A stretch of DNA of 64,000 nucleotides from an uncultured Planctomycetota bacterium (GTDB lineage: Bacteria; Planctomycetota; Planctomycetia; Isosphaerales; Isosphaeraceae): positions 96,001 to 160,000 of the forward strand of contig CAWJTV010000005.1 in the NCBI GenBank assembly GCA_963845755.1, in the 5' to 3' direction. Below the pieces are notes generated by a model. That model was given only the letters and a program-made list of their open reading frames with translations, was not told the DNA's origin and made no database searches. Positions 1 to 64,000 of this stretch are shown one piece after another. The position numbers were made by a program, and so were the translations under genes. How positions within the stretch are numbered: the stretch's first letter is position 1; each line of letters begins with the position of its first letter.

Positions 1-21
1 CTCGGCCAGAGACTGAGCGGA

Positions 22-768
22 TTGATGATAGGATATGCGACTTCGGTTCACGTCCTGGCCGTGCTCTTCGTCGCGACGTTGATCCGGTCGGCGTTCGGAT
101 TTGGCGAAGCCTTGGTGGCCGTGCCGCTGCTCGCCTTGGTGATTCCGGTCGAAGTGGCCGCACCACTGGCGACTCTGGTCTCGGTCACCGTCGCCGCTGC
201 GATCATCGTCCAGGACTGGCGCGAGATCCATGCGCGCAGCGCCTGGAGGCTGGTCTGCTCGACCTTTCTCGGCATCCCGCTTGGCTTGTTGATATTGAAG
301 ACGGTCCCCGAACCGATCGTTAAGATGCTCCTGGCCATCGTGATCATGGCGTTTTCGATGGATCGCCTGATTCGTCGTCGGCATGCGGAATTGACGGACG
401 ATCGATGGGCGTGGTTCTTCGGCTTCGGCGCAGGGATCCTGGGGGGTGCCTACGGCATGAATGGGCCGCCGTTGGTGGTCTACGGGACCCTGCGACGCTG
501 GTCGCCCCAGCACTTTCGCGCCACGCTCCAGGGTTACTTCCTGCCCGCCAGCCTGGCCGGACTCGGCGGCTACTGGTTGGCCGGCTTCTGGGCCCCGGCA
601 GTGACGAACTATTTCCTGTTGTCGTTGCCGATCGTGCTGGCCGCCATCATCCTGGGCCGCCAGGTCAACCAGCGGTTGAAGGGGTCCTCGTTCATCTTCC
701 TCATTCATCTCGGACTGGTCGTCATCGGAGTCGTGTTGTTGGGACAGTCGTTGGTCGGCTTTCTGTAA
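22..768 (+). CDS. Sulfite exporter TauE/SafE family membrane protein
   Basis: 248-aa hydrophobic ORF with 'RSAFGFGEALVAVPLL' and 'GILGGAYGMNGPP', typical TauE/SafE half-repeats. Confidence 0.85.
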   Translation: MMIGYATSVHVLAVLFVATLIRSAFGFGEALVAVPLLALVIPVEVAAPLATLVSVTVAAAIIVQDWREIHARSAWRLVCSTFLGIPLGLLILKTVPEPIVKMLLAIVIMAFSMDRLIRRRHAELTDDRWAWFFGFGAGILGGAYGMNGPPLVVYGTLRRWSPQHFRATLQGYFLPASLAGLGGYWLAGFWAPAVTNYFLLSLPIVLAAIILGRQVNQRLKGSSFIFLIHLGLVVIGVVLLGQSLVGFL

Positions 769-855
769 GATGTTCTCAGCGTGTTACGGCCGATCGAGCG
801 GGATTACTTTCCCCGCACGGCCGGATTCTCAGGTTGAACTCGAGAGGTCAATCCC

Positions 856-2082
856 GTGAAGTTTGTTTCTTCAACCGTCCTGATGGTCGTTTTGACTCTG
901 ATCCCAATCTCATCTGTCGCGCAGGGCCCTGCCCCGCTGCCCAAGCTGGCGACGCGCGTGGCATTCCCGAATCTGTCCTTCGACCGGCCGGTGGCGATGG
1001 CGTATCCGGATGACGGCAGTCGTCGACTGTTCGTCGTCGAGCAGCACGCTGGCAGGATCTGGTCGTTCCTCGACCGCCGCGAGATGCGTTCCAAGCGATT
1101 GTTCCTCCAGCTTCGCGCTCCGATCCACAAGGGGAACGAGGAAGGTCTGCTCGGGCTGGCGTTTCACCCGAAGTTCAAGGTGAACAAGCAGTTCTTCGTC
1201 TACTATTCGGCCAACGATCGAGGAGACAGGCGATCCGTTGTCTCACGGTTCTCGCTGGCTCGCTCGGATGACCGGATCGCCGACCCGTCGAGCGAGCAGC
1301 GGATCTGGGTCTCCGATAAGGATCCGTTCGAGAACCATAACGGCGGCACCATCGCGTTCGGTCCGGACGGGTATCTCTACATCACGCTCGGGGATAGCGG
1401 AGCCGCGGATGATCCGCTCCTGAGCGGCCAGAATCCCCGCGACTGGTTTGCCTCGATCCTGCGAATCGACGTCGATCACCCGGAGGGAGGCAAGGCCTAT
1501 GGCATCCCCCGCGACAATCCGGCGCGGCGCGATTCCAAGTTCGTCCACTGGGCGCCCGAAGTGTATTGCATCGGGCTGAGGAACGTCTGGAAATTCAGCT
1601 TCGATCGGCAGACCGGGGAGTTGTGGGCCGGCGACGTCGGACAGAACCTCTGGGAGATGGTCCATCGGATCGAGAATGGCGGGAACTACGGCTGGAGTAT
1701 CAAGGAGGCCTCTCACTCGTTCCATCCCGAACGGAGGCATGCGCCGGATCCGGCTGCACCCATCCAGCCGCCGATCGTCGAATATCCCCACTCACCGACG
1801 CGCGAGCGGCCCGATAGCGGCCTGAGCATCACGGGGGGCTATGTTTACCGTGGCAAGAAGATCCCCGACCTGGTGGGTGTCTACGTCTACGGCGACTTCG
1901 ACAGCGGACGGATCTGGGGACTCCGCTATCAGGACGGCAAGGTCGTCGCCAAGGACGAGCTGATCGACGTCAGGCGCGGCAAGCTCAACATCGCCTCATT
2001 CGGCGAGGATGCGGACGGAGAGCTTTACATCCTGGCGTTCGACGGCAAGATCCATGAGCTGGTGCGACGCCAGGGGCGTTGA
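856..2082 (+). CDS. PQQ-dependent sugar dehydrogenase (glucose/sorbosone dehydrogenase family), secreted
   Basis: Signal peptide; motifs 'EEGLLGLAFHP', 'NHNGGTIAFGPDGYLY', 'GLRNVWKFSFD', 'SITGGYVYRG'. Confidence 0.9.
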   Translation: MKFVSSTVLMVVLTLIPISSVAQGPAPLPKLATRVAFPNLSFDRPVAMAYPDDGSRRLFVVEQHAGRIWSFLDRREMRSKRLFLQLRAPIHKGNEEGLLGLAFHPKFKVNKQFFVYYSANDRGDRRSVVSRFSLARSDDRIADPSSEQRIWVSDKDPFENHNGGTIAFGPDGYLYITLGDSGAADDPLLSGQNPRDWFASILRIDVDHPEGGKAYGIPRDNPARRDSKFVHWAPEVYCIGLRNVWKFSFDRQTGELWAGDVGQNLWEMVHRIENGGNYGWSIKEASHSFHPERRHAPDPAAPIQPPIVEYPHSPTRERPDSGLSITGGYVYRGKKIPDLVGVYVYGDFDSGRIWGLRYQDGKVVAKDELIDVRRGKLNIASFGEDADGELYILAFDGKIHELVRRQGR

Positions 2083-2144
2083 ATCCGCGGGTGCCCTGGC
2101 CAAAAGAGTGCTGGCTCCGGGTCTTCGAGGTGCCTGAATTATGT

Positions 2145-2211
2145 TGTAGGGTGCCCTGTGACGACCGGCGAGGGGTTTCTACGGGAATTGGTGCTCGCAG
2201 GGCACCCTACA
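2145..2211. repeat. REP-like inverted doublet (GTAG-type) between convergent genes; possible bidirectional terminator
   Basis: Perfect 14-bp inverted repeat TGTAGGGTGCCCTG (2145-2158) / CAGGGCACCCTACA (2198-2211); right arm reads GTAG-GGTGC-N7-GCACC on the minus strand. Confidence 0.65.
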
Positions 2212-2220
2212 GACCCGCGT

Positions 2221-3439
2221 TCAACCCGACCGTGAGCCATTCTCAATTCGATCGAGGGTATCGAGGGCCCCCAGGAATTCCCGCCAAAGGTCGTCCGGAT
2301 CCTCGAGGCCCACCGAGATGCGAACCGTGCCTTCGGTGAGGCCCTGGCGCGCCAGGAGTTCTGCGTCCTGACCGCGATGACTGGTGGTTGCCGGATGGCT
2401 GAGCGTCGTCTGGACGTCACCCAGGCTCGGGGCGAACGGGATCGATGCGGACAGGCCACGAATCAACGCCTCGGCCTTCGGGCGGGTGCTCAGGTCGATC
2501 GTCACCATCGTGCCCCCGCCGTCCTTGAGCAAATGCGAGGCTAGACCCGAATTCGGATGCGATGGGAGGAGCGGGTAGTAGACGCGATCGACCTGAGCGT
2601 GCGATTCGAACCGTCGTGCCAGCTCGATGCGCCGTGGCGCACGCCCGGCTCATCCGCAGCGTGAGCGTTGAGAGTCCGCGGAGCGCCAGCCAGCTCTCAA
2701 ACGGATTGCCCGTCTGGCCCAGCGTGGAAGCCACGGTCCGGACCTCTTCCACGAATCGGCTTTGACCAATGAGCGCTCCCAGAGTCAGGTCGCTATGGCC
2801 GCCGATCATCTTCGTCACCGAGTGGGCCACCACGCTTGCCCCGTGCTCGAGCGGGCGACAGATCACGGGCGCGAACGTATTGTCGACAACCAGCGGGATC
2901 CCGGCCTCATTGGCGACCGACCCCAGCCCCGAAAGGTCGGCGACGCGGAGCAACGGGTTCGAGATCGTCTCGACGAAGATCAGCCGCGTTTTCGGATTCA
3001 GCAGCGACTTCGCCTCGTGGGGCCTGGCCGAGTCGAAGATGCTGTGCGTGATCCCCCACCGCGTGAGTTGTCGCGTCACCAGCGCGTTCGTCTTGCCATA
3101 GAGCCCCTCGGCGATCAGCGCATGATCGCCCTGATCGAGAAGTGTCAGCATGCATGAAGCCATCGCGCCCATGCCGGAGGCGCAGATCAAGGCCGCCTCA
3201 CCGCCCTCGAGCTGCGCCAGCTTCGCGGCGAGCTGAGCAGCGTTGGGGTGGCCATCACGTGCGTAGATGAAGCCCTTGGCGGAGCCGTTGTACAGTGCGT
3301 TGACGTGATCCAGATCCTCCGGGCAGTAAACGACGCTCAGGTCGATGGGGGGGACCAGAGGCCGGCTGGTTGACGCTGCGGATCCGGGACCGTGCGCACA
3401 GAGGGTCGAGGCGTGGGGACGGGAAGGATTCGTAGACAT
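2221..3439 (-). CDS. PLP-dependent trans-sulfuration enzyme (cystathionine gamma-synthase/lyase, methionine gamma-lyase family); one frameshift near 2630
   Basis: 'YARDGHPN', 'ETISNP', 'VVDNTFA', 'HSVTKMIGGHSD' in ORF 2417..3580; C-terminus 'PSLGDVQT...RISVGLED' in ORF 2221..2532. Confidence 0.85.
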
Positions 3440-3473
3440 CGTGAGCACGCTCCGGTCCATGGTTGCGACGGGC

Positions 3474-4628
3474 TCAGGTTGGCAAACTCTTTCGGTGGAA
3501 CCGTGCCCCAAGACCCAGTAGAGAGATGATCTCGCCGAGTTTGCGAAGCGACATCCACGGGTTCTTCGCGGTACGAGCATCGGCTTCCTGGCGACGAAGT
3601 GTGGCCAGGAGAGTCCAGTCGATTGACCAGGCTTGTTCGATCGCCTGCTCCTGTGCGGTCCGGGTCAGATCGTGAAGCCGGCCGATCAGGTCCTCGTCGA
3701 TCGGGCAAGCGGCCGTCCGGTAAGGATGGTCCTCGACGACCGGTGTCGTGCTGGAGCGCCGATTCTTGAAGAGGCCCGTGAAGTGCTTCCGCCATCCCAC
3801 GGAATCGCCGCCGTCATGTCGAGTGATCTGACCGGGCTGTTGCTGAACCTCGGTGGAATCGGGATCGATCCACGCGCCAATCCGGACGATCAGGACCGTG
3901 ATGTTGTCCATCCCTCCTCGCAGGTTGGCCAGATTGATGAGGTAACGACAGGCATCGCGCGGATGGAAGTTCGCGGCAAAAGCACCGAGCTCGCCGTCCT
4001 CGACGGGGCCGGAGAGGCCGTCCGAACAGAGGAGAAAGACGTCCCCAAGTTCGATGGCCAGCGGGCCCTCGATATCGACCTCGATATCGACCTCCGGGCC
4101 GAGGCTGCGCGTGATGACGTTCTTGGGGACCGAGATGTTGGCCTGTTCCGACGTCAGGTGATTGCGGCGAACCAACTCCCAGACCAGGCTGTGATCGAAC
4201 GAGAGTTGGTCAATCCGCTCGCCACGGGTGCGATAGACCCGGGAATCGCCGACATGGGCGATCAGTGCGCCTTCCGGCAGCAGGAGCAGCGCCGACGACG
4301 TCGTCCCCATCCCCTGGAACTCGCGATTGGCCGAGGCACGGCTGTGGATCAGGGCGCTGACGTCGCGAAAGGTCTTGACGATCGCGTCCGACGGCGTCCC
4401 CGACCGCGTTTTCATGTAGTTGTGCGGGATCAAGTCGCAGGCCATCTTGCTGGCCAGCTCCCCGACGGCATGAGCCCCCATCCCATCGGCGACCAGGAAG
4501 ACATGCCCGCGCTGCCGCCAAGCCTCCCCGTGCGGGGCCCGTACGATCGTGTAGCTATCCTGATTATTCGAGCGACGCATCCCGGTGTCCGTCGCGGCTG
4601 CGTCGATGATCACGTCGTCCCAGTTCAC
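3474..4628 (-). CDS. PP2C-family Ser/Thr protein phosphatase
   Basis: 'DTGMRRSNNQD', 'VADGMG', 'MGTT', 'HVGDSRVY', 'LCSDGL', 'GGMDNIT'; GTG start at 4628 inferred. Confidence 0.9.
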   Translation of the reverse strand: MNWDDVIIDAAATDTGMRRSNNQDSYTIVRAPHGEAWRQRGHVFLVADGMGAHAVGELASKMACDLIPHNYMKTRSGTPSDAIVKTFRDVSALIHSRASANREFQGMGTTSSALLLLPEGALIAHVGDSRVYRTRGERIDQLSFDHSLVWELVRRNHLTSEQANISVPKNVITRSLGPEVDIEVDIEGPLAIELGDVFLLCSDGLSGPVEDGELGAFAANFHPRDACRYLINLANLRGGMDNITVLIVRIGAWIDPDSTEVQQQPGQITRHDGGDSVGWRKHFTGLFKNRRSSTTPVVEDHPYRTAACPIDEDLIGRLHDLTRTAQEQAIEQAWSIDWTLLATLRRQEADARTAKNPWMSLRKLGEIISLLGLGARFHRKSLPT

Positions 4629-5066
4629 GATCCGACCCTGCTCTGAGGTGTCAGCGGCTGCACGATCCCCGAGGCCCCCCGCACCCACACGCCGACCTTA
4701 CCACGGAATCCCATGATCGGACCTGACCCGTCCCGACTCAAGAGCCTTCCCCGATTCTCGTGGTCTTGGTCGATCGCCGTCTCTGACCGCGGGCCAGGAT
4801 CCTTCGCCATTGTCATCATTAAATTGTATCGTCCGTCCGCGTCAAACAAGAGTGCCCCTGAAGATTGTTCGCGGGTTCGACGGGCAACCGACCGATTCCT
4901 CGATCGCCCCGATCGATAGCGAAGTCCTCCATCGCCCGTGTACGCGTGCGTCTACAAAAATAGAAATTGGGCTCGCGAATTCCCCGGCCACCTCATAATA
5001 CTGAAAAGCCTGAACTCCTGTGACGAGGACTGCGTCAACGACAACCCTATTCCTGCCGGTTCTCCC

Positions 5067-7721
5067 ATGATCGACTCGACGTCCCTGGACTCCTTGCGAT
5101 TTACCAAGACGACCCTGAAGAATGGCCTCGACGTCATCGTACGACATCAGCCACAGCTCCCGATCGTGGCCATAAACTTGTGGTATCACGTGGGTTCCAA
5201 GAACGAGGAACGCAGCCAGCGCGGATTCACACATCTATTCGAGCACTTGATGTTCGAGGGATCCGAACACTACCCGGGCGATTTTTTCAAGCACTTGCAG
5301 CCGCTGGGGGGAAATATCAACGGCTCGACCTCCTCCGACCGCACCAATTACTTCGTTGACCTTCCGACCGCCCATGCCGAACTCGCGATGGCGATGGAAT
5401 CGGATCGTATGGCGCATCTCCTGGCGCTCTCGACGAGGAGAAATTAAGAATCCAGAAGGGTGTCGTCAAGAATGAGTACCGCCAGAACTACGCCAACCGT
5501 CCCTACGGGATGGTCTGGTCGATCGTGGCAGAGGCACTCTATCCACCCCAGCACCCTTATAGTTGGTTGACCATCGGCGTCATGGAAGACATTGAGCGTG
5601 CGACCATGGACGATGTTTCCGCATTCTTCCAGAAGTATTATGTTCCGAGCAATGCGAGCCTGGCGGTTGTTGGCGATCTGGAGGAATCCCGAGCGATCGA
5701 GCTGGCGGAACGTTACTTCGGCTCGATTGCGGGAGGAATGCCGGCCCTTCGGCCGTGGGTGCCGGCACCGAGCCTTCAGGAAAGCTCGCGCGATTGTCGT
5801 GCACGATCGCGTCGAGCTGGACCGACTGTACCTGACCTGGCCGACAGTCCCTCATTTTCACGACGACGACGCCCCCTTGATCCTTCTTGGCGACATCCTG
5901 GCTCGCGGACGAGCGAGCCGGCTGTATCGGAAGTTCGTGATCGAGGAACAGATCGCGCAGGATGTCAGCGCCTATCAATCAGGCCGAGAGCTGGCCGGCT
6001 CGTTCGGCATTGTGGTGACCCTCCGGCCATCGAGATCGACCCACCATGCGCTCGACCTGATCGATGCCGAGCTGGGTCGCCTGGAGTCTTCGGAGGTCGG
6101 CGAGGACGAGCTGCGCCGCGTGCAGAATCTGCGAATCGCGAGCTTTTATTTCGCGCTGGAGCACATGGGTGGCTTCGGTGGGGTCGCCGATCGCCTCAAC
6201 GCCTATAACGTCTTCCGGGGGGATCCCAGTCTGATCGGGAGCGATGTCCGACGGTTTCAGGCGGTCACGGCGGGTCGGTTGCAGGAGGTCGCCGTGCGTT
6301 ATGTCTCGGGACGACCGCGAGTGTGTCTCTCGGTACTCGGCCGGAAGGAAACGGCCAAGGTCACACCGCTGGACCGCTCGACGGCGCCGACCAGTTCGAT
6401 CACGACCGGCTACCGCGCACCAGAGCCGCAGATCCTGCGGCTGCAATGCGGGCTCCCGCTCTGGGTCTTTCCACAGAAAGACCTGCCCACGGTCGCGGGA
6501 TCGATCGTCATCGCCGGAGGAGCCAGCCTTCAGCCTCCGGAACTCCCCGGCTTGAGCCAACTGACCACCGACATGCTCGACGAGGGGACCACGACGCGGA
6601 CGGCAGCCCAGATCGCCGTGACCGTCGAGGAGATGGGAGCCTCGCTGTCGGCGAGCTGCGGGTGGGACGGGGCTTACGTCGGGTTCAGGTGCCTGACGAA
6701 CAACCTGGCGACAACTCTGGACCTGGCCGCCGACATCTTGCTCAATCCGACTTTTCCTGAGGCGGAATGGCAACGGTTGCACGGACAGACCCTCGCGGCA
6801 CTTCGTGCCGAGCGAGACAGTGCCGAGTCCCGAGCCTACCGCGCACTTCTCCGGGCGCTGTATGGCTCGGACCATCTTTACAGGTTCCCCCTGGCGGGTA
6901 CCGAGGAGAGCGTCCGCGCGATCGCGGTGGAGGACTTGAGGGCGTTTCACGCGCGCAGCATGGCACCGACTCGAGCCGCGATCGTCGTCGCCGGTGACGT
7001 CGCGCCTGAGGCTCTGGCCGAAGAACTGGACAGGCGCCTATCCAGTTGGCGAGGCCCGACCACGTCGCTCCCGCAAATCCCCACCGCGGTCCGGTCTGCA
7101 CAGCCCCGGATCCTGGTTCTGGACCGCCCGGGTGCGCCTCAAGCGGTGGTTCGTGCGGGGCATCCCGGCATCGATCGACGTGATCCGAGTTTCGACGGCA
7201 TGCTGCTCTTCAACCAGGTCCTGGGCGGACAATTCACGTCCCGACTCAATTGCAAACTGAGGGAGGAGCGCGGCTTCACCTACGGAGTGCGAAGCTCTTT
7301 CGAGTGCCGCCGAGGTGCCGGGCCGTTCTCGATCAGCACGTCCTTGCAGAGCGACCGGCTTGCCGAGGCACTCGAGGATCTCCGACATGAGGTCACGGCA
7401 TTCGTGACCGGCCGCCCTCCGACCCAGGATGAGCTGGATGACGCGCGGCGCGCACTTGTCGAAGGCCAGCCCCGATACTTCGAGACGCCCTCGGCGCTGG
7501 TGAGCCGGTTTGCCAACCTCCTGATCCACGGCCTACCCGCGGATTACGAGAGCCAGTTTCCCGACCGGCTCCATCGGCTCGACCGCGACGCGGTCATCCA
7601 CGCCGCTCGTACCCTGATCCATCCCGAAGCCCTGGTCCTCGTGGTCGTCGCCTCCGCGGCGCACGTCCTCGAGAGCCTGAAGCAACTGGATTGGGCCGAG
7701 CCGGAGATCATCGAGGAATAG
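5067..7721 (+). CDS. M16-family zinc protease (pitrilysin-like, fused two-module form); frameshifts near 5430 and 5785
   Basis: Inverted zincin motif 'HLFEH', 'WYHVGSKNE', C-terminal 'SRLNCKLREERGFTYG'; spread over ORFs 4938..5447, 5510..6208 and 5592..7721. Confidence 0.85.
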
Positions 7722-8162
7722 CGGCGACTCGTTGCCGGTCGGAAAACCAAGCAGGTACGCTCAGTCGGTGAAAAATCTCGATCGCTGCGTTCGACTTCGC
7801 AAGTTTCAGAGGGCTCGCATACGCCGGGTTTCGCCGCGTTGAGCTTGGCTATTATCTGATCCAAGGTCTCATCAGGGAAGTGTACGCCTCGTTCCGGATG
7901 CCCGTGCCTCGTCACCACGCTCTCGCGACCCATTGCGATTGACGATTCGATGATCCGCCGTAAATCTTACTCCGTTGATGACGAACTCTCGAATAGCTGA
8001 CGAGTTGCTCGAGGCATGCCCGATCGGCGGATGGCCTTGTGGGCCAGCCGGCTGCGCGAAGTCGCGCGCGAGTGTGAGTCGGGGAGCGACCCACACGATT
8101 CCGAGCACATCCTTTTGCGCGAGCGAATCGCCCGCCGAGGCGACCGACGAGAGAGGAACCAC

Positions 8163-9143
8163 ATGCTGTCCATTCGCAACCTGGTGAAGATCTATCCGGG
8201 TCCCGTTGCGGCGCTGGTCGGGGTCGACCTGGATGTATCCAATGGGATGTTCGGCCTGCTCGGTCCCAACGGCGCGGGCAAGACGACCTTGATGCGCATC
8301 CTGGCCGGGGTGCTGGAGCCCACTTCGGGCACGGCCACGCTGGACGGCCAATCGATGCTCGATCGGCCCGAGCGGATCCGAGAGCGGCTCGGTTATCTGC
8401 CGCAGGAATTCGGGTTCTTCCCTCACCTCACGGGCGAGGGGATGCTTCGCTACTTGCTCCGCTTGAAGGGCATCCGGGCGCCGGTCGGTGAGAAGGCTTT
8501 GTGCCGGGAGCTTCTGGAACGAGTTCATCTCTCTTTCGCGGCGCGTCGCAAGGTCAAGACGTATTCGGGAGGGATGCGGCAGCGGTTGGGGATCGCCCAG
8601 GCCATCGCCGGGAACCCGCGACTGATCATCGTCGACGAACCGACGGCCGGGCTCGATCCGGAGGAACGCTTGCGCTTCTATCGGCTGCTCTCGGAGCTGG
8701 CCGAGGATCGGATCGTCGTGCTGTCCACTCATATCGTCGAGGATGTGGCGGTGCTCTGCCCGAGGTTTGCCGTCATCCGCAACGGCCGTCTTATCGCCGA
8801 CACCTCACCCAGCCGGGCACGCAGTGCCATCGAAGGGACGATCTACGAGGGGACGATCCCCGCCGAGTCTTACGATCGCCTGCTCGTGGATCCCGATCGG
8901 TGCGTCACGCAGGCTTATCTCGTCGAAGGCCAGAACCGCGTCCGACTCTACCAACCCGACGGGAACTCTCCGCAAGGCTTCTCCGCGGTCGCGCCGACCC
9001 TGGAAGACGCTTACCTCGTCGCGATCAAGGCCGACGGTATTCGGGGGCTCTCCGACAGCGCGATCGAGCGTCTGTCCATCGCCGACGGTTCGATTGATGG
9101 GTTCCCCGCTGAACCGGCCGCCGCCGAGCGAGGTGCGCGATGA
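8163..9143 (+). CDS. ABC transporter ATP-binding protein
   Basis: Walker A 'GPNGAGKTT', signature 'YSGGMRQR', Walker B 'IIVDEP'; ATG at 8163 preceded by GAGAGG. Confidence 0.92.
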   Translation: MLSIRNLVKIYPGPVAALVGVDLDVSNGMFGLLGPNGAGKTTLMRILAGVLEPTSGTATLDGQSMLDRPERIRERLGYLPQEFGFFPHLTGEGMLRYLLRLKGIRAPVGEKALCRELLERVHLSFAARRKVKTYSGGMRQRLGIAQAIAGNPRLIIVDEPTAGLDPEERLRFYRLLSELAEDRIVVLSTHIVEDVAVLCPRFAVIRNGRLIADTSPSRARSAIEGTIYEGTIPAESYDRLLVDPDRCVTQAYLVEGQNRVRLYQPDGNSPQGFSAVAPTLEDAYLVAIKADGIRGLSDSAIERLSIADGSIDGFPAEPAAAERGAR

Positions 9144-12100
9144 ACGCAATACTGAGTCCTGGCTTGAGGCGGGTGTGGACGGTCTTCAGCGGTGACCTGG
9201 GCACGTATGCCCGACGCCCACTGTTCGCCGTCTGGGCCTTGATCCTGGTCTTCTGCGCATTGGGGTTCTCCACCGGTTCGGTGCGGATCCAGAGCGGCGA
9301 CGCGACGGTCGGGGGGACCAAGTCCCACATCACCTCCGAATTCGCCGTGGCGATGCAATTCGCGATCGTCACGACGCTCTTCTACGGCTTTTTCGTTGCC
9401 GTGGCGGCCGGGATGGCGATCATCCAGGACGATGAGTGGCGGATCGGCGAGTTATTGCATGCCACACCACTTCGTGCCTGGGAGTACGTCTGGGCGAAGT
9501 TCGCCGCCGTGATCACGGTAAGCTCCGTCATGCTGGGCCTGCATCTGGCGGCGATGCTGTTCTTCTACCATGTCCTGCCGAATGCCGATGCCCAGGAATT
9601 CCGCGGAACGTTCCATCTCTCGAACTATCTCCTGCCCGCTCTCTGGTTCTGGGTGCCGACGATCGTCTTTCTCGCGGGCCTATCGTTCCTGTTCGGCGAG
9701 TGGACGCGACGGCCTGTCGCGGTCTTTCTGCTGCCTCTGGCGATCGTACTCCTCGATGCATTCTTCCTCTGGGAGTGGTCGCCGAACTGGCTCGACCCGC
9801 GGATCAACCGCGCGCTCATGCTGCTCGACCCGGCCGGTTTCCGTTGGCTTAATGAGACGTGGCTCAAGGTTAACCGGGGCGTCCGGTTCTACAACACCGC
9901 GTCGATCCCACCGGACCCGGGATTCCTGGTCAGCCGAGTGGTGATGGTGGTGCTGGGTCTGGGAGCCGCAGTCCTCGGCCAACGTCACTTCGCCGCGACC
10001 TCTCGCGGCTCGTCCTCGCGATCGGCACGCCGAGCGGCGGCGGCTAGCCTGCTAGCCGGGCCGCCTTCGATCGCGAAGGTCAACTCGGGGGCCGAGTCCG
10101 TCAGCAAGGCTCCACTGGCCTCGCTTCAGATGACCCTGTCCCAGCCGAGCTTGCTCCGGGGTGCCTGGCACGTGGCGCGGAGCGAGCTGGCCGAGCTGCG
10201 CTCAAGTCCCGGGCTGTACCTGTTCATCCCGCTGCTATTGCTCCAGACGATCGTCACGGCGCTGATCGACGTCGGCCCCTTCGACACGCCGCTCCTGGTT
10301 ACACCTGTCGGCTTCGCGGTGCACGCGATGGGGACATTGACCACCTGCTCATGCCTGCTCCTCCTGTTCTACACCGTGGAATCGCTGGAACGCGAGCGAT
10401 CGACCGGGCTGGCGGCGATCGCCTTCGCCACGCCGATCCGGACCGGCTCGCTCCTTCTCGGCAAGCTCGTCGCGCTGGGGGCACTGGCGCTGGCGATCGT
10501 CGCGGCTGTCGCCGTGGGAGGCATCATCGTTATCCTGATTCAAGGGCAAGTTGGTGTGAGCCTGCCACCGATGTTACTCCACTGGGGACTGCTCCTGCTG
10601 CCGACCATCCTGTGTTGGATCGCCTTCGTGACGGCAGCTCATCGGCTCACACAGAGCCGCTATGCGACCTACGCGCTAGCCCTGGGAGTGATCTACTTCA
10701 CGGGATACCGGCTCGGAACAAACCAGATCAACTGGGTCGGCAACTGGCCGTTGTGGCAAGCGGTCAGGGATAGCGACATGAGCGTGCTGGAGCTCGATCG
10801 TCGCGCCCTGGTCCTGAACCGCGTGATGGCCGTGGGTCTGTCGGTCTTCTTCACCGTCCTGACGGTGCGATTCTATCGACGCCGAGAGGTCAACGCGACC
10901 CAACTCGTGCATCGGCTGCGACCTCGGGCCGTCCTCTCAATGGCCTTGCGGCTGGCGCCCTGGGCCGTGGTCCCCCTGGTCGCAGGCATCTGGCTGGCGT
11001 TGGAAGTCGGCTGGGGGCGAGAGGGCGGCGCGGCCCAGAAGGAGGAGAAGGACTACTGGCGCAAGAACCTGGCCACGTACCGCGACGCCAGGATCCCGGA
11101 CCTCCGTCTGGTGACGTTGCATCTCGACCTGTTCCCCGAGCGGTCGGCCTATCGCGCGCGCGGGACGTTCGACCTGGTCAACGGCACCGACCGACCGCTC
11201 CGCGAAGTCCTCCTGACGGGCGGTCCGCACTGGGAGAAGCTCGCCTGGACGATGGACGGCGAGCCCTTCTCGCCCGCCGACCGGGCGCACCTCTTTGTCT
11301 TCACGCCCCCTGGAGGTACCCTCGCGCCGGGTGGAACGGTTCAGATTGGTTTCGAGCACGAAGGAAGGTTTCCGAGGGGTGTCAGCAAGAGGACGGCTGG
11401 AGCATCCGAGTTCATCCTCCCATCGGCCGTGGTCCTGACGAGTTTTCGGCCCGCCATCGTGCCAGTGTTGGGCTTCCTCGATTCCATCGGCATCGACGAC
11501 GACAATCGCCAGGACTCGAGGGAGTATCCCGACGACTTCTACCTGGGCCAGACGGACTCGTTCATGGGTTACCGCACGCCATTCTCGACGAAGATCACGA
11601 TCACCGGCCCGGCCGAATTCACAATCAACTCGGTGGGGATCAAGACGTCGGATGACGTCCAGGACGGCCGGCGCACGGTCGTCTGGGAGAGCGACCATCC
11701 GGTGAGCTTCTTCAACGTGATCGCGGGCCGTTGGGCGGTCGAGCATGGCGACGGGACCGCCGTGTTCTACCATCCCGGCCATCGTTACAACGTCGCCGAG
11801 ATGCGCGAGGCGCTCGACGCGGCGCACCGCCATTTCTCTCGATGGTTCTTCCCCTACCCCTGGCGCGAACTCAAGCTGAGCGAGTTTCCCAACCTGGCGA
11901 GCTACGCTCAGGGTTTCCCCACGAATATCACCTTCTCGGAAGGGGTCGGCTTCCTCGCACACAACACCCCGGAGATCCACGCCCCGTTCGAGATCACCGC
12001 CCACGAGGCGGCACACCAGTGGTGGGGCAACATCTTGTCGGCGGGTAAAGCTCCCGGCGGCATCTTACTCACCGAGGGTACGGCTGATTTCTCTGCGATC

Positions 12101-12769
12101 CTCCTGGTCGAGCAGGTCAAAGGGATCAATGCCCGGATCGACTTCTGCAAGCGGCTCGAAGCGACCTATGGGAAGTCGCGTCAGGCCGATACGGAGCGGC
12201 CCCTGGTCAAGCTCGACCAGGAGGATCGGAGGCCCGGCGATACCACGGCGATCTACGACAAGGGGGGTTGGGTCTTCTGGATGCTGCTGAACCACCTGGG
12301 GCGAGACCAGGCCCTCGCCGGCATCCAGTCGTTCTTCAAGACCTATCACGGCAACCCCGACCACCCCGTGATCCAGGACTTCGTGGCCGCGATGCGGCCG
12401 TTCGCCCGCGATTCGGCGGCCTTCGATGCGTTCGTCCGCCAGTGGTTCTTCGAAGTCGTCGTGCCCGAATTTCAACTCTCGGAGCCTCGAAAGATTAAAC
12501 GGGGATCGAACTGGGAAGCGACGGTGCGAATCCAGAATGTCGGGACAGGGACGGTGCCCGTCGAGGTCGTCGCCGCGCGGGGAGAGCGGTTCGCCAAGGA
12601 TGGATCATCTTCGTCCGATTACCGTGAGGCGCGCACTACGATCCACCTCGGTCCGGGTGCATCGCACGACGTTTCCCTCATCTGCCCATTCGAGGCGGAT
12701 CGGATCGTTGTAGACCCCGACGCCAAGCTCCTCCAGCTCCAGCGGAAGAACGCCGTGGCCAAGTTCTGA
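9140..12769 (+). CDS. ABC-2 type permease fused to an M1-family aminopeptidase domain
   Basis: Two multi-TM permease halves in the N-terminal ~620 aa; gluzincin 'HEAAHQWWG...LTEG' and 'YDKGGWVF' in the C-terminus; overlaps the ATPase stop (ATGA). Confidence 0.85.
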   Translation: MNAILSPGLRRVWTVFSGDLGTYARRPLFAVWALILVFCALGFSTGSVRIQSGDATVGGTKSHITSEFAVAMQFAIVTTLFYGFFVAVAAGMAIIQDDEWRIGELLHATPLRAWEYVWAKFAAVITVSSVMLGLHLAAMLFFYHVLPNADAQEFRGTFHLSNYLLPALWFWVPTIVFLAGLSFLFGEWTRRPVAVFLLPLAIVLLDAFFLWEWSPNWLDPRINRALMLLDPAGFRWLNETWLKVNRGVRFYNTASIPPDPGFLVSRVVMVVLGLGAAVLGQRHFAATSRGSSSRSARRAAAASLLAGPPSIAKVNSGAESVSKAPLASLQMTLSQPSLLRGAWHVARSELAELRSSPGLYLFIPLLLLQTIVTALIDVGPFDTPLLVTPVGFAVHAMGTLTTCSCLLLLFYTVESLERERSTGLAAIAFATPIRTGSLLLGKLVALGALALAIVAAVAVGGIIVILIQGQVGVSLPPMLLHWGLLLLPTILCWIAFVTAAHRLTQSRYATYALALGVIYFTGYRLGTNQINWVGNWPLWQAVRDSDMSVLELDRRALVLNRVMAVGLSVFFTVLTVRFYRRREVNATQLVHRLRPRAVLSMALRLAPWAVVPLVAGIWLALEVGWGREGGAAQKEEKDYWRKNLATYRDARIPDLRLVTLHLDLFPERSAYRARGTFDLVNGTDRPLREVLLTGGPHWEKLAWTMDGEPFSPADRAHLFVFTPPGGTLAPGGTVQIGFEHEGRFPRGVSKRTAGASEFILPSAVVLTSFRPAIVPVLGFLDSIGIDDDNRQDSREYPDDFYLGQTDSFMGYRTPFSTKITITGPAEFTINSVGIKTSDDVQDGRRTVVWESDHPVSFFNVIAGRWAVEHGDGTAVFYHPGHRYNVAEMREALDAAHRHFSRWFFPYPWRELKLSEFPNLASYAQGFPTNITFSEGVGFLAHNTPEIHAPFEITAHEAAHQWWGNILSAGKAPGGILLTEGTADFSAILLVEQVKGINARIDFCKRLEATYGKSRQADTERPLVKLDQEDRRPGDTTAIYDKGGWVFWMLLNHLGRDQALAGIQSFFKTYHGNPDHPVIQDFVAAMRPFARDSAAFDAFVRQWFFEVVVPEFQLSEPRKIKRGSNWEATVRIQNVGTGTVPVEVVAARGERFAKDGSSSSDYREARTTIHLGPGASHDVSLICPFEADRIVVDPDAKLLQLQRKNAVAKF

Positions 12770-12862
12770 TCGAGGATGATTCGAGGGATTTGGGATCGGG
12801 ATCGAAGGCGAAGAAAGGATCGATTCAAAATACAAAATTGGGATTGAAAATACATTAACTTC

Positions 12863-13397
12863 TTATTACTATAATATAAATAATTTATTTAATCTTGAAC
12901 CTTCTATCACTCGTTCCCACGCTCGGCGTGGGAATGCCGTCTGCGACGCTCCGCGTCGTCTTCGTCTTGGATTTCCAGTGACCCGTCGGTTGTCACCGAA
13001 ACCCAGGACTCCGTCTCGGCAGGGTTGCGGGCGTCGGAGGATCTCCCAGGCGTCGGATCGAAGGGGAGACCCGCTCCACCGGCTTCTCGGAGATGTCGCT
13101 CAACTTCTGGCTCATCATCGCGTCGGTCCCAAGGATTCTCGGAGGCCTGACTTCGAAGGGGACGACGCCGAGCGTCGCAGACGGCATTCCCACGCGGAGC
13201 GTGGGAACGAGTCATCGCGTTCTGACGGGGTAATCGGCGGCTTCGATGCCGAATGTCACATAAGCTGGCATTAATATTTCCTGATGCCTGAAAACCAGGC
13301 ATCTTACAACTGTTGACCAGGGTGTGAACGGGTACAAAAAAAATTAAATTATTATTACTATAATATAAATAATTTGTTTGATCTTGAACCTTCTATC
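12863..13397. repeat. 46-bp AT-rich direct repeat pair flanking a REP-type element
   Basis: TTATTACTATAATATAAATAATTT(A/G)TTT(A/G)ATCTTGAACCTTCTATC at 12863-12908 and 13352-13397, 44/46 identical. Confidence 0.9.
12909..13212. mobile_element. REPIN/MITE-like element with 52-bp terminal inverted repeats
   Basis: 12909-12960 versus reverse complement of 13161-13212: 50/52 identical; each arm has an internal palindrome TTCCCACGC-N3-GCGTGGGAA. Confidence 0.75.
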
Positions 13398-13415
13398 CGG
13401 TGTCTTGAGGTAGGG

Positions 13416-14355
13416 TCATGCAGGCAATCCTCCGTCTGCGCGTGGGAGCGCGCCCCATCCGAGCTTGGCGCGGAGGGTCCTGTAGAAGCTGTGGCCCGGC
13501 AGTCGGACCATGGGGAAGGGGGTCTTGCCCCGGCGGATGGTCACGCGGTCGCCGCACCGCAAAGGCACCTGGACCTGGCCGTCGATCACCAGCACTGTGG
13601 AGATTCCGACCCCCAGCGGGGTGGCCTCGTAGACCTTGTGCGCGCTGTTCAACCAAGGGGCGCTGGGTCAGCGTGTGCGGGCAGATGGGCGTAACGACGA
13701 ACATGTGGGCATCAGGGGGGAGGATCGGACCGCCCGACGAGAGGCTGTGCGCCGTCGAGCCGACCGGCGTGGCGATGATCAGCCCGTCGCCTCGGTAGGT
13801 CATCACGCTCTCGCCGTCGATAGACAGGCCGATCTCCACCAGGTGGAAGAACGGGGCGGCGCGGATCACCGCATCGTTCAGACCCCGGAAGATGCGCGTC
13901 GGTCCCTCTCTTGGCGAGAGGGTACATTCCAGGGTCATCAGGTTGTCGATCGTGTACTGGCGTGCGGACAGGTCGATCAGCCGGTCGCGGAACTCGGCCG
14001 GGGTCAGGTCGGCGAGGAACCCGAGTCGTCCGAGATTGACTCCCAGGGCTGGCTTGGGCCGGTCCCCCATCCGACGCGCCGTGTGGAGCACGGTGCCGTC
14101 GCCTCCGAGTACCACGGCCACCTCAGCCGGCAGGTCGGAGAGGTTCGAGTCGGCCGAGAGGTCGACTCCCACCAGCTCCAGCCCGGGAGTCTGCGATAGG
14201 GCTTCGGTCAGCGTTCTGGCGGCCGAGTGGACCTCGGCCTTGGTCCCGTTCCCCAGCAACACCAGTCTCAGAGCTTTCGGTGCCGGCGCCTGGGGACGCG
14301 AGGCTGGCGGGTGCGGATCGGATCCAGGATCGGGGGTGGAGTCCGCGGGTCCCAT
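13416..14355 (-). CDS. nadK: NAD(+) kinase; frameshift near 13650
   Basis: 'LGGDGT', 'GVNLGRLGFL', 'LNDAVI', 'GDGLIIATPVGSTAHSLS'; C-terminus 'DGQ...LRAKLGWG' in ORF 13416..13652. Confidence 0.9.
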
Positions 14356-14420
14356 TCGTCCTTTTGTCCTTGGTGCGTGCGGCTTCGTCCGCAGGCCGCC
14401 TTATGGTGACTGGTGACGGA

Positions 14421-16370
14421 TCATGGGCTGGTCCGGACCACGGTCAAAGGACCCCGGACCAACTCGGGGATGGACATCCCGACGGTTCTGGCGAGTTCCA
14501 GGGCCGCACGGGTGACGCCTTCGACGTCCAGGCCAACCTCGACAAGCTGCTCATCGCGTTCGGCATGCAGGACATACCGGTCGGGGAGGCCGAGCCGGCG
14601 GAGATGGGACGTTGTGATCCCCGCATCGTTGGCCGCCTCGAGCACCGCGGAACCGAAGCCGCCCATCAAGCTGCTCTCCTCGACCGTCAGCACGAATCCA
14701 CATTCCTCGATTGCCTTGCCGATGGTTTCTCGATCCAGCGGCTTGACGAATCGGGCGTTGATCACGCCAACCCGCAAGCCGTAAAGGTTGCGCAGCCGCT
14801 CGGCCACCCGCAGGCACGTCCCGACCGTGGCGCCGCAGGCCAGCAGCATGCCGTCGGTCTCCCATTCGAGGATCTCGGCTTGGCCCAGCTCGACGGGCTG
14901 GACGTCGCGTTCGATCGTGTCGAGGTTGGCCCGGGGATAACGGAGTGCGACGGGCGCGTTCTGCGCCAGGGCGAATTCGAACATCGGGGCGATGTCGTTC
15001 TCGTCGCCCGGCGCCATGACGACCATATTCGGGAAGACACGAAGGTAGGCCAGGTCATACGATCCGTGGTGAGTGGGGCCATCGGCGCCGACGAGCCCGG
15101 CGCGGTCGAGGCAGAACACGACCGGCAGATTCTGGAGGGCCACTTCCTGGAAGATCTGGTCGTAGGACCGCTGCAAGAACGTACTATAGATGTCGACGAT
15201 CGGTCTCACGCCGGTCTTGGCCATACCTGCGGCGAACGCGACAGCGTGGCTCTCGCAGATCCCGACATCGAAGAACTGTTCCGGGAAGGAGTCGCGGATT
15301 CGCTGGAGTTTGTTCCCCTCGCACATGGCGGCGGTGATCACCGCGACCTTGGGGTCGCGGCCACACGCCTTGAAAAGGACGTCGCTGACGACGTCCGTGA
15401 ACGTGCGATTCGACGAGGTCTTGAGAGGGATGATGCCGTCGCCCCCCTGCTGGAACGGGGCGGGTGCGTGGAACTTGACCGGGTCCTTCATCGCCGGTTC
15501 GAAGCCGTGTCCCTTGTTGGTCAGGACGTGGAGCAGGACCGGACCTTCCATCGCCTTGACCCGTTCGAAATAGCTGCGGAGCATCTTGAGGTCGTGGCCG
15601 TCGATCGGCCCGAGGTAGACAAAACCCAGCTCTTCGAAGAGCATCCCGTGGTGGAGCGAAGCCTTGATGCCGTCCTTCACTTGCTGGTACCAGCGGTCCA
15701 CGTGCTCCCCGACCACAGGGATATTCGGCAACAGCCACTTGACTCGCTTGTTCCAGTCGTTGAAGGTCCCGGACATGCGTGCGCGGTCGAGGTATTCGGC
15801 CAGTCCGCCGACCCGCGGGCAAATCGACATCTTGTTGTCGTTGAGGATCACCAGCATCTTCTTCTTCAGCCCGCTGGCATGATTGAACGCCTCGAAGACG
15901 ATGCCGGAGGGGAGGGCGCCGTCGCCGATGACGGCGACCGAATGGCGATCGGGTCTGCCGGCCATCTCGTCGCCGACTTTCAGTCCCAGCGCCGTCGAGG
16001 GCGCACAACCCGCGTGCCCGGTCATGAACAGGTCGAATGCGCTCTCCGTCGGATTCGGGTAGCCCATCAGGCCCCCCTTGGTCCGGATCGAGTGCAGCCG
16101 ATCGGCGCGTCCGGTGATCAACTTGTGAGGGTAGATCTGATGGCCGGTGTCCCAGATCAAGCGGTCCTTCGTGAAGTCGAAGGTGAGGTGGAGCGCCAGA
16201 CAGAGCTCGACTACCCCAAGATTGCTGGCGAAGTGAGCGGAGCGGCGACCGAGTACGCCGATCAGCTCGGAGCGCATCTCCTCGGCGAGCCGTTGGAGCT
16301 CGAGGTCCGTCAGCGCGTTCAAGTCGGCCGGCGATTTGATCCGATCGAGCACCGCGTCCGAAACGTCCAT
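14421..16370 (-). CDS. dxs: 1-deoxy-D-xylulose-5-phosphate synthase
   Basis: 'HFASNLGVVEL', 'WDTGHQIYPHK', TPP motif 'GDGA...LNDN', 'DRAGLVGADGPTHHG'; ATG at 16370 abuts the ispA stop. Confidence 0.97.
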   Translation of the reverse strand: MDVSDAVLDRIKSPADLNALTDLELQRLAEEMRSELIGVLGRRSAHFASNLGVVELCLALHLTFDFTKDRLIWDTGHQIYPHKLITGRADRLHSIRTKGGLMGYPNPTESAFDLFMTGHAGCAPSTALGLKVGDEMAGRPDRHSVAVIGDGALPSGIVFEAFNHASGLKKKMLVILNDNKMSICPRVGGLAEYLDRARMSGTFNDWNKRVKWLLPNIPVVGEHVDRWYQQVKDGIKASLHHGMLFEELGFVYLGPIDGHDLKMLRSYFERVKAMEGPVLLHVLTNKGHGFEPAMKDPVKFHAPAPFQQGGDGIIPLKTSSNRTFTDVVSDVLFKACGRDPKVAVITAAMCEGNKLQRIRDSFPEQFFDVGICESHAVAFAAGMAKTGVRPIVDIYSTFLQRSYDQIFQEVALQNLPVVFCLDRAGLVGADGPTHHGSYDLAYLRVFPNMVVMAPGDENDIAPMFEFALAQNAPVALRYPRANLDTIERDVQPVELGQAEILEWETDGMLLACGATVGTCLRVAERLRNLYGLRVGVINARFVKPLDRETIGKAIEECGFVLTVEESSLMGGFGSAVLEAANDAGITTSHLRRLGLPDRYVLHAERDEQLVEVGLDVEGVTRAALELARTVGMSIPELVRGPLTVVRTSP

Positions 16371-17338
16371 CAACGATCCCTTTCCAAAAGTGCCAGGGCC
16401 AGCTCGCGAAGCGGATTGCCGCGCGCTCCCAATGGCTCCAGCGCAACGACGGCCTCCTCGGCCAACTGTCGGGCGCGGTGCCGGCTGCCGTTGACGCCCA
16501 CGAATCTGGGGTACGTCCATTTGCCCAGCTCGGAATCCTTGCCGACGCGTTTGCCTAGCTTGGATTCGTCCCCTTCGACGTCCAGGAGGTCGTCGACGAT
16601 CTGGAAGGCCAGGCCAACCGACCGGCCGTAGTGATCCAGGGCCGAAGCACACGTCTCCGAGGCCTCGGCAATGGCGGCGCCCATGGTCAGAGGTGCGCGA
16701 AGCAAGGCGCCGGTCTTGCGGCGGTGGATGGCTTCCAGTGCGGCCAGGGTCCCGGCCGCCGGACGTCCCTGGGCCTCGGTGCGACCCTCCGCTTGGAGGT
16801 CGGCCATCTGGCCGGCCACCATTCCCCACGGGCCGGCCGCCTCGGCCAGGATCCGCACGCAACGGATCGCCGACGTCGCGGGGCGGACCTCGCGCGCCAG
16901 AACCTCGAATGCCATCGTCAGGAGACCGTCACCGGCCAGGATCGCCGTCGCCTCGTCAAAGGCTTTGTGGCAGGTCGGACGCCCTCGCCGCAGGTCATCG
17001 TCGTCCATCGCCGGAAGGTCGTCATGGATCAACGAATAGGTGTGCACCATCTCCAGAGCGCAAGCGGCGGGCAGCGCCGCTTCGATCTCGCCTCCGCATG
17101 CCTCGGCCGCCATCACGCAGAGCACTGGACGCAGCCGCTTCCCGCCGCCGAGCAGGCTGTATTGCATCGCCATCGCCAGCCGTGCCGGACACGACGATTC
17201 GGCGTCGGCCTCGACGTCCGGGAGGTACGTGGCCAAGGCCCCCTCGACCCGGCGCCGGATCCGTTCCAGATTCGCGCCCAATCCCGCGAATTCGGTCGTT
17301 CTCGTCTCAGAACTCGTCATGGTCCTCGTCGTGATCAT
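16370..17338 (-). CDS. ispA: Polyprenyl (farnesyl/geranylgeranyl) diphosphate synthase
   Basis: 'GGKRLRP', FARM 'HDDLPAMDDDDLRRGRPT', SARM 'FQIVDDLLD'; between xseB and dxs. Confidence 0.93.
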   Translation of the reverse strand: MITTRTMTSSETRTTEFAGLGANLERIRRRVEGALATYLPDVEADAESSCPARLAMAMQYSLLGGGKRLRPVLCVMAAEACGGEIEAALPAACALEMVHTYSLIHDDLPAMDDDDLRRGRPTCHKAFDEATAILAGDGLLTMAFEVLAREVRPATSAIRCVRILAEAAGPWGMVAGQMADLQAEGRTEAQGRPAAGTLAALEAIHRRKTGALLRAPLTMGAAIAEASETCASALDHYGRSVGLAFQIVDDLLDVEGDESKLGKRVGKDSELGKWTYPRFVGVNGSRHRARQLAEEAVVALEPLGARGNPLRELALALLERDR

Positions 17339-17722
17339 GGACTGGCCGCGAGCCGATGGCCGGACGCCGCGATCCCCAACAAGCCTTGGGACGCACGCCC
17401 CAATCAGGTCCTCCTCCCCGGACCACCCAGTCGCCAAGCTATTGTGGACTTTCACCCTCCGAATGTCCACATGAGACCCCTCTAAACTTTGGATCACAAA
17501 GTTGAGACAGGCACTCTATATAGGACTCTTACGCATAATCCTACCCTCCGTCCCTGGTTTCCCAGCAAGTCCGAGGGAATTCGTCGAGAAGAATCGCGAG
17601 ATCGGGATCGCCGAACGGCGATCCGCCACTCCGGATCAATGTCGCGAGGACATTCGGTAACGCGAAAAGATCGATCGGCCTGAGAGTCTGCGAATCGGCG
17701 AAGGACGAGGCCAGGGCGGGGC

Positions 17723-18091
17723 TCAGAACGGCGGGTCGGACCGGACGTCCAGGCGAACGTGCTGGATTCGTGAGGGGTCGCTTCGCTCGGACGATGCCGG
17801 TTTCGTCTCCAGGTCGATCGGACTCGGGGACGCCACGGACTGTCGGGCGAGCGTCGCCGTCGCGTCGAACGGCGTGGTGTGAGGATTCCCCTGGTCGTCG
17901 ATGCCGGTGAGGAGTGAGACCGAATGTTCGGCTTGCTCAAGGAGTTGATAGCAGCGCCGCAGGAGTTTGACGCCAGTCTCGTAGCCAGTCAGTGCAGCAC
18001 TCAGGGTAGAATCGCCACGCTCCAGGCTCGCCACGATCCGCTCGATCTCGGTCAACGCGACCTCAAAGGTGGGCTCGGTGTCATCCACCAT
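17723..18091 (-). CDS. xseB: Exodeoxyribonuclease VII small subunit
   Basis: 'FEVALTEIERIVASLERGDSTLSAALTGYETGVKLLRRC...LEQAE'; upstream of ispA. Confidence 0.9.
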   Translation of the reverse strand: MVDDTEPTFEVALTEIERIVASLERGDSTLSAALTGYETGVKLLRRCYQLLEQAEHSVSLLTGIDDQGNPHTTPFDATATLARQSVASPSPIDLETKPASSERSDPSRIQHVRLDVRSDPPF

Positions 18092-18200
18092 GATTCGATC
18101 CGGACTCCATCATGGCCATCGCCTTACCGAGGTCCCGGTCTCTTGCCCGGGGTGAACGCCACACCAAGACCCTAACGCGGCATTCGGCCGCAACCCAATC

Positions 18201-18282
18201 GGGATTCCCGATTCAAGATTCCGGATTGCCGAAGGAAAATGATCCGGGAATCCGGAATCTCGAATCCGGAATTCGGAATCCC
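18201..18282. repeat. Inverted array of short heptamer repeats (GATTCNN / GAATCNN)
   Basis: gattccc-gattcaa-gattccg-gattgcc followed by gaatccg-gaatctc-gaatccg-gaattcg-gaatccc. Confidence 0.7.
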
Positions 18283-18382
18283 CAGATGTGCGCGATGCGG
18301 AGGGATCCTACGGAGGACGACTCTAACGTCTCGGAGCCACTCTGGCCAGTCGTTCGCTGATTTCTCAGTTTTCCTTTTTCGA

Positions 18383-18697
18383 TTATCCGTGTTCAGTCCG
18401 ACCGCTGCCACCAGTGGACCAGACGTTCCTCACCGGAACGGCAGAAGTATGTACGATGACCCTGGCAGCCACCTGCTTCGCGAACCTCCTGGCCGCGTCC
18501 ATGACGGAGTGCTTGGGCAGCTTGCTCGGGTTGTTGGTGACAGGTAAGTCGATCTTGCCCGGGGTTCGCCGCGTGCCGGGAGGGCTGACCGAGGGCCCTC
18601 GCCCGACCACGGACGAGGGAGCGTTGGTGATATCATGGGTCGCGGTGAGCTGTGCGACAAAAATATCGGGGCCGGCATGAGTACCCGCCCCGATTAC
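18383..18697 (-). pseudogene. Orphan C-terminal fragment resembling the tail of the adjacent surface protein
   Basis: Open frame right after a TAA (18698-18700), no start codon at its 5' end: 'VIGAGTHAGPDIFVAQLTATHDITNAPSSVVG...' resembles 'GNGRPGGDFQAWITTFHNIVKP' of the neighbour. Confidence 0.45.
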
Positions 18698-18728
18698 TTA
18701 TGTCAGGAGGTTCGATCATCGTCCCCGG

Positions 18729-21700
18729 TCAGCGGCGACGGCGGTGGGTTCCGACTTCCCCGATGAAGAAGGCAAGCGCCGCGTCGTGAGCAGCGTGGTG
18801 TGGGGTCGAACCCGATTGCTTCACCACGTGGTGCACCGTGTGCACGACGTGAACGGCCTTGCTCGCATGTCGGATCTTCACGTGCTTGCCGGTCTTCAGG
18901 TGGGGATGTCCTGGCGCGGGAGGATCGATGACGGCGGCAGACGGCGGAACAAATCCGGCCGGGACAGGCAGGAACGGCTTCACGATGTTGTGAAAGGTCG
19001 TGATCCATGCCTGGAAGTCTCCGCCCGGCCGGCCGTTACCGGTCGGGAAGACGCCGTAGAACGTCCCGGAGAGGGGATTCTCCGCGTTGTCCTCGATACC
19101 TTTGTTCCCGCTCCCTGAGTTGATGTCGATCATGTAGATTCCACCACGCAACTCTCTGCCATGGTGAAAGACTACGTTGACCGTTACCGGAGAAGTCGGC
19201 GTTGCTCCGGGTGTGACCGTGACGCCGGTGACCAGGATCACCGATGGGATGTGCACGTTATGGACGAGCTGCTTGCCCATCAGATGATAAAACGCGCCGT
19301 CCGAGATACTGGCCATGTCCATGCCGCTGAGGTTGTCCTGGTACGTGATCGTCAAGGTCGCGTCGAGCCGATTGAATGCCGCCGCGGTGATCACCGGCCC
19401 GACCGTGTCGATTTCCAGGTTGGCTGCGATCGTCACCGGAGCCGTGGTCGTGGTCATGCCGAACTGATCGACCGCAGTCGCCGTGATCGCGTAGGTGTTA
19501 TCGGGGAGTGCCACGTTGGAACTGATGTTCCAGGCCCCGTTGTTCTGGGCCTGCCCCGTGCCGATCACCATGGGCAAACCGCCGGTCGGAGTCGCGTACA
19601 GGGTGACCGATGAGTAAGGTTCCGAGGTTCCCGAGAAGTCGGGCTGGGGGTTATTGGTCACATCAAGCGTGCCCGTGGACACGCCGCTGACGGTTGCCAG
19701 ATTCACGGACCCGGTCACCACGATGGGCCGATCCGCCACCGAGGCTGTGTTGGTCACGGTCAGTACGGAACCGCCGGCGTCGTGGATGTACACGGTGATC
19801 GGATAGCTTCCCGTGCCACCGTTGACGCCCGCGTCCGCGTAAGTATGCGAGCCGGTGACGTCGAAAGGAGTACCGACCCCGCCGGGTTGCTTAACCGTTC
19901 CGGCCGACTGCGGCGAGCCATCACCCCAGTCGATCGTCACCTCGAAGTCGCTGATCGCCGCCGTGGGATTCGTGTCGTTGAACGATGCGACTGGACCGGT
20001 GAATACCGGGGCGCCGAACTCCGGAACCGGGTAGACGGCCGATTCAGTGGTGCTCACGATGGGTTGGATCAACCCGGTCGCGTTCAGGCGCTGCGTCGGC
20101 GATCACGGCCGACCCGGAGATGATGGTCACCGACCCGCCGTCATCGGTCACGGTGACGGTGTAGGCATAGGTCCCTTCCTCGGCATAGGTGTGGGGAGCC
20201 GTGATGGTGTAGATCACGCCGTTGGGAGAGCCGACGGCGGTGATGTTCGATGTCGTCAAAGTCTGAACCGCGCTGCCGTCTCCCCACTTAACCTTGATCG
20301 AGCCGGGGGCGGTGGTGAAGTCGGCGACGGTCGAGCCCTGATTGGCATCGGTGAAGCTGCCCAGCAGGGTGGTAGTCGCCGTCGCGATGCCCTCGATCCC
20401 AGTGATCACGGTGCCATTGGAGCTCGTCAGGGGTGCATCGAGGACGGTGACTCCGCCGGGAGGACTGGTCAGCGTGGTGCTCACTCCGCCGAGGGTCGTG
20501 ATCACAACGCTGAGGATGTCGGGTGAGCCGGCGGGCGTCTCGTCGGCATAGGTGTGGCTGCCGAGGACCTCGAAGATCGGCGCTCCGGGATCGGTTGCCG
20601 ACGTCAGCGGTGTGACGCCGATTTGCTGGACTACCAGGGTGACCCCCGCAGCCGTCGGCGTACCGTCACCCCAGCCGCCGATCGCGAGCGCCGCGTTCAC
20701 GTCGGCGACAGTAGCCAGTGTATTGGGGTCCACGAAGGTTGCCAGCACGAACAGGCCCGTGTTCGTGCCTTCAACTGCGGTGAAGCTCTTGGTCGAGCCG
20801 GTAACCGCCAGGTCGGTGACGGTGGCAGAGCCGGTGAGCGTAACGGTCGACCCGCCGGCGTCAACCACGTGGATCGTTAGTGCGTACGTGCCCGGCTTGG
20901 CGTAGAGATGCCCTCCCTCGACATTGAAGCCGCCTCCTCCGGTGGATACCAAAGTGCCGAGGCTATTCGCGGTGCTGTCGCCCCAGTCGATGACCGCCGT
21001 GTAGTCGCTGGCCGATGCCGCCGTGTTGGCATCGGTGAAAGTACCGACAACGGTGCTGGCGGGCAGTGCCACGCCCGTATGAGGCGTCAACGCGACGGCG
21101 GGGCCTGCGGTCAAGGCCGCATCGGCGATAACGGCAGTCGCGGTCCCGTCGACGGTGATTGGTGGCGTGCCGGCGCTGTCGGTGACGGACACCACGACCT
21201 TGTAGGTGCCCTCTTCCGGGAGCGTGAACGCCGGGGCATTGACCGTGTACTGGGCCGCGTTGCCATTCTGGGTGATGCTGGCAGCGGCAACCGATACGAC
21301 GGTCGCGCCGGCCGAGTTGATGACGGAAATGTTCGCCGAGTAGTCCGCGATCGGGTCGGCTCCTCCGGCATCAATGAAGGTGGCGATCGGGCCGGCCGCG
21401 ATGGCAATCCCCTCGGTTCCGACTATCGGTACGACCGAAACGGCCAGAGGGCCCTGGGTCACGGTGGCGGTGGCCGTCGAGGTGGCCGTCGCGCCCGGGG
21501 TAATCGGGACGGTTACCGGGGCACCGTTCACGAGAGTACCCGTGACCGGTCCGCTTTGCGTAATGATGGTCAAACTGATCGGGTACGAGCCCGCAGTGGC
21601 GTAGGTGTGCGTTCCCGTGATTTCGTAGACGCTCGGGTTGCTCGCGTCTTGAGTAATCGTACCGGCCGTCGTGGTACCGTCGCCCCAGGCGATCGTCGCG

Positions 21701-24111
21701 CTGAAATCGCTCGCCGGGGCTCCCGGCGGAAGCGTCGTACCTGCGGGGAAAAGGCTGGCCAGCGGGAAGGTGAACGTCCCCACCGTCGCATTGACAAGCT
21801 GGAAGCCTTCGACGCTGTTTATAGTGACGGTCGGTCCGGGCACCGGCGGCACGGAGGGTGAGTTCAGAATGTTGATATTCGAGTAGTTGATCGCGTCGAC
21901 GATACCCGCTCCTGGCAAGGAGATGAGGACTTCGCCGGGGCGCGGACCGGGCGTGATCGTCGGGGTTAGCCCGCCGGCGTTATAGTTCAATGTGTTAAGG
22001 CCAGGGCCGCCGTTGAGCGACAAGGTCGTCCCCGTCGCGACGCCCGTGCCGGTCACGTTGGTGGTATCGGCGACCGAACTGCCGGTGTACGTGGTGGCCA
22101 CGGCCGGTGGCGTGGCGAGGAAAGAGACCAGGTCGTCGGCGACGTTCGGCATGTCGAACGCGAGCGTGGCCAGACCGGTCGATGCCGTCGGGATGTTGAC
22201 CACGCCGTTGATGCCGCTCGGAGGGGTAGCGGGCTGCACGACGAACGTGACGTTCGTCTTGTTGGCGATTGTCGTCGTCTCGAAGTTCAGAGGCGTCAAC
22301 GGCGTTGGCGTGTTCGTGAACTGGATCGTGTTGAAGCCACCAACGACCAGGCCGTCGCTTGCACTGAACGACTGGTCCGGGAAGCCGAAGTTGTTGAATG
22401 TGTAGTTCGACGCGCCGGCCGTGTCGTTGATGGGTTGGAGGCCGGTGTAATCGAGGCCCGTGCTCGTTCCGACCGAGTCGACGAGGTCGATCGAGCCGTA
22501 CTGACCGACCTGGGGGAAGACAGTCTGGTCATTGGCATTGTGAATCTCGCTAGCGAACGGGCCCGAGGGGAGCGTGCCCATCAGGTTCAAGGCATGGCTG
22601 CCTGATGCACTGGTCGCGTTGGCGCCGGCATTGAAGACCAGGCCCGGCACCGTGCCCGACGGGATCGGATTGCCATTGGAGAAATCGATATTCATCACCT
22701 GGGTGCCGGATGGTCCGGTGTCGATGGTCAGCGGACTGATCTCGGACGTCGTATAGGTGATGGCCCCTGGGGAGAGATTGGTGAACGTGCTCTGGGTCAT
22801 GCCCCCGGTCAGGGTGAACGTATGGCTCGCGGTCGCGGCGGAGGCGTCGAGTGTCAAGGCTGTCAACCCATCCACGTTGTCGATCGTGATCGGGTCGAGG
22901 ATGCCCGACATGTCGCCGGCCTTGCCGAGGTCAACCGTGTCCGATCCGGCCTGGCCGTGGAGGTTGAGTGCACCGCGGGTCGCCTGGACATCGACCGTGT
23001 CGTCGCCGGTGCCACTGTTAAGTGTGGTCGTGCTGCCGACGGGAAGCGTGTTGAGTACCGTGAATGTGTTGCCGCCCTGGGGGCTGCCGCCTCCGTCGAT
23101 GGTCAGACTGGTCACGGCGTCGGTGTAGTTGATGGCGGCGGGGGCCAGTCCGCCGATGAAGTCCGAGTTGACTATGACCGTGCGTCCCGTCGTATCGGCC
23201 GAATCGTCCACCGTGATCGTCGTCGGGCTGAAGAGTTCCAGAGTCCCAGCGATGCCCTGGACGCTGCCGGCGTTACCGATGTTGGCCGTACTCGGTGCCC
23301 CTCCGACGTCCAGGATGCTGTTGGCGGTGGTGGCCAGGACGTTGAACGTGTCGCCGCCAGTACCGGCGCTAATTCCGGTCGTGGCGCCGCCTGACGGAGT
23401 ACCGTCGATGGTGATGGTATCACTGTTCGAACCGGCGTCCACCACCAGGCCGGTCAGACTCGCAGACGTCCAGGATATTTCTCCGATCGTACCGGGCGTC
23501 GTAGTTGTGAAGGAGGTCGGATCGAGCGTTGATGTCAAGGCAGGGCCGCCCGCATTATCGATCGTCAAGTTCGTGGACGAACCAGCAGCCGAATTGTTGA
23601 GCGTAACGGATGCCGCGATGCCCGAGAGACCGGTAGCCGCGTCGCCGACCGTCACGATATCGGCCAAACCGGCCGCGTTCGTGATGGTCGTTGCGTTGCC
23701 CAGGGAGTTGAGATCATAGGAAATCGAGGTTACCGTCGGAGTTAAGTCCAGGGTGGCAAAATCCCGAACGACCTTGTTGACGGGTACAAGAGTCGCCTCG
23801 TCGGCGGTGACCTGCGTGTAGGTGAATGCGGCGTCCACCGCCCCGGGAGTGACCCCGGTGCTGTCGTCGAAAGTGTACGTGTCTGTCGATGGATTGAAAG
23901 CGAGCCCCACCGTTGCGGTCGCACCGGAAGAACCAGTCACGGCGCCGCCCGACGTCACTGAGATGGACGATGCCAGCAATGTGCGGTCTTCGAGGCGCTC
24001 AAGTGAGTTGATCGTTCGGCGTCGGCGGGAATCAACGCGGCACTTTCGCATTTTCTTGCGAGACGCAACCGTGCGATCCGGGCCAACAGCAACGAGCCGG
24101 AAGTCCACCAT
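18729..24111 (-). CDS. Large Thr/Gly-rich surface/adhesin-like protein with PKD-like WGDG repeats and an Ig-like domain (~1,800 aa); frameshift near 20080
   Basis: Planctomycete-type N-terminal 'LERLEDRTLL'; beta-strand repeats; five 'WGD(G/S)' modules; Ig-like 'VTNNPQPDFSGTSEP...ITATAVD'; His-rich tail; ORFs 20044..24171 and 18729..20072 join; GGAG before ATG 24111. Confidence 0.8.
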
Positions 24112-25379
24112 GGTTGTACTCCAGGTTGATAACGATTGTGAGGAAAAGCGAAAGATTGAAGGCTCATGCAACCGACGCGCGCACTGTGCACCAGGCCTGC
24201 TAAAGCGGAGATTCCCCTACGCTGGCGCCGCACCACCAAGGCGCCCTCTGAATCAGCAGAGCCACTCAACTCTGCAATGCTCGCCCAGTTTCCCGCCCGA
24301 GATCGCTACGGAGGCCCTAAAACTAAGACCGTACGTCTTTTGGATTTCACGAGAGTGACATCCTCCCGAGTTTATCGCCCCAGTTGCCGATCCGATCGGT
24401 TGACTCAGGCTCGGGCCGCAACCTCGTCTTTCATCCTACAGCATGTCTGGTGAACGCCAGGCTCCGAGCGGACCGGCTGTGTCACACGACCGACGACAGC
24501 ACCGACCGACGAGAGCCCTCAAATGATGCAACCCGACGGAGACCTTCCTGGAAGCTTCTCCACCAGGATTCCTCGCCCTACCGCGAGGAATCCACATGGT
24601 TAATGCTCTGCCAAGAGGATGGACTCCGCTCCGCGGGATTCATCCTGACTGCCGAACACCCACGGAATCTGACGCGGGAATGTGGATCGACGTCCGCCCT
24701 CCGAAATCCCTGGCGACCATGTCTTGCCAAGTCGAGCGGAGTCCGACTCTCACCAGACTGACCACCCCATCAATTCGAGACGGTGCAGAATCGCACGCCA
24801 CAAGTCCCTCGGGGTTGTTGCACCTCATTCCCATTCCGGACTCGTGAGTATCGGGGTCCTCCCGCGGCTCTCTCCAACTCAAAGACGCTTATTCATGATT
24901 CAAAAGGCCATGAAAAGCGTTAAAGCGCATCTTGCAAAGGCACTCTATTTTGATGAGTCGATTCATCCCGTGCAGCTATCCTAGCATGCCCAAGCTGGAT
25001 AGTTAGTCTAGCGACGTCACAAGATAAGGCAAGAAAAAAACCCCCGAAAACCCCCAAATACTTCCAGTACTAGCCGTTTGTATTGCTTGTGCGTCGAAAC
25101 ACGGCCTACGAAACTGCTTCAACATTGAATAATCCGCAGTCTCGAAGCACAGATATCCGCGCATGCTTGCTGTGTTGATTGATTTCCTGATGGGCTTCAC
25201 GGCTTTGGTCCGATAAGCCATTGAGCAGTTTATTGATTCTATAATAATATTAATGATTGATAAATTGTGGAGTTTGAAACGATTCGGCACGATCGTGTGT
25301 TCCGCGGAACGCCGAGCCTCGTCTCGCTACGGAAGGCGCTCCGAATCCTGACTGTCCGCACTCGAGTGGGCGAGTGGGA

Positions 25380-26520
25380 CTATGGTTGGTGTATGACTCG
25401 GCTGGCGATCTCGCCATCCGAAAGGCGGGTGACGAGGATCTGTCCCGGTGCGACCTCGTCGGCGGAACGGATCAAGGTCTGGCCGTCCTGATGGAATGTG
25501 AGGCTATATCCACGGCCCAGGACGGCCAGCGGGCTGAGGGCTTCGAGGCTGGCGGCGATCCGGGCCAGTCGGTGTCGACGATCCTGGAACCCTTGATGCA
25601 CTGCGTGTTGCGCTCGCTCCGCGAGGCGGTTCAGTTGGAGGCGGGCGTCGACGAGTCGAGCTCGTCCGACCAGCCGAAGACGGTCGGCCAGCCGGTCGAG
25701 GTGGAGGGTGACTTCGCGGCAATCCGGGACAGAGACCTCGCCGGCCTCGCTGGGCGTCAGCGCGCGGCGGTCGGCAGCGAGATCGGCGAGTGTCACGTCG
25801 ATCTCATGACCGATCCCCGTAACCACGGGCACGCGAGAGCCCGCGATGGCCCGGGCCACGGCTTCTTCGTTGAAGGTCCAGAGGTCCTCCAGGCTGCCAC
25901 CGCCGCGGGCCACCACGATCAAATCGGCGCCGGCGACTCGGTTGGCTAATTCCAGGGCCGCAACAACTTCGCGGTCTGCCCCATCTCCCTGGACCCGAGT
26001 CGGAGCGATCAGGATCTCGGCCGTACGCCAACGCCGGCCTGTCACCTGGAGCAGATCGCGGATCGCCGCGCCGGTCGGGCTGGTTACGATCACAATCCGT
26101 CGGGGGAAACGCGGCAGCCGTCGCTTCCGATCCGGATCGAACAACCCTTCGGCTGCCAGTCGGGAGAGCCGCTGCCGGAATGCCAGTTCCAGCGCCTCCG
26201 ATCCCCTCGGGCTCGATCTGACGGACCGTGATTTGATAGTCGCCGCGCGGTTCGTAGAGCGTCAGGGATCCGATTGCCCGAACCGCCAGTCCGTCCGTCA
26301 AGTCGAAGGGCAGCAACCGCGCCTCGCTCTTCCAGATGACGGCCCGGATCGATGCCGATTCATCCTTGAGCGTGAGATACACATGCCCCGACTTCGGTCG
26401 CGCAACGTTCGAAACCTCCCCATGCAAAGCGACTTCTGCAAATTGCTCCTTCAACGCCTGCTTGATGCGCGCCGTCAACTCGGAGACCGACTCAAAGATC
26501 GTACTGAAGGGATGGGGCAT
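25380..26520 (-). CDS. xseA: Exodeoxyribonuclease VII large subunit; frameshift near 26200
   Basis: 'GEVSN...SGHVYLTLKD', 'VTSPTGAAIRD', 'RGGGSLEDLWTFNEE', 'GIGHEID', 'LSPLAVLGRGY'. Confidence 0.93.
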
Positions 26521-26685
26521 CCTTCGGTTTTCCTTGTTGAACAGAACGAATCAGGGCACCGAATCGGCAAGAGAACCTTCGGACGAGGCGGGAAACCGGC
26601 GCGATGTTGACATCTTGGACACGCAGGCGTCTCTTGTGGGGAGCTATTCTACAGTCAACCTCGAAAACCGAACACCATAGACCGA

Positions 26686-28554
26686 ATGCCGAATAATATG
26701 CCAACTCCCGTCCACCGCTCCTGGTTGTCGAGGATCGCTCGGGTCGCCATCCTGGCTGGTGTCGGGAGTCTGGCCGTCGTGGCGTGGCTACTCGGTCCCG
26801 CCTGGTTCCGCATGTTTCAGAATCAGGTTTCTCCCGAGGTCGGCCGCAAGATCGCCATCATTTATCTGAATGGATTGCTCGTCGGCTATGCGCTGGGGCT
26901 GACCGGGTCCGTCGGAGTAATCGGGTCCGTTCTGGTCATTCGCATGAGGACGCGGAGAGAGACGGCCCCGCGGCGTCGCCGACAGGCCCGACTCCTGGCC
27001 CTCGGAGCAACGATCTTGATCAGCCTTCTTGTCCTTGACGCGGGTGCTGCGGCGTGGCGGGCCTGGTTGAGTCGCCGACCCCGGCTGCCCGAGATCAACG
27101 GCAGTCACGCCCCCGCCTCGACGGAGGTACCCATGCATCCGTTCGACGCTGTGGTCCCCGAGCTACCGAGCCAGTTCGCCGCCGGAAAGGTCGGGAGCGC
27201 TGCTGCCTCCGGACCGCTACGAATCCTGGTGATCGGAGAGTCTAGCGCGCGGGGCGTCCCTTATGATCCCTGGTTATCCGTCGGACAGATCGTCGGCTGG
27301 AAGCTCGAGTCGGTCTTCCCCGACCGGCCGATCCAGGTCGAGACCTGGGCCAAGGGTGGGGCCAATCTGGCTCAGATGCACAATCGCCTGGCCGACTTGA
27401 CATATCGTCCCGATGTCCTGATCGTGTATGTCGGCCACAACGAATTCCAATCGCGATACCCCTGGATGCGGGATCCGGACTCCTACTACCTGGACGAGAT
27501 ACGCTCGCTGTATGCGCCGAAATCCCTGACGGGGATACTGCGGTATTCGGCATTTTGCCGACTGGTGATGGAAACATCCGAACGGCAGAGAGTCAGCTTG
27601 CGTCCGCCGCGGCGAGTGACGCGCAGACTGGTCGACCGGCCCGTATGTACGGCGGCGGAAGCCGCGCGAATCCTTGCGGATTTCCGCGCGCGGCTCGACG
27701 CGATCGCGGCCTATTGCGAGACGATCGAGACTCTGGGGATCTTCATCATTCCGGCGTCGAACGACGGTGATTACGACCCGAGCCGTTCGTATCTGTCCCC
27801 CGATACGCCCGTGGCCGAGCGGATGGCCCTTGCGCGGTCGGTCGCGATGGCACGCGCCCGCGAAACGAACGACCCGGCCGCGGCGATGCAGATCGACCGC
27901 GAAGTCGTGGCACGACATCCCGAATTCGCCGAGACGCATTTCCGTCTGGCCCGGCTTCTCGAGCAGCGCGGCGAGTGGGACGAGGCGCGCCGGCATTATG
28001 TCGAAGCGCGCGATCGCGACGGCATGCCCATGCGTTGCCCGGAGGGCTTCCGCCAGGCGTACCGGGACGTGGCCGACAAGCACCCGGCCGTATTACTGGT
28101 TGACGGACCACGCGTCCTCGAAGCGGCCAGCCCGCACGACATCCTGAACGACGGGTTGTTCCACGATGGGCAGCATCCCAACTTGCGCGGCTATGTCGCG
28201 CTGGCTCAAGACCTCCTCGATCAGCTTTGTCGCCGACACGCCCTGGGCTGGCCTGCGGCGGTAGAGGCTCCCCGAGTTGATGCTGAAGCCTGTGCCCGTC
28301 ACTTCGCGCTCGACGCGACCCGCTGGGCGTCGGTCTGCCGTCGCGAATGGTCCTTCTACCACGTGGCCGCCTATACGCGGTACGATCCGAAGTACCGCAA
28401 CGAGAGGGCGGTCGACTACCTCCACGCCGCCGAGGCCATCGAAGCGGGACGGCCACCGGCTGAAGCGGGGATACCCAGCGGCGCCCTGCCTCCACGGCCC
28501 GCACGTCCGCCCCGTGTCATCCCATCGATGCCGGCCGATCAATCCTCCCGGTAA
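26686..28554 (+). CDS. Membrane-anchored SGNH/GDSL-like protein with a TPR segment
   Basis: N-terminal TM helices; 'LVIGESSARG', 'YVGHNEF', DxxH 'HDGQHPN'; TPR-like 'AETHFRLARLLEQRGEWDEARRHY'. Confidence 0.7.
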   Translation: MPNNMPTPVHRSWLSRIARVAILAGVGSLAVVAWLLGPAWFRMFQNQVSPEVGRKIAIIYLNGLLVGYALGLTGSVGVIGSVLVIRMRTRRETAPRRRRQARLLALGATILISLLVLDAGAAAWRAWLSRRPRLPEINGSHAPASTEVPMHPFDAVVPELPSQFAAGKVGSAAASGPLRILVIGESSARGVPYDPWLSVGQIVGWKLESVFPDRPIQVETWAKGGANLAQMHNRLADLTYRPDVLIVYVGHNEFQSRYPWMRDPDSYYLDEIRSLYAPKSLTGILRYSAFCRLVMETSERQRVSLRPPRRVTRRLVDRPVCTAAEAARILADFRARLDAIAAYCETIETLGIFIIPASNDGDYDPSRSYLSPDTPVAERMALARSVAMARARETNDPAAAMQIDREVVARHPEFAETHFRLARLLEQRGEWDEARRHYVEARDRDGMPMRCPEGFRQAYRDVADKHPAVLLVDGPRVLEAASPHDILNDGLFHDGQHPNLRGYVALAQDLLDQLCRRHALGWPAAVEAPRVDAEACARHFALDATRWASVCRREWSFYHVAAYTRYDPKYRNERAVDYLHAAEAIEAGRPPAEAGIPSGALPPRPARPPRVIPSMPADQSSR

Positions 28555-28630
28555 GAGCCACCCGGGCCCGGTCCGGATCTGCTCAGTCACACGGAAATTC
28601 AATTCGAGTTTCAAGACTTCAAGATTCAAC

Positions 28631-28707
28631 AGACTTTATCAGAAACGAGGATTACCCTGCGATCTCTCAAGTTTTTCGGGGCAAGTCTCTTTTATCTGAT
28701 AAAGTCT
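28631..28707. repeat. 13-bp inverted repeat between convergent genes (terminator stem or small MITE)
   Basis: AGACTTTATCAGA (28631-28643) / TCTGATAAAGTCT (28695-28707). Confidence 0.5.
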
Positions 28708-28803
28708 AATCGAGAGGATCCCGATACGCTCGTTCCGCCTCGGGCCTTGCGTTCGTTGAATACTGAGTATCGAGTTTTCTCGCTCATTCCTTCACATCGA
28801 CCC

Positions 28804-29987
28804 TCAGCGGAACAGCTTCGGCGCAAACTCGTTCAAGTAATGGCGCCAGTTGATCCAGGTGTGTCCGCCTCCGCTGATGTGGAGGTCGTGCCGGATGCCG
28901 TGCTTTTGCAACAGCGCCGACAGGCCCTTGGAGCCGTTCAGCAGAAAGTCCTTGTCGCCGACACTGATCGAGAGCAGCTTGTTGGACTCCTTGAGCTGGG
29001 CGGATCCGTTGAAGAAGGATTCATGCTGCTTCTCGAATTCCTCCGGGTTCCCTCGAAAGGTGGCCGCACTCCAGAGGCCGACATAGGCGAACTTGTCTGG
29101 GTGGGTCGTGAGGACTCGTAAGGTCTGGCCCCCCCCCATCGACAGCCCCGCGATCGCCCGGTGCTCGCTTCCGCTCAGCACGCGGTAATGCTTCTCGATC
29201 GAGGGAACGACCTCCTTGAGCAGCTCGTCGATGAATCGATTCTGGGCGGCTTCCATCGCGGCCCGAGCCTCCGGGGACGGGGTTGATCCGGGCGTGATTC
29301 GCGGGAAGTTCGCGGGACGCGGCAGGCTGCCATTGGGCATCACGACGATCATCGGGACCGCTTTGTTGTCGGCGATCAAATTGTCGAGTATAAATCCGGC
29401 GCGGCCGATCGTGCTCCAGCCTGCATCGTCGTCGCCGGCGCCGTGCAGCAAGTAGAAAACCGGGTACTTGTCGCTACTGCCCTCGTAACCTGGTGGCGTA
29501 TAAATGTGCATGCTCCGTAACGAGTTGAGCGTGCCTGAGTGATACCACCTGATGTGGATCTCGCCGTGAGGGACGTCCCGCGTGGCTTCGAATTCTGCGT
29601 CGTCTCCGGGGACCAGGAACATGCTGGACACGCTGGCGATCCCCGGCTTGACCACCGCGTTTTTCGGGTCGAGGGTCCTGACGCCATCGACGACGAAAGA
29701 ATAGCTATAGAAGTCGGGTGTGAGCGGGCCGACGGTGATCGACCATACGCCCTTGTCATCCTTCGACAGCTTGCCGCCCCCGAAGTCGCCGGAAACCGAG
29801 ACCTCGGTGGCCTTCGGAGCGTAGATTCGGAAGGTCACCTTGTGGTCGTCGGCAACCTCCGTCAACTTCAGGGTAGCATTGGGGGTGCGATCTCCCCGAC
29901 CGAACTGGGCCTCGGCCGGGGTGTTCCCAGGCCCGACAGTGCCAGCAGGGCGATCGAACCGATCGAAGACATGCGCGACAGCATCAT
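28804..29987 (-). CDS. Secreted esterase (enterochelin-esterase/CE1-like) with an N-terminal CBM48-like domain; frameshift just after the signal peptide
   Basis: '[10 protein letters not shown]', '[11 protein letters not shown]', nucleophile 'GLSMGG', 'GGHTW'; signal peptide in the adjacent frame from ATG 29987 with AGGAGA RBS. Confidence 0.85.
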
Positions 29988-30228
29988 GGATGCATCTCCT
30001 GGAAGAGGGACAGACGCGACTCGTTCTTGCCGCGAAGGCAAGAGACGTGCGTCGGCCGGAGGGTGAGCCTGACCCCGAAGAGATTGACGACTCCGTTCTA
30101 TCTGAGCGTCATTCGTAGCACGATGCACCAAGAAAACGCAAAAACGTGTGTAGCGCATCGTGCATCGGAAAGACATGGCCCCGGAAACCAGCTCTCCAGG
30201 GTCATCTCGGCTCGTGACGACGGCTTTT

Positions 30229-31228
30229 TCAAGCGAGTCGGTTTACCGTCCGGATGGACTTGCGTCGGCGTCTGCGGAACGTCTGTGCGCCTGGGGTCGT
30301 AGTCGCGGGCCGCGGCTCGTAGCAGGGCCAGATCAGGTGGGCCACGGCGTCAGCAGGGGCATTGGCAATTCGGCTTTCAAGCTGCCTGAGATAATCGGCG
30401 ACGGCGATGGACTCGTCTCCGGCTTTGAGCCATCCGAGCGGTTCGATCTCGAGAGCGAACCGGCCTCCCGGTGCATGAGTGCAGAAGACCAGAAAGACTG
30501 GTGAATGGGTCAAGACAGCGAGCTCGGTCCAGATGGCCAGCAGCCGTTGGGGCCGGCCCAGCAGCCGGCCGGGACAGGTATTCGGCCCGTTCCAAGGGAT
30601 GTCGCCGTTCATGTAAATGGCCATACCATCGCGGAGGGCGGCCCGCGCGCGAAGGAGGCGCTCGACGGCCCCGCACGGGGTCAGGTCTCGCCGCAGGAAC
30701 AGCTCGGATTGCGGATGTGGGCCGCCCATGTCAAACCGGCGATTCAGCTCGTGCGAGACGTGCCGAGGGCGTTGGACCAGCAGCCGTAGGGGAACACCAC
30801 GTCGATAGAGCCAGTGAACCCCCGCGATATGGGCCCCAAGGTGGCTACCCACCAGGATCGCACCACGGCCACCATCCAGCGCCGACTGAAGCCGTCCATA
30901 ACCGTGCACGTCGAAGCGGGCCAGAACCTCCGCGTCCGGCTGGCGATCTAGCGGGTAGTCGCGAGCCAGGAACCGGGCGGTGTTCGCCGCAAGGGCCGGC
31001 CAGGTCGCCTCGAGCGGCCAGTCCGCCTCGAGCGCATCCCCGGCGCGCCGCAACGCCGTGCGCAACCGCGCCCGACGTTTCGGCTGCATCGCCAGTCCGA
31101 TGCGACCCAGCAGGCCCAGAATCCGGTCGCCGCGCGATGGCCCTAGCCATCTTCAGCGCGGGCAGGAGCAGGTCGTAAAAGACGAACTTCCAGCTCCAGA
31201 GCCGGCGTAGTCGTCGCCTCACGTGCAC
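30229..31228 (-). CDS. Lysophospholipid/lipid A acyltransferase-like protein (LpxL/AlmG-like); frameshift near 31140
   Basis: 'VHGYGRLQSALDGGRGAILVGSHLG', 'ALRDGMAIYMNGD', 'LESRIANAP...W'; start overlaps the adenylation-enzyme stop. Confidence 0.65.
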
Positions 31229-32815
31229 GCTCCCCCCCCGGCGGCCAGGGATTTCAGGCGTTGATAATCGACCTTATCGGTCGAGGTCATCGGCAGACCG
31301 TCCACAAACCTGATCGTGTCGGGGACCATGTAATGGGGCAAGTACATCGTGCAATGTCGCTTCATGGCGATGATCGACCGCTTCTGGCCTGGCTTCAGTG
31401 CGACGAATGCCTCGATCGAGACTCCGGTCTCCTCCGATCGTGCCACGACTCCGGCTCGGTCCACCCCCTCGTGGCGATAGAATGTTCAACTCGATCTCGC
31501 CCAGCTCAATCCGATAGCCCCGACGCTTGATCATTCGGTCGCGCCGGCCGTGGAACACATAGCAGCCCGAGCCGTCATCGCACACGAGATCTCCGGTGCG
31601 ATACCAGCGCGTGCCGTCTTCGCGCTGGAGGAACGCTGCGTTGCTCAACTCGGGCTGGCCGAAATAACCGCGCATCACGCCGGGCCCGGCGACCACCAAC
31701 TCGCCAATTGTCCCGGGCGCGACGAATTCGCCCTGCGAGTCGACGACTCGAGCGCAGAGCGGCGGACAGACCCGGCCGATGGGGTAAGGCTCGTTCCGGT
31801 CGTCGGGGATCGAGTCCGGGATCGGATAGGCCGTGCAGACGTTCGTCTCGGTCGGGCCGTAGAGGTTCCACATCCTGGTCCGCGGCCAGGCCGCTCGGAG
31901 TCGCCGCAGCGAGGCGATGGGAAAGACCTCGCCGGCAAAGAGGAGGAGCCGCGGCGCTGGGAAACCCGGTAGGTCCACGCGTCCGTGATCGAGCAAAAGC
32001 GCCAGGATCGACGGTGCCGAGTACCAGACGTCTAGCTGTCGATCGGCCATGAACTCGCCTAGCCGACAAGGGTCCTTGCCTAAAGTCTCGCCGACCAACA
32101 CCAGGGTCGCTGCGCTCTGGCAAGACCCAAAGAGGTCGAACACCGAGAGGTCGAAATGCAAGGGAGCGTGCGAGCCGAACCGGTCACCGTCGCGCCAGGG
32201 CCCGAGTGCGCCTCGACACCACTCGAGAAAGGTCAAGGCATTGGCGTGGGAGAGCATGACGCCTTTGGGTTGGCCGGTCGAGCCCGAGGTGAAGAGGATG
32301 TACGCCAGGTCGTCCTCGGTATGCGGAGTAGGAAGCGGCGAGGGGGCGTCGTCCATCATGACCTCTTTCCAGAGTGCATCGCGATGTGCGCTCAGGTCCG
32401 TCGTCATGGTCTCCTCACCGGCGACGATCAAGCGAGGCAGTGGGCCATCGTCCGGCCATGCCCCGCGGAGTGCGGGTGCCAGATGAGCAGCGACGACCAC
32501 CGCCTTGACGCCCGCTGAGGCCAGGATTCGCGCGGCCCTTGGGGCCGGGCTCGCGGGGTCGACCGGCACATAGGCCGCGCCCGCGCGGAGGATCCCGTGC
32601 ACGGCGGCCACGGCCTCGAGCCCCTTGGGCAGCCACAGGCCAACGCGATCTCCGCGACCGGCACCCCAGCGGACCAGTCGCGTTGACACTCGATCCGCCG
32701 CCCAGAGCAATTCTCCGTAACTGAGTACGGCGCCCCGTTCGTCCTCCACAGCCGGACGATCCGGCCGTCGCGCGGCGGCCTCGTCGAGAAGTTGACTTAA
32801 ATGGCGTCCATCCAT
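31219..32815 (-). CDS. Stand-alone amino acid adenylation enzyme (DltA-like); frameshift near 31480
   Basis: 'AYILFTSGSTGQPKGV', 'HFDLSV', 'NLYGPTETNV', 'YRTGD', 'RGYRIELGEIE', 'LPHYMVP...KVDY'. Confidence 0.85.
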
Positions 32816-32954
32816 GAGCACCCTACCTGCCGCGGCCCTGCCGCAACCGAATGGAAGATTCGAGATTTCAGATCTCTCCAGACTTCAAAAACGATCACTC
32901 TTGCAATCTAAAGGCCAGAGTTCGCGACCCCGCCCGATCCACTGCGAGCGGATG

Positions 32955-34266
32955 TTACGGGCTCAGAATCGGTCCGCCGCTCTCGGAGAGCCGTGAATCG
33001 CCCTCGTTACTACGCTCGGCAGCCTCCGTATCGGAGTGTACGGGGCCGATCGGTCCGTGTCTTGTTGCCTCGCCAGCCGCGGCCTGGCTTTCGGGTCTCA
33101 ACTCCTGGAGACCGGAGGTCTCCGGCGGGAACAGCAGCCGGGACAATGACGCGTCCGCAGCGACGGCCTGGGCCAGGGCAACGAAAAGTCGCTCGTGTCC
33201 CACCGCGTTGGGATGGTCGTCCCAGGCGGCGATCTCGAGCTTCGCCGGGTCATAGGGGTCGAATGTATTTGAAAGGTCGAAGACGGAGATCGCATGGTGG
33301 GCCGCCAGGGCCTTCAGGCGCGAGACCGGTTCGGCCCGGATCTCCGGCGCGTTTCTTTGCCCACTCGCGGAATGATCACCATGACGAGGGGTATGCCCGC
33401 CGAGCGGCATTCCGCTGAGAGCATACCGATCGTCCGATCGTACAAGCCCCAGTAATAGGGCCTTAACATCGCCTTGATCCGATCCTTGTGGATCAACTCC
33501 CGTTGGTCATTCAGTCGAAGGTCACCGGCGGTCACGCCGGCCTCGCTGATCGCCTGCCTCAGGAAAGGGTACCGCAGGTTGACGCCATTTCGGAGCATTT
33601 CGAGCAGGTGGATCTCCATCAGACGGACATCGAGCGTCGTGGCCGAGTAGATGACCAGGTCGGGACAGAACGCGAGTCCGTTGCGGTGAAGTGTCTCGAA
33701 CCTCTGGAGTGGGCTGTAAGCCGCGACGGCGAAATTCAAAACCTCGAATCGGCGCGACCGGAGCGATCCTCGGCCGGTCGAGACGGCATCCAGCCAGTCC
33801 TGCAGCCGATTGGCGTAGGTATCCTGGTATCTCACACCCCATCCCATATCCATCGACGCGCCCAGCACGGCGATCCGGAATGTGCCCTCGGGCTTCTCGA
33901 GCGTAACCTCGCCGTCGTGCATTCCGAACGAATTCGTCACGAACGGCTGACCGCAGAGCGTCCGTTGGACTCGGGGCTTGAGCTCGAATTGGAGGAAGTC
34001 GTCATCGAGGTAACGGACGACGCCGGCTTCCTGAAAGCCGATCCAGCCCTCCGGCCTGCCGACGTTGGACCCGCCGAGGATCTCCTCGTAGTAGCCGACC
34101 ACGTGGGCCTCTCGTTCGCCGAGTCGCGGTCCAGTGGATCGCGCGTATCGAGGAGGGCGTGGATTCCGGACCAGTCGGCCGGCCAGGAGACCAGGCCCAC
34201 GATCAGTAGCACCAGGGGATGAAGTAGTCCGGCCCGGGCTGCTGAGCAGATCTGTTGATAAATCAT
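32955..34266 (-). CDS. SGNH/GDSL hydrolase-fold protein; frameshifts near 34110 and 33355
   Basis: 'TNSFGMHD', 'RIAVLGASMDMGWGV', 'EVLNFAVAAY', 'WDDHPNAVGH'; TM N-terminus in ORF 33937..34266. Confidence 0.75.
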
Positions 34267-35450
34267 CGTGACTTGACTCCTGGGAGGGCGATCGAGATGT
34301 TAAGGGCCGTGTTTCGGGTTGCCTTGGCAACGGGGCCTTCGCCACAGAGATGCCGCAACTCAGGTAGCTCGCTCAGGGCTGTGTCGAGGCGGGCGGCGAG
34401 GCAGCGATGGCCCGAGAGATTCGGGTGGAAGTCGTCGGGCTCGACGGCCAGCGCGGACGGTTCGAAGCCATTGAAGGCATCACTCGCGTCGACGATGTGA
34501 GTGAATCCAGCGGCCTGCGCCGCCTCCTGGAGTGCTCGATGGCCGGCCGGCTCGCTGGGACGCCCGACGCGGGGGATCAGAACCCAGATGATCGGTACAT
34601 TTCGAGCTCGGCAGTCATCCGCTATGGCGCGATAGACGCCTGCCAGGATTTCCTGATGGCGCGGTTGCAGCACGCGCTTGTAACGCTCTGGATTCCAGAG
34701 AGGCTCGACTCCAGCCGATGTCAAGACCCCCCGGTACAGAGGCGAGTCGAACCCGAGTCCCCGGGCCAAGACATAGCGGAGCCTCCGCTCGTCCCAGCCG
34801 ATGTCGGCCTCCGTCGATTCGCAGATCACCAGGTCGGGCTGCATCGGCCAGCCGACCTGGCTGAAGTGATGCCAACGCTGGCCGGGCGCATGCCCGGGAA
34901 CGGAAGTGTTAATGATTTCGATTGCCGGGCCGCCCGCTCGTCGCGAACGGGCGTCCCATTCGCGCTCGAGGATCGACTCAAACCGCTGCTCGACGTTGAC
35001 TCCCCAGCCCACGCCGATTGAGTCGCCCACTAGGGCAATGCGGAACGTTCCGGCCGGCTTTTCGATCGCGTAGTCTCGATCGCGCATCCCCTGCGCGTTG
35101 GAGCGCCACTCCACGCCCCATCGCTGGACCGTATCGCCCGTCCTCAAGACGACCTCACGCAGATCGTCGACTCGCACGACCAGGGGCGCCGAGTCCACCG
35201 GGACCGAGAAGGTGCCGCGAGAACCGGGTTGTCGGCGAAGGGCCGGAAGGTCGCCCAGCTCATTGAGCCGGCGACCGGCATTAATCACTTGCTCATAGTA
35301 TCCGCGCTCGATTCGTGAGGCGTCAGCCCGGTTGAACAGGCCGCTTCTGAGGCTGGACCGTAGCCGCGCGGGCCCGCGCCCGGCGAGATCGTCCGGGATC
35401 AATCCGAACGCCAGGATCGCGAGCGTCGCGAACAATTGGCGGCCCATCAT
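34263..35450 (-). CDS. SGNH/GDSL hydrolase-fold protein
   Basis: 'SNAQGMRD', 'RIALVGDSIGVGWGV', 'EIINTSVPGH', 'DDFHPNLSGH'. Confidence 0.8.
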   Translation of the reverse strand: MMGRQLFATLAILAFGLIPDDLAGRGPARLRSSLRSGLFNRADASRIERGYYEQVINAGRRLNELGDLPALRRQPGSRGTFSVPVDSAPLVVRVDDLREVVLRTGDTVQRWGVEWRSNAQGMRDRDYAIEKPAGTFRIALVGDSIGVGWGVNVEQRFESILEREWDARSRRAGGPAIEIINTSVPGHAPGQRWHHFSQVGWPMQPDLVICESTEADIGWDERRLRYVLARGLGFDSPLYRGVLTSAGVEPLWNPERYKRVLQPRHQEILAGVYRAIADDCRARNVPIIWVLIPRVGRPSEPAGHRALQEAAQAAGFTHIVDASDAFNGFEPSALAVEPDDFHPNLSGHRCLAARLDTALSELPELRHLCGEGPVAKATRNTALNISIALPGVKSR

Positions 35451-35454
35451 CCCG

Positions 35455-36869
35455 TCATGATCCATAGAAACCTCGGTGAAGCATGTCCAGCCATGCCGAC
35501 AGGCTGGGGCTCGACCAGAGCGACCAGAGGACGGCGATGGTCATGAAGATCCCGGCGACCCTCACGACACGCACGGCCAGTTCGCGCGGCGCCACGATGT
35601 CGTGCCCGTGTCTCCGGAGGCGCGCCCCGTTCCTGCACGGCTGCGCCGGGCGTCGAACTGGACATTCAGCATTACCAGGATGCCGAGTGTGCCCCAGAAG
35701 AGGGCGTCGGGCACCGTGAAGCCCCAGCTCCCGACCAGCCAGTACCTCTGGTAGGCGTGCAATATCCATGTGGCCAGGAATACCGTGACGATACCCATTG
35801 CGAGTGCCGCCGGTTGCGGCCATCGCTTCAGCCGGAACACCACCGGATTGAAGAACACCCTCACCATGAAATCCTTCCAGTAGATGTTGATTCGCCGCCA
35901 ATAGTCGGTGAAGCTCGTCGCCAGCAGGTAGTGGTGGTGGGTCGCCGGGAGGCGGTATCCGAAGAGGTGGAGCATCCCACAGGCCATGTGAAACTGGCCT
36001 GAGACCTGCAAATAAAGCAGGTAATTGCCGACGATATGGCCCGCCAGTCCGACGAGATCGTGCACATCGCCGGACTGGATCGAATATCGGTTATAGAGCA
36101 GGCGATAGCCCAGAAGATGCACCGTCCCCTGGAACATCATCGCCAGCCCACGCCGCTGGATCGCATGGATGTCGTCAACAAAGTACCCTCGCTGCATCGT
36201 CCGGTAATCGATTACGGGAAAGAGCTGGAAGCAGAAGTTTGGCAGGATGAAGAAATAGCCCAGCGTGTCGGCCAGCGGTTCGGGCGCCGTCGAGTGCTTG
36301 AGTTCATAGAGATAAATAATTATCCGAAACATGAACATGGATGCCACAATGGGCCAGACATTGTCGGGGATGCCGAAGGAGGAAGCTCCGGGTCGGGCCA
36401 GGATCGTGACCGCCGCGATCGCGGCGCAGGCTGACGCGCGAGCTGCCCACGGGATGCGAAGGTAGCAGACGCCGATCAGGACCGCGGCCATCGCCAGTAC
36501 GATGGCGGTGGTCCACGTGCCGCCGACCGAGATCAGGCCGACGATCGAGACCGCGACGAGACAGGGCTTCTTCCAGCGGAATGGAGCTAGGTAGTGTACC
36601 GGAAATGCCAGGAGCGCGATGAGGGCCAGGTTCTGAAAGGTCCGACCCTGATAGGGGCGTTCCTCGAGATGATAAACCTTGAATACCGCCACGAGCAGCG
36701 CGAGGTGAATCAGGTTACGCAGGAACGGGCGGAGGCTCCGACGGCATGACTCGGGCTCATCCGGGTACAGGGCCGAGAAACGCCGGCGCCGGCGAGGCTT
36801 CGATACGGGCACGTACTGATGGTGCGGCGCCCGCTTCGTTGCGACCGTCGTTCGAAATCCTGGCCCCAT
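35455..36869 (-). CDS. MBOAT-family membrane-bound O-acyltransferase (DltB/AlgI-like); frameshift near 35590
   Basis: Multi-TM; 'YLLATSFTDYWRRINIYWKDF' and His in 'ATWILHAYQ'; last TM in ORF 35455..35901. Confidence 0.8.
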
Positions 36870-36935
36870 GCGCCGGTCTCCCTCGGCTCATCTGCAACGG
36901 CAAGGGCGTCGACTTCCTCCGCGTCCTTAGCCCGA

Positions 36936-36987
36936 TCGCGCCGGCCCCGATACTCGCGCCGGCCCCATACGCCCTCGCGCCGGCCCC
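36936..36987. repeat. Three copies of the 13-mer TCGCGCCGGCCCC
   Basis: Copies at 36936, 36954 and 36975, just upstream of the MBOAT gene. Confidence 0.7.
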
Positions 36988-37129
36988 CGCCGTTTTGTAG
37001 ACTGATCACGCTGGGAGCCGGTCCCGGCCGATGGACCTGATCCTCACCTTGTCTACGTGCTCACACCGACGTGTGATCTTCAGGAGCAGCGGTCATACGG
37101 GACGACGGGATCGCAGAAGGTGGGAAGGT

Positions 37130-37381
37130 CGGGGTGCCTGGAAACGGCGGGGACCGGTTCCTCCGTGAACCGGTGAGTTCCCCGCTGCGGCCGCGCCATC
37201 CGTGTTTCGCCTGATATCAATCCTTGTATCGGTTTGCCGCCAGGGAACTGCGGGGACCGGCTCCTCCGTGAACCGGTGAGATTCCCCGCTGCGGCCGCGC
37301 CATCCTTGATACGCATTTATTTCTTTCTTTCAATCTTTGTTTTCGCGGATGTCGCTCGCCGGTTGTCCTCCTTCAGCAACG
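37130..37381 (-). ncRNA. Candidate CsrA/RsmA-binding RNA (CsrB-like sRNA or 5' leader) with a duplicated ~55-bp hairpin unit
   Basis: Five CANGGA motifs on the minus strand; two in hairpins ACCGGTTC-ACGGAG-GA(A/G)CCGGT; direct repeat of ~37148-37201 at ~37250-37305; no credible ORF. Confidence 0.5.
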
Positions 37382-37387
37382 ATCGCG

Positions 37388-37416
37388 ATTTAACCGAGAT
37401 CCCCCGGCGCTGTCAA
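37388..37416 (-). promoter_or_regulatory. Putative sigma70-type promoter
   Basis: Minus strand TTGACA (37416-37411), 17 nt spacer, TTAAAT (37393-37388), pointing into the GGA-repeat region. Confidence 0.45.
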
Positions 37417-37675
37417 CCCGACTGGCGCTCCCATCGACGGCCCTTCGAGCGAACCCGATGAAGTGACTTGAGGTTCGGTCGATTCTCAACCGTCGTTTTT
37501 TTGAGAGGACGTAAGAGCGACCCGGCCGTTGCTCGCGGGACGCCGACAAAAACTGCGTTTTCTTTCCCTTCTGGCCGTGTTGGCCGACGCATGGCACGGG
37601 CTTACGCAGCCCTCCGCGCCGGTAATCCTGTTCCTAGTTTCTCGCGACATGTGCAAACCACCGCGGCGATCCTTA

Positions 37676-38587
37676 GAGCGCTCGGAAAAAATGAATCCAC
37701 TGGCACGCTGTCTGCTCTTGAGTCCTTCGGCGAGTGATCTCCCGAACCAAGGAGGACCACCATGAAACCCCTTGTCTCCGATGCGCCTGTGGAACTCCGC
37801 CCTGGAGCCCTTGCTGCCACCCCCGCCTCCGCGCCGCTTCCGCTTCCCGGGACGCAAATCCCTGGACTACCGCAAGATCCTCACCGGCATCTTGTTCGTG
37901 CTCAAGACCGGCATCGCCTGGGACGACTTGCCCGCCGACCTCGGCTGCGGCTGCGGCAAGACCTGCCGGTCCTACCTGCAGGCGTGGCAGCAGGCCGGTG
38001 TCTGGCGCCAGTTGCACGCCGTCTTGCTGGCCGAGCTCAACGGCGATGACGCGATCGACTGGGAGCGGGCGCTGATCGACGCCTCCTTCGCCAAGGCCCC
38101 GGAAGGGGGCGAGGATACCGGCCCGAATCCGACGGACCGGAGCAAATCCGGCAGCAAGCACCACGTGATGACCGACGCCCAAGGCGTGCCGCTGGCGGCG
38201 ACGGTGACCGCCGCCAACGTCCCCGAGATCACCCAGGTCTTCACGACGCTCGACGACATGCCGCCGGTGGGCGGCAAGCCGGGGCCGAAGCGGCAGAAGC
38301 CCGACCGCTTGCAGGGGGATCGGGGCTACGACTCGGAACCGGTGCGGCAGGGTTTGCGCGGCCGGGGGACCACGCCGGTGCTGGCGGCCCGCAATACGGA
38401 GCACGGCAGCGGTTTGGGCAAGTCCCGCTGGTACGTAGAGCGGACCATCGCGTGGCTGCACTCCTTCGGCCGGCTGCGCCGCCGTTTGGATCGGCTCACC
38501 GAGATTCAAGACGCGTTCCTCAAGTTAGCATGTTCCTTGATCTGTTTGAGGCTCCTGGGCCAGTGAACTCATTTTTTCCGAGCGCTC
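37676..38587 (+). mobile_element. IS5-family insertion sequence, 912 bp
   Basis: Perfect 19-bp IRs GAGCGCTCGGAAAAAATGA (37676-37694 / 38569-38587); TTA target duplication (37673-37675 / 38588-38590). Confidence 0.95.
37762..38566 (+). CDS. IS5-family DDE transposase; frameshift near the 5' end
   Basis: 'GILFVLKTGIAWDDLP', 'IDAS', 'GDRGYDS', 'RWYVERTIAWL'; ATG 37762 with GGAGG RBS is out of frame with ORF 37772..38566. Confidence 0.9.
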
Positions 38588-38757
38588 TTAAGCAGTGCAG
38601 GCGGCCCAAACCCACATGACTGGGACTGACCATCGCGTCTTACCGAGTCGGACTGGGTTGAAGTCCTGATGTCATCCCAACCGAAGAGAACATGATAAGG
38701 CTCATTGTGCGCGCGAGCGCCGTCACGGGGAATTGCAACGAGTGGGAGAATTCCAAT

Positions 38758-39312
38758 ATGGTCGTGCCGCTAAGAGGGAAGGTCGGGGGCGTTGTCGTCC
38801 GCGGGCTAGGTTGCCTTGTGGTGTTGTTGGGGGCGATCGGTACTGGGAACGCACGTGGGCAATCACTCGTGTCGGATGGCACGCTCGATCAATTGCTGCG
38901 AATGAGCCCAGGGGACCTGGAGGCGCTCTATCAACGAGGGGTCGTGGCAGCGATCCCGCCGGGCCGCGCCCGAGGGACGGCCCTGTTCGCGCCCGGGACA
39001 TGGCGCACTCAGCTTCTCGCCCGGAGCACTCGGCTCGTTTGGCAGGGGAAGATCATCGAGCCGGGACAGAGCACGGCGGTCAACCGTTTCTTCGGGATAC
39101 GGATGATCCGGGGGCGACTCTCTGAGGGACCAAGTTGGCTCGACGGGGCCCCGACGCTGGTGCTCGACTACAGCGAAACCTCGCGCATCTATGCGCGCAA
39201 TCGCGACGAGATCCGCCAGGTCGCGCCCGGCCTGTTTCTCGGCCTGATGTACGATCGAACGACCACTCCGCCGAGACTCTCGATGTACTTCGCGCTTCAG
39301 ACCTCCGAATAA
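38758..39312 (+). CDS. Hypothetical secreted protein
   Basis: Signal-peptide-like N-terminus; 'WQGK', 'SWLDGAPTLVLDYS', 'RDEIRQVAPGLFLG'. Confidence 0.7.
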   Translation: MVVPLRGKVGGVVVRGLGCLVVLLGAIGTGNARGQSLVSDGTLDQLLRMSPGDLEALYQRGVVAAIPPGRARGTALFAPGTWRTQLLARSTRLVWQGKIIEPGQSTAVNRFFGIRMIRGRLSEGPSWLDGAPTLVLDYSETSRIYARNRDEIRQVAPGLFLGLMYDRTTTPPRLSMYFALQTSE

Positions 39313-39585
39313 CCCGAATGCCGACGAAGCGACGCGGCGCCAGGCCGGTTTCCATCTGGACACGCGCGTCGATCGGCGGTATCGTTCGGCCCACACGTCT
39401 CAACTACCAACCTAAGGGTTGACGCGATACAAGACAAACGCGGCGGCTGGATGGCCGTCGCGCCGGGGTGGGCGTCTGGCATGGAAGCTGGGCGTGCCAC
39501 CGACCGGCACGTCGCGATCCGGCGCGTTCGCAGTCCGGTTCTCTCCGGTCCGTCGCTTTTCATGGGACTTTGTGGAGGAGCAAGG

Positions 39586-41841
39586 ATGCCTCCCACGCCG
39601 TCGAGCCCGCTGGGATACCTCCGGGGATTGTTCCTGCCGATCACGATCATCGGTGCGATCCTCGTGTTCGTGGTGCCCATTCCTGCGCCTTTGCTCGACG
39701 TGCTGCTCTCGGCCAACCTGACCGTGGCCGTCGTGGTGCTCTTGACGACCCTCTCGATCCAGTCGCCTCAGGAGTTTAGTGCATTTCCCACCATCTTGTT
39801 GACGACCACGCTGACTCGACTGGTCTTGAACGTCGCAACGACCCGGCTTGTGCTGACCCGGGCCGGCGTGGACCAGCTCGATGCGGCGGGTGGTGTGATC
39901 AGAGCGTTCGGGGAATTCGTGGCGGGAGACCAGGTGATCGTCGGTGTGATCCTGTTTTCGATCCTGGTTGTGATCCAGTTCGTCGTGATCACTCGGGGGG
40001 CGACCCGTATCAGCGAAGTCGCGGCGCGATTCATGCTCGATGGGCTGCCGGGCCGTCAGATGGCGATTGACTCCGATCTGCACGCCGGCCTAATCGACCA
40101 ACACGAGGCCCACCGGCGTCGCGAGGAAGTCTATCGTCAGTCGGATTTCTTCGGCGCGATGGACGGAGCCGGCAAGTTCGTGCGCGGCGACGCCGTGGCC
40201 GGGGTGGTGATTCTGCTGGTAAACATCGCCGCTGGGCTCTACCTGGGGATGGTCAACTACGGGATGAGTGCGAGCGACGCGGTCAACGTCTTCACGAAGT
40301 TGACGATCGGCGATGGGCTGGTCAGTCAAGTACCGGCTTTCTTGATCTCGCTGGCCTCCGGCCTGATCGTCACCCGATCTTCGTCCTCGACCGACCTGAA
40401 TCGCGACGTGATCGAACAATTGTTCACGCGGCCCGGAGTGCTGGGAGTGGCGGCCGTATTCGTGGGACTAATGGCCTTGACTCCGCTGCCCAAGCTACCA
40501 CTACTGGCTCTCGGCGGTGGCCTCGGTGCCGCCGCGCTGTACCTGGGTTCTCGTCGGGCCGATGATACGGTCGAACGGCCGCACGGGGATGCCGGTGTGA
40601 GTCCGGGAGCGGAGACGAGTTCGCCCCGATTCCGTCCCGACGAGAAGGCGGGTGCGACTCTCTCGACTCGGGGCAAGTCGGCCTTGCCGGCGATGAGAGC
40701 CGACGGGGAGTCGGCCGAGAGCGCCTCGGAACGGATGGAGGACTTGCTCCACGTCAATCCACTTGAAATGGAGATCGGGTTCAGGCTCATCGGCCTGGCC
40801 GACCCGACTCGAGGCGGCGACCTGCTCGGCCGGCTCAAGACGGTGCGCCAGCGCGTTGCGCGGGAAATGGGCTTGATCGTGCCCCAGGTGAGGATTCACG
40901 ACGAGATTGGCTTGCCTCCCAACGAATACCGGGTGAAGATCCGAGGAAATCAGGTCGGGCAAGGAATTGCCTACGCCGGGCGACTGTTGGCGGTACCTCC
41001 GGCCGGACTCGTGACGCGGCCTGACGGTCGCGATGGCGTGGACCCGGTCACGGGTCAACCGGCGGTCTGGATTCACGCCGACGGACGCGAGGTGGCCGAG
41101 CTTGCAGGCTGCCGCGTCCTGGATGCCGCGACGGTCGTCGCCGGCCATTTCGGCGAGATCGTCGCCAATCACGCCGACGAGCTCCTCACCCGCGAGCAAG
41201 TCGAGCGGCTGCTCGAGCGGGTCCGAACCACTGCCCCGACGTTGGTCGGAGAAGTTGTGCCCGGTCTGCTCCGCGCCGGCGAGCTTCAGCGGGTCTTGCA
41301 GAACCTGTTAAGGGAGCGAGTCAGCATTCGCGACCTCGAGACAATCCTCGAGACATTGGCCGTTCATGCCGGCAGGACCAAGGATGTCGACGTCCTGACC
41401 GAGGAAGTTCGCCGCAGTCTGGCCCGTCAGATCACTGAGACGTATCGCGGTCCGGACGGGAGACTCCGGATCGTCTCCCTGGATGGTCCGCTGGAGGCGC
41501 GATTGGAAGCGGCAGGGCGCCAGGCCGAGACTCGTCCGGCCGAGGCCTTGGGTGAGGATACGGTCCGGAGCATCATCCGCGCCGTCGCATTGGCTGTTGA
41601 AGCCCTCGTCGACAACGGCTATCCCCCCGTGATCGTCACTGCACCTGCCGCCCGCGCCGTCCTCAAGGATTTGACTCGCGCCGACTTGCCGCGGCTGGTC
41701 GTCCTGGGCCAACGCGAGATCCCCCGCGATACGTCGGTCGAGATCCTCGGCAGTGTCGTGGAGGAGGAACCCGAAGTCGTGACCACTTACACCACGTCTT
41801 CGTCCCTGAATCCTCTCGTCCTCGAGTCCTCAAGTCCGTGA
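39586..41841 (+). CDS. flhA: Flagellar export apparatus protein FlhA
   Basis: 'FSAFPTILL', 'RISEVAARFMLDGLPGRQMAID', 'FFGAMDGAGKFVRGDA', 'LLRERVSIRDL'. Confidence 0.95.
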   Translation: MPPTPSSPLGYLRGLFLPITIIGAILVFVVPIPAPLLDVLLSANLTVAVVVLLTTLSIQSPQEFSAFPTILLTTTLTRLVLNVATTRLVLTRAGVDQLDAAGGVIRAFGEFVAGDQVIVGVILFSILVVIQFVVITRGATRISEVAARFMLDGLPGRQMAIDSDLHAGLIDQHEAHRRREEVYRQSDFFGAMDGAGKFVRGDAVAGVVILLVNIAAGLYLGMVNYGMSASDAVNVFTKLTIGDGLVSQVPAFLISLASGLIVTRSSSSTDLNRDVIEQLFTRPGVLGVAAVFVGLMALTPLPKLPLLALGGGLGAAALYLGSRRADDTVERPHGDAGVSPGAETSSPRFRPDEKAGATLSTRGKSALPAMRADGESAESASERMEDLLHVNPLEMEIGFRLIGLADPTRGGDLLGRLKTVRQRVAREMGLIVPQVRIHDEIGLPPNEYRVKIRGNQVGQGIAYAGRLLAVPPAGLVTRPDGRDGVDPVTGQPAVWIHADGREVAELAGCRVLDAATVVAGHFGEIVANHADELLTREQVERLLERVRTTAPTLVGEVVPGLLRAGELQRVLQNLLRERVSIRDLETILETLAVHAGRTKDVDVLTEEVRRSLARQITETYRGPDGRLRIVSLDGPLEARLEAAGRQAETRPAEALGEDTVRSIIRAVALAVEALVDNGYPPVIVTAPAARAVLKDLTRADLPRLVVLGQREIPRDTSVEILGSVVEEEPEVVTTYTTSSSLNPLVLESSSP

Positions 41842-41970
41842 GTCTTTGGTCGGAATGCGGGACAGCCAGGTATCCGGCGGCTAATGAGTCGGAATCCGGT
41901 CCCTGAAATAAGTCGTGAAGTTTCGTGACGAGGCTCAAGGTGTCAAGAACTCGAGTGTCAAAAGGACTTA

Positions 41971-43140
41971 ATGAATCAAATGCGGTCAAAAACGTACCGG
42001 GCGAAGACTATGAAGGAGGCTTTGACGCGAGTGCGTCGGGACCTCGGCGGTGACGCCGTGATCCTCGCGGCGCGGGAAGTTCGGCGCCGCCGGCTCTTCG
42101 GCCTGGGGCCTCGCGCCGAGGTGGAGGTCACGGCGGCGGATCGCATGCCCGAGGACGTGACAGTCGAAGGCATGGCGATGCGTACCGGCACCATAACGAG
42201 GGTCAAGGAGGTGTCGGGGGTTTCGGCCCCGGCCGCCCCCTCACCGGCCTTGCAGGCGCGGTTCGGGGAGCAGCTCAGCCGACTGCACGCCATGGTGGAA
42301 ACCCTGAGCCGGCAGGGGCGGATCGACCACTTGCTACCTGATCTCCCGGGCGAGCTGGTCCCCATTTACTCCCAGTTGATTGAGGCTGACATCCCGGAGG
42401 TGCTGACGCGGCGGCTCGTGCGACATGTGGCCGAGAACCTCGAGCCCGATCAGTTCCGGTACGCCGAGTCTATCCGCGGATCCCTGGGCGAGGCGGTGGC
42501 GCAGTGCATTCCGGTCGCGCCGCCGATCCAGTCGGTCGTCGGCACCCGCCGCATCGTGGCCCTCGTCGGCCCCACCGGTGTGGGAAAGACCACGACCGTG
42601 GCGAAACTGGCTGCCAATTTCAAATTGGCCCACGGCGTCCGCGTGGGACTGATCACCGTTGACACCTACCGAATCGCCGCGGTCGAGCAGCTCAAGACGT
42701 ATGCCGAGATCATTGACCTGCCGCTGGCGGTCGTCAACGACCCGTCGGAGATGACTCGTGCACTCGACGAGCTCGGCAGCGTGGATCTGGTCTTTATCGA
42801 CACCGCCGGACGGAGCCCGCGCGATGAGGTCAAGATCCGCGAGCTCTCCGAGTTCCTCCTCCGGGCTCGACCGGACGAGGTCCACCTGGTCTTGAGCGCC
42901 GTCGCTGGCCACAGGAGCCTCCAGGCTGCCGTCGAGCGATTCGCCCTGGTCCAGGTCGATCGCTTGATCCTGACCAAGCTCGACGAAGCCGACAGCCTGG
43001 GAGGCGTTTTAGCCGTCCTGGCTCTGTCCAGTTAACCCGTAAGCTATTTGACCACGGGCCAGGCTGTCCCCGATGACATCGAGCCGGCCGACCGAATGCG
43101 TCTCGCCCGGCTCATCCTCAAACAGGAAGATCTGGCATGA
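41971..43140 (+). CDS. flhF: Flagellar SRP-type GTPase FlhF; in-frame TAA at 43033-43035
   Basis: 'GPTGVGKTTTVAKLAA', 'DTYRIAAVEQL', 'DTAGRS', 'TKLDE'; conserved 'PVSYLTTGQAVPDDIE' continues in frame after the stop. Confidence 0.9.
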
Positions 43141-43247
43141 ACGAGCGGGTTCCATGGAAATCCTGTCATGGAGAATAGTTTCTATGGGGGTCGGGCCCTC
43201 TTGGCAGAGAGAACCAGGTCACAATTCGGCATTCGAGGTTTCAGGAG

Positions 43248-44222
43248 ATGCTCATGTCCGACCAGGCAGATAGGCTCAGGCAGCTCGTGGTGGCGAGTCG
43301 GGCGGCCCCGGAGTTGTCGCCAGTGACCACGCTGGACGAGGAGGAGCCGCAGGGGGGCGTGATCTCGCTCGCGGAGGCTCCCGTTTCGATTAGCTCGTCT
43401 CGCTCCCTGCTGTTCACCAGCGGCAAAGGGGGCGTGGGGACCTCGAACCTGGTCTTGAACCTGGCAATCGCGATGGGTGAAATGGGGCAGCGTGTCCTGC
43501 TGATCGATGCCGACCTGGGGTTGGCCAACCTGGATCTCCTGTGCGGACTGGCGCCGCGATACGACCTCGGCGACGTGCTGGCCGGACGTTGCCCACTCGG
43601 TGATGCGGTGATGACGGGTCCTGGCGGGATCCGGATCGTGCCGGGTGCCCACGCGATCCGGACCGGTGCGGAGGTTCTGGAGGACGGCCCGGCGCGGTTA
43701 GTGGCGGAGTTGGGAGAGCTCGAGTCGGAGTCCGACTTCGTCCTGGTGGACGCCGGGTCGGGACTGGGACCGGGTGTGCTGTTGCTTGCTGGGGCGGCCG
43801 ACCAGGCGGTGATCGTGACCACGCCCGAGCCGACATCGATCGCCGATGCACACGCGGCGATCGGCCGGTTCCGCCGCGTTGCGTCCCGCCCGAAGATCCG
43901 GGTCGTGGTCAATCAGGTCAGGTCGAGTCTGGAAGGGTCCGAGGTGCTCGACCGACTCGTTGCCTCGAGCCGTCAGTTCCTGGGCGCGGTGGTATCTCCG
44001 CTGGGACCGGGCGCGGTACACGCCGATCCTCACGTCCCGCTGGCCGTCCGCAACCGTCGGCCTTTCCTCATCGTGCACCCTGGTTCGCCCGCTTCGCGCG
44101 GGGTCCGACGACTGGGACGCGCCTTGGTTCGAGAACACCAGAGTCTGCATCGTCGCCGTCGCTCCGGATTCTTCGCGGCGCTGGCCGCCCGCTGGGCACT
44201 GAGTCTCGTGGCCACAGGGTAA
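43248..44222 (+). CDS. flhG: MinD/ParA-family ATPase FlhG (FleN)
   Basis: 'SGKGGVGTSN', 'IDADLGLANLD', 'VTTPEPTSIADA'; between flhF and fliA. Confidence 0.88.
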   Translation: MLMSDQADRLRQLVVASRAAPELSPVTTLDEEEPQGGVISLAEAPVSISSSRSLLFTSGKGGVGTSNLVLNLAIAMGEMGQRVLLIDADLGLANLDLLCGLAPRYDLGDVLAGRCPLGDAVMTGPGGIRIVPGAHAIRTGAEVLEDGPARLVAELGELESESDFVLVDAGSGLGPGVLLLAGAADQAVIVTTPEPTSIADAHAAIGRFRRVASRPKIRVVVNQVRSSLEGSEVLDRLVASSRQFLGAVVSPLGPGAVHADPHVPLAVRNRRPFLIVHPGSPASRGVRRLGRALVREHQSLHRRRRSGFFAALAARWALSLVATG

Positions 44223-44308
44223 GACGTTTCCCTAACAGGAATCGTGGCGTATCAGGATGCGGGATGGCAGGGTGGATCGGATTTTTCGGGTTGTTGTGAT
44301 GGTATCAT

Positions 44309-44337
44309 TCAAGCCGGATGAACGGCTGGGCCGATAC
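44309..44337 (+). promoter_or_regulatory. Possible sigma28-type promoter upstream of fliA
   Basis: TCAAG-N16-GCCGATAC; the -10 matches GCCGATA but the spacer is longer than the usual consensus. Confidence 0.35.
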
Positions 44338-44397
44338 AGGACTGGGTGGAAGTTCCTTGGATGGCGAGGGGAGAAGGGGCCGGACGCGGCTCTCGTC

Positions 44398-44492
44398 GTT
44401 GCTAGTCGCTAGTTCCTAGTTGCTAGCGCAGACGAGACGGATCCATCGGATCTGTTCACAGGCTAGCAACTCGCAACCGGCAACTCGCAACT
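44398..44492. repeat. Inverted array of heptamer repeats (GTTGCTA / TAGCAAC)
   Basis: gttgcta-gtcgcta-gttccta-gttgcta ... tagcaac-tcgcaac-cggcaac-tcgcaac. Confidence 0.7.
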
Positions 44493-44506
44493 CGGAGTGG
44501 CCCTGA

Positions 44507-44548
44507 GCACAGGATGTGCGTCCCTCTCGCGCAGCCGACATGGAGGTC
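44507..44548 (+). promoter_or_regulatory. Two putative CsrA-binding hairpins in the fliA leader, one covering the SD
   Basis: GCAC-AGGAT-GTGC (44507-44519) and GAC-ATGGAG-GTC (44537-44548), 4 nt before ATG 44553. Confidence 0.5.
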
Positions 44549-44552
44549 AGGA

Positions 44553-45329
44553 ATGTCAACTAAGGTGGATGTGGATGTAACCGAACTCTGGCGGGAGTTC
44601 AAGGAACACCCCACCACGGAATTACGCAACCAGTTGGTCGAACGCTACTTACCCTTGGTCAAGTACAATGCCGAACGCATCTGGCAACGCCTCCCCGAGG
44701 GGGTCGATCTCGACGACCTGATCTCCGCCGGGGTCTTCGGGCTAATGGATGCGATCGACGCCTTCGACCTGACCCGAGGTGTTAAGTTCGAGACCTACTG
44801 TGTGCCTCGCATCCGCGGCGCGATGCTCGACGAGCTGCGCACGATGGACTGGGTCCCCAGGCTGGTCCGCTCCAAGGCCACCAAGATGGACGAGGCGCGT
44901 AAAGAGCTCGAGGCCCGACACGGCCGGCCTCCCACGGACATCGAGCTCGCCGATCACCTCGGCCTGCCGATGGAAGAATACGAGAAGATGGCGATGGACG
45001 CCAATGCCGTCGGCTTGATCAGCCTGAACAAGAAATGGTACGAAACCGACAGCTACAAGGATGTCCGCGAGATCGACATCCTCGAGGACAAGAAGGGCGA
45101 GGATCCCACCCGACGGCTCCAGCGCAAGGACCTAATGCGCATGGTCACCAAGGGGCTGAGCCGAAACGAACGCCTCATCATTATCCTCTACTATTATGAA
45201 GAATTGACGATGAAGGAGATCGGCGCGACCCTCGACCTGAGCGAGTCGCGGGTATCCCAGATGCACTCGTCGATCATCCAGCGTCTCCAATCGCAGCTCG
45301 CTTCCCGCCGTCCCGAATTCGGGACCTGA
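44553..45329 (+). CDS. fliA: RNA polymerase sigma-28 factor FliA/WhiG
   Basis: 'DDLISAGVFGLMDAIDAFD', 'RIRGAMLDELRTMDWVPR', 'TMKEIGATLDLSESRVSQMH'. Confidence 0.95.
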   Translation: MSTKVDVDVTELWREFKEHPTTELRNQLVERYLPLVKYNAERIWQRLPEGVDLDDLISAGVFGLMDAIDAFDLTRGVKFETYCVPRIRGAMLDELRTMDWVPRLVRSKATKMDEARKELEARHGRPPTDIELADHLGLPMEEYEKMAMDANAVGLISLNKKWYETDSYKDVREIDILEDKKGEDPTRRLQRKDLMRMVTKGLSRNERLIIILYYYEELTMKEIGATLDLSESRVSQMHSSIIQRLQSQLASRRPEFGT

Positions 45330-45634
45330 GTCGGTTTGCCTGTGTTTCCCTCCGGAGCGGCTGGACCATCGGCCGCCTCGTCGTTGCGGATTTCTAAAGG
45401 TCAATCCCGGCGTAGATAACGGCGAGAGGCGCAAGCGAAACCATACGATCGAATCCGTCCCAGAGCTGGCGTAAACCATTACGCAAGAACTCGGACGGAT
45501 TCTTGTTTTCCTAAGAAGGTACTGTTCCTTGAGCGATCGCCGTGTAGAATTGATCTAAGGCAGCGGCGGGACTACCGATCGGACGCCGAGGCGTACTCGC
45601 TGCTGGGCCGACGCTCCCACGAGAGGTACCGGCG

Positions 45635-46399
45635 ATGATGTCCACTGCGAAACGGGGGAAAGTCCTGGTGACGGCCTTTGTCGCCGTGTTGGCATCGGGC
45701 TTGGGCTCGGGCCGAGCCCAGCGCAATGGGGCATGGGCGGCATGGGAGTCGGCTTCTTCGGTGGTGGACTTGTCCCGTATGTCCAGCAGCCCGGCAACTT
45801 CTTGAATCAGGTTGCGATTTCCCAGATGGGGCACGTCAAGGGGCCCCCGGGAAGCAACCCATATACCAGCGGCTCCAATCCCTATTCGGGCAACTCCAAC
45901 GCGTACTTCAATCACGTCCGGGACAACGGCTTCGTTGACCAGTACAACGTGTATCGTTGACAGCCGGCCTATTACCGGTCAGCGGCGCCCGCGGTTGGTC
46001 GCGGCGCGACTCCCATCGCCATGACTGTCGCCCAGTCCCAGCCGATCGTACCACTGACGAGTTTTTACAATGCGCAAGGTCAACTCGTCTGGCCCGGCGA
46101 CGCACCCACGGCCGACTTCCTGAAGGACAAGCGCGCGGACGTTGACCAGTTCGACCAAGGCGGTCCTGGATGAGCTCAAGAAGAACGGCGTCGCGTCGAT
46201 CGCCTCGGTCACGGACGCTCGCCAGAGACTGCTCGACTACGGACGACCTGCCTTGAAGTACGTCCGAACTCATGAGACGGCCCGGATCGCGGATGGTTTC
46301 CATGGATTTCTGCTCGAGCTTTATGACTCGCTGGCTCAAGCGGCAAATCCTCCGGTCGCGACGGCCGCCGCGGGAACCCCGGCTTCTCCATCCTCGTGA
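45635..46399 (+). CDS. Hypothetical secreted protein, broken by several frameshifts
   Basis: Signal peptide 'MMSTAKRGKVLVTAFVAVLASG' then ORF pieces 45733..45960 and 46142..46399 on the same strand. Confidence 0.55.
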
Positions 46400-46426
46400 T
46401 GGTCGGCGGGCGAAATAGGTTGACCT

Positions 46427-47529
46427 TTATGGCTTCACAACCGCCCGGGAAATGACCTGGTCCAGGTTCTTCCGCGACAGGTCGATGTGGATCACGGTGC
46501 CCTCGGGACCCACCAGGACGTTGGTTGGAATATCGGTCACTCCATAGGCTTTCGCGAAGTCGTGACCGTCCTGCCCATTGATCACGTTCGGCCAGCGGAC
46601 ATTGTGATCCACGACGAACCGGCGGATGTTGGGCATGACTAACTCCGGATTCGGGTTGCCGCTCTGCAGGGTGTCCAGATTGATGCCCAGGATCCGGAAT
46701 CCCCGGTTACCATAGGCCTCGTAGACCTGATCGAGCCAGACGGTCTCATCGGCGTTGGGGAGGCACCAGCTTGCCCAAAACACGATCAGGACGACCTTAC
46801 CCTTGAGTTCTTCTAAACTCACGGGTTTGCCGTCAAGATCAGTGCCCCGGATGGCGGGAGCAGGCTTTCCGAGCAGATTGAGGTGGTAAAGTCGGGCGAC
46901 GCAGAACTCCTTCACGGCTGTATTAATCGTCTCGTCGGCAATCAGTTGGAACGCCTTGCCGCGATGTCGAATCGGCCGCCCTGGACGAGACGCTGGTAGT
47001 AGGCACCGCAAATACCGAGCATCGAAGGGGTATCCAGCTTCGAGGGAGCCTGGTTCTTCTCGGGGTGTTGGAGGATGGCACTCCGGAGGTCGGCCAGTGA
47101 CTCGTCATACGCGCCACGATCCGCGGTGGCGATGATGTTGATCGTCTGGGCGAGGAACAGGACAACCGGCGACTCGTTGTTCCCGGCTCTCAGGACCCGG
47201 TCGGCGGCCGGTTCAGCCTCAGCGAACAAGTTGTTCGCTATGGCGAGTCGGAAGAGGATCTCGAAGGTCTCGTTCGCATCCTTCGGCGCCTGGAGGGCGG
47301 CCAGTTGGCCAAGCCGCTCCAGCCGCCGTCGTTCGATCTGGAGGAGTTGCCGGTTGTAGTCTTCGTTGATCGACTGGAGGGTCTCAGCGGCTCCGACTTG
47401 AGGACGAGGGGTCGGTTGTGCCGAGGCGAGCTCTTCACGGGTCCTTTGCTGACCAACCGCCACTCCCCAGCAGAGCAAGAGACTTGCGCCAACGATCAGG
47501 CCGATCAGAGGAAGCCGGGATGAGATCAT
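46427..47529 (-). CDS. TlpA-like thioredoxin-domain protein (CxxN active site); frameshift near 46950
   Basis: 'GKPAPAIRGTDLDGKPVSL', 'VFWASWCLPN', 'YGVTDIPTNVLV'; signal peptide and helical N-terminus in ORF 46942..47529. Confidence 0.8.
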
Positions 47530-47905
47530 CGTCGATGGAACCCTCGAGGTGAGATGGTCATAGACTAAAACCTATGCCGAGCCGGATCCACACGAGCTCG
47601 AACCTCAACGGATAGGTCCGGCCACATACGGTACGGGATAGGCTCGGCGGTGAAGTTGGCGTCCACTTCTTTTCTTGGCTCGCTTGGATCAGGGTGATGA
47701 CAGCTTACTCGGAACGCGTGAAACATCGCAAGTCGCCCTTTCCGGGTCACATGCCGAGCGCGCGAGCGAAGTGCTCGTGGTGAAGCAGAAAACCGATTCC
47801 GACCTCGGGCCTCGCACGCTTGGCGAACCGAAGACTTGCACGTATACTCGGGCTGAATTCGTTGTCAAACACTCCCGAATCTCACACCCGCTCGCGAGCC
47901 TGGCC

Positions 47906-49120
47906 ATGCAACTGCTTCTCTTGCTGCCTCTCGTAATACTCTCTCCCGTACAGAGCGAGCCAAGCACGGGCGTTGCCTCCACGGCAACCTCGCCTTATTC
48001 CCAGTGGAGTCGCGGCCTTCCGGCCGACCCGAGCTTTTTCCCGATCGCTGTCTGGCTTCAGGATCCCGCGAATGCCAGCCGTTACAAACAGGCGGGAATC
48101 AACCTGTATGTGGGGCTCTGGAGAGGTCCCACCGAGAAGCAGCTCGCCGCCCTGAAAGCTGCGGATATGCGGGTGATCTGCCATCAGAACATGCTTGCGC
48201 TGAGCAACAAGGACGACTCGACGATCGTGGGATGGATGCATGGCGACGAGCCTGACAACGCACAGGAGATTCGCGATCCACAAACGGGACGTCGCCGTTA
48301 CGGTCCCCCGATCGCACCAGCGCGAATCGTGGCCGATTACCAGCGGATCCGCGATGCCGACCCGAGCAGGCCAGTGATGCTTAACCTGGGCCAAGGCGTC
48401 GCGAACGACGCGTGGGTCGGCCGAGGTCCCGGAGTCAGCCTGGACGACTATCCCAAGTATGTCCAGGGCGCCGACCTGATCTCGTTCGACGTCTACCCGG
48501 TCGCGGACCTCGATCGGCCGGACGGTGCTGACTACCTCTGGTACGTCCCCAAGGGGGTGGATCGAATGGTCAAATGGACGGCGGGCCGCAAGCCCATCTG
48601 GAACTGCATCGAGTGCACTCACATCCACAATGCCAAGCTCAAGGCCACGCCGGATCAGGTCAAGGCGGAAGTGTGGATGGCCCTCATCCACGGCTCTCGT
48701 GGGATGATCTACTTCGTGCATCAGTTCGCGCCTCGATTCAACGAGCATGCCTTGCTCGACGATCCCGAGATGCTCGCCGCGGTGACGGCAGTCAACCGGC
48801 AGATCCGCGAACTGGCCCCGGTCTTGAACAGTCCCACAGTGGCTGAGGGTGCCACGGTCGGTTTGTCCAACCCGCAGGCTCCGATCGACGTCATGGTCAA
48901 GAAGATGCCCGATGCTGTGTATCTGTTCGCGGTCGGAATGCGGAACAAGCCGGCCGACGGCTCATTCAAGGTTCGGGGTCTGCCCGCCGAGGCGACGGCC
49001 CGTGTGATTGGTGAAGACCGGGAGGTTGTCGTCCGGAATGGACAGTTCGCCGACCGGTTTTCGGCTTACGGCGTCCATTTGTACCGCATCATTCCCGGCG
49101 GCTCCGCTTCGCGAAGGTAG
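47906..49120 (+). CDS. Secreted glycoside hydrolase-like (TIM-barrel) protein
   Basis: Signal peptide; 'FFPIAVW', 'GWMHGDEPDN', 'DLISFDVYP', 'MALIHGSRGMIYF'. Confidence 0.65.
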   Translation: MQLLLLLPLVILSPVQSEPSTGVASTATSPYSQWSRGLPADPSFFPIAVWLQDPANASRYKQAGINLYVGLWRGPTEKQLAALKAADMRVICHQNMLALSNKDDSTIVGWMHGDEPDNAQEIRDPQTGRRRYGPPIAPARIVADYQRIRDADPSRPVMLNLGQGVANDAWVGRGPGVSLDDYPKYVQGADLISFDVYPVADLDRPDGADYLWYVPKGVDRMVKWTAGRKPIWNCIECTHIHNAKLKATPDQVKAEVWMALIHGSRGMIYFVHQFAPRFNEHALLDDPEMLAAVTAVNRQIRELAPVLNSPTVAEGATVGLSNPQAPIDVMVKKMPDAVYLFAVGMRNKPADGSFKVRGLPAEATARVIGEDREVVVRNGQFADRFSAYGVHLYRIIPGGSASRR

Positions 49121-49464
49121 GCGGGACCGGTAATGCTTCGTCCCGAGAGTCCATCAAGACGAACTCGGGTTGAACTCTCGACTTCGTCCCAAGGTTCGGC
49201 CCTGACGGTCTTCGTGACGGCCCGTCGGTTGGGCCCCCGCGGCCTTTGATGGTGCCCGATCCGCCAGACGGCGGCCAGGAACAGCAGACCCACGATGATC
49301 CCGAGAAACCAGAAGAGCACCTTGGTGAAGGCTGACATCGGCCGGGCGGGTGTCTCGCGCAGGTAGACGGGGAACGGCTTCGTCTTGGTCCTCATACCCG
49401 CCGGGTCCTGCTCGACGAACAGCTCGTGCGAACGCGCCTTGATCGAGTGTTCCTGCTCGGGCAT
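49066..49464 (-). CDS. Small hypothetical membrane protein
   Basis: One TM helix 'VLFWFLGIIVGLLFLAAVW' after 'KPFPVYLRETPARP'. Confidence 0.55.
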   Translation of the reverse strand: MPEQEHSIKARSHELFVEQDPAGMRTKTKPFPVYLRETPARPMSAFTKVLFWFLGIIVGLLFLAAVWRIGHHQRPRGPNRRAVTKTVRAEPWDEVESSTRVRLDGLSGRSITGPAYLREAEPPGMMRYKWTP

Positions 49465-49960
49465 GTTGCGCGGGTGGGACGGCATAGCACCATTTCCTTA
49501 CAGACCGTGGGAGGAAGAGCCGGAAGAGTGCGGTGCATGCATCGTCCCGCGCAGCTTTTCGGGTCTGTCAAAGTTTTTCGAGACCGCCTCCGGGCACCAG
49601 CGGTCTTTCCGGATGCTTTCATCCTATCTCACGAATCTTCCGCCGTCACCAAGGTTTGGTAGCGGGCCGGGCTCTGGAAGGCCAGCCGACCATGCGGTTC
49701 CGTTCGATTCCTAGTCGGCCAGGAAAAGAACACCCAAGGTGATGGGAAGGAATGGGATCGAAGATTCCAGATTCCGCAAACGTGGTGACCTTTCCCGACA
49801 GACCTTACACTTAGTGTATCTCTTGAATCTGTGATTATGAATCGATGCTATGACTACTTCGGCAACTGGCCATTGGGAGGGTTCGCAGTGCTCCTGCCGA
49901 TTGACGCCCTCGCTCAAAGGATGCTCTGGACAGGTGATCCACGCTCCAGATTCGATCTCG

Positions 49961-50755
49961 TTAGGGACTTGCCTGGAAGAACCAATCCCAACTGTGGGGG
50001 CGATCACCCAGCTCGATGCTGCCGGCCAGGTTCTCATCCCAGGGATAAAAAACCTTCCGGTGGACGATTTCGCGAAATCCGGCCTTGGAGAAACGATGCT
50101 CGATTTCGAACGGCTGCCAGAATTTTTGGCGCAGACCTTGGAAGCGAAAGTGTCCGGAGGCGAAGTCGTAATACTGGCGTTCAATCTGGATAGCGGAGCG
50201 TCGTTCGGCCTGTCTGGGCGTCATGCCACGGTCCAAAGCGTTGTCCGTGAGAAGCATCATGTGATAGGCAATGGCGTCGATGGACGGGACGATGCCCAGG
50301 AACTGGCCACTCGGTTTGAGGCTGGCGCGGACGGCACGAAGTGTCCGATCGATGACGCGGACATCGGGCATGACGAGAGAATTCACCGCTACGGCCAAGT
50401 CGATCTGCCCGACAAGGTCGTCGAGCTCATGCATGGGCGCTCGAGGAAAACGACGCGCTCCGCCACTTCGCATCCGACCCGTACCTTGGCCCGCTCGATC
50501 ATTCCGGGGGCGAAGTCGATGCGCAATGACCCGTTCGAACCTCTCGATGAGCCGGGGGAGCAACGGCCCGGTGCCGCAACCGAGATCGGCCACGGTCTTG
50601 TGCTTAGCATCGGGTATGGAATCCAGCACGGCCCATAGTGGATTCTCGACGCCGGGTGCGTACGGGTCGAGGAATACCTCGTCGTACCGCTCGGCGTGCT
50701 GGCTCCATTGACGATCCTGATGTTGAAGCTCGCTCTTGGCCAAGGTCCTGCCCAC
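49961..50755 (-). CDS. Class I SAM-dependent methyltransferase; two compensating frameshifts
   Basis: Motif I 'VADLGCGTG'; 'IDFAPGMIERAK' lies in an adjacent frame (ORF 50389..50610); 'LKPSGQF'. Confidence 0.8.
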   Translation of the reverse strand: MGRTLAKSELQHQDRQWSQHAERYDEVFLDPYAPGVENPLWAVLDSIPDAKHKTVADLGCGTGPLLPRLIERFERVIAHRLRPRNDRAGQGTGRMRSGGARRFPRAPMHELDDLVGQIDLAVAVNSLVMPDVRVIDRTLRAVRASLKPSGQFLGIVPSIDAIAYHMMLLTDNALDRGMTPRQAERRSAIQIERQYYDFASGHFRFQGLRQKFWQPFEIEHRFSKAGFREIVHRKVFYPWDENLAGSIELGDRPHSWDWFFQASP

Positions 50756-50912
50756 GCTCTGCACGACGGGTCCGGGCTCTCTTCGGATCGACGGCACTTG
50801 AATCCCTCGAATCCTACTTAAGCATAGGACAGGTTCCTCTCTCAAGCCAGTCGAGACGAGCCGTTCATCTCGCCGATCGGAATCCGTTCGAGTTGTTGAC
50901 TGCGTCGGGGCT

Positions 50913-51440
50913 TCATGGGCTTCGGGGCTTCGAGCCGGCCGGGACGGGTGTCATACTATTGACCTCGATCGCGATACTCAGCGCCGTACCCAGCACATCG
51001 CGGTGGTACCAATGCGGATAGCCCAGCTTCTCGTCCGCCTGGAATCGCATCACGACGCGGGTCCCCTTCGGCTGGCCGAATGGGCGGTCGGACTTCACGA
51101 TGGCGACCTCTTCATCGATGGTACGGATGAGCCCATCCACACCGAAGGTGTCCGGCTTGGCGGAATGCAACTCAACCTTGCTGCCATCGGGCTGGAGCAT
51201 TTCGATTCTGCGGACTTCGCCCCCGCGAACGGTCACCAGGTAATGGGCGTTGTTGGGTCCTCGGATGCTCCAATCCAGGTCATAATCCGGGATGCTGGCC
51301 TGTGTCCAGATTCTCCTGGACCGAGCGATCGCCTCGGGCGTGACGTTCTCTCCGCCCCCACAACCGGTAGACAGAATCAGCGTCGCCGTGATCCCGAATA
51401 CCGCGTGCCACCGCGATCGTCGTTGCAGCGAAGCGTTCAT
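50913..51440 (-). CDS. Putative lipoprotein (DUF6174-like)
   Basis: Lipobox 'LSTGC'; 'W...IPDYD', 'VTVRGGEV', 'VDGL', 'LGYP'. Confidence 0.6.
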   Translation of the reverse strand: MNASLQRRSRWHAVFGITATLILSTGCGGGENVTPEAIARSRRIWTQASIPDYDLDWSIRGPNNAHYLVTVRGGEVRRIEMLQPDGSKVELHSAKPDTFGVDGLIRTIDEEVAIVKSDRPFGQPKGTRVVMRFQADEKLGYPHWYHRDVLGTALSIAIEVNSMTPVPAGSKPRSP

Positions 51441-51582
51441 GGCGGTGTGAGCTCTCCAGAGATCCAAATCCGGCCCGCAGAATATGACGTCCGCGGGTTT
51501 AGCATGACAGAAGATACATGGGTTGAACAGATCACCTTGCGAAAGGATGGAACGGGATGGCTTAGGCGATGAAGAACCAGCA

Positions 51583-52296
51583 TCAACGATGCGGATCGGC
51601 CGGACCGACGATGAGGTCCGTTGGCTCTCTCCGGATTCCCGCGAGCTTGGGAAAGGCGGCCAGGTCGAATCGGTTCATGTTGTCGAAAGCCCAGGTTGCG
51701 ACCGTGGCCCGAAGGCGGACTTGCCACGGGAGGGTCCGCCACACCAACCTTGCCAGGCTTTCGATCGGCCGGTCCGACTGGACCAGGACCTTGCGGCGCT
51801 GAACGAGGGCATCGACGATCGACTTGAACTGCATGTCGTCATCGGACCAAACCAAGCCACCAGTTCGTCGGAATCTTGCACGACGAATGGTCCGCGGGAT
51901 GTTGGACAGGATTGCATCCTGGTCGGCTGGGCTCCAGTCGCGCCGGAGGAGATCGGAGAAGGCAAACGGGTCAGCGCCGGACCTGGCGTAGGTCCAGTGG
52001 TTGATGAAGAGCCCGTGGAACGCCAGGGCACCCGGTCGGCCCTGATCGTCGCAACCTTGGGGAGAAACGCCTACGATCATCCACGGACCGCGATCGATCC
52101 TCATCGCAAAAAGTGCATCCGACTCGATCGTGCCCGATGGCCGTTCCCCGTACCGCTGACAGGCCTCCTTGAGCGTCGTAACCCAGTCCGGTCGGCATCC
52201 CGACGAATGGGCCAGTACGCCGTATCCCCGTTGCCAGAATGGAAAACTGCCGTAGACGGCTTGCTCGAATGGGACTTTGACGGCACTCGGGACCAT
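51583..52296 (-). CDS. Hypothetical protein resembling GTPase-associated protein 1 N-terminal (GAP1-N-like) domains
   Basis: 'FEQAVYGS...GYGVLAHSSG', 'GCDDQGRPGALAFHGL'; directly downstream of the GTPase gene. Confidence 0.55.
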   Translation of the reverse strand: MVPSAVKVPFEQAVYGSFPFWQRGYGVLAHSSGCRPDWVTTLKEACQRYGERPSGTIESDALFAMRIDRGPWMIVGVSPQGCDDQGRPGALAFHGLFINHWTYARSGADPFAFSDLLRRDWSPADQDAILSNIPRTIRRARFRRTGGLVWSDDDMQFKSIVDALVQRRKVLVQSDRPIESLARLVWRTLPWQVRLRATVATWAFDNMNRFDLAAFPKLAGIRREPTDLIVGPADPHR

Positions 52297-52423
52297 CAGG
52301 AATCCGAGCCCCCTCGATGGGAACGATCGAGTCCAATCCACTTGTCCTCTCGCCGTTGGTCCCCGTCCTCTCGGACTTCCGGCCCCGCAGGGCTCAACAT
52401 CGCAACTCAGTCGGCGCAACGTC

Positions 52424-54792
52424 TCATTCCGGCTCGCTGAGCTTGGGCATGACGAAGTCGGAGGCAAACACAAGGGTCGTCTTGCCGCCTTTAGAGGGCT
52501 TGACCGTTCCGGAAAGGAGCCGGATCCCCAGAGGGTCGCGCTCACGGCTGTGAAGTGTATAGACCTCGCTTGCCGACCAGTCATAGTCGATCAGGCGAAT
52601 GGTAACGGGGTCTCCCAGTTTCCAGGTGATCGGCTGGGTATACGTATAATCCCAGATCGGATGGTAGGAGTCGCGGATCACCGACGAGGGACCATACACG
52701 TTGCCAGCCACTTCAATGGTCACGCCCAGGTCCGGACCAGAGCCGGCGAGGTACTTGCCGACGGACGGCTCGACCTCGCCGCGACGAAGCGTGACGCGGT
52801 ACTGTCCGGGGACGGAAACCTTATCCCACCATTCCAGGTAGCCGCGCGCGTCGGCGGCATAGTGCCCGTCGGGTTGCTCGCGCAGATATTCGCGCAGCCG
52901 TCGAGCCACCTCAGCCACGTCCTCCGGATGCGAGATGAGGTGGTCGTACGCCTGCCGGTAGGTAGCGAAGTCCCATTCGCGGAGGATGCGGTCCTTGGCC
53001 TCCATCGCCTCGCTGATGAACCGTCCGCCGGCTTGGTGGGCTCTCAGATACTCCTGGTAGCGTTCGATGCGGGCCGCGAAGTGGGAGGGGAACTGGCGCG
53101 AGTAGTCGCGGGCCTTTGCGATATCGCCGTCGTCCAGCCGTTGCAGGTAGACGTCCAGGTGGCGCTGGACCTCTCCGCGCGATGGGCTGTCAGAATGCTC
53201 GACGAGGAACTGACGGGCGCGCTCGATCTGGTCGGCCGGAGAGACATTGGGCAGCGATTCGGAACGGATCAGGTCCTCGACGAATTGGCGATCGAGGGCG
53301 AACCGCTTGGCGTCTCGCTCCGTCTTGAGCGACTGGGCCAGCCTCAGGGCGTGTGTTCGATGAGGGGTGTCGGGGAACTCGCGCAGGAAGGTGTCGATGG
53401 CGGCCAAACCGGTCTGCGGATCCTCGATGGCCGCCAGCGAGCGGGCCTCACCCTGGACGGCCTTCCAACGCTGGTCGTGCCGGACCTGTTCCTGGGCATC
53501 CTCGACCTTCCGGATCGCCGACGTCAGTTGCGGGGCTTGGTCCTTGAGACCGTCAAGCCGAGCGGGGAGATCGGCGGGCGCGGTGCCGTTGGCCACCTGA
53601 ATATCGGCGGCCTTGACCATCCATTCAGCCCGCTTCGAAACGCGCCCGGCGCGCGAGTCGGGGCCAGAAGACTCCGAGTGATGGGTGCCATTCCAGGAAC
53701 TCCGACCATCGCCGCGCGATCGCCGGCGCGGCGCGATCTCCCTCGTGCTCGAAAGCGGTCGCACGCTGGTATCCTAAGATGTCGTAACCGGCCAGCGCCC
53801 CGATCATGAACAGGCCACAGGCGGCCAGTCGCACCATCGATCTCCGTCGCCGTTTCTGTGCGAGTGTCTTGAGCTGCGCGAAACTCGTACGACCGATTCG
53901 ATCGCGGATACCTGTGCTCGTAGGCCTGGACGGATCGCTCGAGCCGGGGACGGTCGTGAGGCGCCAGCTCCCACAGCCGGGTCATCACGGCGCGATCCCG
54001 GGCCTCGAGTTGATCGGCCAGCCAGGAGAGAGGGCCTTCGAGACCCATCGGGTGCAGTTCCGACGGCGGTCGGTTGCCGACAGCCCCCGGGCCGAACGAG
54101 CTGACGGCGAAGATCGCCCCGTCCGGGGCGTGCGCCGCCAGAGCGTGACGGGTCATTCCATAACGCTCGTCGACTAACTTCTCGACTAGGCCTCCGGAGA
54201 GATCGATTGGGGAATCCGGACTCCCTTCCTGCCTCGTTGCGGACGTGCCGCCGTGCACGCGATCGAATTTCGTTAAGAGCAAGGCGACCGGCCGGTCGGT
54301 CGTCGCGTTCTCAGATCGATCGATATAGCGCTCTAAGAGGATCTCCACTTCCTGCTGCCGGCGCCGGCGCTCGGCCGGATCGGTCGAACCTTCCGGGTCG
54401 AGGCAGAGGAGTACCGCGTCACAGTCGGCGAAGAATTCCTGGATCGGCTCTTCCGAACCGAGCGTCACATGCTCGCCCTGATAATCCTTGATGATCAGGT
54501 CGAGTCGGGCGGGGCCATGGTAGAGGCGCAGCTTCAGCTCGGTCTCTGCGAGCGAGCCGGCCATCGGCTGCCCTGACTCGATTTGCGCGATCTTTTCCGC
54601 AAGGTACTCGGCCGTCCGTGCATCCGCCGCGGCCATTCGCAGGCCGGGCACCTGGCCGCTCGACGCTTGGCGGTAAAACATCGCCAGGAGCGTCGTCTTG
54701 CCCACGTTGCGATGGCCGAATAGCGCGACACGGTTCGGCCGGCTCAGTCGCGCCTCCAGCTCATCCAGTCGAATCGTCCGGCGGTTCGTCAT
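52424..54792 (-). CDS. P-loop GTPase with a TM helix, helical repeats and a C2-like C-terminal domain; frameshifts near 53880 and 53640
   Basis: G1 'GHRNVGKTT', G3 'DYQGE', G4 'TKFD', G5 'VSSFG'; TM in ORF 53625..53837; C-terminus in ORF 52424..53764. Confidence 0.7.
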
Positions 54793-54914
54793 CCTGCGCC
54801 TCGGTCCTGCACATTCCTCAACCCGAGAACTGGTACATCACGTAGGTGTCCCGGTACTTGTCAATCCTTCATTGTACGATCGTCAATAGTCGGGCCTTTA
54901 ATCGAGACGAATCC

Positions 54915-55967
54915 TCACTGCCGAGGAGTTTCCACAAACGGACCGCGCCTCGTGCTGTGCCGGTAGGCGAGCCCCATCGGCCGGAGAATCCATCCGACTG
55001 GTCTGAACATCCACCGAACCGGCAGTCCGACGATGACGAGGAAGGATCCAACGACGACCAATCCCGCCAGACCCATCCCACCGTATCGGAGGATCGGGAC
55101 ATTGAGTCCATACGAGGAGAGGGCCTGGCCGATGGTGTCCTCGATCCCTCGCATGGCACCACCGCCGATGGTCAACACGAGGTGGATTCCGGCCTTGCCG
55201 AATTCGCGAACGGCGTATTCGGTCGCCCGACCGGCATAGTCGACAAACTTCTCCGGGTCGGCGAGGAAGGCGGTAAGGACACCGGCAGCGGCGAGCTTCT
55301 TCTTGTGAGGAAGCACCTGCTTGGTAAAGAACGACCAACCGGTTCGACCGGTCTTGCGCAGGACGCTCAGGCTCTCGGGTCCTTCCTTCACCAAAACCTC
55401 GGCCACGTCATCACCGAAGACTCGGATGGCGCTCAGACCCTCGGGGCCAAGTCGGCGGACCATCGCCTCCGCCTCGGCCGGATAACGACGCGCCAGACGC
55501 TGGGCGGTCTCGCCCAGCTCGACGACCAGGCGCTTCTCCGCGGGTTCGAGTGCCGCGAAGGTACGTAGGCTCTGAGGGTCATGCCGGAGCAGCCGGGAAA
55601 ACCGGCTCTGGAGCAACGTCTCGGCTGGACGATCGATCCGTCGGCCTGCCTGCGCCAACTCGTCAGACCGCCGGATTAGATGTTCCAACCCCTCGTCGGC
55701 CTCGTGTGTCAGGAAGAGCCGGCCGGATCGTCGGATCTCCGCGCAAGCGCCATCCGCCCCAACCTCGCGGACCAATCCCTTGCTGCCGGCCTTGGCCTCA
55801 ACGATCACTTCTTGCACGACGTCGTCGAGCCACGAGAGTTTCCCCGCCCGGACCGCGCTGGGCGAGCCCAGCAGGGTTACCAGGCTCAGGACCATTACGC
55901 CCGCCCAACGCGTCATGCGAGCCATCGCCATCGAAACGACCCCGTTGTTCTGGAGATCCGAGTTCAT
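54915..55967 (-). CDS. Hypothetical membrane protein (signal peptide, helical body, C-terminal TM)
   Basis: ~350-aa ORF with GGAG RBS; first of the co-oriented genes of the GTPase locus. Confidence 0.7.
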   Translation of the reverse strand: MNSDLQNNGVVSMAMARMTRWAGVMVLSLVTLLGSPSAVRAGKLSWLDDVVQEVIVEAKAGSKGLVREVGADGACAEIRRSGRLFLTHEADEGLEHLIRRSDELAQAGRRIDRPAETLLQSRFSRLLRHDPQSLRTFAALEPAEKRLVVELGETAQRLARRYPAEAEAMVRRLGPEGLSAIRVFGDDVAEVLVKEGPESLSVLRKTGRTGWSFFTKQVLPHKKKLAAAGVLTAFLADPEKFVDYAGRATEYAVREFGKAGIHLVLTIGGGAMRGIEDTIGQALSSYGLNVPILRYGGMGLAGLVVVGSFLVIVGLPVRWMFRPVGWILRPMGLAYRHSTRRGPFVETPRQ

Positions 55968-56288
55968 CGTTACTGGCTCCCGAACCTTCGTTAACACTAT
56001 TTCGTTGTTCGTAGTTCATGGTCCGTTGTTGAACTAGTGCCTTGGGCGCTGGCAGGGGATCACAACGCGCTCGAGCAGCCGATCGCTTCAACCGTGGTTA
56101 TTTCACAGACCACGGCCCATGGCTTCCCAACAGGTCGTCCAACTGCCTCCATGGCCTTCGACGTAAGTCGTGATGATTCCTTAACGATTATACCCTGTGC
56201 CGGGTGAACCGGAGTGCATTTCGCGGGAGAACGTAGGTGGCGCGGTGAAAAGATTACGGCGATCGAACCAATCGACGAGGGAGGTTAG

Positions 56289-56926
56289 CGATTCGTTAAC
56301 GTCAGTTGGGACAATTACTCCCAACGATTCGGTGTGAGCAAGGCTTCCTGGGACACGCACAAACGCAATTTCCCGATGGTCCGTGAGACGCTGCTTCCGA
56401 ATTTCGGGCCTCGTTCAGATCGCTCGGCTCCAGAGTAACACATTCTTGCGAAGTGTGGCCGGATCTTCCCGGTACAAACTGTTGTAGGGTATTCATTTAC
56501 GGCGAGTGGCCCACGGGCTTTGCGCCGCCAAGTGATTGGCTGGTTTGAACCACGCCGGTTTCGACCAGACCTACTCGGGCTTCCTCGCGGACAGGGACGC
56601 CCGCGGGTTGCTCGAGGAGACTCTGGTCGTGACGATGGGTGAGTTGGGCCGCACGCCGAAGATCAATGCGAAAGGGGGTCGCGACCACTGGATGTACTGT
56701 TATTCGGTCCTCTTGTGCGGGCGCCGGGATTCAAGGAGGTATCACGTTCGGCGCCTCGGACGAGCACGCGGCTTTCATCCGAGACCATCCGGTCCACATC
56801 CGCGACATCTGCGTAACGATCTACCACATGCTGGGCATCGACCCCGAGATACTAATCTACGACCGTACCGACCGTGCCATTACCATCGCCCACGGCGGAC
56901 ATCCCATCCAGGTGATCCTGGAGTAA
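56289..56926 (+). pseudogene. DUF1501-family gene remnant (3' part only), interrupted by a small insertion
   Basis: 'RFVNVSWD...WDTHKRNF...LLPNF' (56289-56405), then 'DQTYS...[19 protein letters not shown]...GASD...[10 protein letters not shown]'; in-frame TAG immediately upstream. Confidence 0.8.
56407..56558. mobile_element. MITE-like / IS-remnant insertion (~150 bp)
   Basis: Imperfect IRs GGCCTCGTTCAGA (56407-56419) / TTTGAACCACGCC (56544-56556), 10/13; TTTCG on both sides (56402-56406, 56559-56563); removal restores 'PNFDQTYS'. Confidence 0.65.
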
Positions 56927-57227
56927 ACCCAAGATTACGATTGATGAAGCGCGAGGTAGGCCGGCAACGTCGATGGCGTCGCGTGAGGTCGGAGTCGGAC
57001 AAGGCGGAAAGCCGTTTGGGGGTTGCAGGATGGCTGATGGTAGTGCCGGGCAAGCCGTGGTAGGATCATCCTGACCATCTTCGCGGTGAATCCCCGGTGC
57101 TTGAGGGACAGTTCGCCATCTCAACGACGAAGACTGTTCCGGCAATCGACGAGATCTATAAAGACAACGATCGGGTGGTGCTACAGAACGTGCGCTGGAA
57201 ATCCTATGGATGGCGGGCGACGCGGCC

Positions 57228-58713
57228 ATGAGCGTGCTCCTGGAAATGCATGAAGTCAGCAAGACGTTCGGGGCGACCCGGCGCTGGAGCGCGTCTCAAT
57301 GACCGTCGATACGGGCGAGGTGCGCGCGCTGATCGGCGAGAACGGGGCGGGGAAGAGCACCCTGATGAAGATCTTGAGCGGCGCCTATCGGCCCGACTCG
57401 GGGTTCATGACGCTCGCGGGGGATCCATATGCCCCACGGGGACCGCGGGCGGCTCTGGCGGCGGGGTGGCCATGATCTACCAGGAGCTGGCCCTGGCGCC
57501 TCATCTCAGCGTGGAGGCGAATGTCCTGCTTGGCCAGGAGCGAGTGCAGGCCGGGTTGATCCGTCGTCGCGAGCATCGTCGAATCGTGGGAGAGGCGCTC
57601 GAACTGCTCGAACATCCCGACATCCGGCCCGATGCGAAGGTCGGCGATCTGGGCGTGGGGGCTCGGCAACTGGTCGAGGTTGCCCGAGCCCTGATCTCGC
57701 AGGCGCGTGTGATCGTCTTCGACGAACCGACCAGCTCACTGTCGGAACGCGACGCCGAACGACTCTTCGCGATCATCGACCGGCTGCGGCGGCGTGGGCT
57801 GGCGATCGTCTATATCAGCCATTTCCTCGAAGAAGTCCGGCGGGTCGCAGAGACGTATACCGTCCTGCGGGATGGCCGCGCGATCGCCGAGGGCCGACTG
57901 GCGGATACCGAGCTGCGGGCGATCATCGGGCACATGGTCGGTCGCGACCTTGACGATCTTTTCCCGCACGTGCCCCATGAGCCGGGCGGGACGATCCTGG
58001 AATTGGAGGACGTCCGTTCGAAGGGAAGAAGCCGTCCGGCGAGCCTGTCAGTCCGCAGGGGTGAGATCCTCGGCCTTGCCGGTCTCGTCGGAGCCGGACG
58101 AACGCGCCTGATCCGGTCGATCTTCGGTCTCCAGGCGGTTGTCGCGGGGACAGTTCGCGTTGCGCAGGTTTCGGGCGGCTACCAGACGCCCTGGCATCGG
58201 ATCGCCCAGGGGGTGGGATTCCTGAGCGAGGATCGTAAAGGCGAGGGGCTCGCCTTGGGCCTATCCATCGAGGACAACATGACTTATCCGGGCCTGCGGC
58301 GGCACGCGAAAGGAGGCTGGCTGCGGTTGAAGGAGCGTCGAACCGAGGCATCCGCGTGGATGTCCCGATTGCGAATTGCAGCGACCGGCCCACTCCAACC
58401 GGTCGGTAGCCTCTCCGGCGGAAACCAGCAGAAAGTCGCCCTGTCGCGACTCCTCCATCAACAGGCCGATGTCCTCCTGCTCGACGAGCCCACACGCGGG
58501 ATCGACGTCGGATCCAAGGCCGAGATCTATCGCCTCCTCGGTGAGCTCGCCGCACAAGGCAAGGCGATCCTCGTCGTGAGCTCGTATCTACCCGAACTCT
58601 TCGGCATCTGCGATCGAATCGCCGTTATGTCGCGCGGGATCTTGAGCGAGGCCCTGCCCGTCGATCGATGGACTGAGCACAAGGTCATGGAAGTGGCCAC
58701 CCGTGGCGGTTGA
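57228..58713 (+). CDS. Sugar ABC transporter ATP-binding protein (RbsA-like, two NBDs); frameshifts near 57280 and 57460
   Basis: '[14 protein letters not shown]' in a shifted frame; 'VFDEPTSSL', 'SEDRKGEGL', 'LSGGNQQKV', '[11 protein letters not shown]'. Confidence 0.88.
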
Positions 58714-58801
58714 GTGGGTGACGGGTGGAAACCGGAGTATGGAGAGATCGGAACGCCTCCGATCGCGAATTCCAAATCGCAACGACTGAGGGGACATCGC
58801 G

Positions 58802-59863
58802 GTGTCCATTGATTTCGACGACGACTTCCCCTTGAAGCGTTCGATTGCGTTCCGGCAGACGCTCACCTGGGTCTGGACGGTCTTCGGTCCGTTCCTGGGA
58901 CTCATGCTGATCACTGGCCTATTTACCCTAATGACCCGCGAGTCGGGCCAGTTCCTCACCGCCTATAACTGGCGGACGATCGCCGTGCAGACGGTCATCG
59001 TCGCAACCGCTGCCCTGGGAATGACGCTCATCATGATCGCCGGAGGGATCGATCTCTCGGTCGGCTCGACGGTGGCCTTGGTGACGGTATGCATGGCGCT
59101 GTTCATCAAAAGAGTTGACCCCTTGCTGCCGGAGTTGTTGAGGACATGGAAGATGACAGTTCCGATTGCCCTGATCCTGGGGATCGTCCTCGGTGGATTG
59201 TGTGGCGCGATCAATGGATCCTTGATCGCGGGCCTACGCGTAGTTCCATTCATCATCACGCTGGGTAGCTACCAGGTTTATCGCGGTTTGGCTACATGGC
59301 TGGCTTCGAGCACGACCGTATACTTCCCCGGCGAGGCCAAGCCCGGATGGTTCTCGCAGATCATGGCAGTCGAGCCCGAACCTCGATGGCTCCAAGTGGC
59401 GCCCGGGGTCTGGGCTCTGGCAGTTCTTAGCCTCCTGCTGGCGTTTACCTTGCGCTACAGTCTCCTGGGGCGCTATACCTACGCGATCGGCTCGAATGAG
59501 GCAACGGCGCGGCTCTGCGGGATCAACGTCTCCGGCTTGAAGATTGTCGTCTATGCGCTCGGCGGCCTGGCGACCGGCCTCGCCGGGGTCCTCCAGTTCG
59601 CGTACCTTGGTGGGATCGGTGACCCGACCACGGCCGGAGGTCTCGAACTCCGGGTGATCGCCGCCGTGGTGATCGGCGGGGGCAGCCTCAACGGCGGAGA
59701 AGGGACCGTTGTGGGCACGCTCATCGGCTGCCTCATCATGTCCGTTCTATATAACGGCTGTGTCCACGCGGGGATCCCCAACGCCAGCCAGGATATCATG
59801 ATCGGCATCATCATCGTTGCGGCTGTCGCCCTCGACCGGCTCCGAAGCCGTAACGTAAGCTGA
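58802..59863 (+). CDS. Sugar ABC transporter permease (RbsC-like)
   Basis: 'GGIDLSVGS', 'PFIITLG', 'AIGSNEATARLCGI', 'IAAVVIGGGSLNGGEG'. Confidence 0.92.
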   Translation: MSIDFDDDFPLKRSIAFRQTLTWVWTVFGPFLGLMLITGLFTLMTRESGQFLTAYNWRTIAVQTVIVATAALGMTLIMIAGGIDLSVGSTVALVTVCMALFIKRVDPLLPELLRTWKMTVPIALILGIVLGGLCGAINGSLIAGLRVVPFIITLGSYQVYRGLATWLASSTTVYFPGEAKPGWFSQIMAVEPEPRWLQVAPGVWALAVLSLLLAFTLRYSLLGRYTYAIGSNEATARLCGINVSGLKIVVYALGGLATGLAGVLQFAYLGGIGDPTTAGGLELRVIAAVVIGGGSLNGGEGTVVGTLIGCLIMSVLYNGCVHAGIPNASQDIMIGIIIVAAVALDRLRSRNVS

Positions 59864-60301
59864 ACTGAGTCTGGTTCGATGTACCCATGTTCGCATCGTG
59901 TAGACTGATGCGAGGTTCGATTGACACCGTCGGCATCCCCTACTACCATGCGGGCCGAAGACTTCGAGGACATTGACAGTTGTTCCGGAATTCTCGCTCC
60001 TTTGTTCACCAGACAGACCGTCCCGGGAGCAAGCGGGGCTCGTTTATGGCTCATTCGGATGCCAGGATACTCTTCGCATCCGGCAAACCCGGCACGGCGA
60101 AAAGGAGGGCAGTAAGACCAATCTCATTGATCTCGAAGGAGTTTGGCTTCAAAGCCCTGGGCTCAGCGGCCTGCGATCGGGTAAGTTCCCATTAAGGTAG
60201 ACAAGAGGGGCTGTCCGATTAACTTGGGAAGAATGTCAGCGAGCTGGTGATGCTCGTTGTGCTGCGAGCCTTGAACTACGCACAAGGAAGTGCCTTCGCG
60301 A

Positions 60302-61850
60302 ATGGTCAGCACATCCGCCAAAGCCCGATCGCTTCGATTTCGGGACAAGAGCCGACGCGCATCTCGGCCAGTGACGAGGCCGGGGAGGCATGACCGCGTC
60401 GATGGTCCCGCCAAGCGAAGGATTGCCTCGAACTTTGCCTGGTTAAGTTTCGCCGAGCTGATCTGCCGGACGACTTCCGTGGGGGTGACTCTGTGGCTAG
60501 CCAGCCGACTGGGAGGCGATGGCTACGGACGGGTCGAGTTCGCCTTCGGCATCGTCTTCTGGCTGGTCTTGCTGCTCCGCGACAGTAGCGACGTGATCGT
60601 CTCGCGCGAACTGTCTCGCCACCCCCGGTTGATCCGTCCCCTGGTCGATCAGGTCCTGGCTTACAAGACACTCTTTGCCCTATTGCTGTACACCGGCCTG
60701 TCGATTATTGGGTTACTGACGCTGTCGGACCGCTCAGACGGTTTCATCCTTTCTCTGTACGGCTTGATGCTATTCACGACCGCGATCGGGTTGGACTACG
60801 TCTATCGCGGTACCGAGCGAATGGGTCTGGTGGCGATCTCGCTCTGCGTGCGGACCGCGATTTACGCCGGGGGTGTCCTTTATTGGGTCCGAGGTCCGGA
60901 GCGGATCGTCTGGGTGCCGATCTGGCTCACGCTGGGCGAGTTGATCGGCATCGCCCTGGTCTGGGGCCATTATCTGTGGAATTATCGCCTGCCGCGACCC
61001 CGGCTCAGTTTTCGCTTCCTTTCCGTGATCGTGCAACGAGGGCGGAACGTTTGTCTGATCCAGCTCTCCCAAGCGATGATCAACTCGGCGGACCTCCTGG
61101 TCGTTGGTATGTTGATGCCTTCGTGGAGCCAGGTCGGACGCTACGGTGCTCCCTACCGGATGGCAACCGCTTTATTGACGTTCGGCTTGATCCTCCAGCA
61201 GGCGTCGTTCCCGACCCTGTCGCGACTCTGGCGACAAACGGCTTGCGCCGGCCGCGAGGCGCTCGATTCCCTCGTGGAAGTCCTGATGACCGGCCTCGTG
61301 CCCGTGTCGGTCGGCGTTACGGTGCTGGCGGATCCCCTGGTTCACTTCCTGCTCCCGGCCAAGGACTACCACGGGTCGGGTTTCCTGCTGGCCCTGGTAA
61401 TCTGGCGGGCGCCCCTCTTGATTCTGGCGTATCTTTACCAGACGACTTTGATCGCGATGAACCGGGAACGTGTTGGAGTCCGGTCGCTGGTAATCGCCGC
61501 AGTAGTGATCGGACCGCTCGTAGCCGTGTTGCAATTGCGATTCGGTTGGCCCGGAGCGGCAATGGCCGTGCTGCTGGTCGGTCTAGGACTCGTTGTAGCG
61601 GGGTACGGCTGCCTGGCGCCGTGAGGGTCAACAACCAGCTTGGCACCATCACCTGGCACGGCCACTGATTGCCTCCATGGTCATGGTACCGGTTTGCCTT
61701 GCCCTTCAGCGATTCCACGTGCACGTAGTTCTGACTGTTGGCGCGGGCGCTCTGGCTTACTCGGCCATGTGGGTGGCGCTTGGGGGCTTGAGACACACAC
61801 GAATGTGGCAAACGGTCTTGCGTCCACCGGACCAGGCGGCCGCGACTTGA
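60302..61850 (+). CDS. Oligosaccharide flippase (Wzx/MOP superfamily); frameshift near 61620
   Basis: Multi-TM; 'LASRLGGDGYG', 'VGRYGAPYR', 'FPTLSR'; two further TM segments in a shifted frame ending at TGA 61848-61850. Confidence 0.82.
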
Positions 61851-61907
61851 TGCGAGGATAGCGATCGGAGCAACCGGGATGGAACGTCTCGCGACAGGAG
61901 GTCGCCG

Positions 61908-63218
61908 ATGAAGTTCTGCATGATCACGACGTTCTTCGGGGCACACAGCTTCGGCGGAGACGCGGCCTACGTCGATCGACTCAGCCAGGCACTCTGCCGG
62001 CGGGGGCATGAAGTCCACGTCTACTACTGTGTCGATGCCTTCAATGCCGTACGCGGGGATCACCCCCTGCGTGAGTATACGCCACCTCGGGGCCTGCACC
62101 TACATCCCCTGAAGAGTCCTTATGGCATCCTCTCGCCACTGGCGACCCAGATGAGCGGCCGCCCCTGGTTCAAGGCCGAGGTCCTCCGAAAAATGATGGA
62201 CGACGTCGAGACCGACGTCGTTCATTTCCACAACATCTCGTTGGCCGGCGGCCCGGGAGTCCTCGGCCTGGGCGCCAACCGGAGGGCCGTGCGAATCATG
62301 ACGGCGCACGAGCACTGGCTGATTTGCCCGATGCACCTGCTCTGGAAATACGACCAGCGGATCTGTGACGCGCCTCATTGTATCCGTTGCAGTCTTGCCG
62401 GGGGCCGGCCACCTCAAGCTTGGCGATGGACGAAGGCCATCGAGCGCGGCTTGCGACACCTCGACGCGCTGGTTTTCCCCAGTCGTCACGCCATGGAAGA
62501 GCACCGCGTCCGCGGACTCGGAGCGTTCGTCCCGATGGTCCAACTTCCCTACTTCCTCCCGGACGGCTGGTCGCGACGTATCGAGGACGAACCACCGGGG
62601 CCTTGCGATCGACCGTACCTCGCGGCCGCAGGGCGGCTGGTCAAGATGAAGGGGTTTCAGCGTCTTATCCCCATGATGCGCTACCTCCCCGAAGCCGACT
62701 TGCGGATCGCGGGTGCCGGCCCATACGAGCCCGAGCTACGTGCGCTGGCACAGGACCTGCCGAATGTGCGCTTCGAGGGGCTACTCGGAAGTTCCGCGTT
62801 GGCCGGGGTCTTCCGAGGCGCCCGCGCCGTGGTCGTCCCCTCTCTGTTCCCCGAAACGTTCGGGTACGTCGTGCTCGAGGCATTTGCGGTACGGACACCG
62901 GTCGTCGTTCACGAGGAGGCTGGCGCCTTGTGGGAGACCGGCGTGCAAAGTGGTGGTGGGCTCGGCTATCGTTCAGACGTCGAGCTGCTCACCGCCCTGC
63001 GCCGGATCATCCACAATCCCGATCTGCGCGATGAGCTGGCCGACCGCGGTTTCGCCAGGCGGATGGGAGAATGGTCCGAAACCTGGCACCTCGACCAGTA
63101 CCTGGCCCTGATCGACCAGGCTCGCACGGCGCGGCCGGGCCGGCCGCTCTATCGTCCCGCACTGCCACGTCTGGCCCGGTGGTCCGAGGCGACGGCCAAC
63201 CGACTGACTCCCGATTGA
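61908..63218 (+). CDS. Glycosyltransferase family 4
   Basis: 'DVVHFHN', 'TAHEHWLICP', 'GRLVKMKG', 'PSLFPETFGYVVLEAF'. Confidence 0.9.
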   Translation: MKFCMITTFFGAHSFGGDAAYVDRLSQALCRRGHEVHVYYCVDAFNAVRGDHPLREYTPPRGLHLHPLKSPYGILSPLATQMSGRPWFKAEVLRKMMDDVETDVVHFHNISLAGGPGVLGLGANRRAVRIMTAHEHWLICPMHLLWKYDQRICDAPHCIRCSLAGGRPPQAWRWTKAIERGLRHLDALVFPSRHAMEEHRVRGLGAFVPMVQLPYFLPDGWSRRIEDEPPGPCDRPYLAAAGRLVKMKGFQRLIPMMRYLPEADLRIAGAGPYEPELRALAQDLPNVRFEGLLGSSALAGVFRGARAVVVPSLFPETFGYVVLEAFAVRTPVVVHEEAGALWETGVQSGGGLGYRSDVELLTALRRIIHNPDLRDELADRGFARRMGEWSETWHLDQYLALIDQARTARPGRPLYRPALPRLARWSEATANRLTPD

Positions 63219-63251
63219 TCGTAACTCGGATTGCAGCGAGAGGACGTGAAA

Positions 63252-63360
63252 AAGCAAGTCAAATTAATAAATAAATTTTCTTAAAATTAATTAATTATAA
63301 AATATATATTAAATATTTTTTCTCTTTTTTTAAAATATTTAAATTAAGTATGTGTTAACT
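63252..63360. other. Extremely AT-rich intergenic patch
   Basis: ~100 bp of almost pure A/T in a GC-rich background, upstream of the YfhO-like gene. Confidence 0.8.
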
Positions 63361-63389
63361 GAACACCAAACAAGGAGCTGACAACCGTG

Positions 63390-64000
63390 ATGCTCGGGCG
63401 ACGTCGATTGGCAGGTCCGCTGATCCCCGCGGCAACCTTGCTGGCCCTTGCCGCAATGTGCTTCGCTCGACTGATCGTCGAGCCCGGGGGCCTGATCGCC
63501 GATGGCCATCGGCCCAGCGTTGACTATGCCAATCGAGGCGATCCGCGTCCCATCGGCAACGACCTGGTTTTCTTGTTCCTCCCGCATCACTGGGCGATCG
63601 GCCAACGTTTCGCCCAGTTCGGCCACTGGCCGGTCTGGGACGCGCACGGATTCGGGGGCCGTCCCTTCAGTGGCAACCCGCAAGGCGGAATGTTCTATCC
63701 TCCGGTCTGGGCGGCATGGCTACTGCAAACCCCTTCTGCGCTCGGCTGGCTGACCGTCGCCCATCTCCTCGGGGGGGGAGCAGGAGTATACGTGCTCGTC
63801 CGGGCAATGGGCCAAGGCCGATGGGCGGCGACGGTTGCTGCCGGCGTCTATCAGGCATCGCCGCTCTTGATGGCCCACACTCTCGAGGGACATTACCCAC
63901 ATATCTGGGCCGCCTGCTGGTATCCCTGGGCGTTCTGGGCGTTCCACGACTGGCGCTATGGCCGTGTTCGGGGACTACTGCTCTTACCGCCGATCCTGAC
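63390..64000 (+). CDS. YfhO-like membrane protein (GT-C-like), truncated by the window end
   Basis: AAGGAG RBS; frame open to the end with 'NDLVFLFLP', 'WPVWDAHGFGGRPFSGNPQGGMFYPP', 'GHYPHIWAACWYPW'; absent from the ORF track because it has no stop. Confidence 0.75.
   Translation, partial: MLGRRRLAGPLIPAATLLALAAMCFARLIVEPGGLIADGHRPSVDYANRGDPRPIGNDLVFLFLPHHWAIGQRFAQFGHWPVWDAHGFGGRPFSGNPQGGMFYPPVWAAWLLQTPSALGWLTVAHLLGGGAGVYVLVRAMGQGRWAATVAAGVYQASPLLMAHTLEGHYPHIWAACWYPWAFWAFHDWRYGRVRGLLLLPPIL

Follow-up and report, generated by a model that had tools for sequence, protein, structure and literature searches.

A five-gene operon in the window (the whole stretch of 64,000 nucleotides that was analysed, from an uncultured planctomycete), together with an unlinked carrier protein and an unlinked oxidase, probably attaches a proline-derived group to envelope molecules. 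The operon would be the membrane half of a carrier-dependent system for envelope acylation with components dispersed through the genome, a reading to which we give about an even chance, and the acyl group, as judged from the sequences, is probably prolyl, dehydroprolyl or pyrrole-2-carbonyl. We found no paper that describes a proline-derived decoration of the envelope. The features concerned are as follows.

30229..31228, minus strand: LpxL-family (Lip_A_acyltrans) acyltransferase, about 322-333 aa; 1-nt frameshift at about 31151-31179
31219..32821, minus strand: stand-alone PltF-like amino-acid adenylation enzyme, about 523 aa, without carrier domain; 1-nt frameshift at about 31486
32955..34266, minus strand: SGNH2, paralogous membrane-anchored SGNH protein; in three frames, frameshifts at about 34108-34145 and 33353-33400
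34263..35465, minus strand: SGNH1, SGNH/GDSL fold with N-terminal transmembrane anchor, 400 aa, intact (Lipase_GDSL_2, AF2 model)
35455..36869, minus strand: divergent MBOAT membrane acyltransferase, about 471 aa; in two frames, 1-nt frameshift at about 35586-35592
36870..37416, minus strand: 5' leader of the operon, GGA-rich, two direct repeat units of about 100 nt (repeats at 37136-37314, from the sequence)
Contig C49:26715-26957 of the window's genome (G000): unlinked carrier, 83 residues (reciprocal best hits with the outgroup carrier)
Contig C33:480315-481469 of the same genome: unlinked acyl-CoA-dehydrogenase-type enzyme (ACAD) of the prolyl-carrier-dehydrogenase type (reciprocal best hits)

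The presence of five co-oriented genes, proposed earlier in a sequence-only reading, was confirmed by open reading frames and by tblastn searches with intact orthologues. The genes lie on the minus strand from 36869 to 30229 in the order MBOAT, SGNH1, SGNH2, adenylation enzyme and LpxL-like acyltransferase, and the ATG of SGNH2 overlaps the stop codon of SGNH1 (ATGA). Family assignments were made by Pfam and NCBIfam searches on the window's ORF pieces as well as on intact orthologues and, for the MBOAT, by modelled fold, and the proposed Dlt/Alm-like architecture, in which an MBOAT, SGNH proteins and an adenylation enzyme are combined with an LpxL-family acyltransferase, held. The co-conservation of the genes in relatives was likewise borne out, as the whole set, with its order kept, was found in 13 of 20 loci, corresponding to 13 of the 17 relatives' genomes examined. 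The MBOAT was present in 23 of the 24 genomes of the window's family and in none of the 16 sister-family genomes, although the kinship within the family means that these phyletic counts amount to roughly one event. Specific to the window's planctomycete family are the second SGNH gene, the LpxL-like gene and the scattering of the parts.

Four of the five genes are broken, by five single-base frameshifts in all, and only SGNH1 is intact. The frameshift sites were mapped by tblastn with intact orthologues and by sequence context. Errors of assembly are their most likely origin, since rpoB has the same defect, being in two pieces in the window's genome and in its congener and whole in a 99%-complete relative. 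Further, at precisely 31486 and 34145 the short-read contigs of a relative have 1-nt indels with respect to the window, one base fewer at 31486 and one base more behind 34145. We regard it as very unlikely that the operon is a decaying pseudogene cluster with five real frameshifts beside an IS5 element. Such decay would fit the density of the frameshifts (five in the 6.6-kb operon against a single one in the 3.7-kb rpoB), the IS5 transposase located 900 nt upstream of the operon, and the fragmentation of the operon in the congener genome as well, but the split of rpoB, an essential gene, in both assemblies argues against it, as does the fact that every frame piece is 59-87% identical to its orthologues with no internal stops or deletions. 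In addition, the unlinked carrier and ACAD are both intact in the window's genome, whose completeness of 87.9% in only 49 contigs fits an indel-prone long-read assembly.

The first gene is assigned to the MBOATs from its modelled fold. No Pfam or NCBIfam family, PF03062 and PF13813 included, matched the window pieces or the intact orthologue at E up to 0.01-0.1, and a 22-member profile of the homologues (471-475 aa, 59-84% identity) matched no PDB sequence at E up to 10. The AF2 model, with a middling pLDDT of 70, had MBOATs in all of the first 13 Foldseek rows (DltB, PORCN, HHAT and LPCAT3; E 2.4e-5 to 1e-2), with DltB in the first row at E 2.4e-5. Similarly, the first 22 VIA rows all belonged to the MBOAT superfamily, including PORCN (Z 14.3, rmsd 5.5, 264 aligned) and DltB (Z 12.4, rmsd 12.8, 303 aligned), and the first unrelated row had a Z of 4.4. 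MBOATs carry a conserved Asn or Asp that is followed, about 30-50 residues on, by an invariant catalytic His; N329 (DYWRRINIYW) and H372 (WxLHAYQ), 43 residues apart, are invariant in all 22 members.

The MBOAT tail GFYGS had been likened to the acyl-shuttle tails of DltX and PatA. The tail is indeed present in the window, but it is not FxYxxF, and only 12 of the 22 members carry the terminal Tyr, in the form RGxYGS, the others having H, R, Q, L or a different end. In the available excerpt of PMC12148441, the shuttle is given as an invariant Tyr in a C-terminal FxYxxF motif or as the DltX microprotein. PatA/PatB-type systems combine that invariant Tyr with acetyl-CoA, whereas the MBOAT of the window has no FxYxxF and co-occurs with an adenylation enzyme and a carrier; nor is there a DltX-like gene in the operon, which is packed too tightly for an extra gene. 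The model has extra C-terminal helices (424-449 and 453-464) beyond a DltB-like core. An MBOAT with extra C-terminal helices and a separate periplasmic SGNH partner likewise make up the O-acetylation pairs PatA/PatB, AlgI/J/X and WssH/I, and the mechanism of MBOAT-SGNH O-acetylation is described in the same excerpt (PMC12148441).

Both SGNH proteins were found to keep the block-I Ser (GDSI / G.S.DMGWGV), as previously noticed, along with an invariant D-x-H-P-N, so that the conserved motif is DxH and not the DxxH originally named. SGNH1 matched Lipase_GDSL_2 (PF13472) at 35.6 bits against a cut-off of 32.9; its G147-D148-S149 and D345-x-H347 are shared by all 13 sequences. In its AF2 model (pLDDT 79), residues 6-22 form an N-terminal helix, and the model retrieved SGNH esterases in the first 50 Foldseek rows. 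The C-terminal piece of SGNH2 matched the same family at 17.9 bits, under the cut-off, and SGNH2 had no Pfam match above cut-off, while its Ser and D-D-H-P-N are conserved among 15 orthologues. Neither SGNH gene matched DltD in Pfam or NCBIfam, their best NCBIfam match being a weak one to the Leptospira LA_2490 GDSL family.

The adenylation enzyme contains AMP-binding (283.9 bits) and AMP-binding_C (38.4 bits) domains in the window pieces, both of which are also found in the intact orthologue. The window's 515-aa piece passed TIGR01733, the NRPS-type A domain (347.7 bits against a cut-off of 317.4), and the enzyme stayed under the cut-off of the DltA equivalog TIGR01734 (233.1 bits against 559.85). 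Among PDB sequences it matched LgrA at 386 bits, PltF at 325 bits and DltA at 231 bits, and over the pocket region PltF was the best solved relative (118 bits). With pocket positions placed on the motifs where we take them to lie, eight of the nine residues are identical to those of PltF (6o6e), the sole mismatch being F for L, as compared with only five of nine for Bacillus cereus DltA (3dhv), which argues against D-Ala (DltA-like) or Gly (AlmE-like), the substrates implied earlier. Further, the residue preceding GE of 'FCGE' is Ala here and not Cys as in DltA. The 'FDLSV' taken as a DltA-like feature is present, but it is common to PltF and DltA, and the pocket is not DltA-like. The pocket residues DLFSLALVCK occur in 126 of the 133 family members; PltF's exact pocket residues occur in two of the 133 and also in the outgroup enzyme of locus L073. 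The nine aligned pocket residues thus point to a PltF-type enzyme that probably activates proline, and membership in this type is further consistent with the presence of carrier and dehydrogenase orthologues alongside the PltF-like pocket.

A carrier absent from the operon had been suspected to be encoded elsewhere, and this turned out to be the case. Five outgroup planctomycete genomes hold a simpler operon with the same MBOAT, fused to or beside one SGNH, and the same adenylation enzyme (47-48% identity); these operons also hold an 87-residue PP-binding carrier and an ACAD. In all five loci the carrier gene has the MBOAT(-SGNH) gene on one side and that of the adenylation enzyme on the other, and the ACAD gene is inside the operon or adjoins it in all five. 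By reciprocal best hit, an unlinked carrier orthologue was recovered in each of the five family genomes tested (best hits in both directions, 44-53% identity, next-best match at E above 2e-3), and ACAD orthologues had 41-56% identity against 32-38% for the next-best proteins. Phyletic profiles of MBOAT, carrier and ACAD were drawn over the same 41 genomes. The carrier was present in 23 of the 24 family genomes and in one of 16 outside (a weak match), and a single ACAD orthologue each was present in 23 of 24 and in none of the 16. Neither is linked to the five-gene operon in the window's family, although the two are 1-12 kb apart in five family genomes. The best PDB match of the ACAD was the prolyl-ACP dehydrogenase AnaB (4irn, 407.6 bits), as compared with 318 bits for the best generic ACAD. 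In NCBIfam, PigA (NF053553, 423.3 bits) and RedW (NF045652, 380.3 bits) were the best two families by about 120 bits, both under their equivalog cut-offs (500 and 650, respectively).

These data bear on whether the system performs plain aminoacylation, in which proline or another small amino acid would be placed unmodified on an envelope polymer (Dlt-like) and on a lipid (Alm-like), and the unlinked ACAD would serve another pathway. We consider this unlikely. The operon neighbourhoods of the window's family contain no oxidase gene within the operon, the Asp that binds the alpha-amino group is kept in the pocket, and both Dlt and AlmEFG move unmodified aminoacyl groups, according to sources that include PMC12148441, all of which would suit such a function. 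However, an enzyme of the prolyl-carrier-dehydrogenase type in or beside the operon in all five outgroup loci, and retained unlinked from the operon, though often beside the carrier, in the window's family, makes the plain aminoacylation supposed earlier doubtful; its confinement, as a single orthologue, to family genomes as opposed to sister genomes and the fact that the characterised enzymes nearest to it all have prolyl-carrier proteins as substrates argue in the same direction.

The carrier of the window's family also passed the NCBIfam model NF052616, an 'ornithine lipid biosynthesis acyl carrier protein' named 'ACP_for_OlsHI' (143.6 bits against a cut-off of 130), whereas the outgroup in-operon carrier scored 107.4 bits, under the cut-off. 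The OlsH/OlsG/OlsI system was described in Singulisphaera acidiphila, a member of the same bacterial family, and the carrier is the protein named by NF052616, adjoining the ols genes. In at least four genomes (G000, G002, G020 and G021) the carrier gene and olsI-olsG-olsH stand tail to tail. The carrier gene is transcribed together with a gene of the phosphodiesterase family, in convergent orientation to the ols genes and outside their operon. One could accordingly suppose that the operon combines two unrelated jobs, the MBOAT and SGNH proteins O-acetylating or acylating a glycan from acyl-CoA in the manner of PatA/PatB or AlgI/J/X, and the adenylation and LpxL-like enzymes building an amino lipid with the carrier as the ACP of the OlsH/OlsI ornithine-lipid pathway. 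The match to NF052616 and the adjacency to the ols genes favor this view, as do the JGI labels of MBOAT homologues (AlgI or DltB), second MBOAT-SGNH1 pairs without an adenylation enzyme in three genomes (loci L034, L042 and L047), and an MBOAT-SGNH fusion in one sister-family genome without carrier or ACAD. Further, the acyl donor of OlsI is given as unknown in the available excerpt of PMC12493201. In spite of these points, we judge such a division of labor to be quite improbable. The carrier gene is interposed between the MBOAT(-SGNH) and adenylation genes in every outgroup locus, a GH3/OlsH homologue was detected in none of those five genomes (87-94% complete), the carrier is transcribed with the phosphodiesterase-family gene and not with the ols genes, and OlsH is stated to require neither ACP nor CoA (PMC12493201). 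The function implied by NF052616 is open to question because carrier orthologues occur in MBOAT/adenylation/ACAD operons of genomes without an OlsH match and OlsH is reported to need no ACP; the name may reflect only the neighborhood.

The last gene of the operon belongs to an acyltransferase family, as had been supposed: Lip_A_acyltrans (PF03279) matched the window piece at 37.6 bits and the intact orthologue at 45.2 bits against a cut-off of 22.3, over profile positions 7-285 of 295. The profile of the LpxL-like family matched the mycobacterial PIM acyltransferase PatA (E 2.7e-7), and its invariant H125 aligns with the His of HSGNWD in the PIM acyltransferase structure 5f2t. The motif is H-x-G-x-H...HW and reads H-L-G-[GA]-H-[ILV], with the acid at +5 of the HX4D/E dyad absent. 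A role of D192 in LpxM is described in the available excerpt of PMC6286764, and the invariant D205 (GDIPW) of the LpxL-like protein could, by position in the sequence, fill that role. Paralogues of this gene with the same H-x-G-x-H motif are located directly behind ACP genes. An ESMFold2 model of the LpxL-like protein in complex with the carrier scored 0.64, as compared with 0.00 for the best of three controls; of 157 solved complexes, 116 attained that mark, against 2 among 215 mismatched pairs, and these counts apply only approximately here, as our own alignments were used. The runs share at least 96% of contacts with a partner pLDDT of at least 87, and the carrier's invariant L37-D38-S39 lies inside the modelled interface. 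The model supports binding of the LpxL-like protein to the carrier at its phosphopantetheine serine, although the pass may only mirror general ACP binding by LpxL-family enzymes, and it does not distinguish the carrier from AcpP.

In the carrier-dependent acylation that we favor, the PltF-like enzyme would activate L-proline and load it onto the 83-residue carrier, and the unlinked ACAD would probably oxidise the bound prolyl group to dehydroprolyl or pyrrole-2-carbonyl. The MBOAT would then move the acyl group over the inner membrane, and the two membrane-anchored SGNH proteins would transfer it to one or two acceptors in the periplasm (a glycan, peptidoglycan or LPS). On the cytoplasmic face, the LpxL-family enzyme would take the same acyl-carrier, in preference to the housekeeping ACP, and esterify a lipid, as AlmG does with glycyl-AlmF.

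The proposed system resembles three known ones in different parts. The Dlt system of Firmicutes (DltA, DltC, DltB, DltX and DltD; D-alanylation of teichoic acid) likewise combines an adenylation enzyme, a small carrier, an MBOAT and an anchored SGNH-type protein, with similarity extending to the fold of DltB; in contrast to Dlt, the carrier is unlinked here, and the set is enlarged by an oxidase, another SGNH protein and an LpxL-like enzyme. Unlike the hosts of Dlt, the host is a diderm that is not known to have teichoic acids. A small stand-alone carrier is shared with the proline-to-pyrrole triads PltF/PltL/PltE, PigI/PigG/PigA and RedM/RedO/RedW and with AnaB, and the adenylation enzyme and the ACAD resemble PltF and AnaB, PigA and RedW, respectively; unlike those triads, the enzymes appear coupled to envelope acyltransferases, with no linked polyketide or peptide assembly line. 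Judged by sequence, the oxidation by the ACAD may remove two electrons, as with AnaB, or four, to give a pyrrole. AlmEFG of Vibrio cholerae, which glycylates lipid A, also comprises an adenylation enzyme, a carrier and a Lip_A_acyltrans-family acyltransferase, whereas the pocket here points to proline and not glycine and an MBOAT/SGNH route is present in addition; membership in the same superfamily and the pass of the modelled complex with the carrier would fit an AlmG-like mechanism. Finally, the leader of the operon matched no Rfam family, and by blastn the element was found 100-500 nt upstream of the MBOAT start in seven of 20 loci.

The sequence-only reading had described five co-oriented genes as a hybrid Dlt/Alm-like aminoacylation operon, and these genes were indeed found on the minus strand of the window, abutting or overlapping, as follows.

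36869..35455, minus strand: MBOAT-like gene, with one frameshift at about 35586-35592
35465..34263, minus strand: SGNH1, the sole gene of the five in one frame
34266..32955, minus strand: SGNH2, whose ATG overlaps the SGNH1 stop codon, with frameshifts at about 34108-34145 and about 33353-33400
32821..31219, minus strand: adenylation enzyme, with one frameshift at about 31486
31228..30229, minus strand: LpxL-family acyltransferase, with one frameshift at about 31151-31179

A tblastn comparison with intact orthologues located five single-base frameshift sites across four of the operon genes, and the resulting frame pieces showed 59-87% identity to the orthologues and contained no internal stops. 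The genome of origin (G000, in which the window is G000:C5:96001-160000) amounts to 14.27 Mb in 49 contigs and is 87.9% complete. Its essential rpoB gene lies in two frames (G000:C34:79366-83015); the congener G001 has a split rpoB too, and the relative G021, which is 99% complete, has an unbroken one. The split gene is a sign of indel errors across the genome, which would affect any gene call in G000. When short-read contigs of a relative, from one public run, were compared with the window, a 1-nt indel appeared precisely at 31486 and another behind 34145; each of the two indels was carried by one contig at a depth below 5, from the relative and not from the window's strain, and agreed with the orthologues. 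The near-identical X1 and X2 contigs among the records listed left the five frameshift sites uncovered. The organism is present in three sequencing runs, at shares of 0.05-0.12, none of those listed being RNA. Based on the completeness and contig number of the assembly, the split rpoB, and the relative's indels at both sites, the five frameshifts are most likely assembly errors; that they record a real decay of the operon in the window's strain is very improbable.

The MBOAT belongs to a large family and was matched by 1250 proteins at E <= 0.001 among 8000 scored candidates, with identities of 59-84% among the 120 listed; the source names of the MBOAT and adenylation-enzyme homologues give the bacterial family as Isosphaeraceae and include Singulisphaera and Aquisphaera. 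Among the 41 genomes around that of the window, the MBOAT occurred in 23 of 24 family genomes and in none of the 16 that represent eight sister families. The five genes proved to be co-conserved, standing in the same order in 13 of the 20 loci compared, which were taken from the genomes of 17 relatives, with a second G000 locus added. SGNH1 was absent from two loci, one locus was partial, one held the MBOAT alone, and three were second copies comprising the MBOAT and SGNH1 only. Such second pairs, without the adenylation enzyme, SGNH2, and the LpxL-like gene, were L047 (G000:C20:308950-311572), L034 (G021), and L042 (G001); the second MBOAT of G021 is 92% identical to its operon MBOAT. In the operon of G021, all five genes are intact and so tightly packed that no space is left for an extra gene.

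A profile search of 301 genomes across the phylum yielded MBOAT matches (286-409 bits) in seven genomes, which belong to four other families, and six of these outgroup loci were compared. Five of the six contained a simpler gene set consisting of the MBOAT, an SGNH protein, the adenylation enzyme (47-48% identity), a carrier, and a dehydrogenase. The MBOAT was either fused to one SGNH domain or followed by one; the carrier, an 87-residue PP-binding protein with a GILDS serine motif, lay between the MBOAT(-SGNH) and the adenylation enzyme; and the acyl-CoA-dehydrogenase-family gene immediately preceded the MBOAT or immediately followed the adenylation enzyme. The sixth locus, in G193, held an MBOAT-SGNH fusion only, and neither a carrier nor a dehydrogenase was found in that genome.

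These linked genes served as queries for the carrier, which the sequence-only reading had placed elsewhere in the genome unless it was bypassed. One strong match was obtained in each of five family genomes (44-49% identity, E 1e-19 to 1e-23; C49:26715-26954 in G000), none of them near the operon, thus supporting the first of these options. In the reverse search, the in-operon carriers were the best hits (46-53% identity, E about 1e-21 to 1e-23), the next having E above 2e-3. A six-frame PF00550 scan of five genomes revealed no carrier near the operon, and the C49 carrier was absent among the 29 matches listed for G000. The missing gene was therefore traceable via the operon's simpler relatives where a genome-wide Pfam scan had missed it. 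The dehydrogenase likewise gave one match per family genome (48-56% identity; next-best 32-33%), a 392-aa open frame at C33:480315-481469 in G000, whose reverse best hits were the operon-linked outgroup genes. In the same 41 genomes, the carrier was present in 23 of the 24 family genomes, with a weak match in one of the 16 others, and the dehydrogenase in 23 of 24 versus 0 of 16; since the family genomes are kin, these phyletic counts amount to about one gain. Other small ACP loci, of the FabA-ACP-FabA type or comprising ketosynthase, ACP, LpxL-like, phosphatase, aminotransferase, and LptF/G genes, were set aside as partners of the operon because each has partners of its own.

Both the dehydrogenase and the adenylation enzyme pointed to proline. 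The best solved relative of the dehydrogenase was a prolyl-ACP dehydrogenase (4irn, 407.6 bits), compared with 318 bits for the best generic ACAD and 291 bits for an L-prolyl-PCP dehydrogenase (5zw0), and its top NCBIfam matches were PigA (423 bits) and RedW (380 bits), both under the equivalog cut-offs. The adenylation enzyme matched TIGR01733 (347.7 bits; cut-off 317.4), AMP-binding (283.9 bits), and AMP-binding_C (38.4 bits), as expected of an NRPS-type A domain. It has no carrier domain, and its best 120 homologues (514-610 aa) contained only PF00501 and PF13193. Over the full length, its best solved relatives were the second A domain of LgrA (386 bits), a peptide synthetase (336 bits), and PltF (325 bits), and DltA scored well below LgrA and PltF at 231 bits; over the pocket region only, PltF was best (118 bits). 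At the nine specificity positions in that region, assigned by sequence motif, the pocket reads D-L-F-S-L-A-L-V-C, identical at eight of nine positions to that of PltF (D-L-L-S-L-A-L-V-C); a second proline ligase (7thn) has seven in common with it, and B. cereus DltA (D-L-M-S-L-C-T-V-A) shares five. The code DLFSLALVCK, including the A10 lysine, was found in 126 of 133 family members, and the leucine of PltF in two. The motif FDLSV, previously read as a mark of DltA, is thus no such marker, because the enzyme that carries it has a PltF-like pocket. Together with its unlinked carrier and dehydrogenase, the operon is best explained as a proline-derived envelope acylation system whose parts are scattered over the genome. 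A plain prolyl transfer, using the group as activated by such a pocket and omitting oxidation by the prolyl-ACP-dehydrogenase-like protein, seems rather unlikely.

The family's carrier gene closes a three-gene unit that begins with a 251-aa gene, which belongs to no known family, and continues with a type I phosphodiesterase-family gene (PF01663); neither of the two has homologues in the outgroup operon windows. In G000, G002, G020, and G021, the unit stands tail to tail with three genes, a GH3 gene and the two upstream of it (locus L086, G000:C49:21804-28055, in the window's genome). By gene order and family, these three are a putative olsI-olsG-olsH, an ornithine-lipid operon shown experimentally in Singulisphaera acidiphila (PMC12493201). 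Dehydrogenase and carrier are separated by 1-12 kb in five genomes (G002, G005, G013, G014, and G021). The family carrier exceeded the cut-off of NF052616, "ornithine lipid biosynthesis acyl carrier protein" (ACP_for_OlsHI), with 143.6 versus 130 bits, and the outgroup carrier scored 107.4 bits.

This label and neighborhood would fit an operon that combines two unrelated jobs, with the carrier serving OlsHI. According to the relevant passages of PMC12493201, OlsH has no need of ACP or CoA, and the question of which donor supplies the acyl group to OlsI is left open there; the consulted portion of a review (PMC12971839) makes no mention of ACP. The outgroup genomes whose carrier lies inside the operon, five in all (87-94% complete), yielded no GH3 homologue, and the same query finds the family orthologues. 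Given the reported ACP independence of OlsH and the lack of a GH3 hit in those five genomes, we take the carrier to be primarily part of the adenylation/dehydrogenase/MBOAT system and consider the division into two unrelated jobs improbable; a second role of the carrier in ornithine-lipid synthesis is possible. The NF052616 name may have been based on the ols neighborhood, and these data give a concrete reason to re-examine it. In G001, an additional MBOAT copy, which is degraded, stands 1.5 kb away from a paralogue of the carrier.

The MBOAT had no match in the Pfam or NCBIfam scans, and its profile gave no hits against the PDB sequences at E up to 10. A structural model (pLDDT 70, pTM 0.69) retrieved only MBOATs at Foldseek ranks 1-13, DltB being first (E 2.4e-5), and rows 1-22 of the VIA comparison were occupied by PORCN (Z 14.3), DltB (Z 12.4 and 11.7), LPCAT3 (11.5), HHAT (10.7), and then DGAT/ACAT, the first unrelated row having Z 4.4. 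N329 and H372 were invariant in 22 of 22 members; a stretch in an extra C-terminal helix, LWSLWSSPS, was also invariant. A terminal tyrosine, which had been likened to the DltX/PatA shuttle tails, was present in only 12 of the 22 members and was rejected as an acyl shuttle. SGNH1 matched Lipase_GDSL_2 (35.6 bits; cut-off 32.9), and in both SGNH proteins the block-I serine is kept and D-x-H-P-N is invariant. The SGNH1 model (pLDDT 79) starts with an N-terminal helix, which a linker of poor prediction quality joins to an SGNH domain. In Foldseek, this domain matched SGNH esterases generally; DltD, PatB, and AlgX/J did not appear among the best 50 rows, an absence that is no proof of a different fold.

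The last gene of the operon matched Pfam Lip_A_acyltrans with 37.6 bits for the window piece and 45.2 bits for an intact orthologue (profile positions 7-285 of 295). In the PDB, a profile built from 14 orthologues matched PatA, the PIM acyltransferase of mycobacteria (E 2.7e-7), and the invariant histidine aligned with that of the HSGNWD motif of PatA; the acid at +5 is missing, and the motif reads H-L-G-[GA]-H-[ILV]. The same motif is common to three paralogues in related genomes, two of them directly behind ACP genes. The five outgroup genomes contained no orthologue, only paralogue matches of 21-37 bits; hence, judged by sequence comparison, the LpxL-like gene is specific to the family's version of the system, as is the second SGNH gene. 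When the LpxL-like protein and the carrier were modelled as a complex, the model passed with a score of 0.64 (best of three controls, 0.00), a mark reached by 116 of 157 solved complexes and two of 215 mismatched pairs, figures that apply roughly here, since our own alignments were used. The runs agreed in at least 96% of contacts, the partner pLDDT was at least 87, and the modelled interface comprised the invariant L37-D38-S39 and the following helix of the carrier and residues 180-192 of the LpxL-like protein, including the nearly invariant R186 and R191. Because LpxL-family enzymes normally take acyl-ACP, the model supports a plausible ACP dock and shows no preference for this carrier over AcpP. 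Elsewhere, at L052 (G021:C4) and L057 (G016:C45), a Lip_A_acyltrans paralogue with the same H-x-G-x-H motif stands in a conserved row with a ketosynthase, a small ACP, a tyrosine-phosphatase-like protein, a class I/II aminotransferase, and LptF/G, which looks like another carrier-fed lipid pathway.

We infer the following order of five steps for the proline-derived system. The adenylation enzyme would activate proline and load it onto the carrier, and the dehydrogenase would oxidize the carrier-bound prolyl group. At the cytoplasmic face, the MBOAT would then take over the carrier-bound acyl group and pass it to SGNH1 and SGNH2 via a shuttle other than the known FxYxxF tyrosine, so that the two SGNH proteins could acylate periplasmic acceptors; the LpxL-like enzyme would esterify a lipid from the same acyl-carrier. 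To our knowledge, MBOAT-SGNH acylation of envelope polymers is known so far with acetyl groups and D-alanine, and a search of the main texts of papers returned no description of a prolyl or pyrrole acyl group being moved by MBOAT/SGNH proteins onto such polymers; a proline-derived acyl group, if true, would be a new envelope chemistry. The additional presence of the LpxL-like enzyme points to a dual routing, in which a single activated acyl group goes across the membrane as well as onto a lipid; if true, this would join Dlt logic and AlmEFG logic in one system. The family is a good place to find such acylation because it has cultured members, and a gene knock-out has been published for S. acidiphila (PMC12493201).

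A leader of about 550 nt (36870-37416, minus strand) lies upstream of the MBOAT and contains two direct repeat units of about 100 nt each, about 103 nt apart (37136-37314), between a TTGACA/TAAAT-like promoter and the MBOAT start. Each unit has a GGA-containing hairpin-like core, which blastn located 100-500 nt upstream of the MBOAT in seven of 20 loci; no Rfam family matched the leader. A wider reading would have Isosphaeraceae place dehydroprolyl or pyrrole-2-carbonyl groups on a periplasmic glycan (by the MBOAT and two SGNH proteins) and on a membrane lipid, either lipid A or the ornithine lipid of the neighboring pathway (by the LpxL-like enzyme), from the one carrier labelled in databases as an ornithine-lipid ACP; a CsrA-type leader would switch the system jointly with the adjacent flagellar genes and so with the swimmer stage of the cell cycle. 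As a whole, this combination is tentative and unlikely.

Past the leader, an IS5-family transposase (37772-38566; NF033580, 211 bits) lies between it and a flagellar block (39451-45329) that encodes FlhA (FHIPEP, 769 bits), an FlhF-like SRP54 GTPase, a MinD/FlhG-like ATPase, and a sigma-70 family factor. On the same side in relatives, the divergent neighbors are a PMT_2/ArnT-like GT-C glycosyltransferase gene (12 of 20 loci) and then fliF and fliG, suggesting a rearrangement at the flagellar side of the operon in the window. On its downstream side, the operon is followed by a 622-aa protein that has TPR repeats and weakly matches GDSL_2 (26686-28554) and by a CBM48-esterase (28804-29865; feruloyl-esterase-like, 158 bits), which stands beside the operon elsewhere only in the congener.

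Follow-up and report, generated by a model that had tools for sequence, protein, structure and literature searches.

On the minus strand of the window analysed here, a stretch of 64,000 nucleotides from an uncultured member of the Isosphaeraceae, five CANGGA motifs lie close together upstream of an operon that starts with a probable MBOAT gene. The locus raises the question of whether this cluster marks a free-standing, CsrA-sequestering RNA of the CsrB/RsmY type or a CsrA-controlled leader of the operon, both of which had been considered in a preliminary description. A re-check of the sequence bore out the positions given there for all five motifs, as well as the C-G-closed ACGGAG hexaloops of both CACGGAGG copies, each of which is carried by eight contiguous pairs and sits within a bulged hairpin of 39-40 nt (Table 1). 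The duplication of a unit around these hairpins was also real, but its proposed size of ~55 bp was not: a BLAST search against the window's own genome (14.27 Mb, 49 contigs, 88% complete) placed tandem copies of 76 nt at 37314-37239 and 37210-37136, with 89.5% identity and a period of 104, and revealed no further copy in that genome. In G001, the second genome of the genus, the unit is doubled as well; no ANGGA is present there at the position of the fifth motif, but one occurs in its first repeat-like copy. Unit B has the same offset from the promoter as the single unit found in relatives. The count of five motifs is therefore due to a genus-specific tandem duplication of a two-site unit, with one further motif contributed by a repeat-like spacer.

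Judged within this genome alone, the excess of such sites over chance was only modest. CANGGANG sites number 9,709 genome-wide, 56 of them on stems of at least 7 bp, and among these 56 a second site at a distance of 25-50 nt upstream accompanies only the two described here; the chance expectation for such a stem site with a partner is, by our own estimate, ~0.5 per genome. At least five CANGGA motifs within ~150 nt were encountered in nine intervals at six loci across the genome, where the other five loci appeared by eye to be coding, tandem or CRISPR repeats. Instead of rarity within the genome, it is the conservation across genomes, together with covariation, that constitutes the decisive evidence.

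Table 1. Features of the leader region and of the operon behind it (positions within the window)
Feature	Position	Strand	Remarks
Conserved promoter	37387..37416	-	-35 TTGACA 37416-37411; -10 region TTAAATC 37393-37387
Degenerate copy of a type I-B CRISPR repeat	37328..37355	-	repeat of the own genome; this genus only
Unit A, added copy	37239..37318	-	site 1A and hairpin P2A; 79.1 bits with model R1 (copy in training set)
Site 1A, CAAGGATG	37308-37301	-	part of unit A
Hairpin P2A	37289-37250	-	ACGGAG loop 37270-37263
Fifth motif, CAAGGATT	37219..37226	-	within duplicated repeat-like spacer; not conserved
Unit B, ancestral position	37136..37214	-	site 1B and hairpin P2B; 86.1 bits with R1 (training set)
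Site 1B, CACGGATG	37204-37197	-	part of unit B
Hairpin P2B	37185-37147	-	ACGGAG loop 37167-37160; stem covariation
C-rich tract, candidate rut	37067..37146	-	3' of unit; C/G = 1.94, within the highest 1.2% of 80-mers sampled from the genome
Segment complementary to site 1 and linker	37115-37100	-	89% of cells paired, without covariation
First gene, MBOAT-fold membrane protein (probable)	35562..36869	-	C-terminus in other frame; orthologues 464-496 aa
Rest of operon	30229..35465	-	two SGNH/GDSL-like genes, amino-acid adenylation enzyme, lipid A acyltransferase-like gene (Pfam/NCBIfam)

When 61 genomes were searched at the DNA and protein levels, members of the family showed short matches immediately upstream of their MBOAT orthologue. 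Most of 30 orthologous leaders hold one unit, which consists of a weakly paired CANGGAUG site (site 1), a GC-rich linker and, 33-40 nt beyond site 1, an ANGGAN hexaloop (site 2) on a long covarying stem of 13-14 bp (P2). The spacing between the two sites, for which our script admitted 30-45 nt, was exactly 37 nt in 31 of 57 loci. A covariance model, R1, which was built from an alignment of 25 units, matched 59 of 81 Isosphaeraceae genomes at one locus each; 36 of the matches fell outside the training set and one, in G002, was false (E 0.03, no MBOAT gene downstream, coding-like by eye). Two tandem units were found with R1 in only two of the 81 genomes, both belonging to the genus of the window. 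At 58 of 60 loci the MBOAT gene lies directly downstream on the same strand, the two others being a contig edge and the false match. For later counts 57 of the 60 loci were used, with the omission of G002 and of G006 and G018, which failed the site-2 rule; this rule demanded ANGGA, so that its presence in 57/57 holds by construction, and all such counts overstate independence because the genomes are related.

Outside the family, R1 yielded only weak matches, in 10 of 91 genomes (best E 0.026). The unit was absent from seven orthologous loci (0/7 reached E<0.75), from two distant homologues and from the MBOAT paralogue in the window's own genome, in which the next best R1 locus had an E of 0.885. 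We thus rejected a wider regulon, as R1 detected neither a second locus in this genome nor a unit before the paralogous MBOAT gene. A search with the motif pattern matched 26 named records, namely 20 from Isosphaeraceae or unclassified Planctomycetota, five from named Streptomyces, Microbacteriaceae or Bordetella, and one from Actinomycetes. Named Singulisphaera and Tundrisphaera genomes are among the carriers of the motif, and cultured strains are therefore usable for tests.

In the covariation alignment (25 units from 23 genomes), a three-helix model scored 0.307 versus 0.168 in shuffled alignments (0/500) and at most 0.123 in slid controls. Changes on both sides were observed in six of the eight pairs of the inner stem, and P2 alone was 98.7% paired, with none of 500 shuffles performing as well. 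G-U pairs occur in the stem, which shows that the RNA strand is the mRNA strand. The covariation among relatives that had been suggested as a check was thus indeed found, with conserved GGA loops, and the unit is not a high-copy dispersed repeat, since both BLAST and R1 located it at a single locus in the window's own genome. These findings bear on the view that the region has no RNA function, the motifs having clustered by chance or the sequence being a REP/MITE-like DNA palindrome, the relic of an eroded CRISPR array or a product of misassembly. Consistent with that view, the 281-nt region folded no better than shuffles (z -1.16), the assembly contains frameshifts, an insertion sequence ends 260 bp upstream and one repeat-like remnant is present. 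The single locus per genome and the compensatory and G-U changes nevertheless largely refute it; moreover, the duplication is common to a second genome, its copies differ by 10%, and repeat likeness, which only 2 of 57 leaders show, falls outside the conserved unit. We consider an absence of RNA function highly improbable.

A high-affinity site of the CsrA type is, in the accessible part of PMC4005645, an ANGGAX hexaloop whose stem is closed by C-G and in which N and X may vary. The loop found here, ANGGAN on a C-G closed stem, fits this rule and is a predicted site. At both sites N was represented by all four bases among the 57 loci. CANGGANG was exact at the two sites in 55/57 and 56/57 loci and the C and G flanking site 1 were kept in 55/57, figures to be read in the light of our selection, which demanded A.GGA at each site as well as the pair that closes site 2. 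The portion of PMC7652899 available to us gives RUACARGGAUGU as the CsrA SELEX consensus and 10-63 nt as the range over which a CsrA dimer can bridge two sites. Site 1 resembles this consensus, and the spacing of 33-40 nt falls inside the bridging range.

The presence of csrA in the genome, which the earlier reading had left to be confirmed, was established by 14 matches above the cut-off. CsrA is in fact encoded in all 81 family genomes, with 3-18 matches each, and co-occurrence with the RNA unit can therefore not discriminate between readings. All 14 paralogues start with MLVL(S/T)R. They also all keep an arginine that we take to be the equivalent of E. coli R44 (alignment by eye; numbering in part from the accessible text of PMC7652899). 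According to the accessible text of PMC13443453, csrA prevalence is high in Planctomycetota and some bacterial genomes hold up to 15 paralogues. One FliW gene was identified, beside one csrA on contig C20, as in Bacillus, and the available part of PMC4682653 suggests that planctomycetes may use FliW. By eye, several of the 14 csrA genes carry CANGGAGG at their own ribosome-binding site, which suggests autoregulation. No flagellin match was obtained in the 88%-complete genome, and a flagellin leader was thus unusable as an internal CsrA control.

It is conceivable that the leader structure is read by a factor other than CsrA, such as a metabolite in the manner of a riboswitch, a NusG paralogue or another protein. 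The GC-rich linker between the sites would fit this idea, because it is conserved and not needed for CsrA recognition alone. Nonetheless, both motifs obey the CsrA rules, including the free N and X and the C-G closure, no Rfam riboswitch match was returned at E<=10, and pairing with the downstream block could account for the linker. A non-CsrA reader has, in our estimate, a slim chance.

With respect to the promoter, the preliminary description had pointed to TTGACA-N17-TTAAAT directed into the region. Conservation in relatives speaks for this promoter, whereas its standing as a consensus sigma-70 site did not hold up, the promoter scan giving zero hits. If it is read as TTGACA-N18-TAAATC, the last T is missing from TAnnnT, the -10 hexamer that the own genome prefers at spacers of 16-18. 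A promoter regex, which itself demanded TTGAC and TA.A, matched upstream of the unit in 52 of 57 loci, with TTGACA in 51 and the same spacing in all 52. Transcription would accordingly start at ~37381 and produce a leader of ~510 nt. Over its first 45 nt, the transcript has roughly twice the density of GGA that it has elsewhere (36.9 versus ~19 per kb). A GGA-rich stretch at 37380-37360 (minus strand), 15-25 nt past the promoter, recurs in relatives and is possibly an extra CsrA site. Blocks shared with relatives were also seen by eye ~50-90 nt upstream of the -35 box (37500-37450, minus strand), where a transcription factor might bind. Further upstream lies an IS4/5-family element (37675-38590) with terminal inverted repeats and many copies in the genome, the end of which is 260 bp from the promoter. 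A flagellar-type cluster on the plus strand (39451-45329) consists of an FHIPEP (FlhA-like) gene followed by flhF-, flhG- and fliA-like genes, the latter assigned by eye; it adjoins the MBOAT operon both here and at the related locus L120.

The unit lies between the promoter and the first gene, on the mRNA strand, at 58 of 60 loci. A second promoter-like site before the MBOAT gene was found in 0/57 loci. Intrinsic terminators numbered zero here, and a U-tract after a hairpin was present in 7/57 leaders, at scattered places. Directly past P2 there were on average 2.6 U in 9 nt, with at least five U in 5/57, and these scarce U-tracts rule out an intrinsic terminator at P2 as a feature of the family. 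The fixed linkage, the absence of a second promoter and the lack of a conserved terminator together favour a leader over a free-standing sRNA, and of the two options set out at the start it is the CsrA-controlled leader of the MBOAT operon that is preferred, with same-strand linkage at 58/60 loci and a promoter upstream. In contrast, the assignment to the CsrB/RsmY type was not upheld. Instead of the many conserved GGA loops expected of a sponge, relatives have two sites, and five motifs occur in only two genomes of one genus; no conserved terminator was detected, the unit is fixed before one gene, and searches of the window region and 20 related loci gave no Rfam match to CsrB, RsmY or RsmZ at E<=10, but only chance-level matches, one of them a weak match to CRISPR-DR7 (E 2.6) at the repeat remnant.

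Sequestration of CsrA could still be achieved in trans, either by a stand-alone sRNA or by a stable piece of the leader that is set free through cleavage or Rho termination and titrates CsrA. The RNA has its own conserved promoter, P2 is very stable (-23 to -40 kcal/mol) and is followed by a short pyrimidine tail with ~50% U at tail positions 3-4, the unit has been doubled in this genus, which is the direction in which a sponge would grow, and 14 CsrA paralogues face a single FliW. Besides the small number of conserved sites, the paucity of U past P2 and the missing Rfam match, such a role is opposed by the fact that the unit was never found separated from the MBOAT gene and that this gene lacks any other promoter-like site, and by the proposal, in the part of PMC4682653 at hand, that FliW-encoding lineages rarely use such sRNAs. 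We regard it as improbable. On the sequence evidence, the RNA is likely to represent a new cis-regulatory family with CsrA sites rather than a member of the CsrB/RsmY group.

The MBOAT label of the first gene is probably right. This gene had no sequence match in Pfam, NCBIfam or PDB. A structural model of an orthologue, of low confidence (pLDDT 55.5), retrieved MBOAT proteins at Foldseek ranks 2-14 with E values of 1e-3 to 0.08, among them DltB, HHAT, MBOAT7, LPCAT3 and PORCN, and an MBOAT fold is therefore likely. Rank 1 was 6bug, which we take to be DltB. The order MBOAT-SGNH-SGNH-adenylation-acyltransferase was the same in the relatives examined, one of which has a single SGNH gene. Strong matches to this MBOAT subfamily were found in only 2 of 150 sampled other Planctomycetota genomes, so that it is nearly family-specific, and neither of the two (G346 and G149) carries the RNA unit. 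The operon probably serves the modification of a surface polymer or lipid, a role presumably indicated by the DltB/AlgI-type mix of genes. Compared with their orthologues, several of the operon genes (35562-30229, minus strand) and the paralogous MBOAT gene (C20:308971-310316) are split across frames, probably through assembly indels.

How, then, could CsrA act from such a leader? The distance from the site to the first aligned codon ranges from 63 to 399 nt, and 267 nt separate the region from the first gene here. Only 10 of 32 MBOAT ribosome-binding sites have ANGGA. A leader peptide was dismissed, given that no upstream ORF was shared among 52 leaders, that the ATG at site 1 varies and that the spacings are not multiples of three. 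Classical ribosome occlusion is therefore unlikely. Instead, the unit probably acts in cis, as a CsrA operator with two sites within the MBOAT operon's long 5' leader.

As for the output of this operator, our favoured mechanism, which we put forward tentatively, is Rho-dependent attenuation resembling that of pgaA. In the CsrA-free state, site 1 and the linker would pair with a C-rich segment ~30-60 nt past P2, and transcription would read into the operon. A CsrA homodimer, formed by one of the 14 paralogues, would dock on the ANGGAN loop that P2 keeps open at all times and bridge to site 1, 37 nt upstream. This bridging would pull site 1 out of the long-range helix and expose the C-rich tract as a loading site for Rho, which could then end transcription within the leader, in a pgaA-like manner. 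The duplication in this genus would add a second pair of sites and alter the response to CsrA dose. Computation showed the hairpin, the conserved motifs with their constant placement, and the genes for CsrA and Rho, and it is the docking and bridging of CsrA that we infer.

Rho is encoded in the genome. In the 80 nt past P2 the content of C was 0.36-0.43 and that of G 0.23-0.30 by 20-nt bin, and C exceeded G in 50 of 57 relatives. CATCC was found downstream of the unit in 25/57 leaders versus 3 upstream, the value for shuffles being 12.2 +/- 2.9. In a sequence-only alignment of 30 leaders, which were picked from the 57 because their downstream block aligned, the best pairing register accounted for 88% of cells versus 67% for the next. 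Ensemble folding predicted the GGA of site 1 to be paired downstream in 39/57 leaders and site 2 to be open in 52/57, and the mean pairing probability of site 1 was 0.71 versus 0.55 in shuffled sequences. Covariation of the long-range helix in the 30 chosen leaders did not rise above that of shuffles (163-289 of 500), and RNAalifold predicted no such helix. A 20-nt duplex was better than shuffles (p<=0.05) in 3/57 leaders only, with p=0.20 for self-versus-cross pairing; for a 13-nt version of the duplex the self-versus-cross p was 0.02. Compensation in the tail was seen in 13 of 21 types and was not significant. In the full-leader fold of the window, site 1B is mostly unpaired, and the long-range helix appears only in a shorter fold. 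Forcing the sites open changed the number of freed pyrimidines from 25.4 to 25.6 here and raised it by at least three in 26/57 leaders. Attenuation is thus backed by complementarity and C-richness and not by covariation, and our confidence in it stays a little short of even.

Alternatively, the same cis-acting operator could have another output, namely stabilisation against nucleases as for flhDC, a refolding that favours expression, or processive antitermination over the 6.6-kb operon. The large distance of the sites from the start codon would suit any of these, as would the openness of P2 with or without the long-range helix, the doubled GGA density at the beginning of the transcript, the precedents for activation described in the part of PMC7652899 consulted, and the lack of covariation in the helix that attenuation requires. 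By contrast, the flhDC sites lie near the 5' end (available text of PMC7652899), whereas site 1 is located 133-305 nt from the -35 box, and the C-rich block complementary to site 1 would be left unexplained. We consider these outputs unlikely, and the probability assigned to them is a share of that given above to the cis-acting operator.

The favoured attenuation model has its closest counterpart in the E. coli pgaA leader, which is likewise the long leader of a surface-related operon, in which two CsrA sites lie a long way upstream of the start codon and are directly followed by a C-rich tract predicted to pair with a CsrA site. In pgaA, a single unstable hairpin carries both sites on its left arm, and the ribosome-binding site is covered by additional ones (PMC4052769, in the part available). 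In the predicted arrangement of the present leader, unlike in pgaA, a very stable hairpin that covaries and is nested between the arms keeps one site on permanent display, and the ribosome-binding site has no conserved CsrA site. With CsrB and CsrC as well as RsmX, RsmY and RsmZ the unit shares ANGGA in hairpin loops and a promoter of its own; it differs from them by its small number of conserved sites (two, where they have many), by the lack of a conserved intrinsic terminator, by a fixed place before one operon, by the missing Rfam match and by its occurrence outside the Gammaproteobacteria.

Further likenesses concern the TwoAYGGAY (RF01731) and Bacillaceae-1 (RF01690) RNAs, which are also compact predicted binders with two CsrA-type motifs (PMC4333381, PMC2864571 and bioRxiv 10.64898/2026.09.22.753630, each as far as accessible). 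From the same partial sources, TwoAYGGAY consists of two hairpins with AYGGAY loops that share a basal stem; its median copy number is 11-23 per Pseudomonas genome, and a cis-regulatory role was rated as improbable. The unit described here is instead a single strong hairpin with ANGGAN loops in which N is any base, at one locus per genome. Membership of TwoAYGGAY was rejected, as RF01731 scored below its 43-bit cut-off in 5/5 genomes and loop position 2 was A, C, G or U. The RsmE-bound hairpin at the hcnA ribosome-binding site and the B. subtilis hag leader offer precedents for an ANGGAX hexaloop on a C-G stem and for two leader sites, but the hcnA and hag sites block ribosome binding, whereas the sites here are far upstream of it (accessible parts of PMC4005645 and PMC13443453).

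The statement in the preliminary description that no such planctomycete RNA was known agrees with the open-access literature, which gave no description of one. Within that literature, including the parts of PMC4682653 and PMC9029176 available, the Isosphaeraceae unit is not described, although subscription papers or supplements of motif surveys could hold it as an unregistered motif; likewise, no CsrA RNA target or antagonist is described there for planctomycetes. Based on the comparative sequence data, we regard the family-wide leader RNA with its predicted CsrA sites as real and new, the closest predicted two-site RNAs differing from it in architecture and copy number. As a single-locus, covarying RNA it is a concrete substrate for asking which of the 3-18 CsrA paralogues binds what. 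In addition, it is a candidate for a second natural example of Rho attenuation set off by CsrA, in a lineage remote from the enterobacteria, and through its predicted sites it ties CsrA to a nearly family-specific acyl-transfer operon.

Finally, the leaders of this genus contain a remnant of a CRISPR repeat just upstream of the added unit and outside the conserved unit. The score for repeat likeness was 33 here and 40 in G001 (21/22 nt identical) and at most 24 in the other 55 leaders; among 20,000 genome windows the 99.9th percentile was 26 and the maximum 35. The native CRISPR repeat, which is present 178 times on contig C36 (391327-403597), contains ACAAGGAT, and its end, ACAAGGATTGAAA, likewise present 178 times on C36, is a CsrA-like motif. 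A speculative combination, to which we likewise give a small chance, is that the leader acts as both an attenuator and a source of a sponge: a dedicated CsrA paralogue would clamp the two sites, Rho would release a short leader RNA that titrates the 3-18 CsrA paralogues of the family, and in this genus a CRISPR repeat captured along with the doubling of the unit would let Cas6 cut out free CsrA-binding units. If this were true, ~178 native CRISPR repeats would compete for CsrA and link CRISPR expression to cell-surface acylation. The 14-nt repeat end was found in arrays or as orphans in four of five relatives searched. Orphan repeat ends were also noted in G001, G083 and G015, and a lone divergent repeat-like sequence lies at C36:381023-381062, upstream of the cas genes and ~9 kb from the array.
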